From Zygnema circumcarinatum SAG 698-1b (taxonomy: Eukaryota; Plantae; Zygnematophyceae), in the NCBI GenBank assembly GCA_037447605.1, contig CM074810.1:2204880-2268879 (forward strand): DNA of 64,000 nt, given 5' to 3'. Shown piece after piece: positions 1 to 64,000 of this stretch; positions within the stretch are counted from its first letter, which is position 1, and each line of letters starts with the position of its first letter. The notes under the pieces are model-generated. The model was not told where the DNA came from, did no database searches, and saw nothing but the letters and a program-made list of their open reading frames with translations. Both the position numbers and the translations under genes were made by a program.

Positions 1-1106
1 TTGGCTCCTTGTAGTAACCGCTCAAGGGCTGGGCAAGAGGGTCCCCTCCAACTCCTTTTCTTCGCAGTTGCGGGGAGGGAAGGGGATTGCCTGCTCCAAG
101 GTGAGGTTAACTCGGGGGTTGATCTCAGATCAACTTCTTGTTCCGCAGTCCACAATAGTCGTGACTATAAGTTGATCTCACATTGATTCTAGTGATTTTC
201 ATCGAGAGTTGGTCTCACAGAGGAGTGCGGGGAAGGGCTGCAGCTTGCAACGGAAGATTCCATCGTCGCTCTTCATGTAGTAGGCGTTCCTAATGGTGAG
301 TTTGTTCGCTGTTTAACGGAAAAAAACGGAGGCAGTTTAACAATCCTAGCTTGGCAGTCCTTCACCAAGGAAGCTTAAAATGTCAAATCTTAAAATCGAG
401 CAAATGTAGCCCTGTGATAGTTTTTGTGATTGTGTGAATAGACTATTCTAACCTCCCTCATGCTCGTGCTCATGTTTGTTGAACCATGGTGTGTTGGCAG
501 AGGACAAGGAGGAAATGGTAGTTGGCAGCCATGGCGGAATCCTGAACCGTTTCCGCATCAAAGACATCCCCGTGCAAGGGCGCGCTGCTCGGTACAACTC
601 CATTGGCTGGCTACGCATACCTCCAGATAAGAATAGGGGAGATAGAGAGGGAGAGGGCGAGAGCGAGCGAGGGATAGAGAAAAAGAGAGAGAGAGTTGGA
701 GAGGGAGAATTGACTATGCATACCCTCTGATAAGAATGAGCGAGAGAGAGGGAGACGGAGAGAGAGAGAGAGCGACGGAGGGAGTGAGAGAGAGAGTGGG
801 AGAGGGGGAATTGACTATGCATACCCTCTGATAAGAGTGAGCTAGAGAGAGGGAGACGGAGGAGAGAGAGAGCGACGGAGGGAGTGAGAGAGAGAGTGGG
901 AGAGGGAGAGGGAGAGGGAGAGGGAGACGAACGAGAGAGGTGTATGATAACCGGGAAGCTTATGCCTTTGCAGGGGGGTGAAAATAATGCGGCTCCAAGA
1001 CGGGGACCTCGTGAAGTCGGTTTCTTTAGTGCCGAGCTCCGGACTCGACCTCGCCGAGGAGACGCCTTTGACCACACCGGAACTCGACGCTGCGTTGGCG
1101 GGATAG
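1..1106 (+). CDS. GYRA: DNA gyrase subunit A (organellar), C-terminal beta-pinwheel exons; 5' part lies outside the window
   Basis: Exons <1-100, 244-295, 501-591 and 974-1106 have GT-AG borders and consistent phases. They splice to WLLVVTAQGLGKRVPSNSFSSQLRGGKGIACSK|LATEDSIVALHVVGVPNE|DKEEMVVGSHGGILNRFRIKDIPVQGRAAR|GVKIMRLQDGDLVKSVSLVPSS...AG*. These are typical GyrA CTD repeats (GxGKR; RxxRGVxxMRL). Not recovered by the ORF track. Confidence 0.9.
708..836. repeat. 28-bp direct repeat (AATTGACTATGCATACCCTCTGATAAGA) embedded in a GA-rich gyrA intron
   Basis: Copies at 708-735 and 809-836; the flanking GA-rich sequence is also similar. Confidence 0.8.
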
Positions 1107-1468
1107 CGCAACAACGGAGATAGAGGCACAAGGCAAAACGATGAGAGAGTAGGGCAAAGAGATAGAGGCACAGGGCAAAAAAAAAAATGAGAGAGTAGGG
1201 CAAAGGGAAAGAGGCACATACCAATGTGGTTCAGGAGCATAAGAAAGGGAGATGCAATGGTTAGAGGCACAGCGCAAAAGGAGGCCTTTCAAAATGGATT
1301 AACGTAAGGATACTTTATTCACTTTTTGAATGGTGGTGGCGTTTGGGCATGAGAAGCTTTTGATTGCAGCAGGATTGAGGGAGCCTTATAACATGTAACA
1401 CCCTATGAAAGAGTGCAAATCCTAATCCCTAAAATAGGATTTTTAAGAAAATGCAATTGTTGCAGCTA

Positions 1469-1680
1469 CTATGATTTGCCGTATTTTTCGACTTCTTCGT
1501 CGGGGATTTCCACGGGCCACTTCAATCCTGCTTCCTTGAAGAGCTGCTCCGTCTCCATGACCTCTGCCTGCTTCAAAATTCGTTTCCGCATGTGCTGCAC
1601 CGAGGAAAGCCAGGAAGCATGAGATGATGGAATAAGAAGAAAGATAAGAAGCAAGATGAGACAGAGGGTCAGAGAGAGGG

Positions 1681-1736
<56 letters not shown>

Positions 1737-1755
1737 TCCACTGCATAAAGAGAGA

Positions 1756-1803
<48 letters not shown>

Positions 1804-1938
1804 GAGAGAGAGAGAGGCCACTGCATGCCTCACCTGCGCAGCCATGACTGATCCATCCATCGTCTCCTCCACTCCATTCATGAATGTCACCTGCCGTACA
1901 TCACTTCTCGTTCATCATCTCCCTGCATGTACTCCTCT

Positions 1939-1981
<43 letters not shown>

Positions 1982-2637
1982 CCCCACACAGACCCACACT
2001 CACTATCCTCTCTCTCCGTGTTCGCCCACTTCTCTCCCTTCTCTCCTACAGTCTCCTTATTTGTACACATGCATGTTTTCAACCCACCCTCTTTAAAAGC
2101 CCCAAGCTCCCTACATCCTCAACCTCCGTAACACAAAATCTTACGAACTAAAACAATCTCAGAAGGAAAGCTTTGCACTACTTCCAGCTACTTTGAGGGC
2201 ATTTTAAAACGATGAGGGCTTTGGGCTTTAGAACTTCCTAAAGCTTTACGGAGAATCTTAGTCCGACAGTCTCAAAGTTATCCGCCCAAAATGTAACGAA
2301 ATGTAACTTTCGTCATTTTGGGTTTTCCAAAACTCTTTTTGGGTTGTTCCGAATTCTTTAGGTCTTCTTGCGATTTCTGTTTTTCCGAACCTTTTAGGCA
2401 AACCAGTCCCGAGGTTTGCACTTTTTCGAAAATTTTGGGGTTTTTTCCAGGGTTGAAGAGCCGCACCGTGACGGCAGGCGGCGCGTCGTCCGTCCTCGGT
2501 TTTACGGAAAGTTCGCAGTCCGGATTCGAGTTCCGCGCCTTCTGTGAAGTGCACTGCGAGAGAAACTCCAAAGACGAGGCGGACCGCGGATCAAAGGCGT
2601 TGAACTCGATGCGCACTTTGCGGAGATGCTTCAGCAT
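1469..2637 (-). CDS. MRPL53: Mitochondrial ribosomal protein mL53 (MRP-L53)
   Basis: Exons 2637-2467, 1890-1834 and 1594-1469 splice to MLKHLRKVRIEFNAFDPRSASSLEFLSQCTSQKARNSNPDCELSVKPRTDDAPPAVT|VTFMNGVEETMDGSVMAAQ|HMRKRILKQAEVMETEQLFKEAGLKWPVEIPDEE. This is colinear with plant mL53 as I recall it. The exact C-terminus is uncertain. Confidence 0.88.
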
Positions 2638-3366
2638 TGCAGAAACATACACACCACCCCCCCAAAAAAGAAAAAAAAACCCCTAAAATTCACTACTATT
2701 TGACTCAAACCCCCTCCTCTTAACCGCCTGGAATCGTCGACCCCGAGTGGACCCAACTGACCCCAAGAATGCAAGGAAGCTCAGAGCCACTTGAGACAGC
2801 TCAAATAAGTCCCTACAGCCCTAATTTTCGACTCGGAACCCCCACGTATTCGATTGAAATTAGGGCAAAATCGAGCCCCCTGAGAAGCCTTCAGCTGCCT
2901 TGAACCTGCTCTCAAAAAAGTGCGCTAGGGACTCTGTACGAACAGTACGGAACAGTTCTGTACGAATTGTACAGTTGTTACGGTACGGCACAAGGCTCCT
3001 GCTGTCCCTGCGCAAAGGTACGGGAATGTGGTCACAGGACGGCCTTACAGAAAGTAACAACATTCGAGTACGACGTAGGACGATGGTACAATCGTTTTGG
3101 ATGCGGGTATCCTACGTTTCGGGAGATGCCGAGGGGGCAAGCGGGCAGGCATCGTTTCGTACGCTTCTGTACTTTTTCTGTACTTGTTTGGTACTTTTTT
3201 TCTGTACCGTTTTATGCATTTGTTTGTACTTTTGGACGAAGTTTTTGTCCTGTAGTAGCACTCAAAAGTTTTTCTAACGTTGCTGATATGTCCAACGACG
3301 CGTGAAGCATCGGAGTTCGCCTGTTTTTCCACCCCAAACAGGGACGCTGGGGTATACAGTTAGAGG

Positions 3367-6300
3367 ATGGCTCAGCAGTCCGGGAACAGTATAGGGACGT
3401 TGGTAAGCGATGCTGGCTGCATGAGGAGCAGCAGCAGCAGCAGTTGGCTTCTTGGAGGGCTGTGAAGGGCGCTATTCTTGCAGGATGTTCAGGGGAACGT
3501 TCTATGAAAAGAATGGGAGATAATTTTAGGAATATTGTCGCAGGACTGTGTAGGAGTTTTCATCTTCCCTCAAAATCATGTTCCTTTTCAGACATTGTAA
3601 AAAGAAATTTGGAGTCGGAAAGAGGGAAGAAGAAATGTGTGCAGGCTTCTCTGGTTGCAGCTGAAATTGGAAAGCAGAAGCGCCAGCAATCAATTTTTAG
3701 GAATGTTTTGCTTCCTTGCGGAAGCAGCTTGCAGCTACAAAATGACAGCTTTTGTTTCAGAAAATTTCGTGCACCACATCAGTTTATTCGTAACATGACA
3801 GGGATTTCTTCTCCTTGGCACATTTCTGACAATATTGAGGAGCGCCTGTGTCTTCCTCCAGATTTTTCTGAAAGATTGCAGGCAGGTACTCCTAGCAGTA
3901 CGTTTTCGTCAGCAATTGAACTTGAACTTTACTAGACTCGACCAAATGTAATGTGAAATGTAGAATCAATGTAATGTAATGTAGAACACGAAGTCCCATT
4001 TCATCCTGCGGTTTTTTTTTTTCTAAAGAGCTTGTTTGAAAGCAAGGCATTGATTTTCCTCACGAAGCCGAACACAATGCTCAGATTCTNTTGATTGCAC
4101 TGTGGAACGTTCTAGAGTGCGAGAAACGGTGATCCTATATTAATGAATTATGTGAATATGCGAATAGATGATGAAATGAAGCTGTATGCAATGCTCTCTA
4201 GTTCTCTTGTATGAGTTTCTGGTTCTGTTCTGGCGGCTCAAAGTGCAGGTGATGCTGGGAAAGCTTGGCGTGCAGCTTCACTCTCGCGAACTACTTTTGA
4301 GAGCGCTTGTAGGTCCCCCTGTTTCCCTATCTATGATGTAGCCGCTACATGATCGAGATGATTCCGGAAAGTTTAAGATCAAAAATCCTTTTTCCTCTCG
4401 TTCTCCTTCTCGCATCATGCAGTTACTCTGCATACGATAATGTATTGCTCTTTTATGGATTTTGTTTGCGCATTTGTGGTAGGTACACGAGTCGTATTAC
4501 AACAACTATATGCCTTTCGGCATGCTTCCTTCAGGTGGTAAAGCATCTCTGGAAAACAAGGCAGCCAAGGACGAAGTCGGAGGACAGAGGGAGAGTAGTT
4601 TAGCAGGCGATGATGGTGGGGATGAAATTCCAAATTTTGATGCCCATAAAACGGTATGCACCATCTACAACGTGATTGCAGCACAGTGGGAGTAGGGATC
4701 GGCAGGGAGGGCGTGGGAGAAGGAAAGGGAGAAGGAAGGAAGAAATGTCTGGTTGAGAAAAAGAGAGGAGAGTAGATTGGGAGGGCAGGGAAGAAAGAAT
4801 CCAAAACCTTGAAAGCCATTTCTTGTGCAGGTCCGGTCGCATCTTGAATTCATAGGAGACGCTGTAATCGAATACGCCATCACCGATTATCTGGTTCGTC
4901 ATTTTGCTTCCGCTCCTATTGTACGTTTTCGCCTATGTGGTCTTTTTGTCAGCATCTCGTCGATTGCTGGGCTTTGGACTCACTTTCTAAAGCTTCTGTG
5001 GCAAGGAACCTTCATCTCTGTCGTCCTGGTCTATATTGGGAAACTGGTAATGAAATGAAGTGGCTAAATGGGTGATACAAGTATCCACTAAGGAAATCAA
5101 CAAAACGTATGTGAGATTCGAAGGGAGAATGGCAGAACTTGTGAAGTCGCCAACAAATGGGGGGTTGTGCTGATAGCTTCTTGGTAGCAGTTAATGCAGT
5201 GGAGGTCCCATGTGTTTAAATGAGCAAGTTCTTGAGAGTCGAGAAGTCTTAGAGAGAAATTATATTGGGAAGGTAAACTCTCTTGTGGTACTTCATGCCT
5301 CCTCTACCCCACCACCCTTCCCTCTCTCTTCCTATTCCCCATAACCATTAACAGAGCTTCCCTTGACAAGCATTTGTGTGGATGTGTCTCTGCAGGGGAA
5401 GTTGACAGTTAGGAGAGGCGAATTGGTAAGCTCCTACTCATTATCTGGAACTGGCCCTTATTTTGATTTCAATATTCCATGTCACTCGCGCTGTAGAAGG
5501 CAGGCATGCTAACTCTTCCGCTAGCGAACTTCAAACTCCTATTTACTGGGATATGGAGGAAAATCAACTATGAACTCATAGCTTTGATGTCATTTGTACG
5601 TTTGCTTCATGCAGGTGGCAAATAGGATCTTGGCGAGAGTAGGAGAAAGAAGCCTCGGCTTATTGGATGTACTTTTAACAGAACCTATGATTCGTCGGCC
5701 AGACACGCCTGCGGATGTTGCTTGTTTGCCGAGTAATGCTCATGTAAGTGGCCATGAAGTTGAGTTTTTGCGATTTCAAGTAGTGCATGTCTCTGCTTCT
5801 TGAGAATGCTTAGACTGGATATCGTTTCAAAGCTGATAGTGTATTCAACCATTGTGGTGTGCAGACATTTTACTGCAGATTCATGTTATAGATGTTTAGC
5901 TGATATCTTCCTCGTAGCTCCGAACCCTAAACCTAATGATAATGGGGCCGTTTGTCAACTCATTATTGGTGTGCCTGTCAAGTTTGCAGGCTGCTATGGT
6001 CTCCAATGCAGTGGAGATGCTGGTGGGGGCTGTGTATGTAGAGCAGGTAAGATTCACCGTTTGTTGTTAATGAAACAATGAAGGATGGGGAGTAGGTGAT
6101 TTGGTTCCTTACTTCTACCTGCTGTTCAAATCTCTTCTTTTATAAATTGTAACTTTCTAGTTCTGTGGATGTTTTGCAGGGAATAATTGGTGCAAGCTCC
6201 TTTGTATCTACTCGGCTCCTTCCCGAGATGGACAGAGAGGCTGAAGCTGAACCCCTTCACGGCATCAGCTTAGCGAGCATATCATCCATACCTCGGCGCC

Positions 6301-6573
6301 CAGCTCCGGTCCTTACAGCTCCTTCTCTCTAAAAAGCCTTACTAACATCTGTGATACATAACTGAATAGTTGAACATAATTATGTACATAGAAACGTAAC
6401 TGGGTGTGGAAGTGCAGCCAAGGTTTATCTATCGAATTCAGCTGCAGTCTGTGGAATCTTAAATTTGGAAATCTTGAAGCCGACGATGTTCTGCTATGTT
6501 CCGATATAAGGTATTCAACTGTATGAGAGGCAGTTCTATCTAGTTGAGTCGATGATGTTATTCAAACATTCCG

Positions 6574-6635
<62 letters not shown>

Positions 6636-7290
6636 TTCCATCCTTTTTTTTGACATTACTTGCTTCAAGTTGATGCAGGGGCAGAACCCTATTTCTGCTC
6701 TCCAGGAATGGACCGTCAAGTGCTTCGGTTTCTTACACCTTCCTGAATACGAGTATGCCCCGCCCCTCCTTCCCCCCTCCTCGCGTCCCGTTTTGCTTTG
6801 ACTTGGTATGAATTCACGATTAGTACAAATTGGACCTTTTTCTGGTTTTAAATTCTTCCTTTCCGAATTTCGCTTGTTAGCATTTGTTGTTCGCCTGCTC
6901 GTACCTTCATGGGAGCGGAGACTCGTCGGAGGGAACCTCCCTTTCGACCCATTCTCTGAATCTCTTCTCCTGTCCTTCACCGGCCCTTGTGACCTCCCCC
7001 ATGCAACGAACTACGAATGGGTACTCCCCATCTATTGTGTCTTGCTTTCCCGTCTTTTTGTTATTTGTGTCTGTTGCCGTTACGTTGTCTGTTCCGTGGG
7101 CTGCAACAGGGTGGGCATTGCCGAAGGAGAGAGTGAGTCGCAGCTTGTGAGTGTGACCGTATCTGTGAAAGGGGTGCCCCTAGCCACGGGATTGGGTGCC
7201 GATAAGGCGGCCGCCAAGAGGGACGCGGCAGCCAAGGCTTTGGAAGTTTTTGACGATGCGCTCCTCCGAAGAAACCCTTCATCGGAATAA
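3367..7290 (+). CDS. RNase III-like protein (one RNase III domain + C-terminal dsRBD), RTL type, ~318 aa
   Basis: Ten exons: 3367-3402 (tentative), 4249-4308, 4483-4653, 4831-4920, 5396-5425, 5615-5743, 5990-6046, 6180-6308, 6679-6752, 7110-7290. Motifs: LLLRAL|VHESY, HLEFIGDAV, GKLTVRRGEL|VAN, SNAVEMLVGAVYVEQ; dsRBD NPISALQEW...ADKAAAKRDAAAKAL. Confidence 0.85.
6578..6632. repeat. (GT)n microsatellite in an RNase III-like gene intron
   Basis: Uninterrupted gtgtgt run of about 27 units. Confidence 0.95.
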
Positions 7291-8701
7291 TATCAGCGGA
7301 AAGTTCGACTGCTGTGGGAAACGGAGGGAAAAGCATAGCCATGCCTTCGAAAATTTTAGACAATGAGGAAATGAGTTGAAATGTGCGATGCAGCCCCTTC
7401 TGAGCTGTAAATATCAGTCAGTCAGTGGCGGTCGGATGGCGGATTGGATCGACGCTTCGCGTCTCTAGAATATGGAGAAGGAAAATTGGACTTTTATTCA
7501 TGTCATTGCGTTTCTATAGTCCAACTTTTAACTTTTCTTTTTCATTCAGACTTTGCTGGCGTGGTCGATTTTTAATGTGTTTTGGCAAGTGCGGTTGAAT
7601 CATTTGGAGACGGGGAAAGTTGAATGGACCTCTCGGAATTCGTGTCTGAAAATGGGGGTAAACTAACTGAATCGAATTACCAATTAGAAACCGACACGTG
7701 GCGCATTGCGCTCTTCAAGTTCCACGTCGTCCGCGCTTTTTGTGAAAAGTCCAGTTTTGTGTAGGTGCCACGTGGCGTGAGGTGCCGCGTGGATTGCTCG
7801 TGCCGTGGCATGCCACGTGTCACGCCACGTGGACTCCACGCGCTCTTTCTCGTTGGCCAAGCCCCACCCCTCCGGCATCCAACTAGCTGGCTCGTGCGGG
7901 CGGTTTTCATCCAACTGGTTAAATGAAGTTGGAACGAACACAACTTGCAACCCCAGCCCTCACGCAGACCCTAAAAGTCGTGTCTGTGGTGCAAGGCATG
8001 AGGGCACCCACTCTTTCGGTGGGGCCCATGCATGCATGCATGCATGGCTCGCATGGACCCATATCATATTTCACGCATGAAGGGCCCATACAACGACAAT
8101 AACAACGACATGCATCCTTACATGCGATACAAATCCGCTCGAATCTGACCCACAGAAGACAGGAGACGTGCAGAGAACGGCGGCCGAACTGTGCGCGTAA
8201 GAAATAAGACGAAGAAACACCATTTTTAATTTACTGTTTCTCGCATTTACAGAGAATGAGTCCACATGGAAACCGTCAACTAGAGGAACCTGTTATTTGA
8301 TCAGAAGCCGTAACGGGAGACGGCACTCATCATGTGCATAGAACTCTTCTAAAAGAGACAGACATGTCCATGGCTCGAAGAAGAGGCCATAGCTAGCTAC
8401 AGTGGGTAATTTTACCCCCACTTTTTAATGCCCCTTTTTACATCTCATAATATATCGCCAATATCATATACCGGCGAGTACAGGTGACATCTATTCCAAT
8501 ATCCTAAACCCAAAAACCCAAAAAACCCTGAAAACATCCTAAGATCGCAGATTTGTCTGCATCAGCCTACTCCAGAATCCCCAACATCCAACCCTAAAAC
8601 CGAGCAAAATCTGACAGACCATCGAACCAACTATTTACCAATCTCTTTTTTTTTCACATCGGCTTATTTTCCATGTCAGTGCAGAATCCGAAACACCTTG
8701 T

Positions 8702-10273
8702 TCATTGCGACTTTGATTGTGATTCTGATTCTGATCTTGACATGCTCCTCCAGTGCGTAATGAAGTTCAGGCGGGCGCAGGCGTGCCCTTGAAGAGCCGC
8801 CTTTTGATACCATTCCATGGCTGCCTCCCTGTCCTTTGGCAGGCCCAGGCCCCGCCCATAGCAGACCCCGAGACTGTTCTGAGCTCGCGCGTAGCCTTCA
8901 TCAGCCGCCTTCCTGTACCACTCTGCCGCCCTCTGCAGGTCTACAGACACACCTTGCCCTGTTTGAAAGCACAACCCTAAATTGTGTTGAGCGCATGCAT
9001 TCCCTTGCGCCGCCGCCTTTCTATACCAAGAGACTGCTTCTTGTAAGTCTACGGCTACACCAAGTCCGTACTGATAGCACCATCCTGTGCTGTTTTGAGC
9101 TCCTGCATGCCCCTGAACAGCGGCTTTCTTGTACCACTCCGCCGCCTCCTGCAAACTTCTTGCAACGCCCAATCCGTTACGATAGCACAACCCTAATCTG
9201 TTCTGACTCTGTGCGTCTCCTTGGTTAGCCGCCTTTCTATACCACTCCGCTGCACTTGGCAAGTTCTTCGACACGCCAACACCGTTCTCATAACACAACG
9301 CTAATCTCCTCTGGGCGCAGGCATTCCCCTGCACTGCCGCTTTATCAATAAGCTCCAAGGCTTGGTTTACATCTTGAGGCACTCCGCTCCCCTCCAAGTA
9401 ACACTCTCCCAGCAAACATTGCCCCTCCGCATCTCCTTCCGCCGCGGCCTTCTTGTAAAGGTCCACTGCTCGTTCAGCGTCTTTAGGGAAGCCCCTCCCT
9501 TTCATGAAGCATCTTCCAAGAGCGCATTGCCCTGCAGGTAGACCCTGTCCGGCCGCCTTCCTGTAATACTCAGTCGCTAGAATAATGTCTCGGTCTATTC
9601 CTCTCCCATACTCATAACAAACTCCCAACCTGCACTGAGCCTTTGCATGCCCTTTATCTGCAGCCCTAAGAAAGTGCTCTGCAGCTTTTGCAAGGTCGAC
9701 GATTGCCCCTTCGCTTCCTTCATAGCGCAACCCCAGATTGTAATCTGCCTCGATACGCTCAACTTCTCTGCTGTTCCCCGCTCTGTCAACCTTCCTATCG
9801 CACTCGTTCGCCTCTTGAACCTCCTTCCAGAGTCGACTCGTCTCCTTCACCTGGTCGACTGGTTGCAGATTCTCAGAGAGACAGAACGAGCTCTCGCATT
9901 GGCGAACAAGCACTTGCAGATCCTTGATGCTGTTCGATATCTGATTGTACAATTGCAGAGGATATGCGTCGCTGCTGCAACTGCACATCTTCGCTATTCG
10001 TATGGCCGCCATGGAGTGCAGCAGAACCTCCTGCATGGGGCACTCCTCCAAGAGAGGGGCCTGCTCCTCCGCAAGCTCCACCAGGCGCCGCACTCTCTCG
10101 CAGAGAAACTTCCCCTGCCGCACGTGCGAAGCTGCTTTCTCCCACTCCTGCTCCATCTCCACCACCAATTGGCGCGCACTAACAGCAGAACCGCCATAGC
10201 TGCCTCTCCTCTTGCTGCTTCCTTGCCGTTCCGGCTGCACTCTCCTGCTAAAAAACTGCTTGGCGGCCGCCAT
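8702..10273 (-). CDS. Intronless protein: N-terminal MLKL/MCAfunc-like four-helix bundle + 9 SEL1-like repeats
   Basis: The ORF track gives 560 aa; the probable start is MAAAK at 10273 (523 aa). It has nine ~36-aa repeats of the form AxAQxxLGxCYxxGxGVxxDxxxAxEWYRKAAxQG. The N-terminal segment LVVEMEQEWEKAASHVRQGKFLCERVRRLVE...AIRIAKMCSCS aligns by eye with the N-termini at 59218 and 64000. Confidence 0.88.
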   Translation of the reverse strand: MAAAKQFFSRRVQPERQGSSKRRGSYGGSAVSARQLVVEMEQEWEKAASHVRQGKFLCERVRRLVELAEEQAPLLEECPMQEVLLHSMAAIRIAKMCSCSSDAYPLQLYNQISNSIKDLQVLVRQCESSFCLSENLQPVDQVKETSRLWKEVQEANECDRKVDRAGNSREVERIEADYNLGLRYEGSEGAIVDLAKAAEHFLRAADKGHAKAQCRLGVCYEYGRGIDRDIILATEYYRKAAGQGLPAGQCALGRCFMKGRGFPKDAERAVDLYKKAAAEGDAEGQCLLGECYLEGSGVPQDVNQALELIDKAAVQGNACAQRRLALCYENGVGVSKNLPSAAEWYRKAANQGDAQSQNRLGLCYRNGLGVARSLQEAAEWYKKAAVQGHAGAQNSTGWCYQYGLGVAVDLQEAVSWYRKAAAQGNACAQHNLGLCFQTGQGVSVDLQRAAEWYRKAADEGYARAQNSLGVCYGRGLGLPKDREAAMEWYQKAALQGHACARLNFITHWRSMSRSESESQSKSQ

Positions 10274-12144
10274 GGATATGAGCTTGATGAATATTTGGAT
10301 CTCGTCTCTCAGCCCTCTTGTGATAGGCCCCCTCCAGAACCCTAAACCCTCCCTCCGCTCCTCCCTCCCTCCCTCGCCTTGCAAGAGCTCAACGGGCTTC
10401 TCCCTCTCCCTCTCTCTCCACCATATGCCTTCAAGAGGACGCTGAGAGGGCTGACTTTATCGAGGGGTCGGCGGCGAGTTCGGGCGTTCCATGTGAGGCA
10501 GTATTGAGTTCGCAGTTTCGAATCTTACCGGAAGATTCTCAGCAGTTCGCAAGTCAATTTCGTACGATATACAGCGACAAAATCATACGGAACAGATCTT
10601 TGTCGTATTAGGATCATACAGATCGGATTCCGGTTTCAAGTCTAAATCGAAATTTTGGGCCAAAAGGAGTTAAGAAAGCGGTTTACGAAAGTTTTTTTTG
10701 TACGAGATTTGTACGCAAAAGGAAAATGTCGGTAAGCTGGAAGTTGGTGCGGTTTGTAGGAGGAGTATGACGTGGAGCACTCTTATTGGTCGAAAAAGAG
10801 GAAAAAAATTCATAAATAAGTTGACTTTTGAGCACAGTTTGCGTGAGACCGCAGAAAACTTAGAACCCGGCGGTTTGCAACACTCAAAAATCAAAAGATT
10901 TGATTATTATTCGAATACAAATTGAGTGGTTTTTTCTAGAGTGACTACGTGGCACCTTCCGATTGGTGCCTTTATGAAGACTTTTTTGGCGGTTTCGCAA
11001 CTTGAAGAGAGCCAGTGGTTGGCGATGGCTGGGCTTTCCAGAAAACGACAGGATGTATTTGATGATACGACGAAAAGACATCCGCTAAATGCGTTAGTCG
11101 AATTAAATGGTTCCGGTGTACGGCACCGCCCAACCCCTTGTCCGTTAGCAGTACGCACCGCCAGTTCCTTTTCTGTTTGAAGTTGACCTTGGATTGTCTT
11201 TTTGGACTGACACAAATTTGGGTGTCAAAATGGACGCGGCTGGACAGGTACCAAAAAAATGATCCAAAAAAGGAAAAAAAAATCAGAAACCAATCCGCGA
11301 TCGCCACGTAGAATCGAATCTGCCCGTCTTTTAATTGAGGCTTTTGATCGTTCTGAAAAACGTGCTGATTCAGGTTTTGGCAAGGGAAGTGGACCGCTAC
11401 ACGACAAAAAAACCCAAAAATCATCGACTGAAGAAAAATTACCCTTCAAAACAATAATTTACTAAAAAGGAAAAAAAATCTGGTTTTGTCAAATTTTTCG
11501 TTTTTAGGCGTCACGCTGACGTCACTTCCAGGAGGCGGAGCAGCGCCCGCCGCTTCGGTGTCGCCGGCGCCTTCCTCCAAAAGTTGTGTAAGGGTCACGA
11601 CAAAGTACTGTCACTTGCCCTGCCCCGATTCGCATGACCTGTCTTTACCGAGGTTTTTGTCCTTTATCGATGGTTCCTCCGCACTTGGCGGCTCGCTGGA
11701 CTACGGTCACGTCACGTCACGTCCGTCACGTCACGTTGCTGGGGTGTGAGCCGTGTGACACGCACAAAAATTTTGGAACGGGTTTTTGCACAGCGGCGGA
11801 AACCGTGCGATGTTTCAGGGGGGGTCCTTCTGGAGGCAAAAACCCCGAAAACTCGCCAATCACAGGTCGTCAGCTGGCGCTTTCCCGGCCACGCTGGACT
11901 GTACGTCATCCGTACCTGGCCGCCGTCGCGACAGGATTTTCCTGCCCGTTGCACATGCGACAATCTTGCCGCCCATGACCTGCCGGAGGACGGTCAAGGA
12001 AGCTTTTGGCCACGTCAGAGGGAATCTGGCACTGTCCTGCGGTTGGCGGGAGAATTCCTTGAGATTCGGCAGAATTTTTTGGTGCGTCGCAGGAATGAAG
12101 TCACCGCACGAGGGAGATTCCCAAGAGGAATTTTACCTAGTGAT

Positions 12145-12513
12145 TAGGGATGGCCCGCGTTATAAATTCCGAATATATTATATACTTTACAACGGGTTTA
12201 AAATTAGTAATATATTACAAACTAAAACACTTTATTACATATATTATACCCACTCGTTTGAACACGACCGTACGAGTACGGTCGTACGGTCGTACCATAC
12301 CAAAATTAGGTCGTTTTGGCGTTGGCGTTGCGAAATGCGTTCGTCTGGTTTTCTTTCTGCTCGTGCTCGGGCCGCATAATACCGTACAGTCGTACGACCG
12401 TGTGACCGTACATGTTGTAAAGGCGTTGTAAATTAATATATATCAGCCGTTATCTAGTCGTCACAGTTGTATAATATAATATATATTATATAGTCGTAAC
12501 TAATCCATCCCTA
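12145..12513. mobile_element. hAT-family non-autonomous element (MITE), 369 bp
   Basis: TIR TAGGGATGG...CCATCCCTA (like the Ac TAGGGATG end). Perfect 8-bp TSD CTAGTGAT at 12137-12144 and 12514-12521. CGTAC/ACCGT-rich subterminal repeats. Confidence 0.9.
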
Positions 12514-12789
12514 CTAGTGATCCGTATATATCAAACGCGTGTATAATACGCGTATATAATACGCGTATAATACGCATAATTCCGACCGTTGCGCCTGCTG
12601 CCGCCGCCTCTGCCGCGGCCACGTGGCAGCCTCTTGTCGTTGTCTTTGCGTTTTCCTGTCGCGTGTCTTGCTGCATTGCTCTGTTTTTGTTGTTTGTGCT
12701 TCTTTTCGTTTTTTGTTTTTTGTTTTTGGTTGTTTTGCTGCTGTTTTGCTGCGGTTTTTTCTGTTCTAACGTTTCTCGCCTTGTTTTCT

Positions 12790-13660
12790 GACATTTTCTG
12801 CCGTAGCTTGTCTTGCTGTGTTGCGTTTTCCCTTTTGTCTCCCCCTTTGCGTCTCTTCGTCCTTGTGCTTCTTCTTTTTGAGCTGCTCTCGCCTTTTATG
12901 CCCTTTCCACCCTTTTTCTGCTGTTTTTCTCCTTCCTTTCCCTTATCCCTTCCCTTCGCCTCCCTGGTCCCTTCCCTTCCCTTCCTTTCCTTATTCCTCC
13001 ACCTCTGTTTCCCTATCCCTTCCCTTCCAATCCCTTCCTTTGTCCTGCCCCTTCCTTTTCCTTCTCCCCCCCCCCTTCTCATTTCCCCTCCCCTTCCCTT
13101 CTCCCTTCCCTTCCCTTCCCTCTTTCCTCCCCGTTTCTCCTCCTCTCCTTTCCTTTCCCTCCTCCCTTCCTTTCCCATCCCCTTCCTTTCCCGTATTCCC
13201 CCCTTTCTTCTCCCTTCTCTCTTCTCTTTCCTGTCCCTTCTCTTCCCTCCTCTTCCCTTCCCTTTCCTCCCCCCCCCCCGCCTCCTCTCCCTTTCTTTCC
13301 CTCCCCTTCCTCTACCCCTTCCCTTCCATCCCCTTCCCTTATCCTTTCCCCTTTCCCTTCTTTTCCGTACCCTTATTCCTCTCGCCATTCCTTTCCTTTC
13401 CTCTCCCTCCCCTTCCCGTCCCTTCCCTTCTCTTCCCTACCCTTCCCTCCCCTTTCTCCTCCCCGCCCACCCGCTTCCCTTCCCTCATCCATTCCCTTCT
13501 CCTTCGTCATGCCTCTTCGTCGCTCCTCTCGTTCCCCTTCCCCTTCCCACCCCCTTGCCTTGTCATCTGCTGTTGCTCTTCCCCCTCCTGTCCGTTCTTC
13601 CCCTCTTCCTTCTTCCCCTCCCGCTGCTCGCCCCAGGCCTCTCCCCCGGGTTCCTTGTGA
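12790..13660. repeat. Polypyrimidine (TTCCC/CCCTT-rich) low-complexity tract
   Basis: About 870 bp almost entirely C/T; it generates the spurious P/L/S/F and R/G/K/E ORFs in the track. Confidence 0.9.
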
Positions 13661-14278
13661 TCATTGTGGAAATTGTTTTGAAGTGAGGGGTGCCGGGTTT
13701 GTCGGCATATCGCAGCGTGTCCGCCGTCCTCCTCCATTGTCGACCCTTCTTCTACTCCCTCTTCTTCTCTACCACGTCACTTTGCCACCCACAGGTCTAC
13801 TTTGCATGTTGGGGCCTGAGATCCGGCTGCTTGGGGCGTATCTTTCGGTCTAGATGTCCTTACTTGGGTCGTTTTGTTGGGTCCGTCGTCCTGCGTGCTG
13901 CGGCTCGTATCCCACAGGCTTTGCGTGTTTGTGTTCGTGATGCTTTGCGTTTGCCTCTTGCTCGTCTTGCGTGTGATCCATCAGATATTGCTGCATGGCA
14001 TGTCCTTCTTCTTTTCCCCCTTTGGGTTTTAATTTTGCCTCCCCGTGGTGGGGCCAGCGCCGTTCGCGAGACCCGTCGGCGGTGTCTTCGTTTTTTGGGT
14101 GGGGATTGGGAGCTTTTGCAGGCCGAGCACGCTGATCGCATTCGTGCCCTGTCGGCGTCCGTCGCCACTCGCCCGCCCTCCCTTTCGGACGCCTCAGCTC
14201 GACATCGTCAGGCGGTTCAGTTAGGCCGATGCGGGGAGTTGTCTCGCACTGCTCGCGCTCTTCGACCCTTTACGCCCG
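13640..14278 (+). mobile_element. Degenerate non-LTR retrotransposon fragment (CRE/R2-like region upstream of RT), cut off by an N-gap
   Basis: Translates to ...RIPQALRVCVRDALRLPLARLACDPSDIAAWHVLLLFPLWVLILPPRGGASAVRETRRRCLRFLGGDWELLQ..., resembling the W-x-L-x2-FP-x3-L-x2-P-x-RGG...R-x3-F-x2-GDW motif I recall preceding the RT of CRE-clade elements. An upstream CDHCGNCF...H zinc-finger-like segment is in another frame. No RT motifs are visible. Confidence 0.6.
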
Positions 14279-14835
14279 NNNNNNNNNNTTTCTCTCTGTT
14301 ATTCCGCTGTGCATATTCTGAGAGGTTCACTCTGTGAGTAAAATGGGCTATGAGTGAATGTGAGAGTTTGGGAAATGTCATCATCGATTGGAACGCGAAC
14401 TCCGATGGAAGGTGATGCGAGTGGAGAAGCCGGCAGCAGTGGAGGAGTCCCTCCACCAACAGTGAATCGTTCGTCTCATCGATGATGCTATCATTATTAT
14501 TGAGATCAATCTGGTCAAGAATGTCGGCATCAACGCCAGCACCTGAGTTGTCACAAACGAGTGCACTATCTGGCATGAGGTTTGGATCGTCCAACAACCC
14601 ATCAAATCTGTATAGCTAAACAGTTCGAAAGCCTTTGCCCCTTCAATTCACGTCACTTGCTAAACACTCAACAAGTGTGACCTGACCCGTACCATTTCCG
14701 TACACCATCTCCGTACAAACATTCCATACAGTTCTATGTCCGATTGTCAACAGTTGCGTTTGGGTATCATACAGTGTATAATACTGTGTTAATGCGGTAT
14801 TATACATTGTATCGAACCTCAAGGGAGAAGGAATC

Positions 14836-14922
14836 GCATTGAACTCACGATGGCGAGGCCATCAAATGTACATGAACAAAAGCAGTATGAGGAACCACGA
14901 GGGACTGGACGCAAAAGGACCT
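14836..14922. repeat. Dispersed ~90-bp repeat, copy 1 (other copies at 21278-21364 and, truncated, at ~57186-57213)
   Basis: GCATTGA(A/T)CTCACGATGGCGA.GCCATCAA.TGTACATG.ACAAAA...GGAACCACGAGG.ACTGG.CGCAAA(A)GGACCT; roughly 80% identity by eye, followed by A-rich sequence. Confidence 0.75.
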
Positions 14923-16487
14923 AGGCGCAAAAGATAAAAAGAGCGGAGACCTAGGCGCAACAACGCAGCCCCTAGAAGCAGCCTCAAGGTGTATAGTACG
15001 GAACACTAGTGGAGGACTACTGAATGACTATATCGAGGTTCCATTACTCTGGGGCCTACTTTTTTTCTTCACATTGATTAAGGTGAAGGGATTCCTTTCA
15101 AACAAAAAAAATTACATTTCAGTGTCCAATTGCCTCTGCGAGGGGCGTGTTGCGTCACACAATCGTCAACCAAACGGAACTCCACGGAACTGGTTACGCC
15201 CGTAAGGTACGGATACCAGTGTAAGAAACGTGACCGTACCGTCCCTGCCTGCCGCTCAATTGGCTCCGTACAACCTAGCCCCGCGGTCGTTCGAGCAGCT
15301 TCGGGCCGTACGGAACCGTGTCGTATTCACACTGCTTGTTTGCTCCCGTCGCTAATTGTCATACATCAAAGTACAAATTTTGGTTGCCCATATTGTAAAA
15401 AAGTTACGAAACTGGTCCGTTCCGTCCGCACCAATTAGGGGAAGCAATCGAGCAAGACAAAAAGGAGGAAAGAAAAAAAAGCGGAAACTTTTTACCAGTG
15501 TGAACTTTTGTTTGAACTCAGTACTCTTTCACAGGCACATCGCGTTGTGTCCACAGTACTTTCACAATTAAATAAATGGAATATTTCCATTCTATCGATT
15601 TTCGAAGTCGAACATCGCCTACGATTCGAACCCGGTACCTGCTTTTGCAAAATGTGGCCTCAAAGCGATATCAAATGCTGTGCTGTTGAGACCGCCCCTC
15701 ACTGAAAAGGTTAAAGTTTTTCTTTTTCTTTTTAAGGTTTTTAGATGGAAAAGCGTTGCAAGTTTCTGGCAGTAAGCTTGTATGATCTCTCGCATGCAGA
15801 ATTCTGACAATCACATCATCCACCCTCTTACCATGAGCACTCCTCCCTCCTTTCCTCTCCGTGGGCCTTGTCAGTCTGGAAAAGGGAAACAGGGAATCAG
15901 GGAAAGGTGTACTATGAAACTAGTACGTGTTTCTCACCTTGTAATTCACAACAGCGGAGCGGAGAGTACTACTTTCAAAACACTTCCCCAGCCAACCCTA
16001 CTATTTTTCAAGATGGACAAGCCCTGATACTGCAGGACCTGAGCAATACCTGGCGGGAGTCGACGAAAAATTGTACAACAGAGGAGCCCTAAACAAGGTC
16101 ATGAAACCGACACGGTTGACTTAAGTAAAGCCTGCACAGACAGACAGACTCGATGCACTGAATCTGCACAGCCTTAGAAGCAATTTCATGCAGGAAGCAA
16201 ACTAGTGAGGCCCAGTAAGGTATTGCTGACCTCAAAAATTTCCGATAAATCACTTATTATTGGTTACCCACTTATACAAAAATCATAGAGTTTGGCCCGA
16301 AACCAGCCCTGTTGACTAAAAAATGGCACACTTGCAGCGAGAAGTACTGGAAACTGAGAACTAGGTCATAGATAGGCGGAAAATATCCCAGCCATTACAA
16401 TGGGAATGCTGCCAAGTCTATACGCATTATCGCGAAAATAATGCATGTATTCGGCAATCTGCCTAGACCGACTCGCCAGCAAATCTT

Positions 16488-17045
16488 CTAATCTTCTTCG
16501 CTCACGCAGCACGGGCACATGCACTTAATGCAGCACTCGCATGTCTCGTAGCAGAGGAAGCAGCAACAGCAGGTGAACATCCTGAAAAAAAGCAAAAAAA
16601 GCAGCACAAATATCAGTAGATATTTAAGGAAAGGATGTCTCAGGAACCACAAGCTATTAGTGTCAGGGAGAAACAAATAGCATTTTCAGCGATGCGGGCA
16701 AAAGAACACTAGCAAATCAAAGAGCATTCGCAGAAGCAATTTAATTCGTAAGGTAGAACAGAACATATATAGAGGGCCTTCCCACACTGCGATGAAGAAG
16801 AGGCACGACAGGCATCAATCATCAACAGAATGAGGCGATACAGGCATCAGATTTCCTACTGACAATCCCATCCGAAGACCTTAATCTGCGGCAGACAATT
16901 ATTTCAAAGAGATCTAACTCTTTCTATTCAGATATCATTGGATTACTCACAACGCGTAGAGGCAACCGTGCTTGTTCTTTCGCTCCTCTACAACTTCCCG
17001 AGCACCGAGCCTGGTATACATCTGCTGGTCAGTAGGGGCATCCAT
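16488..17045 (-). CDS. CDT1: CYSTM / cadmium tolerance 1 (CDT1)-type small cysteine-rich peptide, 62 aa
   Basis: Exons 17045-16951 and 16581-16488 give MDAPTDQQMYTRLGAREVVEERKNKHGCLYAL|MFTCCCCFLCYETCECCIKCMCPCCVSEED*. This matches the CDT1 pattern KGCLYACxFxxxCCFCCYETCECC. Confidence 0.9.
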
Positions 17046-17789
17046 GGCTGCTGATGTAAGTTAACCTGCACAATGAGGGAACACACATAATGGCATCAAA
17101 AAAATGGACGGAGAGACAGCTCAACCAGACCCATCATCGACCAGTTCCTGCTACTCAACCATGAAGAGATGAAATCTCCTCAAACATCCAAAAAAAAGGG
17201 AAGGCCACGCATCACCATCGTATTCAAGGAAGTCAATGCTGTGCAAAGGATCACAACAGAACTCTTCCAAAGCCGACAAGCTACATCAGTATAATGTTTC
17301 GATTGTGAATGAATCTGCTGCTCGCACACGAACAGTCCCATGAGAAAACGCCATCGAGTCACATTGGATGCTTAGATAGCTGTCCATTATCAGCTCATTG
17401 ATGCAGACACAGTACAATCTTGCCTAACAGGCAAAACAAAATATTTTTCTAAAGCATCCAGCGATGCACGAATGCATTCTGCAAACAAAAGCGCATCCAA
17501 TAAACACACCATGCACGCAAGCAAGCAAGCAAGCCAGCCAGTCAGCTCCCAAATACATACGCAGACTAGAAATCAGCTCCTCAAAAATGAACATTGCAGT
17601 CCATTGTTAACTCCTTCTGACCTTTGAATGTGCAGGACTCTGTGCAGGATTTGGACCAGCAAAAAAGCTTGCAGGAGAGCTTCAAACTTCGGTCACTGCA
17701 AATGGCGACGCGAGCTTAAGGAGGGTCCAGGGGCCCCCTCCTTCCTCCAATGAGACCAGACAGTCGAGCGCCGACCAATGAAGGTCTGT

Positions 17790-18284
17790 CACGTGTACCA
17801 ATTTCATACGTGGCGCCTGGCCATTGCTGGATCTGGTCCTTCTGTTATAAATTAGAATCCGTACTGCAGACGGGAGCAGTCCGACGTTTTTTCGTCGTTC
17901 TGACAAGAATGTACGATAGGGAATATTTTGTACAGTACTTATTCAAACTTGGTCGTGGGACTGTCAACGTGGCGGCACGAGATTGGTCTTTTTTGACGGT
18001 TTTTCTTGTTGATAGGGATGGTGCCACGTGGCAGCATATTCTTGGTCAATTCTCCGCCTCCCTTGAAAACAAGATTCTTTTTTCCGAGGAAAATTTTCCG
18101 GAAAGTGCACCCTCCACGTCGGATCAAATGTTTACGTGGCAGCATTGGATTGGCTGTAGGCATCAAATTTGTGCCCTTATTGGCCTAAATGGAAAACTCG
18201 CACTAAAGCCTAAATTCGAAAGCCAACTCATTCTCTCTAAAAAAATCTCTATTTTAATGTGGGCCAATATGAAGTTGCCACGTA
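17790..18284. promoter_or_regulatory. Cluster of G-box/ABRE-like ACGTGGC motifs upstream of the CDT1-like gene
   Basis: CACGTG at 17790; TACGTGGC at 17807; AACGTGGC at 17966; palindromic GCCACGTGGC at 18023; TACGTGGC at 18133; GCCACGTA at 18277. Confidence 0.45.
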
Positions 18285-18933
18285 AATAACAATTTATGGC
18301 AGATATTTGGACGGAGCAGTTCCATGTCATATCCTTGTTTGGACACGCGTTTTACGGCGGTATTGTTCCGTGTTTCCATGGAAGCGCCTCGTGATACTGA
18401 AAATCTTACTGCCAGTAATACGGTGCTTAGATCCTCCACAGGGAATGCCACATGGAGATGGTCATGTGACGCGCCGCCAGTAGAACGGCCAGCACAGTAA
18501 CTGGTGTCTAGTTTCCAACATGGAAACGGACAACGCTTAGAAAACGTAGTGAGGGACGCAGTTCCGTAAGCACAAAATACAGAATACTGGAAATTGCAAA
18601 CTGCGAACTGCAAACTGCAAACTCAAACTGGAACTGGCACTAAAACTGGTAGTGCAACTGCAACTGAAACTGGCTTTTCCCAGAACGTTCCTTTCTGAGG
18701 AACTGGCTGCAAATTTTAGAATAGGACAATGATGCTGCGAGAAAAGCGCCTACATTAGGCGGCCTTCATTCATAAATAACTCATTCTCCAAACAAATAAA
18801 AAGGCATGCAACTGTATGACTGCTGTCCTACAGCGTTTTGTAGAAAAATGTCTGGAAGAGAAGAATTATAATTTAGAACACAAGCTTCATACTTAAATGA
18901 AGTCAGCAACCTTCATCGCCGGCTCCTCCTCCT

Positions 18934-21900
18934 TCAGTCCTTGGCCTTGCGCTTACGATTGCTGCCCGTCCTCCTGCTCTCGCTTGCAGCACCCAATCGC
19001 TGCAGCTTCTTCAACATCGAAGATGCTTCGTCGAACCCCCCTGCGTCTTCCTGCATTCAACCTCCATCAAAATAGGTGGTTACAGATGCAACGCAACTGG
19101 AATGCAGAGGGGAAAGAGAGAGAGAGAGAGAGAGAGGAGAGGAGAGGAGAGGGGATCGAGCTAACATCATTCTTTCGAAGCAACTGAAAGCATGAATCAT
19201 TCAGCACGATTTCTTGCCATGGCTTCTGGGAGCAGTCATGTACCCTTTTTCAAACTGTTCCGAAAGGATTTCCTCTAAAAAGTTAACCTTTCACTCAAGA
19301 AATGGAGAGGGGAATATAAATTTGATACTCACCAATGTTTCCGCAATGATAACAGAGTCAAAGCCCGGAAAGAGAGACTGCAAATTTCGTATGTCCTCTT
19401 CTTGTCCAACGCCGCCGCTTTCCTTTTCCGACATCATGTCTGCATTTGCTTGCTCTCCTGAATCTATGGCTGCTTCAATAGGTTGCAACAGGTCCTCAGC
19501 CGTAGTTTCTCCGGAATTCCCATCAGGTCCATTTTCCTCTCGTAAATCTGTTTCAGTTGGCAATTCTGTATCCTCATCAGATTTGGCACCTTCTACTGTT
19601 TCCAGTTCTGACCTTCCGTTGGCCCCTGCTTCAGTTTGCTCATCCAGGTTGACCTCCTGTTCTTGCTCTGCGTTCTTCTTCAAAGTCTCAATGATGTCAA
19701 CCATCTCCAAATTGACCTGCAACATGAAAGAATTGCTCTTTCACATAAGGCTCATCCAGATAAGAAATAGGGAAAGGGAAGGGTAGGGAAAGGGTTGTCA
19801 AGTTCCAACTCTTATAACTCACCTTCAACTTTTGAAGCATTTCAGAAATGTCAACGCCGCATTTTGATGCAGGGCATGGTTTCACCACTTTCTGTATCCG
19901 AAGATTTCTTCCACTCGGTCCACGGTTCCTTACTGTTGGCTCACTGTTAAACTTGGTTTCCAGACATGACTTGCAGAAGTTATGTCCGCAGGGAGTGGAA
20001 ACAGGAAAGTTCAACACCTTTCCACAAACCTTGCATCCGAATTCTGCCGCCACTCATCAAGGACACATCCATCGACATTAAAACATGAATGAGCTCTGCT
20101 TCAATTCTGATGTTTGCCATAAGAAACATCACAATCTTACACCATTGTTTTCACATTCCATTCCAGCTGGGAGAACCCTATAGGCTACAAACTGCAATAG
20201 TCATGAAGGCTTGGCATCGGCTAAGAGCATCTGCCGGCGGATAAACATTAGGGAGCAAGCAGCACGACCAACAGTAAACCGCTAAAAGCAGCACATGCAA
20301 GAACAGCAGCACTAGGGTTCTTACTGCAACAATAGTGAGATTGGTCCCGGCATTGAATTTTAGTGCAACTGTAGCCTTCAGAGGCTTAGCATTGCTTTAA
20401 GGGAAGACGACACTTCAAATAAGAGAGGTTGAAGAACACACCTTTCAACAAACGCTGCTGAACTGTCAATTGCTTGCGTTTGGTGACAGAAGGAGAAGCC
20501 CCTGTCCCCCCAAGCTTCCTGCTGGAAGGTGGTTCGCATGTCCAACCCCAACAGCCTTCTTCTTCCTGAAACAAATTACTGTACAAAATTAGCATGACAA
20601 GATCGGACGAGTAAAGCTGCAGGAACTCTCTCATCTATAACATGGCATACACGAATGATTTGTAATGAAACTCTTCGAGCTTGGTTACAGCCTTTTTCAG
20701 AAAATAACTAGATAACAATAAAGAAACTTGAAGATGGCAATTCGGTGAGGGTCAATCCGTACCTTCCAGTCCCAAGCAGGCTTTCCCTTTCTTGTAGTGA
20801 TGTCTTTAGCTTTTGCCAGCTCTGATATTTTTGGTAGTTCTCTAGGACAATCGCCGTGCTCATCACTGCATTCAGAAGGTAGACGCAGTAGAATGACAAG
20901 CTAGGACTCGTGTGCACAGCAATTGACATGCCCAGCATCTTTCACTTTAGGAGTGTAGCTGACTCCTTCCCTGTTTGTTTCTCTCGACAGACCAAAGTGG
21001 AAAAGGAACAACATCCTTTACGTCAGCAATTCTATGACTAATCACTCTCTCAACTTGCCTACCTCACCTAAATGGTTTGAAGCAGGAAGTTGTTCGTACC
21101 TGGTCCAAGGCGCTGGCTCGTTATCACATCTCACAAAGAGATATCGACAAACCAGGTGACCCTGTTTACCATGGAATTGTCTTCAGTATAAAGGAGGAAG
21201 CTAATAAAAAACCTCCTAGAGGATGTCACTGATCTGATGCATAAGGACTGAAGACCAACAAACAGACGGAGATGTGGCATTGATCTCACGATGGCGATGC
21301 CATCAATTGTACATGGACAAAATCATCAAGGGGAACCACGAGGAACTGGTCGCAAAGGACCTGAGGACAAACAACAAACCAATAAAACCGTTCAATAGCA
21401 TTTGGCACTGTATTCGACCACAATGGGCCTTCAAGTTAACTTACCCCTGCACCTTGTTTTCGCCAGCACTGCTCAATACGGTAAATGCCATCATATCGCA
21501 CGCCCGACTCCGGTGCATAACTCGAACGCTTTTCCTTGTGAGACCTGCATAAGTTTAAAGTGGCAAGCCTTTTTGAGAAATAATTCCAGAACTTCATTTG
21601 TAGGCTTAAAGGCCAGCACTTCAGGTGGCTGCCATGTAAGAGCTTGCAGTGTAACAAGTTTCTCCTCACATATTTGTTCAGCTCGTCCTCTCAAACCAAG
21701 GACCAAGGCCCCTCTACCTGATTACCCGTACAGGGTAACCCTTCCGACAGCTGACCCGCAACGCTTCATTGGCGCTGTCAAAACTTTGGTCAAAAGAGTG
21801 CGTCTTGTTGGTTCGCTTGTTTCCACTCAAGTCTCGACCACCACTGCCATCAGAGTGAGCATCTCTGTAAGACATAGCTGTAAGATACAACAGCCGCAAA

Positions 21901-23612
21901 GAAATGCATGTCTCAAAGTTAACAATGCATGTTTCAAAGAATCGACCTTGGAACGTGAAGTTGCCCAAATGCTCATTCAGCTTTCCTGGTTTGAGTTGAG
22001 CCTGGTCTCCTAAAAACTTTACCACACCTTCCTGTGTATAGGAAGTACTCCCCCATATCCATATCGTCCTCGTAACCGCCTGACAATGCAACAGATTGCG
22101 CCCCATAATCTGACTGCCCAGCAATGCCTGCAACATGTGGGAAATGTGCTCCCCACTGGCGGCATTCCATGCGATCCTCCCACGTTTCACCGACCATCAC
22201 GCCTTGGCCTCTCTGAGGATCAAACTCCTTTGTTATGGGTCCAAAGTGGTCGGGCGCAATAGTCACAAAAATGCGACCGCTGCAGGCATTGGCTTTGCCG
22301 CTCTTGACAGCACGTTCTGAAGTGAACGCCTTCTCAGGCCGCTGCTCATTTGCAATTCGTTGATGCTCTTTATACATCTCACTTTTCTCGCTTTTTGATC
22401 CGGAAGCTGAAGCTGCCTTCGCAAGCCGGACGGCGACCACCAGAGTAGAGTTGATACGAGGCTGGGAGGCCAGTTTTGGAGGGATGACTGCGCGGCATTT
22501 TGCACAGGTTCGTTTGCCTTGACCTATCCACCTTGTAAAACATTTGAGGCAAAAATTGTGTCCGCAGGCGGTCTGTGGCGTTCAAACAAAGTGGAAGTTA
22601 GGCCCTCCCACCTACATGCATCGTCTGCTGCGTAGTTATTTTGCAATGTAGTCCACGAATCAACCTTGGAAGACCTTGTCGTCTCTCGCTCTCTCTCCCT
22701 CGCAATCACTTTCCCCACTCTCTCCCTGTCGGTCTCTCTCTCCCTCTCTCACACCTTGTCAACAATGGCTAACTCCAAACAAAAAAAAAGGGGAAAAAGA
22801 GAGCTGCCATGTGCATTTTGCGACCTATGAAGCTCAACGGTCTCACGGATAGTTGTTACTGCGTTGATTTCCTTACTTCGCAGTACTATGGCTTAACCAG
22901 GAGGGGTTGCATAGGTTCTATTCGCTGTGAAAGGCATCATTTATAGAAAAATAAGGTATATTATCCATAGTGTTGCGCTGAAGAGCAGGCCAAGTGCCAC
23001 CGAAACGCAAGCATTTCGCCAATCCATTCAGAGCTCCCACAAAAACGACCCACTTACCGTAACAGGCCGATCAACAAGCTGTAAACAGATCGAGCAGTTC
23101 AGTTTGTCGTCCAAAATATTCGGTACAGCGTCGCTCTTCACTGCCGCCTTGGGAGGATCCTCTCCCTCTCCCTCTGCCTTGCCCTTTCCACGACCAGTTG
23201 TCCGCCTCCTCTTCCCAGACCCTCCCTCCTCATTTCCTATCGTACCTGAAGAATCCGCAGAGAAAATATCCTGCCTCTGTCTCGCCTTCTCCTCCTCTGT
23301 CAAGCTGTCATCCGCCTGAATGGCTCTCGCTTTTGCTACCAGACTGCCTGCAGGCAGAGCCGATGCAAGAAGTTGTTGCTGCTGCTGCACAGAGGCAGCT
23401 CCCTCCAAGCCACTCCCTGTAGTGCCCATGCTGCAGTCAGGACATTTCCAGTCATGGAGGGAGGCCTCTCCTGCAGCGGAGGTGGAGAGGCAGGCGGCGT
23501 GCCAAGGGCTGCTGCAGCTGCTGCACACGAGGCACTCTTCTTCCGGTGGAGTGCCATGGCACTTCATGCACTCGCCGTCCGTGTCCAGGGGCAGTTCTAG
23601 CACGGCCGCCAT
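18934..23612 (-). CDS. VIM1/ORTH: VIM/ORTHRUS (UHRF1-like) E3 ligase: PHD-RING-SRA-RING plus acidic linker and CUE-like C-terminus
   Basis: Exons 23612-23058, 22572-22028, 21843-21718, 21544-21445, 21161-21100, 20865-20763, 20565-20442, 20043-19823, 19716-19333, 19050-18934. PHD: CMKC...CSSCSSPWHAACL...WKCPDC. RING: CSICLQLVDRPVTTACGHNFC. SRA: ECRQWGAHFPHVAGIAGQSDYGAQSVALSGGYEDD...FLYTGSGGRDLSGNKRT...VCRYLFVRCDNEPAPW. RING2: CKVC...TPCGHNFC. Confidence 0.95.
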
Positions 23613-23809
23613 GGCTGCTAGGGGCTCCTCCTCCCTCTCCCTCGCTCGCTCTCTCCCTCTCTCCCTCTCACTCCCTGCGAGGGAGGGAGGGCGGGAGAGG
23701 GACCCAAAATTGGCCTCCGTTCACTTTCAAAAAGTGGACTGCATCACGAAGGTTTGAAAGTGGCCAAATTCTTTCAGCCGGCGGGAATTGGTTGGCTGAC
23801 TTATCAACC

Positions 23810-24100
23810 AAGCCAAGCCAAGCCAGGCCAAGCCAAGCCAAGCTAAGCTAAGCCATGCCAAGCCAAGCCAAGTCAAGCCAAGCCAAGCTAAGCCAAGCCA
23901 AGCCAAGCCAATCGAAGTCAAGCCAAGCTAAGCCACGTCAAGCAAGCCAAGCCAAGCCAAGCCAAGTCAAGCCAAGCCAAGCCAAGCCAAGCCAAGCCAA
24001 GCCAAGCCAAGCCAAGCCAAGCTAAGTTAAGTCAAGCCAAGTCAAGTCAAGCTAAAGCCAAGCGAAGCCACGCCAAGCCAAGCCAAGCCGAGCCAAGCCA
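23810..24100. repeat. (AAGCC/AAGTC/AAGCT)n pentanucleotide tandem repeat between the divergent VIM and SURP genes
   Basis: About 55-60 units of gccaa with variants; it gives the spurious LAWLG ORF. Confidence 0.95.
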
Positions 24101-24366
24101 ATGGTTGGTTGCCAGCTATTGCTGAGCCAATGGTTGCCAACCATTGCTGAGCCAAATACCAATGGTTAGCGGGGCTCGACGCCATTGGCAATCGCTGGTC
24201 GCCATTTGCTGCAGTTCCTGCGCTCCCCTCCCCCACTGCAGCTTTGCGAGCAGATCCTCCGCCACTCTCTCGCAGCGGCTAAGATTAGGGTTCCGCCGCA
24301 TCAGGAGGAGGAGGAGCTGCTGGGGTTATTTGCAGCATGCTTTAGGGTTCAGAGCCTTCCGTCGCC

Positions 24367-27300
24367 ATGTTTCCTCCGCAGTACCTCCCTCAACAAGACT
24401 CCATTCTTGGAAAGTCCGCAGAACCTCCTCCCATGGCCTCCTCCTCTTTTCAGCCAAACCCTAACCTTAACCCTAATCCTAGCCCTAGCCCTAGCCCTAG
24501 CCCTAGCCCTAACCCTAACCCTAACCCTAACCCTATCAGCCACCCGCTCCTCCCTTCGCCCTCTCACCCTCCTGCATCCTCTCCCACTCCGTCCAGCCAT
24601 TCATACCGCTCCCTTCGCCCTCCTTTCTCTCCCTCTCCTTCTCCCTCTGCAGCCAGCAATGGCGGAGCGATCTTACACCCGCCACTCCTTCCCTCAGGCC
24701 GACCCTCCCGCTTTTCCTTCTCCACTCCTCTCCCTCCTCCTCCCTCTCTCCCCCCTGCTCACCTTTCCCCACGCCCCCTCCCTCTCCCACCCTTTAACTC
24801 CTCCCCTGCCCCTCCTCTCCCCTCCCCTGCCTTTTCTCTTCCCTCTCTCACCTCCACTCTCACTCCACCTCTCCCTCCCTCTCCCACGCACCCTGCTGAC
24901 CCCGAGCTCAAGAAGAACATCGAAATGCTTGCCGGCCGCGTTGCAAAGTTTGGCAAAGAGTTTGAAGAGAAGGTGCGCGTGAATCAGGCAGGGGACCCTC
25001 GCTTTGCGTTTCTTCATGGGGGACCTCCTATGAGCGAGATGGGCATAGCGCTGGCATACTATGAGTATAAGAAGAGGCAGCTCTCCCTGCCTGAGCAGCA
25101 AGAGCCTCCTGCAGCTCTGAAGGAGACTGAGGAGAAGCCCCCATCTCCTTCAGGCTCAGACGTCGACATGGAAGGTGAGTACGGAATCAAACACTAGGTT
25201 GAGTTTTTTTTTTTTTTTCTTATTCTGATGTTTATTTTGAGGAATTCTCAAAGTTCTTTTTTTTTGTGGGAATTTGATTAATGAAACTGTTTGGTTTTTC
25301 AGACGACTTCACATCTTCAGCAATGCCCCCACAACAGCCGAAAGTAAATAAAGACATTTCGGAACGCGTGGGAGGACAGTCTGCTACAGCCTCTGAGCCA
25401 GCTGCCTCCCTTAGGGAGAGCTCAAATTCTGCTGCAGAGCACCATACTGTAACGGCTACAAGCGAGCTACTGTATGATTCGTCAGCAGCCATGAAGAGCT
25501 GGGAGAGCGAGAGAGAAGCGGATCAAAAGAGAAAGCATAAAGGGTGGGAGGGGGAAGGTGGAACAATACAAGGTATGTTGTTTTTCTTTACCCGAAAAAA
25601 GCATAGAACGTACGTTATGTATAAATTTTAAGGAAAGAAAACTGCGGAACCCTAAAAAGTTTTGGAATTTGAATAAGCTTTTACCCTTTTTCGGTGCAGC
25701 TGAGGAAGAAGTGCCTGGGGGAGGAGTCCGTTCTGCAGCTATTGAAGTGGAAACTTCTCAAAAGGAAAGTTTTGGCGGTAGGGTGGGAGGTGTGAAGGTT
25801 TTGGTAGCTGAAAAAGGAGCTACAATTGATAGGCATATAGTTGAGCAAGCTTCGATGGACGAAAAGAGAGAGAGGAACAACGAGAGAGTTGATGAAAGGT
25901 TTACTTCCATAAGGGATTACGAAGAAGCAGCAAATGTTATAAGCGAAGGGTATGCCAATAGATCTGGGGACGACTTGACCAGGAAAGGCAGAGTGGATGA
26001 GTTTGGGAGGTTGGTAAGAGAGGGTGGTAGTGCTAGTGAGAGTGAGGGGGAGGGCAGGGGAGTAAGACGTGTTGCGAATGGGAGTAGGAGTCGAAGTCCG
26101 GAGGAGGAAAAGAGGAGGGGAAGGAACTTGAGCAGCAGAAGTCGGTCTCCTCAGCGACGAAACCGCCGGAGAAGTCGAAGGTGATTTTCTAATGTTTGTC
26201 CTTAGAATGATTTTATTTTTGTTAAATTAGAAACATTCAGCAATACTCGTCTTTAACTCAAGCTCAATTTCGTTTTTTTGTTTCTCTCAGTCGAACTCCG
26301 CCGAGGCGGCGTACACCGCCCCGTGAATCTTGGCGGGGTTCCGACAGTTTCGGTGAGAGAGGGGAGCGGTACAGGGAAGGAGGGAGGCCAGAGAGAGTAG
26401 GCAGGTGGGAGAGAGGGGGGGAGTGGGGCAGGGAGGAGGGGAAGAGAAGAAGCAATTGGGACAGAAACGAAGATGAAAGTCCCGGCAATTGGGAGCACAG
26501 GGAGAGAGAGGAGAGGGATCCGCGGAGAGGACGGGGAGGGAGAGCTGATGGGAGAGGGGAGAGAGGCAGGACTGGAGAGAGCAGAAGCTTGGCTCCGGGT
26601 GGGAGAGGAGGGGTGTCAGGGACAGCCAACCGGCTTGCATGTTTCGACTTTTCGAAAGGCAGATGCTATAGAAGTGACTGCAGATTTCTTCATGATATGG
26701 GAGAGAGTGAGGGTGGGAGAAGGGAGGGAGGGAAAAGTGAGGGAGGGGTCGAGGGGCGGAAGGAGAGCGATCTAGAAAATGAAAAAGGTTGGGCTGGAAG
26801 GCCATCGGGAGGAGGAGGTTTTAAAGCGGCAGAAGAAAGGAGAGCAGGGAGGAGAGGATGGGATGATGGTGGGAGGGGACTTCCAGAAGTAGGAGACCGT
26901 GGAGGGAGAGAGAACGGAGATAGTCATTCTATGCCCCAGTCCTCTGCTGATATTGCCGGAAATCGAGAGCTCAGAGAGGCACGTGTGGGAGCAGTAGGGC
27001 ATTCCTCTCTCCCTTCCTCGACCTTCACTCGAGGAGAGGCTGAAGAGATGCAGAACTCTAGAAATCCATTTTTGGATAATAGAGAAAGTGCAGATCCTCA
27101 TGCTGCAGCTAATGCAGGTTTAATTAGCAGAGACATTGCAGCAAATATTCCGTCCTCGCAGCCATCCTCCGTCGCCTTTCCTTCATATAATGGAACTCCC
27201 TCCGCCCCCTCCCTCAAATCCTCCGCGGATTCTGGAGACCTCCCACCCGGGATTCCCCCATCTGCTCCTTTTCATACTCAGATAAGGGAGAGCAGCTTCT

Positions 27301-28750
27301 TCCCTCGGCCCCCCTCTCTCCCCCTCTCTCTCCTTCCCTCTCTCCTTCCCTCTCTTCCTCCGTCCGTCCCTCCTCCCTCACTACCACCAATGGGGCCTCC
27401 CACCTGGCATGCCCCTCAAGTTCCCAATATCCCTCCCCTAAATGTTGCTCCGCCGGGAACGATTTCTTTGCATGGTGTTGCTCCGTTCAAATATACAACT
27501 TCACAGACATATGGAAAACCACCACATCAATACGATCCTTTAGCAGATAGTTTAGAGCCTAATTACCAAACTGGAGCTCCTACAGGGCCTGTTCTCCCGT
27601 CTCTACCTCAACTACCCCCTCAACCCTCTCTCCCCTCTCAACCTTCCCTACCGCCTTCCCTGCCACCTCTATTACAAGCCCCAGTTCCTTCAACAAGAAT
27701 TCAAATATATTCCAATATACATGAAGGCTACAATATCAATGACATGCAGCTGACCGGGTCTCCCTTGACGCCTCCTTCAGAACCCCCCCAAAGCCAACAC
27801 AATCTCGTCCAGGACTTAGCCGAAATAGCAGAGGGACAGGAGAAGGATACTTTGTATGGAGAAAGTGTTGGAAGGCAGGTAAAAGAGGGTAAAATAGGGG
27901 TAGTAGATTTGCCTAAAGAGTCGCACAACACCACCCGACCTTCACAGCCTCCTCTGCAGGGAGAGATAGAGGGAGAGAATGTAGGAGAGGGAGAGGCCGC
28001 AGGGGAGGGAGAGGGGGTGGGAGCAGGAGGCCTTGATGACGAGGAGGAAGGAGGGGCGGGAGAGGAGAAGGGAGAGACGAAAAAGGAGAGAGAGAGTGGG
28101 AGAAAGCCCAAGGGAGCAGGCCTTCTGAGGTCTGCTATTGCAGAGTGTGTAAAGGATGCTCTAAAGCCTGCTTGGAAAGGAGGCCAAATGAGTAAGGAGG
28201 CTTTCAAAACTATTGCAAAAAAGGCAGTAGATAAAGTGATGGGCGCTGTATCTCCCACTCAAATGCCTAAGCATCAAAGGCAGGTAGAAGCTTTCATGAC
28301 GGCGCCAAGGAAGGAGAAAATCGCAAAACTTGTGCAGGTGAGAGTGGAAGCTTACTTCTCTCCTCCCTCCCCTCCCCCCCTCCCCCCTTTTCTCTCTCTC
28401 TCTCGCTGCCTCTCTCCACCCACTCGTTCACCCCCCCCACTCTACCCCTCCTATTTCCTCCCTCGAGTCCCCTCTATCTAATGTCCGCTTCCTCCCCTTG
28501 GGCCCGTCTGAACTATCGCTCTCCCTCTCTCTTATATATCGTTCTCTGGCCTCTCCCCCATCCCTCGGTCTCTCTCCCACTCCTATTTAGAGAACGAGGT
28601 GGTACATGCATTGTTGGAACTGGTTTGGTTCTGGTTAACAGTTTCCTGTCGCTTTTGTTTTTCTTCTTCCCCCCCCCCCCCGTTTGTTGGATTAAAAAAA
28701 AAAATCGTTCTTCTCTGCAGGGCTATGTGGAGAAATTTGCGCCAAAGTGA
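24367..28750 (+). CDS. SURP/SWAP-domain, RS-rich, CCCH zinc-finger protein with C-terminal SRI-like (PHRF1/SCAF11-type) domain; probable splicing/Pol II-associated factor
   Basis: Exons 24367-25174, 25303-25572, 25700-26180, 26291-28337, 28721-28750. SURP: DPELKKNIEMLAGRVAKFGKEFEEKV...DPRFAFL...AYYEYK. RS dipeptides: SRSRSP. CCCH: CFDFSKGRCYRSDCRFLH. C-terminus: LRSAIAECVKDALKPAWKGGQMSKEAFKTIAKKAVDKV...KIAKLVQ|GYVEKF. Confidence 0.88.
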
Positions 28751-29927
28751 AGTATTTCAGCAGCCTCGCATCTCGCGGAACTTCTAAATTTTGGAACAAC
28801 TCCAACAAAACAGAACCTTGCGGTGAACACCACACCTGTGAAATATATAGAGGGTACTTCACCGCTTTCAGCAACATGCAGAAGGCGTGAAGGAAGCAAA
28901 GGACCTCCTTCAAACCCTAAACCGGAAGCCCGAAAAGTCCTGAACCCTGAAGTCTTCGGTAGGCCCTAATTGCTTCTCACTTGTAGACTCATCCTCCCAT
29001 ATGTACGGTATGCAGCTATGTTCCGGGTGGGAATAGGACGAAAAGTTGTAAGGTAAGCCCTCCCTCTTATAAAGAGAAGGTATGGCCTTTGAGCTGCCCT
29101 TTTGGATCCTCTCTTTTCTTTTCTTTACAGGCAAGCTCGATGAAGAAAAGGAGAGGAGCCTGGAGGCTTAATCTGAAGAATTTTCGTGGTTTCTTGTCCC
29201 TTCTGTTGGTTTGATGAATGGGCTTTTGGTTGGGTAGGTTAAGTGAAACAGGGTGAGAAAGAGCGGGAGCGGGACTTTGTTTTTTTGGTTTTCATTCACT
29301 TGGGGGTGGTTTGGAATGGCTGACTTTTGTGTTTAGCTTATCCTTAAGCTCATGTACGTGAAAAGTAAAAAGTAATAGACATTTTTCAGATTCAAGATAA
29401 CAGAAGTATCCCTTCAAATTTACCACCAAAAACACCGCCGTGTGCCCTCTGTGAGTTATGTCCAAGACTTGGCAATCAAACCAACACGGACAAAACTTGC
29501 CATTCTGTGCACATTGCACACTTTTTGCACATGACCAAAAGCAAGATGGGCAACCATGATCGGTCACAAAAGACCTAAGGACGAAAGAAAAAGCCTATGA
29601 GCTTCTGGGCTGTATTGAAAGCGACCAAAAACTTGTTTCAATTTTATTTCCCCTAGTCCTGCCTAACCGTTTAATATCGTCATATCGTACGTATTCGATA
29701 TATCGCAATATAGATATACGGTAGTTACCGAAACCGAACCTATCAAAATATCGGCAATATCGTGTTTGCGATATATCTAGTACAATATCGATACTGTAGC
29801 GCAGCCAATATTTCAACGCCAAACTGACGCAGAGATTTCCCTGCTCTTCTCAACTGCTCACGCTTAACAGCGACCATAGAACCTCCCGACTTTCTGCCTC
29901 TCTGTTCCTCGTCCCCCTCGCGGCAGC

Positions 29928-31345
29928 ATGGCGGCCATGGCGGAGGAGGAGGTCCAGCAAGCGGAGAAGGAGCTTCGAGCCGCCATTGATGGAGCTCTCG
30001 CAGCAGCAGATCTGTGGGAGCCCTCTCTCTGCGCGCTTCTTCCTCTTCCGGGGGAGTCATGGCGGCGGTATGCGGCCCTCTCTGCCTCTCTGCTTGCAAA
30101 TTAGGGCTGACGTGGCTTACATTGCATTGGGATCTGTTTTGTACATACATTTTTAACATTATGGAGTTCTTAAAGTTTTATCTGCTTTGATTTTGCAGGA
30201 GGTTGGAGAGGGAGGGAGAGGCGCTGATGGAGAGAGTGAGGGAGGGAGAGAGGGGGCCTCTTTTTGGGCAAATTGTTGGAATTAAGGTATTAATTATAAA
30301 GTGGGTTAAGATGGGTATTAAAATATCTTAATAATATTAATAAAAATTTAATGTTATATTGTGATGCTGTCGTCATGGAAGAACTCAAATAGATTAGGAA
30401 AGAACCCAGATTCTCCAGGAACTCAGAAATATATATATATATATTTTTTTTTCTTACATACAGATGGGTAATTTTATTAAATCCCCAATGATGAAAATAA
30501 ACATTTTTGCCAAATTTATACTTTGTTATTTTTTTGTAGGATATTTTTAACGTAAACGGGCTACCAACTAAGGGAGGAAGCGAGCTTCCAGCCGAAGTAC
30601 TGACAGGCGAAGAAGGGACTGTGAGCCTCAAAAGCGATTTATTGTATTTAAGTTATTTGGTTTTATTCATAATTGCAGCTCTCTATGTGCTAGAAAGTGA
30701 TTCCCGTCGTCCTTCTAACTGCTTTACCTGTCATACCTGCCCTAGCTGCCATACCCGTAATACCTGTAATACCTGTAATACCTGTCCTTAATAGCTTCCA
30801 AATTGCCACCACTCTGCAGCTAATCAAGCGACTGCGGTCTGCGGGAGCGCTAATAATGGTGAGACTAAGCATCAAATAATGCTTTCAGAAATCTCAGCAT
30901 ATGTTGTTGTGAATGGTTTACTTTCATATGGAAAAAAAATACATTTTCAAGTGTGAGGCAAAGAAGCATCATCATCATTGTTGTTGAAGCATGGAGCGCC
31001 ACGATTGGACGGTCTTTTGAAAACCGATGTCTAAATGTCAACTCTATTTTGAGAGAGAGAGAGAGAGGGAGAGCGGGAGCGAGACTGAGGGAGAAGAGAG
31101 GGAGAGCGAGAGAGAGGGAGAGCGAGAGAGAGGGAGAGCGAAAGAGAGAGAGAGAGATCTCTACGTATAAGTGTATGTTTCGTCATTCCGTCTATAGACG
31201 ACGACGAGAAGTAGACGATGTTCCATGTTGACCTGCGCAGGGTAAACTCACAACGACGGAATTCGCGTACTTCAAACCTGCTCCAACCGACAATCCACGC
31301 GCTCCGGTAAGGTTCTTCTGTTCCCCCCCCCACTCGCTCTCCCTT

Positions 31346-31431
<86 letters not shown>

Positions 31432-33381
31432 TCCCTCCCTCACTCTCCCTCTCACTCTCTCCCTCTCTCTCTCGCTCTCTCCCCTCCCTCCCCCCCTCCT
31501 TCCCACCTCCCCATCTCCTTCTACAATCAACTTGTTAAAACTCTTACATTTCGGAAATTTAGTACCTTAAAAATGCCCTACATTCCCCCCCCCCCCTCCC
31601 ACCCCCCCTGTAGGGCCACACTCCGGGCGGCTCAAGCAGCGGAAGTGCAGCTGCCGTAGCGGCGGGAATCTGCACAATTTCCGTAGGTAGTAACTGACAT
31701 GGAACGCCTCCACTCGGATCAACTCTTTCGGATCAACTCTCTGCAGCTGCGGGATTAGGATTGCCGCTTTGATCCTGACGGTGTTGATCTTTCCCTTCTT
31801 GGATCCACCTACTCTGAGGTTCACAAACGTACGGATCCACTTCTCGGCCCGCGGCGTACTGTGGAGTGGTCGGGTTCAAACCTTCGTTTCGGCGAGTTCC
31901 ACTCGACGGATATTTGGAGGTAAAAACAAAAAAAAAAATGAAAAAAGAAGGATAGATCTTCCAATTAGGGTTTGATGTTGAGGCCCATTTGTGGATTTTT
32001 CCCTTCCTTCGTTCTCTCGCATTTTTCTTTTTTTATCACCCCTTCCCTTTTTTTTTTTTAGAACCCATTTTTTGAAATCTGTTGTCGCGCACATATTTTT
32101 TACCCAGTTCGCACCATCGCTCGACCATGTCGGATTTTTCGCAAAAACTGTTTCCCCCCTTTTGGCTTTATCTTCATCTGCATGCGATCGCTGGAAATCA
32201 GAAATGTTCCATTTGACTCCTGGAATGGAAAAGAAGAAAGGTATTTTTACCTTCCCTTTTTTTTTATTATAAAAAAAAAATCTCTCTCTCTCTCTCTCTC
32301 TCCCCTTTATCCCTTTCACCCTCTCTCTCTCTCACCCTCTCTCTCATTCTCCTGCCTTTTCTCGTCCTGTTGTAACTCTTTCCATGCTGACGTCAACAAA
32401 TTTGCTTACAGGCACACCTTTGTCGCTTTACCGGTCCCCAACATGACACGTGTCGCCTCCCCATTGGCCCGCAGGGCGGCTGGCGGTGCCCGAAGGGACG
32501 TGGCTGCACTGCTGCGAAGAGAGCGCGATGGAGTCCTTCCGAGGGACTCTCCGAGACTTGGAGGGGGGCGGGTCAGATTCAACGACTTTGACTTGACTTG
32601 ACTTGATTTGACTTGATTTGACTTGACTCGGCTTGACTTGACTTGGCTTGGCTTGGCTTGGTTTGGCTTGGCTTGAGTTGACTCGACCTGGTTGACTAGA
32701 CTTGACTACATTTGACTTGACTTGACTTGAGTTGACTGGACTCACATTGACGGAAGTTTTTCACACAATGGCATTGTGCGCCATGCAGGTGGACCATTGA
32801 CCACATTCCAATAATGGAAAATTGGGAATCCATCGACAGGTAGACCATGCAAACCCTAAACTCGTCTCAAGTCTTTACTCCATTCTCGTTTTCAGGTAGA
32901 GGAGGAGACCCAATACGTTATGCAATTATGGCCATTTTTTCTGCCATTTTCCAAAATTTCACATACTCCTTATATTCTGCACGATTGCCGCTTAAAATTT
33001 GATTCATTCCTACTGTATTTCCAATTATCTTGCTCAAGCTGAAGTAATTCAGACATAGATCTGAACAGTGGCTGCTTGCCTCCATGTGCATTTGCTCTGT
33101 TTGGCGAGCAGGGTTCCATGTGATGACTGGCGGTTCAACGGTCCGTAATTTGTCTCCATGTGTTCGTAGGGCTCACAGAGACCTCATGGCTTTGGAATGT
33201 GCGGCTATCCACTCCTCTTGGCTGGAGCTATATGGCAACCTCTACTCGTCACAAGTCAGCTCTCTCTCTCTCTCTCACTCTCTCTCTCTCTCTCTCTTTC
33301 TCTCGCTCTCTCTCTCTCTCTCCCCCTCTCCCCCTCTCCTCTCTCCCTCTCTTTCTATTTCTTTATCTCTCTCTCCCTCTC

Positions 33382-33430
<49 letters not shown>

Positions 33431-33437
33431 TCTCTCG

Positions 33438-33468
<31 letters not shown>

Positions 33469-34528
33469 CCTCTTTCTCCTTCTCTCTCTTTCTCTCTCAG
33501 GGTTGCTTACTGTTTGTCAACTGGTGCAGATGCAATTGATCATTGAGAGGGGCAAGTCTTTGCCTCCGGAAAGAGCCGAGGAAGCTAAGCAGTCGTGCTT
33601 AACCCTAAGAACTGAGCTGCAGGCCGCCATGGACCGCCACAATATCTCCGCTTGGATCGCTCCTGCAGCAACTGGACCAGCTCCTTATGGACATGGTGAA
33701 AACAATCTTTCCCGCTCTCTATCTCTCTCTCTCTCGCCCTTCCCCACTGAATCACTTCTCCCCCTCTCGCTCACTCTCGCCTCTTCCTTAACTCACTCTC
33801 TTTCCTCCCCTCTCCCTTCCCCCCCTCCCCTCCCCTCCCACTCGCTCTGTCTCCCTCTCACTCAATGTCTCTCTCTCTGAATCCCCTCTCGCCCCCCTCT
33901 CTCTCTACCTCCCTCTCCCATCCCCTCCCTCTCCCACCACCATCCTCCCCCTCCCTTCCTCCCTCCCTTCCTCCCTCCCTTCCTCCCCCCCCCCCCCCCC
34001 ATTCCCCCTTCCCCCTCCCCCCCTCCCCTCAACAAACATGATCTCCCCTCCTCCCCTCTGTACCATTTCACCACTCCCATTCTGAACCAATGAACCTTCT
34101 CTCTGCTTCCCTCCCATCCCCTCCAGCTTGGTTCCCCCCAAACCCTAATTTCTTTCAAACCCTAATTTCCTTCAAACCCTAATTTCCTTTTCCCCCCTCC
34201 CTTAGAGTCTACGGGCGACCCGCGCATGTCCCTTCCTTGGACGCACTCGGGCCTCCCCTCCGTCACTCTCCCCTCCGCCGCCATCTCCCGCGAGGAGGGC
34301 TCTCCCTCTCCCTCTCCCTCTCCCTCTCCCTCTCCCTCTCCCTCTCCCTCTCCCTCTCCCTCTCCCTCTCCCTCTCCCTCTCTCCCATCCATGGCGAAAG
34401 CTCTCCCTGTGGGAGTAACCCTAATTGGGAGGTGGTGGAGGGACGAGGAGCTCCTGTCCATGGCGGCTCAAGTGGAGGAGGACCTCCATGTGGAGCTGAG
34501 CTTCGTAGGGCTTCAAAGGGGCAACTGA
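29928..34528 (+). CDS. Amidase-signature family hydrolase (bacterial, malonamidase/GatA-like type)
   Basis: Thirteen exons: 29928-30067, 30199-30286, 30540-30620, 30820-30858, 31241-31306, 31614-31686, 31819-31919, 32108-32240, 32475-32571, 32789-32839, 33170-33254, 33530-33695, 34206-34528. Catalytic Lys in GQIVGIK|DIF; GK.TTTEFAYF; GHTPGGSSSGSAAAVAAG; GSQTYGSTSRPAAYCGVVGFKPS; ESTGDPRMSLPWTHSGLP; LPVGVTLIGRWWRDEELL. Confidence 0.9.
32585..32745. repeat. (GACTT/GGCTT)n pentanucleotide repeat in an amidase intron (reverse complement of the 23.8-kb repeat)
   Basis: About 30 units of ttgac/ttggc. Confidence 0.9.
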
Positions 34529-36096
34529 TTTTTTATAGTAGTTATGAAGGGAAGGGGAATGTAAAGGTGGTGACAAAGGTGAAAGAAGTGACTTTAGAGA
34601 GCGATGTGTTTCACAACACAAGGGTTGCTTTGTTTTAGTGAGACATTTGATAAAGTTTTGTGGTTGAAAGAATCTTTTGACAAAGTAAAAGTTTACGGCC
34701 GACAAAGTACCATCGGTAAAATTAACCTGTGACAAAGGACCAGCAAACGTCAGCAGTTTAGCGTTGATAACAACGCGACAACGCTCTATAGAGTCAGTAA
34801 CGATGGAATTTCACTGTGCCCTTATCTACCATGTGAATATAATTGGACCACGTGGACGATCCTTCAGATCTCCGTCCCCATAAACGACGCGCCGATAGTG
34901 AAATATCTACCAAACTGTAAACGGCACCGCGAAAAATCACTAACGCCACAGCGCAACGTCAGCAATGATTCGGTGGCTAATCAGGAGCCACCGACATGAC
35001 GTCAGTATGCCCCATGGAAAGGTCGGACGGTTTGGGGTTATCCGAAGGAGGGTGGGCCCGCTTGTCGTTTAGGATATCGTTCATATCGCCGATGTATCGG
35101 CTGCGAGCGACAGAAAGTGCCGGTGCTGGCAAACTTGACTCCGTACGGAAGCTGAAAATGGCCGGTTGAAGGACGGTGATAGCGCCGGCAGCGGCAAGTT
35201 ATGTCGGTCATGGCCGATACGTTGGCGATATGGCAATATCAGTTACCAGAACGACAGAAATTGCCGCCCTATCTGCTACCGTACCGTATCGCCAAAGCGC
35301 CAGTACTGAACAGAAATAGTCAGGCGAACTGTTTAGTACTTTCATACGGGCTCCTGGTTTGTCGTATACGATGACAGTTGTAAAGATAAGGGCTGTCCGT
35401 CCTATCGCATCTTACCGTACACCCTACAGGACAAGCTTTTCGTACGAATCCTAATTTTTGTCGCGCAATCCGGCCAGGACTGTAGGTCCAATTGTCGTTT
35501 AATTACGGTCCAAAATGTATCGGTACATGTTAAAACCTGCACAGCACATGGACCACTGTTTCGTACGGTCTTGCAATCAATGCCCTCAGGACCCGGCGGG
35601 ACCGCGGCTCCGCCGTCACGTGCGGCCAAGCGGATAAAACAAGACCCGGACGTGACCGTACAGTCCAAAAGACAGCACGTCCGCGGCCCGCGCCTGCCGG
35701 ACCGAAATTTCGAAATTTTGGAGGCCAGAAAACGACAGGTCGGAAAAAACTCGAAAGCAGTGCGCAGTGGCAATGGTCGTTCTTTAAGGCATGGCACAAG
35801 TTTAAAAAAAAAATGTATATAAGAAATCCTTCTCATCTCTCTCTCTTTTTCTTTTCTTTTCTTAAAGAAAGCAATGCTGCATCGCGTCCTACAAAAAATA
35901 AACAATATTTAAATCGGGACCTACCGAGGTCCCATGCCCACCCGCCCCCGCCTTCCCACTCTACTCTTACAACCCCCCCCTAATCCTGAACCCAAACCCA
36001 CAGACTCTCCTTATTCAAGCTCAAACAGACCCAAGTTCAACCTTCCCTCCCAAGTTCAACCTCCCCTCCCAAGTTCAACCTTTCCTCCCCTCCCCT

Positions 36097-36865
36097 CTAG
36101 ACGTAAAACTCCAAGGGAAGCAGCGCCGGGTTCCGGAGCTGCTCGGCTGTGGCCTTCCGGGTCTGGAAGGTGGCCTTAAGCACGCGGTTGCTCATGAGCT
36201 TGGTGATCTGGTTTAGGTGCACCACGCCCGCGTCCTCGCCGTCCGCGCTGAAGAACAGCTGGAGGGGCTCCGTGCCGATGTTCTCCGTCCAGTGGATGAG
36301 CCCGCGCGGGTACAGCGTCAGGTCGCCCTCGTTCAGCTCGCTGCTGCGGAGCACGTTCTTCGTGTCGATGAAGTTCGCTCGCGCCTTGCCCTTCATCACG
36401 AACACGGTCTCTGAACCCCTGCTCGAAGCAAGCACCCCCAGAACCAAGGGAGTCAATAGACAGAAGAAAGCAGAAATAAAAGAAGAAGGTAGCATGCTGA
36501 GCTGAACCCTAATCCCTAATCCCTAATCCCTCGTTTTATAGGGTCGTAAAGAGGGGAGAGAGGCGGGAGGTAACTTACCGAGGGTGCCAGTGAGGGGTGA
36601 GGAGGGCATTGACGGCGACTGTGACAATGACGTTCGAGATGCCGAGCGTCTTGCCCCCCGGGAGGTTGGCCACGCTCGTGCGGGCGAGGGAGCCGGCGGG
36701 GAGGTGGATGCGGTTCGTCGAGAAGTTGCGCACCACGAAGTCGGCGGCGGTCGCGGCGGGGTCCGCGAAGTCGTTCACGGGCTCGGGCCCGGCGAGGGCG
36801 GAGGGGAGGAGGGCGAGGAGGAGGACGAGGGCGGGGGCGAGGAGGGAGAGGGAGAGGCGGGCCAT
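36097..36865 (-). CDS. GLP: Germin-like protein (cupin_1), secreted
   Basis: Exons 36865-36579 and 36418-36097. Signal peptide MARLSLSLLAPALVLLLALLPSALA. Germin box PHWHPR|GSE and motif 2 YPRGLIHWTEN; the His/His/Glu/His metal ligands are intact. Confidence 0.9.
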
Positions 36866-38973
36866 GGCGGCTGGAGGAGAGGGAGGGGAGGGAGGGAGGG
36901 AGAGGGAGAGGGAGAGGGAGAGGGAGAGGTAGGAGGGAGGGAGGGAGCGAGAGCAGGAAGCGCCTGCGGAGTGAGAATGGTGAGTGAGAGGGGGGGGGGA
37001 ATATTTAAGGGCCGAGAAGGCACGCGATCTGATAACACCAATCAGAACTTGCCATGTGGACAGACAATGCACACGTGGCAGGTCCGGATTTGTTAAATTT
37101 TCTATTTTTAGAGTTCGGGAACAGGGGAAGGAGAGACGTGGACGGGCAACTGAACTAGATCGCACTATTTGGGTCAAGACTCAAGGGCCAGTTTGAGCGT
37201 GGATTGGCAGGCGACGATCGGATGGATTGAATGGGAGCCGTCCGATGCTTCTGAATCGACGGTCAGAAATGGACGAGACTACGCAACGTAGAGCGCAGTC
37301 AGTCGCCCGCGAGACCGTCGTTTTTGCCGGCAAAACAAATGCCGCCCGGAAATCATAAGACCCGAGGGAACTAAACGACAGAGACTATATACGGACAGTC
37401 TGAAAAGATTCCTCGTTGACTCAAATTCTCCGTCTCTAGCGCTCCTCCATCATGAAGTCGTTTGTACGCATTTGGTATCTTCGATGTAGATCCTTGGAAC
37501 TAGCCAATTGTATTGTGACACGTAGAAATTGTTTGCCACGTGACATTCCGTAATTGGGTCGTCTATATTTTTTCGTCGACACATGCATGATAAGGAATTT
37601 GCCGGATCTGTGGAAACGACAAATGCATGTACAAATTGTTTGGAAGCTGTCAGCATCTGTACGGACACATGGCTGCTCCGTGATTTTTGTAAAAAAGTGT
37701 ACGAAACTTGTAGCTGCCCGTGCGACGTCGCCAGGCATTGACTGGTTGCGATTTCAGCCAATCACTGCTGCCGTCAACGGGCCGGCACCATTGGATGTCT
37801 ATGTTGTCAATGACATGTCCTTCCATGCATCATGCATCATACCCGCATGCCATCGAGCCATTCCACCATGCATGTCGCGGCATGGCCATGCCACCATCCA
37901 GCTTCTGCTGTCGACCATCCCCCACACATGCATGCCGTGCATGCCCGATGGACGGGAAAGCTCGCTTTGGATTCCGAAATTTCACGAAAAAATCGTGAAT
38001 AAGCAGCCGGTAGTCTCACATACCTTATCAAGGAAAGAAACCGAGGGGAGCTTTTGGAATGGTCAGAGTTTAAAGCCTGAGGGTTTGAAGAGGAGCTCTG
38101 GTTTCTTCAGGCAGAATTTTTAGAATAAGGAAAGAAGTTTGGGTGTGAGATTTCCCTCCTACATGGTAACAAAGGAGGGAGAAGGAAAAGCGTTCTGAGT
38201 CAATCAATTGATATATTTCGGCTTGCAGGTAGAAATTCAGAGTTTAATTTTGGCATTGAAAGCATCGGCAAGGTTGCTTCTGCTCTCAGGGCGTGTTAAA
38301 AGAATATATCAAATAACAACGGAGACCGAACGAACTGTCAAACTGTGCAGTCACTTTTCTCTTTCTTGAATTTCAATTATAACGCTGCAATTTATATTTT
38401 GCTACTGGTGGCGCTTTGAGCTGTGCCATTGCCTAGCAATAGCTCGTGGCCATGTGGTTTTGAGAGAGAGAGGGAGAGGGAGGGGAGACGAGAGGGAATT
38501 AGGGGTGGGTGGGGGAGAGGGAGTTGGGGGGTTGGAGAGAGGGGGAGGGGAAAAAGGAAAGAACGAAAGAAAGAAAGAACGAAAGAAAGAAACAAAGAAA
38601 GAGAGAAAGCAAGACAAAAAAAAAAAAAAAAAAAAGAAACAGAGAAAGAAAGAAGGAGAGAAAGAGGGGGAGGGGCCGAGGGGGCGGGAGGGAGGAAAGG
38701 CAGGAGGAAGGGAGAGGGAGGGAGGATGGGACGGAGGGAGGGAGAGAGGGATGGGGAAGGGAGGGCAGAGGGAGAGGAGGGGGAGAAGGAGAGGGAGAGT
38801 GGAGGCAGAGGGAGAGGAGGAGAGGGAGAGGGAGAGAGGAGGTAGAGGGAGAAGGGGAGAGGAGGGAGAGGGAGTGAGACTCCTGGCAAGTTCCTTCGTT
38901 GATGGGTGACTTTACCTAATCAATAACATCTTCCTTTCGTGCAGGTTGTTTGCTGCGATTGGAATAACTAAGA

Positions 38974-40590
38974 ATGGAAAGAGAGCAGAAACTACGATTT
39001 GAAGAGGAGGAATACATCAAAGCCCTTATTCCACTTCTTGGAGCATTCACATCATCAAGCCATGGAGAAGACATCCAAGATCTGATGTGCCCTATTTGTT
39101 CCAAGATTTTGGACGATCCGGTGCAAGTTGAGGGCTCTGTCGAAACGTACGATAGAAATTGCATTCAAAGGACCTTAGAAAGTGATCGCAAATCTTCTTT
39201 TCCTACTGAAAACCAAGCTCATAGTGGTGAAACCGTTGACTTTTGCCTCAAAGAAAATGTACATGCTCGGGAGCTTCTTGCTTGGTGGAAAAATGCAGTA
39301 ACGACCTCTGATTTCCACAAGGAAGAAAAGGGAGGAAGAAACGGAGCCGAAATTGATTCTAAAAGAGGCGAAGGAGGAGAAGGAGGAGGAGGATTTGAGC
39401 CATCAGTAACTCTAAAAACGGCGACAGGTTTGTTGGAAAGAGGTGTGAGTGAAGGTCATCCGAAGGCTCAGTTTGTGATGGGAGTTTCCTGCGAGTTTGG
39501 AAATGGAATCATGCAAGATGTAGTCAAGGCTTCACAGTTTGATAAAAGCATATTGAAGGAGGGGCTGCTGGCTGCTCACTGCATTGCAAACACATGCTGC
39601 AAAATCGGTCTACCAGTTCCGGCAAACTTAAGGCGGGCAATAGAGATTCATAAGAAGAAGGGCAACTATGATTTGGAGAATCTCAGAGGAGGAAAGCTGA
39701 AACATGGTGAGGAGAAGGCGAAGCAGGAGTATGTTGAAGTTGTGAATGAAAAACAAGAACAAGAGTCTGCAGGTGCAGAAAGCAAGACCAAGCTCTGTTC
39801 TGAGAATGAAATGGGTGGTTTGAAGGACCTGCAAAAGGCAGTGGAGTGGTATAGAAAAGCAGCAGAGCAGGGGCATGCAGGTGCCCAAGAAGCTTTGGGA
39901 TACTGCTATGAATATGGAAATGGGCTTCCTCATGATTTTGAGCAGGCAGTTGAGTGGTACAGGAAGGGAGCAGAGCAGGGGCAAGCAGGTTGCCAACACA
40001 AATTGGGACTTTGTTATGCGAATGGGTATGGCATACCGCAAGATTATGAACAAGCTATGAGTTGGTACATGAAGGCAGGAGAGCAAGGCTATGCAGGGTC
40101 TCAAAGAAACATTGGATACTTGTATCAGAGAGGAATTGGTTGTGTGAAGGATTTGGCCATGGCGGCAGCTTGGTTCAGAAAGGCGGCCATGCAGGGGGAT
40201 GCAGGAGGGCAATGTGCTTTGGGATACTGTTACCAGAATGGAATTGGGGTTAATAAGGACTTCACGCAAGCAGTGAGATGGTACAAAAAGGCAGCTGAAA
40301 AAGAAGATGCAAAAGCACAGAAGAATCTCGGGTTCTGCTATCAGACTGGTATGGGAGTGCGGAGAGATATGTCGGAATGTGCCAAGTGGTATCTGAAGGC
40401 AGCAGAGCAGGGCAATAGAGAAGCTCAATACTACTTGGGAAGCTGTTTTATAAGCGGCAAAGGGGTGAAGAAAAGCCGGGAGAAAGCGGTAGAGTGGTTC
40501 AGTAAGGCGGCGGAGCAGGGGCATCCAAATGCTCAAAGGCTGCTGGAAGAGATGCAGCCTTCACGTGCTTCAAGGGAAGAAACAGGTTGA
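38974..40590 (+). CDS. Intronless U-box + SEL1-repeat protein (putative E3 ligase), 538 aa
   Basis: U-box: DLMCPICSKILDDPVQVEGSVETYDRNCIQRTLE. Two degenerate, one partial and six complete SEL1 repeats (AVEWYRKAAEQGHAGAQEALGYCYEYGNG...). An in-frame TAA at 38965 fixes the start; acceptor AG at 38944-38945 suggests a 5'-UTR intron. Confidence 0.9.
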   Translation: MEREQKLRFEEEEYIKALIPLLGAFTSSSHGEDIQDLMCPICSKILDDPVQVEGSVETYDRNCIQRTLESDRKSSFPTENQAHSGETVDFCLKENVHARELLAWWKNAVTTSDFHKEEKGGRNGAEIDSKRGEGGEGGGGFEPSVTLKTATGLLERGVSEGHPKAQFVMGVSCEFGNGIMQDVVKASQFDKSILKEGLLAAHCIANTCCKIGLPVPANLRRAIEIHKKKGNYDLENLRGGKLKHGEEKAKQEYVEVVNEKQEQESAGAESKTKLCSENEMGGLKDLQKAVEWYRKAAEQGHAGAQEALGYCYEYGNGLPHDFEQAVEWYRKGAEQGQAGCQHKLGLCYANGYGIPQDYEQAMSWYMKAGEQGYAGSQRNIGYLYQRGIGCVKDLAMAAAWFRKAAMQGDAGGQCALGYCYQNGIGVNKDFTQAVRWYKKAAEKEDAKAQKNLGFCYQTGMGVRRDMSECAKWYLKAAEQGNREAQYYLGSCFISGKGVKKSREKAVEWFSKAAEQGHPNAQRLLEEMQPSRASREETG

Positions 40591-41870
40591 ATTTGTGCCA
40601 TAGGGAACTAACTATGGCAGACTTAGGGTTTCTGATTTCGATGAGAAGGGGGGTTCAGGCAGTCGATCAGCTTCTCTGAAGTAAAACGTTTACTTCAGAC
40701 AGAAAAAACCCTAAAAACCCTTTACTTCAGAGCAGTCGATCGATCATCATTTGGAGACGGTTTTACTTTTTTTGTACAAAATAGGCATGGTCTGCAATCG
40801 ATCTCATTAGATTACAAAGGAAAGTGGGCAGGGGAAAACAGAAATTTCTTGAGACTTTTTCTTCTGATGGGGGTGCCCTCCTCAACTGTTGAATTCAGGA
40901 GGATTGCATTGCTGTTGGGCAATGTCGGATTACTACTTGTGTTGTAAATAGGTGTGAATAGGGCCACGTGGTGTAGGGCCACAACATGTATGGGAAGACC
41001 TTGGAATGTGGTTACAACGTGGCCTTGTTGGGGGCATGCCCATGTTCAACTTGCTCTTGTTGTTGTTGTTGAAGGAGCCATGTCTAACACGACCATAACA
41101 CTCTTCAATGTGTTGATGCCAAGAACATGGTCGTGAACAACAACACACACACATTGTATGCAAGTTTTGTGAAGGCAATCATGCGTAATTGTATTTTTAA
41201 TGTCATCATCATGTAATAGTGCATGAATCAGTATATGGCATCATGTTGATGGCCATGCACACGCACATGCCTCTCATGCCTTGACGAACCGCGTTGTCAA
41301 TAGTTCAGTTCCTCTAGAGTTCACGATTCATGACCATGTTCATGAACACGAACATGCTCAGATTTCTCAACATTGTGCAACATTGCTCGACATTGCTCAA
41401 CTAACTGTTCAACATTGTTCAACAAGGAGTTGTATGAAGTTGTCCATTTCTTCATGAATTGGTTCCAAGCACAACACGACACAAGATGAAGATCGCCAAC
41501 GGAATTACCAAATTTATGGCCACCACGTCAGAAAATCCATTTCCGGATTTCTACGCTAAATGCCATTTCCTGCCGCCAGGGATCTGAGATTTGAAAACAC
41601 GTCGTCTGACCGTTTCCGACTTAGACGAATTTGGACCGTCGACTGAATCCATTCTCGAATCGTAACCGTTCAAATAGTTTTCTGCCCAACGGCTCCCTGC
41701 CCGTACGGAGATTCCTGACAGGATTTGACCGTCCAACGGCACGATATTGACAGGCGAGTAAATACACAGTCGCGGTGACCACCAATGACGAATTGCCACG
41801 TGGAAAAAATTACACTCTGGCGGTTGTCTATTGGTGGTACCTCGTCTCTTTTGCTCAGTTTGAACTCTCT

Positions 41871-41930
<60 letters not shown>

Positions 41931-42037
41931 CCCCTCTCCGCCCTTTCTACCTTCCGCCCTCCCCCCCCTCCCCCCGCTCTCCTCCTTCCCTCCCTCCCGC
42001 CCTCCCTCCCTCCCTCCCTCCCTCCCTCCCTCCCTCC

Positions 42038-42607
42038 ATGTCTTGGAAGTTAGAGCGGCGCGTGGAATCCTTCCGGCGGGCGCTGTGGGCGGAGGACTCG
42101 CGTCTCCCTTTAGTGCTTTTAGGGTTTGCGCTCGGCGTGCTGGTGGGCTTCGTGGGCTCTCTGCTGCTGCCACGTGGCACCTGCGAAACCGCCAACTACG
42201 GGTCTAGTAGTGAAGGTAAGTCGTCCCCCTCCTTTCTCATTAATTTCTTAATATCGATTTAATTTAATTTAATTTTTGACTTTCGTTTTTGTTCCCGCTC
42301 TGAACATTAGAATTTGATTTTATCAATCAAATGTGGACCTTTTTCCCTTCCTTTTTTTACTTTCCTGTCCCCTTTTTTCGCATCGCGACCTGTGGCAGAA
42401 GTTTCTCTCCCGATCGATTCTCTGATTGGCTCGTCTATCTATTTTTTTTAATTCTTAAATTTACATTGTTTCATCCTTCACATAATACCTGCCTTCTCCG
42501 TTGCAGATGATTTTTTTAAATCGCTTTCGTGCCGCAATTGGGTCGCTCCCACAAAGGGGAAAAAGGATGGCTGGAACTCAGGCTTGAAGGTAGTCTCTCG
42601 CTCTCTT

Positions 42608-42644
<37 letters not shown>

Positions 42645-43527
42645 CTCTGTCTCCTACTGTCTCTCTCTGACTCCATCCTTTCTCTCTCCGCCAATTATCT
42701 CTCTTTACCACTTCCTTCTTTCCCTCTCTCTTCCCCCACCTTCTCTCCCTCTCTCTCTCTACCCCCTTTTCTACCCCCTCTCTCGCACTCTCCCAACCTC
42801 TCTCTATCTCCCCTTCTCTCTCGCTCGCCTTCCATGCTAGGCTATACAGTACGAGGCTGACAGCTGTGAGCACGCACTTCTGACTTAGTTCTATATACAT
42901 CGGTCTACCATATTTCTAAAGAGAAAAAAATTAAGAGAAACTAACTTCCTAAACCCTAACGACTCAAATCTACAAGCAACCCAAACCTGGTTTCTTCAAC
43001 CCCTTTATTTCTTTGTTCCTTTATCCTCTCTATTTCTATCCTCCTCTTCCTCCTCCTTTTTCTTCTACTTCTCCTCCTTCCACTTCTCCTTCTTCTTCGT
43101 CTTCTTCTTCTTCTTCTCCTTCTCCTTCTTCTACTTCTTCTTCTTCTCCTTCTTCTCCTCCTTCTTCTCCTTCTTCTTCTTCTCCTTCTTCTTCTTCTCC
43201 TCCTCCTCCTCCTCCTCCTCCTTCTTCTTCTTCTTCTTCTTCTTCTCCTTCTTCGTCTTCACTTTCTTCTTCTTCTTCGTCTTCTCCTCCTCCTTCTTCT
43301 CCTTCTTCTTCTTCTTCTTCTTCTTCTTCTTCTTCTTCTTCTCTTCTTCTTCTTCTCTTCTTCTTCTTCTTCTTCTTCTTCTTCTTCTTCTTCTTCTTCT
43401 TCTTCTTCTTCTTCTTCTTCTTCTTCTTCTTCTTCTTCTTCTTCTTCTTCTTCTTCTTCTTCTTCTTCTTCTTCTTCTTCTTCTTCTTCTTCTTCTTCTT
43501 CTTCTTCTTCTTCTTCTTCTTCTTCTT

Positions 43528-43559
<32 letters not shown>

Positions 43560-43841
43560 CTTCTTCTTCTTCTTCTTCTTCTTCTTCTTCTTCTTCTTCT
43601 TCTTCTTCTTCTTCTTCTTCTTCTTCTTCTTCTTCTTCTTCTTCTTCTTCTTCTTCTTCTTCTTCTTCTTCTTCTTCTTCTTCTTCTTCTTCTTCTTCTT
43701 CTTCTTCTTCTTCTTCTTCTTCTTCTTCTTCTTCTTCTTCTTCTTCTTCTTCTTCTTCTTCTTCTTCTTCTTCTTCTTCTTCTTCTTCTTCTTCTTCTTC
43801 TTCTTCTTCTTCTTCTTCTTCTTCTTCTTCTTCTTCTTCTT

Positions 43842-43872
<31 letters not shown>

Positions 43873-46429
43873 TTCTTCTTCTTCTTCTTCTTCTTCTTCT
43901 TCTTCTTCTTCTTCTTCTTCTTCTTCTTCTTCTTCTTCTTCTTCTTCTTCTTCTTCTTCTTCTTCTTCTTCTTCTTCTTCTTCTTCTTCTTCGTCTCCTC
44001 CTCCTTCTTCTTCTTCTTCTTCTCCTTCTTCTTTTTCTCCTTCTCCTCCTTCTTCTTCTTCTCCTTCTTCTTCTCCTTCTTCTTCTCCTTCCTCTTCTAC
44101 TTCTCCTTCATCTTCTTCTCTCGTTTCTTTATTCTCTGTGTATTGCAGCACCTGTCTAGGGCTGCTGCTTGTCCGGTGAAGGGCTTCTCCATAGAAGAAT
44201 TGGACCCGGAAGACAACTTCAGGAGAGGCTACACCTACTCCCATGTGGAGGATGTGGAGGATCGAACCTACCTCCTCCCTTACCTTTTGGGAGCGAGAGA
44301 TCCCTCTCTCAACAAAAGGTGCTTAACCTCATCTTCTCTCTCTTCCCACATCAATCTTTCTCTAAGACAGAATTCCTTTTTAAGAAAGAGGCTCTTAAGA
44401 AGTTTTAGGTGGAAACATTTTTTGAGAGGAGAGAAAGAGGGAGAGAGAGAAGGAAGAAAGAGAGGAGGAAAAAACTCATCCTAACATAGGCCCTTTGGTT
44501 CCCTTTGGGTTTTTTTTTTCCCCCTTTTTTTTTTTTTCCTGCTCATTTTTTTTTTTTGAAGGGGGAGGAAGATTTATCTCGATCTCGGGGGAAAATCTTT
44601 CGAGTCGAGCTTGCTGTGGTTTATGCGACTGTATCCGTTGGACTTTACGGAGTTCCATGTGTTTGAAATTAACGGACACCTGTACAATATTCCGCCCAAA
44701 CATCCCTTCAAAGATGTAGGCCCCTTCCTTCATTGGGAAACATTTTTGATAAAAAAATTGAGAATCAGTGTTTTAATCACCTTAAATGTTAAAAAAAGGA
44801 TTATCGATTACGCTATTCTTTTTTTTAAGCTTTGTTTGCTTCATTTTTAAGGAAGATTGGCACTTCAGTTTCGAAATTAAAGGGGAATTGGTTAAAGCTA
44901 TAATAAAAGAAACTAGCTCGACTGAACATGCTGCAAATTGTGAGTACTGCTTACAATTTACATTAAATAGTTTTAAAATAAAATAAAATATTTTTAAATA
45001 GTTTTAAAAAGTTAGAACTAGTTAGTTTCTAGTTATTATCATCTATCGTTTATTTATACTTTATAATTACAAGTTATTTTAATTTATGATTAATTTACTT
45101 TTATGGTTGTGCAGGAAGAGTTACTGAACATGACAGCCGGTTCAAAAAAGCGATCGGCTCAAAAACCGGTTCCTGTTCTGAACTCGCTATTGGATGCAAT
45201 AACTCTTTACAACGTCTTTGTGTCGGATCAAGATGGCACAATGACCTTCAATGATGCGGAAAGGGTGAGACATGTCCCTCTCCCTCTCCCTCTCCTCCTC
45301 CCTCTCCCTCTCCCTCTCCCTCTCCCTCTNNNNNNNNNNTCTCCCCCTCTCCCCTTCTCCCCCTCTCCCCCTCTCCCACTAACTGCTGACCCTCCCCCCT
45401 CCCGTCTCCCACTCCCCCTTTCTCTCCCCCTCCCCAATCGTGGCTTGCTATTTTCGCATGGCTTTGTAGGAAAAAGGCAGATGAGGAGAGGGTGTGAGAG
45501 CAGGAGACGGAGAGAGTGAGAGGGTGGTAAAGTGAGAGAGAGCCGGAGAAGAACGAAAGATTAGGGACCTAAAATAGAGGAGAGGGCACACAAAAGGAAT
45601 TCGAGAGGCTTTGGATTAAGAAGAGAGAGAGATGCAACGGTAGTGAGGAACGAGTGGGAGGAGAGATAGAGAGGAGGGGGAACAGCAGGAGAGGTCTATC
45701 TTCTATTGAAAGTTGAATGGGCAGACTATTGATAACATACGTCATGTTACCTTTAAGGATATATCGTGTTTAACTTCAAGGAATTCTCCAACATTAGAAC
45801 TTTCACTGAAGGAGTTGGATTGTCGTCGTTTTGTAGGAGAAAATCGACATCACGCGCTTCATCAAGGAGGAGTTGAAGGCGGGAAAAGATGATACTCTCA
45901 TTGTGAAGATGGACATAGAGGGAGCGGAATTCAGCATCCTTAACCGTATTGACTCCCCCCTCCCCCCTCCCCCCTCTCCCCCCTTCCCCCTTCCCCCACC
46001 CCCTCTTTCCAACATTAAGTTCTGGACGGAAAGTAAAGTCAAATCTGCCTTATTTCCCGCCTTCACCATCTTAAATCGAAGGACTGTCCTTTCCCACTCT
46101 TTATTGATATAACCCTTCCCCTTTTTTTTTTTTGGTTAAAATCGTTCTACCACTCATGTGCTGCTCGTATTCAACGCATACAGAACCTTCTCATGGGAGT
46201 CTATTTTTCTCAGATTCCTTTCTCTTTTTTTTTTTTTTTTTTTTTTTCAGATTGGTTGACTGATAAAGACATGGCTGAGATTGTGGACGAGCTCTTTGTG
46301 GAGGTCCACTACCACCATCCCTCCATGCAGCACTTCGGATGGGACATATTCAGCCACACGAGGGAGGAGACCACAGCGCTCTTCCAGGAACTGCGCCGCC
46401 ATGGCTTCTATGTGCATGCATGGCCATGA
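42038..46429 (+). CDS. Type II membrane FkbM-like (Methyltransf_21) SAM-dependent methyltransferase
   Basis: Exons 42038-42215, 42507-42589, 44149-44318, 44562-44715, 45115-45264, 45837-45945, 46251-46429. N-terminal TM LPLVLLGFALGVLVGFVGSLLL; motif I IYLDLGG; FHVFE; VKMDIEGAEF; VDELFVEVHY. Confidence 0.85.
43040..44120 (+). repeat. ~1.08 kb (TTC)n / GAA.TTC trinucleotide tract in intron 2 of the FkbM-like gene
   Basis: Nearly pure TTC from ~43300 to ~43990 (over 200 units, rare interruptions), with TCC-mixed flanks. Confidence 0.97.
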
Positions 46430-47577
46430 GGCCCATGACCATGCATGGATCGCATGGCCATACATACATCCATGGCCCATGGCCTCTGGCCCATGGCTGC
46501 CGCTTCGGTCATCCACGCTATGCCATATTTGGAGCTCCTAAGTCATGATGAGGCATGGCCATACATGCATGGCATGGCCCATGGATGCCCCCTCGCAGTC
46601 GTGCATGGCCATGGCCATGCATACGCTGCGTATTTTTATAATCTGGTAACTTTCGCAGAAAGGAAAGCAAGTTTTTGGTAGACGGCGATGTAGAAGTGTG
46701 GTTGGTTTATGCTGCTCTTTGCTGCCTATGTTATCTCTATGTTAGGGTACAGTGCCACGGTGTATCAGTTTAACGTCTCGTTAATTTTTTTGTTAAATGT
46801 AGGGCTGAAAGCTGATAGGTCTGCCAACGTGCTAGTTTTCTAGAGAAATAAATAATTTAGAGCCGTCATTCTCTGTCGTGGCGGAAGTTGAAGCTTTCCA
46901 GTTCTTACTTTTCAATTTTCGTTCTACCATTTTAGCCACACGGATTTCAGTGCTGTAAGGGCCGCGGCTCAGATGCGAGCAGACCGTTGTGGCCCCTGTT
47001 CCATGTGGACTGCGTTCCATTTGAATAAAAAATCATGTTGGTGCAAGCGGCCATTAAAGAGTAGTATTGGAATTAATATAGAACAACTTAGTTAACCACT
47101 AGGCATAACAGAGTGCGTCACCCCCATGACTTTGTGTCATGAGGCCAAAATTCTGTGTCTACATGATCCAGTGTGAACCCTAAAAACCCTAAAAACCTTC
47201 ACATTTTTAAACGCCAGACTGTACACCGGAGTCCAAAAAAACATAATGTGGTCTATAAACTAGGATTTGGTTAGTTAAAATTTTGATTACAAGAACAAGA
47301 AATCAGGTCGAGTCGCATATCTTTCGCAGTAAGTAGTACTGCGCAATGCTGGCCAACCTTCACTTCAGGAGTACTCACTTTTCTGAAGACAACTTAGTTT
47401 GCAACAGCGAGTTAAAACCTGCTAAAGAAGATGCAGCAACAATAGAGCAATGGAGGGCGTATCCCTGACAGCTTCACTGCACGCTGCATGGAGACTGCAT
47501 GAGAGGAGTCATAACTTAACTAGGCAGACCTTAGTCATAACTTAGCTGACCAACTTCGGTCAGATATTTCCAGTAAA

Positions 47578-50500
47578 TTATTTACCCTTGACAGTGCATC
47601 CCTCCGGAACGCCGTACGCTCGTGCAGACCTCTTCTTCACACCTCCGTTCCTTCGCCATGGATCATTGTGAAGCTTGTAATGCAAAATCTGTGCCTCCAA
47701 CAGAAGCAGTAGTTAGGGGTCGGGGGAGGGGTAGGGGATAGGGGTAGGGATAGGGGGTAGGGATAGGGGTAGGGATAGGGGGTAGGGATAGGGGTAGGGG
47801 GGGTGGAGGAAGAGGACGAGGGAGAGGCGGAAGAGGGGGTAGGTGGGGTAGGTGGGGTAGAGGGTGTAGGGGGGGTGGTAGGTGGGGTGGATGGGGTTAG
47901 TTGGGTAGGATGGGTAGATGGGCTAGGGGGGGGGTAGTGGGTGTAGCGGGGTAGGGGAGGTAGGTTGTGGTAGGGGTAGGGAGTAAGGGGGTGGGAGTAT
48001 GGGATAGGGGCTAGGGAGAGGGGAACGAAAGCCGACTACTAGTGGTTCTTGAAGTCTGTAGGATTACTCTGTGCTCTAAGCATGGCAGGAAAAGACGAGG
48101 AGGCTGGAAATTACCTGAATCAAAGAATTAATGGCATCAACTCCTTTTAACTGCTCCACTTGTTCAGCCCACAATTGTTTGTGCCCATACCAATCCTCCT
48201 GTCTTTGAGCCTCCACTTTAAAAACGGAGTTATATGTCCACCGTTCCCAAATGGCTTGAACAGTGGACAGCATTTTACGGACTCTTTCCTCAGGAATGGC
48301 CTGCAATAACAAAAAGTAGTAATAATAGAACTATTCAGAATTTTGTTTTTTAGAATTAAGACGATGTTGGCCCTCAGACAAAACAAAAACAAGGAAGAAG
48401 TGTATGAAACTAGGAAAGAGAGGGAGAGTCGTTCATAGAGGAAAATTAAGTACAGGAATTTGAGGATTCCCGTCCCAACAATCGAAGGAGGAGGAGAGAG
48501 TGATAGAGGGGACAGAGAGGGAGAGAGGGAAGGGAGTGGGGTGAAGAACAGAGAGACGGGGAAGAGTAGAAACGGAAGGAAAACGAAGAGGAAGAGAAAA
48601 GGAAGACACGAAGCAAAGCGATACGGGGGAGGGTAAAAAACAAACGAAGGGCAGGAGGAGTTGGAGGGGGGAGAGGGGAAGAGAGAGAGGGGGGAGGGTG
48701 AGTGGGAGGCTCAGGAGGAGAGTTGGAGGGGGCTGGAGAAGGAGACGGTGAAGTTGATCAGGACGAGCGGTGAATTACCGACCTTAAGAATGGTCACCAT
48801 GTTAGGAATATCCTCTTCGGAAATGCGTACAGAGAATTCGTCAAGTTTGAACATGTTTTCATACGCCATTTGGATCCCATCTTGAATGATGACAGGAATG
48901 CAGCCATGGAGAATGCTGTCCTCCATTCTCGCACTGAAGCCATCGCCGGGAAATACTCCACAAAAGCGGGACCTCGATAACTGCACAATATCGATAACTT
49001 GCTGCTAACTTTAAAACTAGTAAGGGGGACGGGGGACGNNNNNNNNNNGGTAGGGATAGGGGGTAGGGATAGGGGTAGGGGGGGTGGAGGAAGAGGACGA
49101 GGGAGAGGCGGAAGAGGGGGTAGGTGGGGTAGGTGGGGTAGAGGGTGTAGGGGGGGTGGTAGGTGGGGTGGATGGGGTTAGTTGGGTAGGATGGGTAGAT
49201 GGGCTAGGGGGGGGGTAGTGGGTGTAGCGGGGTAGGGGAGGTAGGTTGTGGTAGGGGTAGGGAGTAAGGGGGTGGGAGTATGGGATAGGGGCTAGGGAGA
49301 GGGGAACGAAAGCCGACTACTAGTGGTTCTTGAAGTCTGTAGGATTACTCTGTGCTCTAAGCATGGCAGGAAAAGACGAGGAGGCTGGAAATTACCTGAA
49401 TCAAAGAATTAATGGCATCAACTCCTTTTAACTGCTCCACTTGTTCAGCCCACAATTGTTTGTGCCCATACCAATCCTCCTGTCTTTGAGCCTCCACTTT
49501 AAAAACGGAGTTATATGTCCACCGTTCCCAAATGGCTTGAACAGTGGACAGCATTTTACGGACTCTTTCCTCAGGAATGGCCTGCAATAACAAAAAGTAG
49601 TAATAATAGAACTATTCAGAATTTTGTTTTTTAGAATTAAGACGATGTTGGCCCTCAGACAAAACAAAAACAAGGAAGAAGTGTATGAAACTAGGAAAGA
49701 GAGGGAGAGTCGTTCATAGAGGAAAATTAAGTACAGGAATTTGAGGATTCCCGTCCCAACAATCGAAGGAGGAGGAGAGAGTGATAGAGGGGACAGAGAG
49801 GGAGAGAGGGAAGGGAGTGGGGTGAAGAACAGAGAGACGGGGAAGAGTAGAAACGGAAGGAAAACGAAGAGGAAGAGAAAAGGAAGACACGAAGCAAAGC
49901 GATACGGGGGAGGGTAAAAAACAAACGAAGGGCAGGAGGAGTTGGAGGGGGGAGAGGGGAAGAGAGAGAGGGGGGAGGGTGAGTGGGAGGCTCAGGAGGA
50001 GAGTTGGAGGGGGCTGGAGAAGGAGACGGTGAAGTTGATCAGGACGAGCGGTGAATTACCGACCTTAAGAATGGTCACCATGTTAGGAATATCCTCTTCG
50101 GAAATGCGTACAGAGAATTCGTCAAGTTTGAACATGTTTTCATACGCCATTTGGATCCCATCTTGAATGATGACAGGAATGCAGCCATGGAGAATGCTGT
50201 CCTCCATTCTCGCACTGAAGCCATCGCCGGGAAATACTCCACAAAAGCGGGACCTCGATAACTGCACAATATCGATAACTTGCTGCTAACTTTAAAACTA
50301 GTAAGGGGACGGGGGGAGGGGGAGGGGAGGGGGGAGGGAGAGGGGAAGGAGGGAGGGGAGGGGGGAGGGAGAGGGGAAGGAGGGAGGGGGGAGGGAGAGG
50401 GGGAAGGAGGGAGGGAGGGGAGGGGGGAGGGGGGAGGGGGGAGGGGGAGGGAGAGGGGGAGGGAGGGGAGGGGGAGGGGGAGTGGGGAGGGGGAGGGGGA

Positions 50501-51449
50501 GGGGGAGGGGGAGGGGAGGGGGAGGGGGAGGGGGAGGGGAGGGAGGGAGGGCTTAATAATGGGAATAGATACACTCAACATAAACTAATTCTCAGTTAAA
50601 AGTTTCAATAATCGAAAATCTATCATAGTTAATATTATGTCAGCAAAATTGCATACCTTAAAGCAAAACAGGAGGCTGGCGAACGCATACCTACAATAAC
50701 TATAATATTGTTACTGTCAATCTCTTAATTTAGATTTTCCTTTACCTCTCCTCGATAGTTTGGGACGTGACCGCTTGTCACAATCACTCCCTCTTCATGA
50801 AATTCCCCCAATTTCTCTTCAATATTTGGACTTGAACCAAATAATTTCGCCACCTTTTGCCGGATTCCCATACTATATCTGTCAGCCAAAAAAGGCCAAC
50901 AAAAATTTTCCTCACCAAAAGGAAGCACAAAAAGAAAAAGAAGAAAACCTGCAGCGTTCTTACACCGAAATATGAATCAGGGAAAAATACAGAAGCTTAG
51001 CATAGTTTTTCAAAGCATGAGCATGTAGTCAGTGCTCAGAGCTCGACTGAAAGGCCTAAAAAAGTAAATTTTAAGTCTGGCTTGAGCTGTAAAATGTAGA
51101 TGCCAAAACAGTCTTTTTAGGGTTTTTAGGGTTTTTAGGGGTTTTAGGGTTAATAAAGGGTTAAGTTAATAAAAGGCAGAAAGAAAAGAAAAGTTATCAC
51201 AGCATTACCCCTCCTCACGCCTTCCATTAAGATATCGAGGTCCGAGATTTCCTCTAAAAAAGAAAAGAATCGGCCGTTCTTCAAAACGTCTGCCATGCAA
51301 CGCCATGCAAGAATTAAATTATATCATTAAAGGTATGCTGAAATGGGGATTTTAGCAACCAAATGAATTTTCACTTAGGAGAGAGAAAAGGTGCGTCAGG
51401 AAGGTGGAAGAACGTATACTGTATCCTCCTGATTGGTCAAGCATGGCTG

Positions 51450-51480
<31 letters not shown>

Positions 51481-54400
51481 TCTCTCTCCGGCTGCAAGAT
51501 AGGAGAGAGCAGCCATGGTTGACCAATTAGGACGAAGGGGAATTGTGTCCTTCCATCCGTACTTTCTTTCAAGGTGAAAGAGAGGAGGAGGTGAGGAGAG
51601 GACGAGATGAGAAGAGGAGAGGTGAAGAGAGAAGAAGATGGGAGGGACAAGGAGAGGGAGAGGGTTGAAAGGAGGACGGAGGTGAGGAAAGGAGAAAAAG
51701 AGAGAAGGGAGAGAAGCAGGATCGGCCAAGTATTAAGATCCTTCGAGAATACCTCACCCAAAGTTTCGCAACTAAATGGTCTGCATTTGGCTCCTTCATT
51801 GCAGGAAGAACTATGTCTTTTGTGGGATCAAAGCATGGATGGCCTCCATGAATTTCTTCAGGAATTCGGCTCCATGAATCAGCTCCATAAGCTGTGGTAG
51901 AATAGTTGTGGGTTGTCATTGTATTGCCCCAAGGAGTGAGCATTATACTGTTCCATATTACTTTTGGAGCTGCACAAGCTCCTTCATCCCAAGGAAAAGT
52001 CTGCAGCCGATTTGAGGTAGTAATTGATTCCCAAAATTAATTCACTATATTTTCCTACCTTCCTATCCACCTCATGTTGGGAAAGCTTCTCAAAACAAGC
52101 GTAGTTGGATCAATATAAATATATATACAGCGACTATAGTGACTATATATATAGAGACAAGTATAGTAGTATAAAGTTCTTGAATATGGAGCAAACCCAT
52201 TACATCAATTAACAAAAGTGAATGAGAGGAAAATAGGGACTCAAAGAAGCGGCTTTTGAGTGTTTTCTCGATGCATTTGCAGCGCAGATTTGTGTGTTCA
52301 GGGTCTGAATTGATTTCTTACCCAAATATGATCCCGGCCTTCAGTACGATTCCAATACGGATAATGATTCCGGATGTACTCATAGGCTCGAATGGCAAAT
52401 GAAGCTACAAAGAAGCTACGGCTACCTTTGAAATCTTCCTGCATTCATAGGAGGGCTAATTCATCATTCAATTCTCCTTACACCTTGTAGAAGAAATACT
52501 AAAAATGTCATATATTTATCCCTCGGAATCCCAAAGGAAGTGTGTGAGGAATGCAAAAAAGCTATGGAGGAAATGTCCCTACAAGAGGATGCTCATGTGT
52601 TCAAAAAATTGATAGACCAATGTTGTAAAACAGATACGCAGTTTGACTGCATGCAGTGCTGAATCCTGGAAAGGGGGTCAGAGAGAGGGGAGAGAGGGGA
52701 GAGAGAGGGAGAGGGGAGAGAGGGGAGAGAGGGGAGAGTGGGGAGAGAGGGGATAGAGGGGAGAGGAGGGAGAGAGGGAAGAGAGGGGAGAGAGGGGAGA
52801 GAAGAAAAAAAGAGAGAGCGGGGAGAGTGGGGAGAGGGGGGAGAGGCGCAGAGAGGGGAGAGAGGGAGAGAGGGGAGAGAGGGGAGAGAGGCAGAGAGGG
52901 GAGAGAGGGGAGAGAGGGAGAGAGGCAAAGAGGGAAGAGAGGGAGAGATGGGAGAGAGGCAGAGAGGGAGAGAGAGAGAGAGAGAGGCAGAACCTGCATG
53001 TCCATTCGTGGAGAATCGTCTGCCCTTGCTTGTATGCAGCCCGTGAAGACGGGCACATAGAAAAAGTCAGCCTCCTCTGCATTGCTAGTGCGATGAGGAC
53101 TCGCTAAAAGCCCCTCCAATAGTGCAGCCTGCATACAAATTATATGAAAGATAAAAAAATATAGCATCAGTCAGCAATCTCCATAATCAAAAAGTGATCT
53201 TCGAATCGCAACCTCCCTCTCCTCTCCTGCCCTCCCTCCCTCCCCCCTCTCTCCTCCCTCCCCTCCCTCCCCTCCCTCCCTCCTCTCCTCCCTCCCCTTC
53301 CTCCCCTCNNNNNNNNNNTCCCTCCCTCCCTCCCTCCCTCCTCTCTCACTTCCCTCAGCTTCCGTGAGTTCATCTGCACTTGCCAGTTTGAAATAAAAAC
53401 TACAATACTTTAAATCTTTCTTTCTTCGCTAATTCCCCAATTTTGGGTTCCAGCAGCATCACAAAATCCACGAAGTTTCGATATTTTTCGAAGGGCGATA
53501 GAAGGAGACCCTAATGCCATTTTTTTTTAAGGCCTTTAATTTCAACATCAGAAGAAGTTTTCTGGAAATTGATTCCCGAAAAAAGGTGCAAAGAGTTGAG
53601 GAAAAAAACCTCCATTCCGTACAACCAGCCTGGATTAAATTCAGTTGCATTTGCAGAATCATAGGACCAAGGCATGCAATAGACTCTCCATTTCCGACCC
53701 TGCAGAAAAAAACAGCAACAGCAATAACTAAAAGTTATTTTAAGTAAACAGCATACATGCAAACCAGGGTGTTTAGGGTTTTTAATTTGTTAAATTCTGT
53801 TCTTAATCTGTCTTAAATCAAAATCATCTTCAACCACTTATGATGGAATTGAACATATTCTTCTCGTCATCCCAGCGAGTGCTTGCAGCTTCTCTTCTCT
53901 CGCTCCTCTCTCTCTCCTCTTTCTCTCTCTCGCTCACTCTCTCTCTCTCTCTCTCTCTCTCTGATGGTGAGGGATTCTAGCCTGTCACCTGAAGATGGTG
54001 AAAGTTGAACTCCCCTGGGAGGTCATAAACATATATAAGAGGCCTCCTACGTGTTACTTCAAATTCTTTTTTCTTTTCTTTTCCTTTCATAACTGCCATT
54101 GAAGATGAACTTCGTCCCGATAATATCCACGGAGAGGTCCAAGCATTCAACTTTGTCCTACTTGAAGGAATGCTGCAATCAATTCCAAACCATCCCTCTC
54201 TGCACTGTCTCCAAGCAACCAATCACCCCCCACTTCTTTTCTGTTAAAAAAGAAAGGTATGCGGAAAAAGTAAAACGAGAAACCCCTAAAGCCTTAGCCC
54301 TAATGCTACCAACCCTAAAATTCGATTATCTTAGAAGCTCAACTTCCTGATTCAGTTTGTCTGATTCAGACAGCCAAAAAGTATGTCAAAAATTCCGTTA

Positions 54401-54975
54401 TTTTCCCTACCTCACAGTATCCCATGTGGCAATCTCCGTGGTTATTGCAGCCACCTAAACAATATGAGCGTGTTGGAATTTCGCAAAATTTTCCTGTCTG
54501 GCCATCATAGTTACAGAAACAGTAAGATCGAGCCACGGGCTGCTTAGAAGGGTCGGCCATGCACCATCCGGGACTTGCGGAGTCGTTTGCATACATCTTG
54601 TCAAGATCAAGTTGAAACGTATTTCTGCAAGACATCTCACCAGCCAAAAAAAAACAAAAAAACACAAACACAAACAGAAAGCAAGAGCTTTGAACAAATG
54701 AACTGCAGAAATGCAGTGAATGAATATTGATATTTGAATCGATTCATTGAATCAGTTACCATCTAAACTGAATCAGTTTTTCTCCCCCACTTGCAGAAAA
54801 GCCTAGCCTTGTGGATAGTTCGAGTAGTTCAGTGTCCTTCTTCAAAAAAGAAAAAACTCCACTCGATAAATCATTTGAAAATGTCTGGGAACTTATTCTT
54901 GTTAGCTGAACCTGTTGTTTTCATATCAAACTAAAGTGTAAAATGCCTTTCTCTCTCTCTCTTCCTCTCTCCCTC

Positions 54976-55031
<56 letters not shown>

Positions 55032-55323
55032 GAAAACCCAAAGTAGACAGCCGATGGGTTAATTAGCTCACGTTTCTCGATTAAAACCGCATGGCTCCAC
55101 AGCAGGTCGATTTGGATATGGAGACTTGGGCCCACAAAAGCATTGGGCAGTCCGTTTGTCGCAGAATCCGGCACACATTGATACAATCCACATTCCTTCC
55201 AGTTCTCGATTACAAGGATACTCATCAAGTTCGCCACAGTCAGCTCCTGCTTTGTGAAGAAGAAAATGGATGAAAAAAGAGAGAATGAAATTTAGAGGCT
55301 TGTATTGTATTGGCTTGGCTTGT

Positions 55324-55380
<57 letters not shown>

Positions 55381-56170
55381 GGAGCATGTTAGGAGCAGAC
55401 CAGCCTTGCAACAGGAACATGTATATTATGCATGTTATGAATGGATCCACATAAATGCATGCAAATTCCTCGCAATTTGAATTTCAGCCCTACCGTAATA
55501 GCCATGTCTGCAGCGGCACTCCCCCAGCTCATAGTTGCAAACGCCATTGCCATTGCAGCCTCCAGGGCACTCCTTCGTTGCCACAAACTGCGATAAAAAT
55601 GGCGATACATTGAATTGAAGGTGCAAGGTGTTTAGGGTTTTAAAGGGATCTCTTAAGTAAACCGAAAAATATGTATCTACTGTTTTCCAATGTCTCCGCC
55701 ACCATGAAGCCAAAAGACTCAAAACTTGAAGGTGAAAAATATAGCAGATAGCATACGAGCTTCAAACTGACCTCCTTGATCGCGACTTGCTCAGAAACAG
55801 CTCCACATTCTCTGAACCATTCTGCAACTTCGTCTTTCCAAGGAGCCATGGACCAAACACTCGCTTCACTTTCCGCAGCATTCAGGATCTCCTCCTTTGT
55901 GGTATCTCCATCGCCATCCTCCCCAGCTTCAGGCTCAATCTCCTCTGTGCTTGCAGCAGGGCCCTCCTGAAGAAGAAGGGCGGCTGCATCCTTCCCTTGC
56001 CCTGCCTGCAAAGGAACTGAAGGCTGCTGGAAATCCAGAATACTGAAGATGACGTACACGGCGAGGAGGAAAGCCATCATGCCCAGCTGAATGGCGCCAT
56101 GGCGGCCATGGCTGGATCTTGGAGGAGCTTCTGAGGAGGGAGGAGCTCCTTCTCTCTTGGAGGAAACCAT
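47578..56170 (-). CDS. EGF-like-domain exostosin family glycosyltransferase (GT47; At3g57630-like)
   Basis: Start MVSSKREG at 56170, TM IQLGMMAFLLAVYVIFSIL, EGF-like CPGGCNGNGVCNYELGECRCRHG. Also RRPLIYVYDLPGEFN, HRTSNAEEADFFYVPV, HPCFDPTKDIVLPA, YSMGIRQKVAKLFGSSPN, FCGVFPGDGFSARMEDSILHGCIPVIIQDG, and last exon ILHYKLHNDPWRR...K* ending at 47578. Not all internal exon borders were resolved. Confidence 0.92.
47748..50310. repeat. Near-identical 1281-bp tandem duplication across a 10-N gap (probable assembly artefact)
   Basis: 47748-49018 is repeated at 49029-~50310; the ORF-track peptides are identical at an offset of exactly 1281 (48076/49357, 48711/49992). Both junctions are G-rich repeats. 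Confidence 0.9.
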
Positions 56171-56454
56171 TCTTGCTCCCAATTTTTTTTTTATATATAT
56201 ATTTATAAGAAAATCATACAATGCTTTGCTTGTTGAGTTACAGGGTTTCCGTAGCAGTCAGATTTCCAGATTTAGGGTTTGAAAATTTATCCTTCCAAGC
56301 CATAGGCTCCAGCTTCAGGATTTTGGTTTTTCAGCAGAAACCTGGAAATGGAACTCTGAAACCAGCAACTAGAAACTGGAAACTGGAGGTACGGAGAGTG
56401 CCCGTCCGTACATTATTACGCTTACAAAAACGACAACTGAACTGATCGGCTAAA

Positions 56455-56635
56455 TCATGATTGGCAACAATTGATTGGTTGATACAGATTTTTCAAATTC
56501 GATCTTAAACACTCCATTGGTCGATACAGATTGAAAATCCGATTTTTTGCAACATTGATTGGTTGGTATGGATTCTACAAATCCGATCTTAGCAACATTT
56601 GATTGGCTTATGCAGATTTTACAAATCCCAAATTC
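56455..56635. repeat. Imperfect ~43-bp minisatellite containing ATTGG (CCAAT box), about 4 units, upstream of the exostosin gene
   Basis: Unit approximates GCAACATTGATTGGTTGATACAGATTTTACAAATCCGATCTTA. Confidence 0.7.
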
Positions 56636-57445
56636 CGAGAAAAGTAAATCAGATACGATTTGAAGTCTCTCAAGATTCTATTAGTTGAGGTCGAAACTGT
56701 ACGAATTCCAAAACTTTTGTCGCCGCGCTCTCGCCGCTTCTGATTGGTGCAACCTACAGAACCTGACGTCATATATACTTTATGACGTCATCCATGGCCT
56801 GCCGGCTTGCGTTCGACCTGGCAGGCAGCGTCGCTTCGCAGTTTTTTCATCGTCCACCAATACAGTCGATATATCTCTATATATCTCGAAAATCTCGATA
56901 TACTACACGTGGCAGGCTGGCTCCCTCTCTTGATACATGTCAAACTAAAAATTCGTCAGTAAAACTGAGAAGAAATTAGCCATTAGAACGGGAACCGGAA
57001 CGAGTGGACATGGAAATCTCCCACGCAGAAGAGTGTATCTACAAAACCTATGTATGATACGACCAAGAATTTTGCGTTCGATTCTTGCAAAATACATATT
57101 GTGGGTAACTCAGGACGACCCCCTAGGATTGGCTGCTGGTAAAAATCCTTTTTTTTTTTTGAAAGTATGGAGAATACAAGAACTGGCATTGATCTCACGA
57201 TGGCAAAGGACTTAAGAACAAAACGAAAAATGCCAAACTGTCGAGATATCTTAAATCACCCTAATATATAAACACATAATGATACTAGAATTCCTTGTGA
57301 CTTTATCAAGGTGTGCCCTTTCTGGGCCTTCACATTGAGCCCCCTTCAGGAATGCCCCGCCGAACTCGTCCTCACTTTTCTTCGCACAGGCACTGAACAC
57401 ACTCAGCGGGTGACAACTTTTGATTTTCAGCGAAATTCAACTCTT

Positions 57446-59218
57446 TTACCAAATATACTTGTGCTCTGAGTTTAGTGCTCGGTCTTCGTATCCTTTGTGA
57501 ATAAGTTTGTACTTCGATTTGTCACATCCTTGATTCCTTGCCATTTTATACAGTTCGATGGCCTTTTGTTCGTTCCTCTCTGTGCCAATCCCCTCGTCGT
57601 AACACCTCCCCAGATGAAACTGACCGTTCGGATCTCCTAAGTAAGCCGCCTTCTTAAAAAAACACTTGGCCTTCTCCACGTCAGAATGCACGAATGATCG
57701 ATCCTCAAAAATGTGTCCCAATTGCACCAGGGCTGAGGCACACTTCTGCTCCGCTGCTAATTCATACCATTTCGTAGCCTTCTCCAAGTCAGAGTAAACA
57801 CCCTCTCCCAATTCATAACACAGTCCGAGGTTAAACTGACCACATGGATCTCCTTTCTCCGCTGCCATCCTGAAAAGCTCCACAGCTTTATCAAAATTGC
57901 GGTCCTCCTTGTAACGTAATCCTGATGCACACAGCGCTTGAGGAGAGTCCTTATAAGCAGCCGCTTTGTACCTGTGCGCAATATTTCCGTTACTTGATTC
58001 CGCATAAATTGGGGCACGATGGTAAGCTGCCGCTTTATCCCCATCGACGCTGCTGTTTTGGAACAGAAAACTTTCTTGTTTTAAGTATGTAGGACCCTTC
58101 TCCCGGCCCTCATCATACTGCCCTATTTGGAGGTTTTGGAGCAGAGAACCTAATTCTGCTTGGGTTGACTCTGTCGGAAGTTTCTCCCGGCTCACATTGT
58201 ACTGACTTGAAGTGCCGCTTCCCGGATTGGGACTCTGCAGGCTTGAGGAAAATTCTCCGTACCTCCTGCCGCTTCCTCGATTTGCTTCGTAGAAGTTGAA
58301 AGCATCAATTTGTTTAATCATTGAACGCAAATTTTTTTTTTCTTTTTCGTTTGATTCCGCCCTCAGCTCATCTTCCTTCAACTCTCTTTTGAATTCTTCC
58401 TTCTGATGAGTCAAGGCAAGGAGGGGAATCACAAGTCAGCATTGTCCGAAATGCATAAGTAAATGGATAGAGGCAAAAACTCAGGGTCCACGGGCTCGGG
58501 TTCTGATAAGTTCTTTTCGCATTCTAAGACAATTTCTTAACTGGGAGACGGTTCAAATCTCTCCTCAATATCCTTCGTCTCGGCAGACAAGTCAATCACA
58601 GACAGCGATATGCATAAACTTTCAAAGCCATCCCACAAACAAACAAATGCCATCACAGCGCTTCTCCAAGCCCGCCCCGGAACGCACCTCAGCATCTGGA
58701 TCGGCAAATCGATGAGTCAATAACACGCGTTGAAGAAAAGGTCCAATATATTCCGGATTGTTTAGCGCCGCTGCACCGAACCATCGAACGTCGCTGTCCT
58801 CCTCGTCGTCATCCTCCGTTAGTAGATCGGTGTTCGGACTCGGAGAGGGTGGTTGACCGCCTCTCTCCGTTTCTCTCACCGTCAGAAATATCATCAGGAC
58901 GGTGTTCAAGTCATCCTGTATTTGGATAAGGTTTGCTGAAATCTCCGTCGCAAACATGGCTCGGTACAGAGCGCTCTTATTGCATTTCTCTGCAACAGCA
59001 ATTGCCCTCTTCATGATAGACCGAAACTGGTCTATTGCAAGTCCTTCTATGTCATTCCCTTGGGAACATCTATTCTCAATCGCTTTGTACACGATATTCA
59101 CGAAATCACTCAGCTTCTTGCCATTCTTTCTATGCGACTTCACGTTCTCCCACACAGCCATCACTTCCTTCACAAGAGACCCGACTTCTTTCAGAAGAGC
59201 GAAAGACGCAAAACCCAT
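57446..59218 (-). CDS. MLKL/MCAfunc-like four-helix-bundle + helical linker + SEL1-repeat protein (~495 aa)
   Basis: Exon 1 59218-58688 (MGFASFALLKEVGSLVKEVMAVWENVKSHRKNGKKLSDFVNIVYKAIE...FRSIMKRAIAVAEKCNKSALYRAMFATEISANLIQIQDDLNTVL...DPDAE|). Exon 2 58402-57446 has about 4 SEL1 repeats (CGQFNLGLCYELGEGVYSDLEKATKWYELAAEQ). A possible extra 3' exon starts at 57392 after a short intron (TG|GTAAAA). Confidence 0.85.
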
Positions 59219-60159
59219 GGCGGCCGGTAAGTCTCCCAAGGATTTTCCCTTTTTCCTTCTCCTTCTTTTTCTCCTTCGCCTTCTCCTTCTTTATCTCCTC
59301 CCTCTCGCTCACCCTCTACCTCTCCCCCTCCCTCTCCCGCCTCCAACCCGTACGGACATTATAGCCGTCTTTTTGTACAGGTACGAAAAGTACCATTAGT
59401 ACGGACTTACTTTTGTCGTCAGCGGAAAAAATTGAAGTCAACTCGTAAGGACAGCAAAAACATGTCTAATAAGTAGGGGACGACTTGTCCTTTTGTCCTT
59501 TTTCTGAATGTAGTGTACGTTTTCGCCGGGCAGCAAGAAAAAGGATGTTTTTGGCGAAAAATGCTGTTTCATACTTTTCAGAATAGATACAGACCTTTTA
59601 TCGTCGAATGTATGGATGGTGATTTGAAATGTACCAAGCGCGCGCGTCTACAAGGTATAAGGGCGCAACACGTGGAGCGACATGATTGGTCGCGGCAACA
59701 TATGACGTGACAAGTATGTTTGGGACCTTGACGTGACGAAACGAGACGCGAAAAAAGTGGAGTCCGCGGACGGCAGTCGGAAATGGCGGGAATTGAAACT
59801 GACAGAAAAAGTTAGGGCACATAACGTAGCGTGTTTCAGGAAAAATCTGTCAGTTTCAATTCCCGCCATTTCCGACTGCCGTCCGCGGACTCCACTTTTT
59901 TCGCGTCTCGTTTCGTCACGTCAAGGTCCCAAACATACTTGTCACGTCATATGTTGCCGCGACCAATCATGTCGCTCCACGTGTTGCGCCCTTATACCTT
60001 GTAGACGCGCGCGCTTCGTACATTTCAAATCACCATCCGTACATCCGACGACAAAAGGTCTGTATCTATTCTGAAAAGTATGAAACAGCATTTTTCACCA
60101 AAAAAAACCTTTTTTTTGTTGCCCGGCGAAAACGTACACTACATTCAGAAAAAGGACAC

Positions 60160-60731
60160 TAGGGCGTGACAAAATGTTACGAATATCGAGTTTTTAGTAT
60201 TACGAGAATCGAGGTTACTAAGTACTAAAAATCATCGCGCCCCCGAACCTAAACCGAACCGAACGGAAGTCAACTGTGCTAAGTCAACGGGTCAACGTTG
60301 CGAAGATTGACCCGTGGGGTTTACTGAAATTGCATTTCTTCGCACGATTTTGTTCGCACCCAAAAGAGACGCCGAAATGGACGTGCGAAGAAAATACTGG
60401 CGAAAATCGCGGCAACGTGACGTCATGGTTGTTTTCCCGGCTTCCCGCCCTCGCCCGCGCCCGCCCGTGACGCGCAACACGACACAACGACAGGCGGTCT
60501 CTCCGCGCCGCGCCGGCGCTGTTTCTAAGTCTGAGGGCCCCGCGCGAGGGCGAAGTTGCGAAGACGGCGTTTGGAGAAGTGCGAAGACGGCGATCGCGGA
60601 GTGCGAACAGGACCGCGCCGCGAGTGCGAAAAACTACGCTCGAGAATTTTAGTTTTACTGACGTTGACTCGAAATGTTACGAATATCGAGTTTTTAGTAT
60701 TACGAGAATTTTTTAAGTCTGACACGCCCTA
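60160..60731. mobile_element. hAT-like MITE with TAGGGCGTG termini, nested in the foldback element
   Basis: TAGGGCGTG at 60160 and CACGCCCTA ending at 60731; internal 38-bp direct repeat at 60172-60209 and 60672-60709. No TSD found. Confidence 0.6.
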
Positions 60732-60732
60732 C

Positions 60733-60893
60733 TAGGGGGTGTCAGACTTAAAAAATTTCAGTACGCGTGTTCGTAAGTTTGACCTCAGAACGAGTACTCC
60801 AGTATAATCGCGATCCTCGTGCGGCGGAGTACTTGCGTAACCTTTTTTTTCGTAACGCTTTTCGTAAGATTTTGTTAAGTCTGACACCCCCTA
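60733..60893. mobile_element. 161-bp MITE with perfect 18-bp TIR TAGGGGGTGTCAGACTTA
   Basis: TIRs at 60733-60750 and 60876-60893; abuts the previous element with a 1-bp spacer. No TSD found. Confidence 0.75.

Positions 60894-64000: not shown

Follow-up and report, generated by a model that had tools for sequence, protein, structure and literature searches.

In plant PUB and ARO proteins, an ARM solenoid follows a helical bundle of the UND/DUF7792 type, and the algal gene described here would relate to the PUB proteins as ARO does. A bundle followed by repeats is also found in the RPW8/HR proteins, which are not NLRs (PMC6684095), and the CC-R domain of NRG1.1 resembles MLKL and ZAR1 (bioRxiv 10.1101/2021.02.25.431980). 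Some signalling or immune-type proteins carry a Sel1 array as their C-terminal module, as in the NB-Sel1 genes of Klebsormidium and the kinase-Sel1 proteins of Glomeromycotina and bacteria (PMC7145615; PMC8778642). The evolution of immunity raises the question of how bundles of this type were first coupled to sensors.

Here we describe a gene from a streptophyte alga in which a predicted bundle is directly joined to a Sel1 solenoid. It was found in a window of 64,000 nucleotides, the whole stretch of DNA that was analysed. The gene is intact and well expressed and provides a compact, clonable test case, which allows one to ask whether bundle-type membrane activity exists outside NLRs and MLKLs and whether the plant lineage uses Sel1 arrays for recognition.

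Gene structure, transcript and domain layout

The gene is located on the minus strand and consists of two exons (59218-58688 and 58402-57446) coding for a product of 495 amino acids. Transcription was followed in assembled contigs from three public RNA runs belonging to two studies, X1 and X2 (study P1) and X4 (study P2). In each run, one contig of 1073 letters lacked exactly the 285 letters of a phase 0 GT..AG intron (58403-58687, minus strand). The 58688/58402 junction and the gene model predicted by an earlier, sequence-only reading were thereby confirmed, and the peptide strings quoted in that reading are present in the product. The spliced contigs had depths of 109, 101 and 538 in X1, X2 and X4, versus 4.1, 2.3 and 4.5 for contigs containing the intron. 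Steady-state RNA was high and splicing was clean in both studies.

The coding part of exon 1 (58688-59218, minus strand; 177 codons, aa 1-177) ends with GAG-GT at position 58688 and was covered without differences by the spliced contigs of all three runs. Exon 2 (57446-58402, minus strand), defined by sequence and RNA contigs, contributes 318 codons (aa 178-495) and the TAA stop codon. The start codon at 59218-59216 lies in the context GCCGCCATGG, which was rated strong. It is preceded by a GA-rich 5' leader (59219-59292, minus strand) transcribed at least to 59292 and perhaps to 59338, as RNA contigs reach 59283-59292 and short pieces extend to 59338. Inspection of positions 59219-59340 revealed no ATG, and an in-frame TAA stop is found upstream of the start at 59293-59291. 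A contig of X4 continued for 28 letters past 59292, raising the possibility of an upstream coding exon. These letters are foreign to the window and no AG acceptor is present at this site, and the contig was tentatively treated as chimeric. The 3' untranslated region (56701-57445, minus strand) has an uncertain end, since the X1 contig stops at 56701 and those of X2 and X4 extend into the gene that follows. Taken together, the gene is real, transcribed and correctly spliced.

The domain order recognized in the sequence-only reading was found again in the 495-residue protein; all segments are encoded on the minus strand. The N-terminal four-helix bundle (aa 1-118; 58865-59218) was assigned by AlphaFold2, Foldseek, ESM features and a weak DUF7792 match. 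It is followed by an acidic Ser/Pro linker (aa 119-143; 58790-58864) with nine D/E and one K/R in 25 residues and a pI of 4.05, for which a single-sequence structure model gave pLDDT values below 50. The second helical stretch (aa 144-177; 58688-58789) contains two short predicted helices (139-153 and 155-168) that appeared only in this low-confidence model. Residues 139-170 (the WFGAAA stretch) were considered as a decayed Sel1 repeat; the unfiltered family-specific Sel1 HMM did not recognize them. Judged by composition, exon 2 begins with a highly charged helical, coiled-coil-like segment (aa 178-216; 58286-58402), which is conserved with 58% identity in a neighbouring pseudogene (tblastn, exon 2 aa 4-74 versus 63770-63558), and continues with a low-complexity, probably disordered region that had no Pfam match (aa 217-334; 57932-58285).

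Four Sel1 repeats (aa 335-470; 57524-57931) were delineated by Pfam PF08238, a family HMM and the paralogue alignment, consistent with the approximately four repeats expected earlier. The PF08238 match comprised four stretches (E 7.9e-27; 93.2 bits versus a gathering cut-off of 30.7), and the family-specific HMM placed the repeats at aa 335-363, 364-399, 415-435 (weak) and 436-470. Two of the four are degenerate: repeat 1 is four residues shorter than its counterpart in the paralogue, and the Sel1 glycines are missing from repeat 3.

Pfam scans of both exons reported no NB-ARC, NACHT, kinase (Pkinase, PK_Tyr_Ser-Thr) or U-box match at E<=10, in agreement with the absence of NB-ARC, NACHT and kinase domains noted before; the reading frame is bounded by the upstream in-frame stop and the stop at 57446. 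No PLAC8 region was reported in these scans. Neither a signal peptide nor a membrane-spanning segment is visible in the sequence, which suggests a soluble product. Gly2 is presumably not an N-myristoylation site, as Phe at position 3 does not fit the usual pattern.

The predicted N-terminal bundle

The AlphaFold2 model of aa 1-118, built on an alignment of three sequences (the gene and two paralogues in the window), displayed a four-helix bundle with helices at residues 2-24, 27-52, 59-79 and 83-118 (pLDDT 82.4, pTM 0.76). A single-sequence model of all 177 residues was poor (pLDDT 44), and fold searches with that model were meaningless. The leading PDB matches of the bundle model in Foldseek (3Di and sequence) were the human MLKL executioner domain (6zvo/6zz1) and the Arabidopsis NRG1.1 CC-R domain (7l7v), with E-values of 0.035-0.15, a probability of 1.00, 17-22% identity and TM scores of 0.58-0.65. 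MLKL, NRG1 CC-R and Rx CC together accounted for 12 of the 17 top rows from 350,542 chains (E 0.035-0.3), the Rx rows showing 9-10% identity versus 17-22% for those of MLKL and NRG1. In contrast, geometry-only alignment yielded Z scores of 9.8-11.1 for MLKL-type domains and NRG1 versus 11.7-12.7 for designed bundles. Two natural proteins, IncA and Cbl with its four-helix bundle, ranked level with MLKL and NRG1 in this alignment (Z 10-12.7), and unrelated bundles in the geometry-only lists mostly had 5-12% identity. An Atlas shape search with the good bundle model returned generic bundles only. As far as the predicted model goes, geometry by itself fails to set the N-domain apart from generic bundles.

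ESM features of the N-domain were nearest to the MCAfunc/DUF7792/MLKL_N/RPW8 clusters, with a score of 0.95 and 204 of 256 features in common. Roughly one shuffled protein in 100 attained a score of this height. Eight of the ten best matches belonged to the same clan. The top Pfam match of the N-domain was DUF7792 (E 0.059; 14 bits versus a cut-off of 27), a weak match which is nevertheless in register, with aa 62-103 aligned to profile positions 63-104. Scans reported to E<=10 revealed no profile match to MLKL_N, RPW8, MCAfunc or HeLo. None of the profile families chosen to define membership (PF22215, PF05659, PF19584, PF25055) scored above its curated cut-off, and the N-domains of the paralogues had no Pfam match. 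The assignment to an MLKL/MCAfunc/HeLo-type bundle made in the sequence-only reading was thus supported in part by the four-helix model, the Foldseek leaders and the language-model neighbours, whereas a profile match and a separation from designed bundles by geometry did not materialize.

Sequence searches placed the bundle apart from known proteins. Residues 1-118 had no significant relative among 1.84 billion proteins, in Pfam or in the PDB. Three phmmer matches to exon 1 (1.84 billion representatives) were judged spurious, as they consisted of mTERF-like repeats, low complexity and piecemeal alignments. Word-indexed searches with aa 1-120 of exon 1 and with a profile of the three-sequence N-domain alignment were empty, nothing relevant was retrieved from PDB sequences with either the single sequence or the profile, and a metagenome scan detected no relatives. 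The word-indexed search with exon 2 retrieved only generic Sel1 proteins at 25-44% identity, the protein itself not being among them. The exon 2 matches included kinase-Sel1 proteins of about 553 aa, and the N-termini of the matching Sel1 proteins were unrelated to the bundle.

These data bear on the possibility that the N-domain is a generic four-helix bundle of unrelated origin, serving for example in dimerisation or cargo binding, whose likeness to MLKL and RPW8 is convergent. HMM matches entirely below significance, Foldseek E-values of just 0.035-0.15, MLKL/NRG1 Z scores (10-11) not above those of designed bundles and the outcome of the Atlas search fit such a domain. The predominance of MLKL, NRG1 CC-R and Rx CC in the leading Foldseek rows, the identity to MLKL and NRG1, the language-model score with its common clan and a paralogue at 26% identity that points to the same clan (see below) argue against it, and we consider a generic bundle very unlikely. 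The model and the language-model neighbours together suggest that the N-domain is probably a very divergent bundle of the MLKL_N/RPW8/MCAfunc/DUF7792 kind.

The Sel1 family of the window

The window contains further members of the family. An intact, intronless gene (8702-10273, minus strand) encodes a protein of 523 aa with a related N-terminal bundle and nine Sel1 repeats (Pfam Sel1 E 1.2e-88). Its N-domain shares 26% identity over 88 aa with that of the 495-residue protein (pairwise E 0.002), and its ESM features had a score of 0.86 to PUB10_N/DUF7792/MCAfunc clusters. A member with a different head (38974-40590, plus strand; 538 aa) combines a U-box (Pfam E 1.8e-5) with seven Sel1 repeats (E 8.1e-74). 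The neighbouring tandem paralogue (62713-64000, minus strand), which continues beyond the edge of the window, is a pseudogene interrupted by premature TGA stops and by one or more frameshifts. It retains helices 1-3 of the bundle, which lead directly into the coil segment with neither helix 4 nor linker nor intron in between; neither Pfam nor the language model gave a signal for this bundle fragment. Among the intact members of the family, which is specific to the alga and duplicates in tandem, the gene for the 495-residue protein is the smallest. Sel1 arrays occur in the family with exchanged heads (bundle, U-box).

Comparison of the gene with the pseudogene gave a dN/dS of about 1.0 overall and of 1.33 in the Sel1 array, so that purifying selection on the repeats is not visible. 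Such values might be expected of a young, drifting by-product of module shuffling, which would be open and transcribed with little or no function and bound to become a pseudogene like its neighbour. The short Sel1 repeat 1, the loss of the Sel1 glycines from repeat 3 and the lack of relatives outside the source genome in the searches run are in line with this view. On the other hand, all 495 codons of the gene are free of disabling lesions, whereas about 230 aligned codons of the sister contain two premature stops in frame and one or more frameshifts, in addition to the deletion. The intact frame beside a lesion-rich neighbour suggests that selection keeps the frame open. Moreover, the high level of cleanly spliced RNA in two studies and the strong start context speak against a drifting by-product, which we regard as rather unlikely.

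Possible functions and comparison with known systems

We infer, at about even chances, that the protein, made of a bundle and a short Sel1 solenoid, serves as an adaptor or regulator. Binding of a protein partner would fall to the Sel1 solenoid; the bundle would allow self-association, or docking at a membrane or on fellow family members. As a U-box-less relative, the protein might function in the ubiquitin or kinase signalling of the family, comparable to ARO in relation to the PUB ligases of land plants; a role as stand-alone killer would not be expected. The only support for the PUB/ARO analogy is the annotation of language-model clusters. If the protein merely adapts a PUB/ARO-like ligase family, the finding is a modest observation on domain shuffling.

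Alternatively, the gene might encode a receptor-executor switch, as proposed in the sequence-only reading. The Sel1 part, on recognizing a ligand or a modified host target, would free the bundle, leading to an oligomer that permeabilises the membrane or forms a cation channel, in the manner of MLKL, RPW8-type CC-R domains and HeLo but with neither a nucleotide-binding hub nor a kinase. This would agree with executioner domains of MLKL and NRG1.1 as leading Foldseek matches, with MLKL_N and RPW8 among the language-model neighbours, and with a basic cluster at the turn between helices 1 and 2 (five K/R and one His, aa 27-35). The RPW8/HR proteins set a precedent for a bundle with repeats that acts in immunity without being an NLR (PMC6684095). 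The birth-and-death pattern of the family (tandem copies, pseudogenes, head swapping) and the dN/dS of 1.33 in the Sel1 array could reflect a fast-evolving recognition surface, but a value of about 1 versus a pseudogene fits neutral drift equally. Furthermore, helix 4 carries a single basic residue, whereas helix 4 of NRG1.1 contains lipid-binding Lys/Arg residues (mutated in 7l7v). The nearest language-model clusters are of MCAfunc, DUF7792 and PUB type, most members of which are not known killers, and the sensor would be small, with two of its four repeats degenerate. A switch of this kind appears unlikely. A wider proposal, in which streptophyte algae possess a hub-less innate immunity with fast-evolving Sel1 arrays shuffled onto alternative outputs, would make the gene the direct sensor-to-pore form, its MLKL/RPW8-type bundle being restrained by its own Sel1 repeats and released by ligand. 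It seems decidedly doubtful; if true, the protein would represent a simpler precursor of, or an alternative to, CC-type NLR resistosomes.

With animal MLKL and plant MLKL1-3/Pm13-type proteins the product shares the predicted bundle, which matches 6zvo, 6zz1, 6ux8, 2msv and 4btf in Foldseek (TM about 0.6, 18-22% identity) and mouse MLKL 4btf (Z 10.8) and AtMLKL3 6ka4 (Z 8.6) by geometry only. Unlike MLKL, it has no kinase or pseudokinase. The acidic linker that follows the bundle is not a demonstrated brace, and activation by phosphorylation is not implied. The CC-R domains of helper NLRs (NRG1.1, ADR1) resemble the bundle as well (7l7v; TM 0.60-0.71, rmsd about 3 Å, Z 9.8-11.1); these proteins differ by their NB-ARC and LRR domains, and the algal protein does not retain the basic helix 4 of NRG1.1. 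In RPW8/HR proteins the HR repeats are short sequence repeats and not a Sel1 solenoid.

A likeness to MCA1/2 and CNR13-like proteins is suggested by the nearest language-model clusters ('cell number regulator 13-like' and MCAfunc; 0.93-0.95) and by an H-[RK]-K-N-x-x-x-L turn at aa 29-36, already noticed in the sequence-only reading; a search for H-[RK]-K-N located no second copy within the window. In contrast to these proteins, Pfam MCAfunc was unreported even at E<=10, and PLAC8 and the membrane segment are absent. Other Sel1 fusions have an NB-ARC or kinase head, and none with a four-helix-bundle head was found.

Among the closest known layouts are those of the PUB ligases and ARO proteins, in which an N-terminal bundle of the same clan also precedes an alpha-helical solenoid and a nucleotide-binding domain is absent. 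DUF7792, PUB10_N and PUB2_N annotate the language-model clusters nearest to the gene and its paralogue, and the algal family includes a U-box member (38974-40590). The differences are a Sel1 instead of an ARM solenoid, the absence of a U-box and a bundle too divergent for the Pfam models. The architecture has closer precedents than the sequence-only reading assumed, as the same bundle type precedes an alpha-solenoid in PUB and ARO and repeats in RPW8/HR, in each case without a nucleotide-binding hub. The layout is real and unusual, and it is a variant close to those of the PUB/ARO and RPW8/HR proteins.

Transcription and splicing of the bundle-Sel1 gene

The bundle-Sel1 gene forms a clean two-exon model on the minus strand (57446-59218), starting with an ATG at 59218 (start context GCCGCCATGG). 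Exon 1 comprises 177 codons terminating in GAG|GT at 58688, a GT..AG intron of 285 nt follows, and exon 2 runs from 58402 to the TAA at 57446. All peptide strings quoted in the sequence-only reading were found in the resulting product of 495 residues. The GA-rich leader 5' of the start codon contains no further ATG, and an in-frame TAA is located upstream at 59293-59291.

The gene is expressed and spliced as predicted. Between 86 and 91% of sampled words of the locus were present in six public runs from two studies. To test transcription and splicing, assembled contigs from four runs were placed on positions 56500-60200. One 1073-letter contig each in X1 and X2 (runs of one study) and X4 (a run of the other) linked 58402 to 58688 with exact omission of 285 letters, providing RNA support for the junction deduced beforehand. 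The skipped segment ended CT..AC on the plus strand, corresponding to GT..AG on the strand of the gene. Spliced contigs reached depths of 109, 101 and 538 in X1, X2 and X4, respectively, compared with 4.1, 2.3 and 4.5 for contigs holding the intron. The kind of these runs is unrecorded; assembly sizes of 34-42 million letters and spliced contigs 25 to 120 times deeper than the intron-holding ones are the picture expected from RNA. Across the coding part, the contigs showed no base differences. The 5' end of the transcript could be placed only to about 59283-59338 because the GA-rich leader interrupts the contigs. In X4, one contig (181 letters, depth 155) matched 59140-59292 perfectly and continued with 28 letters that the window does not contain. 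There is no AG acceptor at 59292, where it departs from the genome, and the contig is probably an assembly chimera, the alternative being an unknown upstream exon.

The leader coincides with a GA-rich low-complexity tract (59243-59341), and tracts of this type with 71-89% identity also occur near 31340, 34301, 38770, 43078-44104 and 45275. About 270 nt upstream of the ATG lies a foldback (59489-60163), whose 318-nt arms (59489-59806 and 59846-60163) are 97% complementary and enclose a 39-nt loop. The RNA contigs touching it differ widely in depth, so the foldback probably represents a MITE-like repeat. On the 3' side, RNA contigs extend from the 3' UTR into the gene that follows downstream on the minus strand (about 49992-56221), a multi-exon exostosin/GT47-like glycosyltransferase gene with EGF-like cysteine motifs as well as a membrane anchor at the N-terminus, broken up by proline/serine-rich and GA-repeat introns or inserts. 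A motif scan displayed two identical translated stretches separated by about 1.3 kb (48379 and 49660), a sign of local direct duplication.

Fold and affinity of the N-terminal domain

Sequence searches with the N-domain (residues 1-118) gave little. Its exon produced three phmmer matches among 1.84 billion representatives, all of them spurious repeat matches, and no relative was found in word-indexed searches with the sequence or a three-sequence profile or in a metagenome scan; sequence searches of the PDB returned nothing relevant. The sequence-only reading had named MCAfunc, MLKL_N and RPW8 as profiles to be compared. Pfam reported none of them, and a DUF7792 match only, below the cut-off (E 0.059, 14 bits vs 27) and in register (profile positions 63-104 on residues 62-103). 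By language model, the nearest neighbours were clusters annotated MCAfunc/DUF7792/MLKL_N and RPW8, with a score of 0.95 (204 of 256 features common), and one clan accounted for eight of the ten best matches. In the tool's own calibration, roughly 1 in 100 shuffled proteins scores this high. The N-domain of the paralogue at 8702-10273 shares 26% identity with it over 88 residues (pairwise E 0.002) and lies nearest to PUB10_N/DUF7792/MCAfunc/RPW8 clusters, at a score of 0.86 that is a lead only.

Using an alignment of three family N-domains (the bundle-Sel1 gene, this paralogue and a pseudogene bundle fragment), AlphaFold2 modelled residues 1-121 as a four-helix bundle (pLDDT 82.4, pTM 0.76); the single-sequence model of the N-terminal part reached a pLDDT of only 44. 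W23, E24, G33, K34, L36, V40 and A72 were invariant in this alignment. The four-helix bundle is well supported by the modelling. Comparison with 350,542 PDB chains by Foldseek put three groups at the top: the human MLKL executioner domain (6zvo; E 0.035, probability 1.00, TM 0.58, 22% identity) with further MLKL entries (6zz1, 6ux8, 2msv and mouse 4btf), the Arabidopsis NRG1.1 CC-R (7l7v; TM 0.60-0.71, rmsd about 3 Å) and, less strongly, Rx CC. The E-values of all three groups were short of significance. Geometry-only alignment gave Z-scores of 10.8 for mouse MLKL (4btf), 9.7-10.2 for the human MLKL N-terminal domain (6ux8, 6zz1, 6zvo), 9.8-11.1 for NRG1.1 CC-R, 10.4-11.0 for Rx CC and 8.6 for AtMLKL3, and generic bundles scored as high (designed bundles, 11.7-12.7; Cbl four-helix bundle, about 10). 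An Atlas shape search was uninformative. We regard membership of the MLKL/RPW8/MCAfunc/UND superfamily (UND, PUB N-terminal domain) as probable and a generic bundle arisen by convergence as quite unlikely.

Sel1 array, family copies and selection

Pfam matched Sel1 in four stretches (E 7.9e-27). A family HMM built from 17 Sel1 units belonging to two further family genes of the window likewise set four repeats, at residues 335-363, 364-399, 415-435 (weak) and 436-470, in agreement with the number proposed earlier. Repeat 1 is four residues shorter than in the neighbouring copy, and repeat 3 lacks the usual glycines. The acidic Ser/Pro linker (residues 119-143) and second helical segment (two short predicted helices, 144-177) described from the sequence were both recovered, followed by a helical segment very rich in charged residues (178-216) and then by low-complexity sequence (217-334). 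Kinase, NB-ARC and NACHT domains, whose lack had been claimed, gave no Pfam match at E<=10 in either exon, nor did U-box, PLAC8 or ARM.

Four family members are located in the window. They include an intronless minus-strand gene with a bundle and nine Sel1 repeats (8702-10273), a plus-strand U-box gene with seven Sel1 repeats (38974-40590) and a minus-strand tandem pseudogene (62713-64000 and beyond). The bundle-Sel1 gene itself is a small copy that is intact and well expressed. Elsewhere, a 630-aa ORF (26589-28481, plus strand) carries an N-terminal ZAP-like CCCH zinc finger (Pfam E 6.5e-5, below cut-off). The pseudogene is 73-75% identical in DNA to the bundle-Sel1 gene across the Sel1 part and 3' flank. 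Its bundle helices 1-3 continue without a break into the charged coil; helix 4, the acidic linker, the second helical part and the intron are missing, owing to a deletion or to a module junction that differs from that of the intact gene.

Nei-Gojobori comparison of the two copies over 219 codons yielded dN/dS values of 1.01 overall, 1.33 for the Sel1 array and 0.70 for the disordered part. Because one partner is a pseudogene, these values indicate only that purifying selection on the Sel1 repeats is not visible, which would fit drift or diversifying change alike. A young gene drifting without function is nevertheless an unlikely reading: in about 230 aligned codons the sister copy has acquired two premature TGA stops and one or more frameshifts, plus the putative deletion (helix 4, linker, intron), whereas the 495 codons of the bundle-Sel1 gene are free of disabling lesions, a contrast that would speak against pure drift.

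Possible role and comparison with known systems

The nearest reports are three: on Klebsormidium, with fusions of NB and Sel1 (PMC7145615); on Glomeromycotina, with Sel1 proteins termed "MLKL-family", whose matching domain the paper does not state (PMC8778642); and on RPW8/HR as non-NLR proteins with bundle and repeats (PMC6684095). Full-text searches revealed no paper describing a bundle-Sel1 fusion in streptophytes. The matching domain of the Glomeromycotina proteins is presumably the kinase.

For the bundle-Sel1 gene, the mRNA is spliced, the frame is open, the product contains a Sel1 solenoid and its N-terminal bundle is modelled with confidence. This bundle probably belongs to a clan that comprises killers (MLKL, RPW8/CC-R, HeLo) as well as non-killers, namely the PUB-ligase N-terminal domains, DUF7792 of ARO proteins and MCAfunc of MCA/CNR13. 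The sequence-only reading, confirmed in its observation and supported in part of its interpretation, had proposed a cell-death or ion-channel switch in which the Sel1 array could sense a ligand and gate the bundle. A basic cluster at the helix 1/2 turn would suit such a switch, but helix 4 carries a single basic residue, in contrast to the basic lipid-binding face of helix 4 in NRG1.1, and we consider the switch possible though improbable. The simplest reading, to which we give about an even chance, is an adaptor or regulator: a U-box-less member of a ligase-like family, whose Sel1 solenoid would bind a partner and whose bundle would dock to a membrane or to family members.

In land plants, a bundle of this clan often stands ahead of an alpha-solenoid without a nucleotide-binding hub, in the order bundle, U-box, ARM in PUB proteins and bundle, ARM in ARO proteins. 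The algal protein would share this hub-less succession, with Sel1 instead of ARM as the solenoid, and relatives carry a U-box. By its predicted domains, the bundle-Sel1 gene would encode a hub-less protein in which a bundle of the MLKL/RPW8/UND type precedes an alpha-solenoid made of Sel1 repeats.
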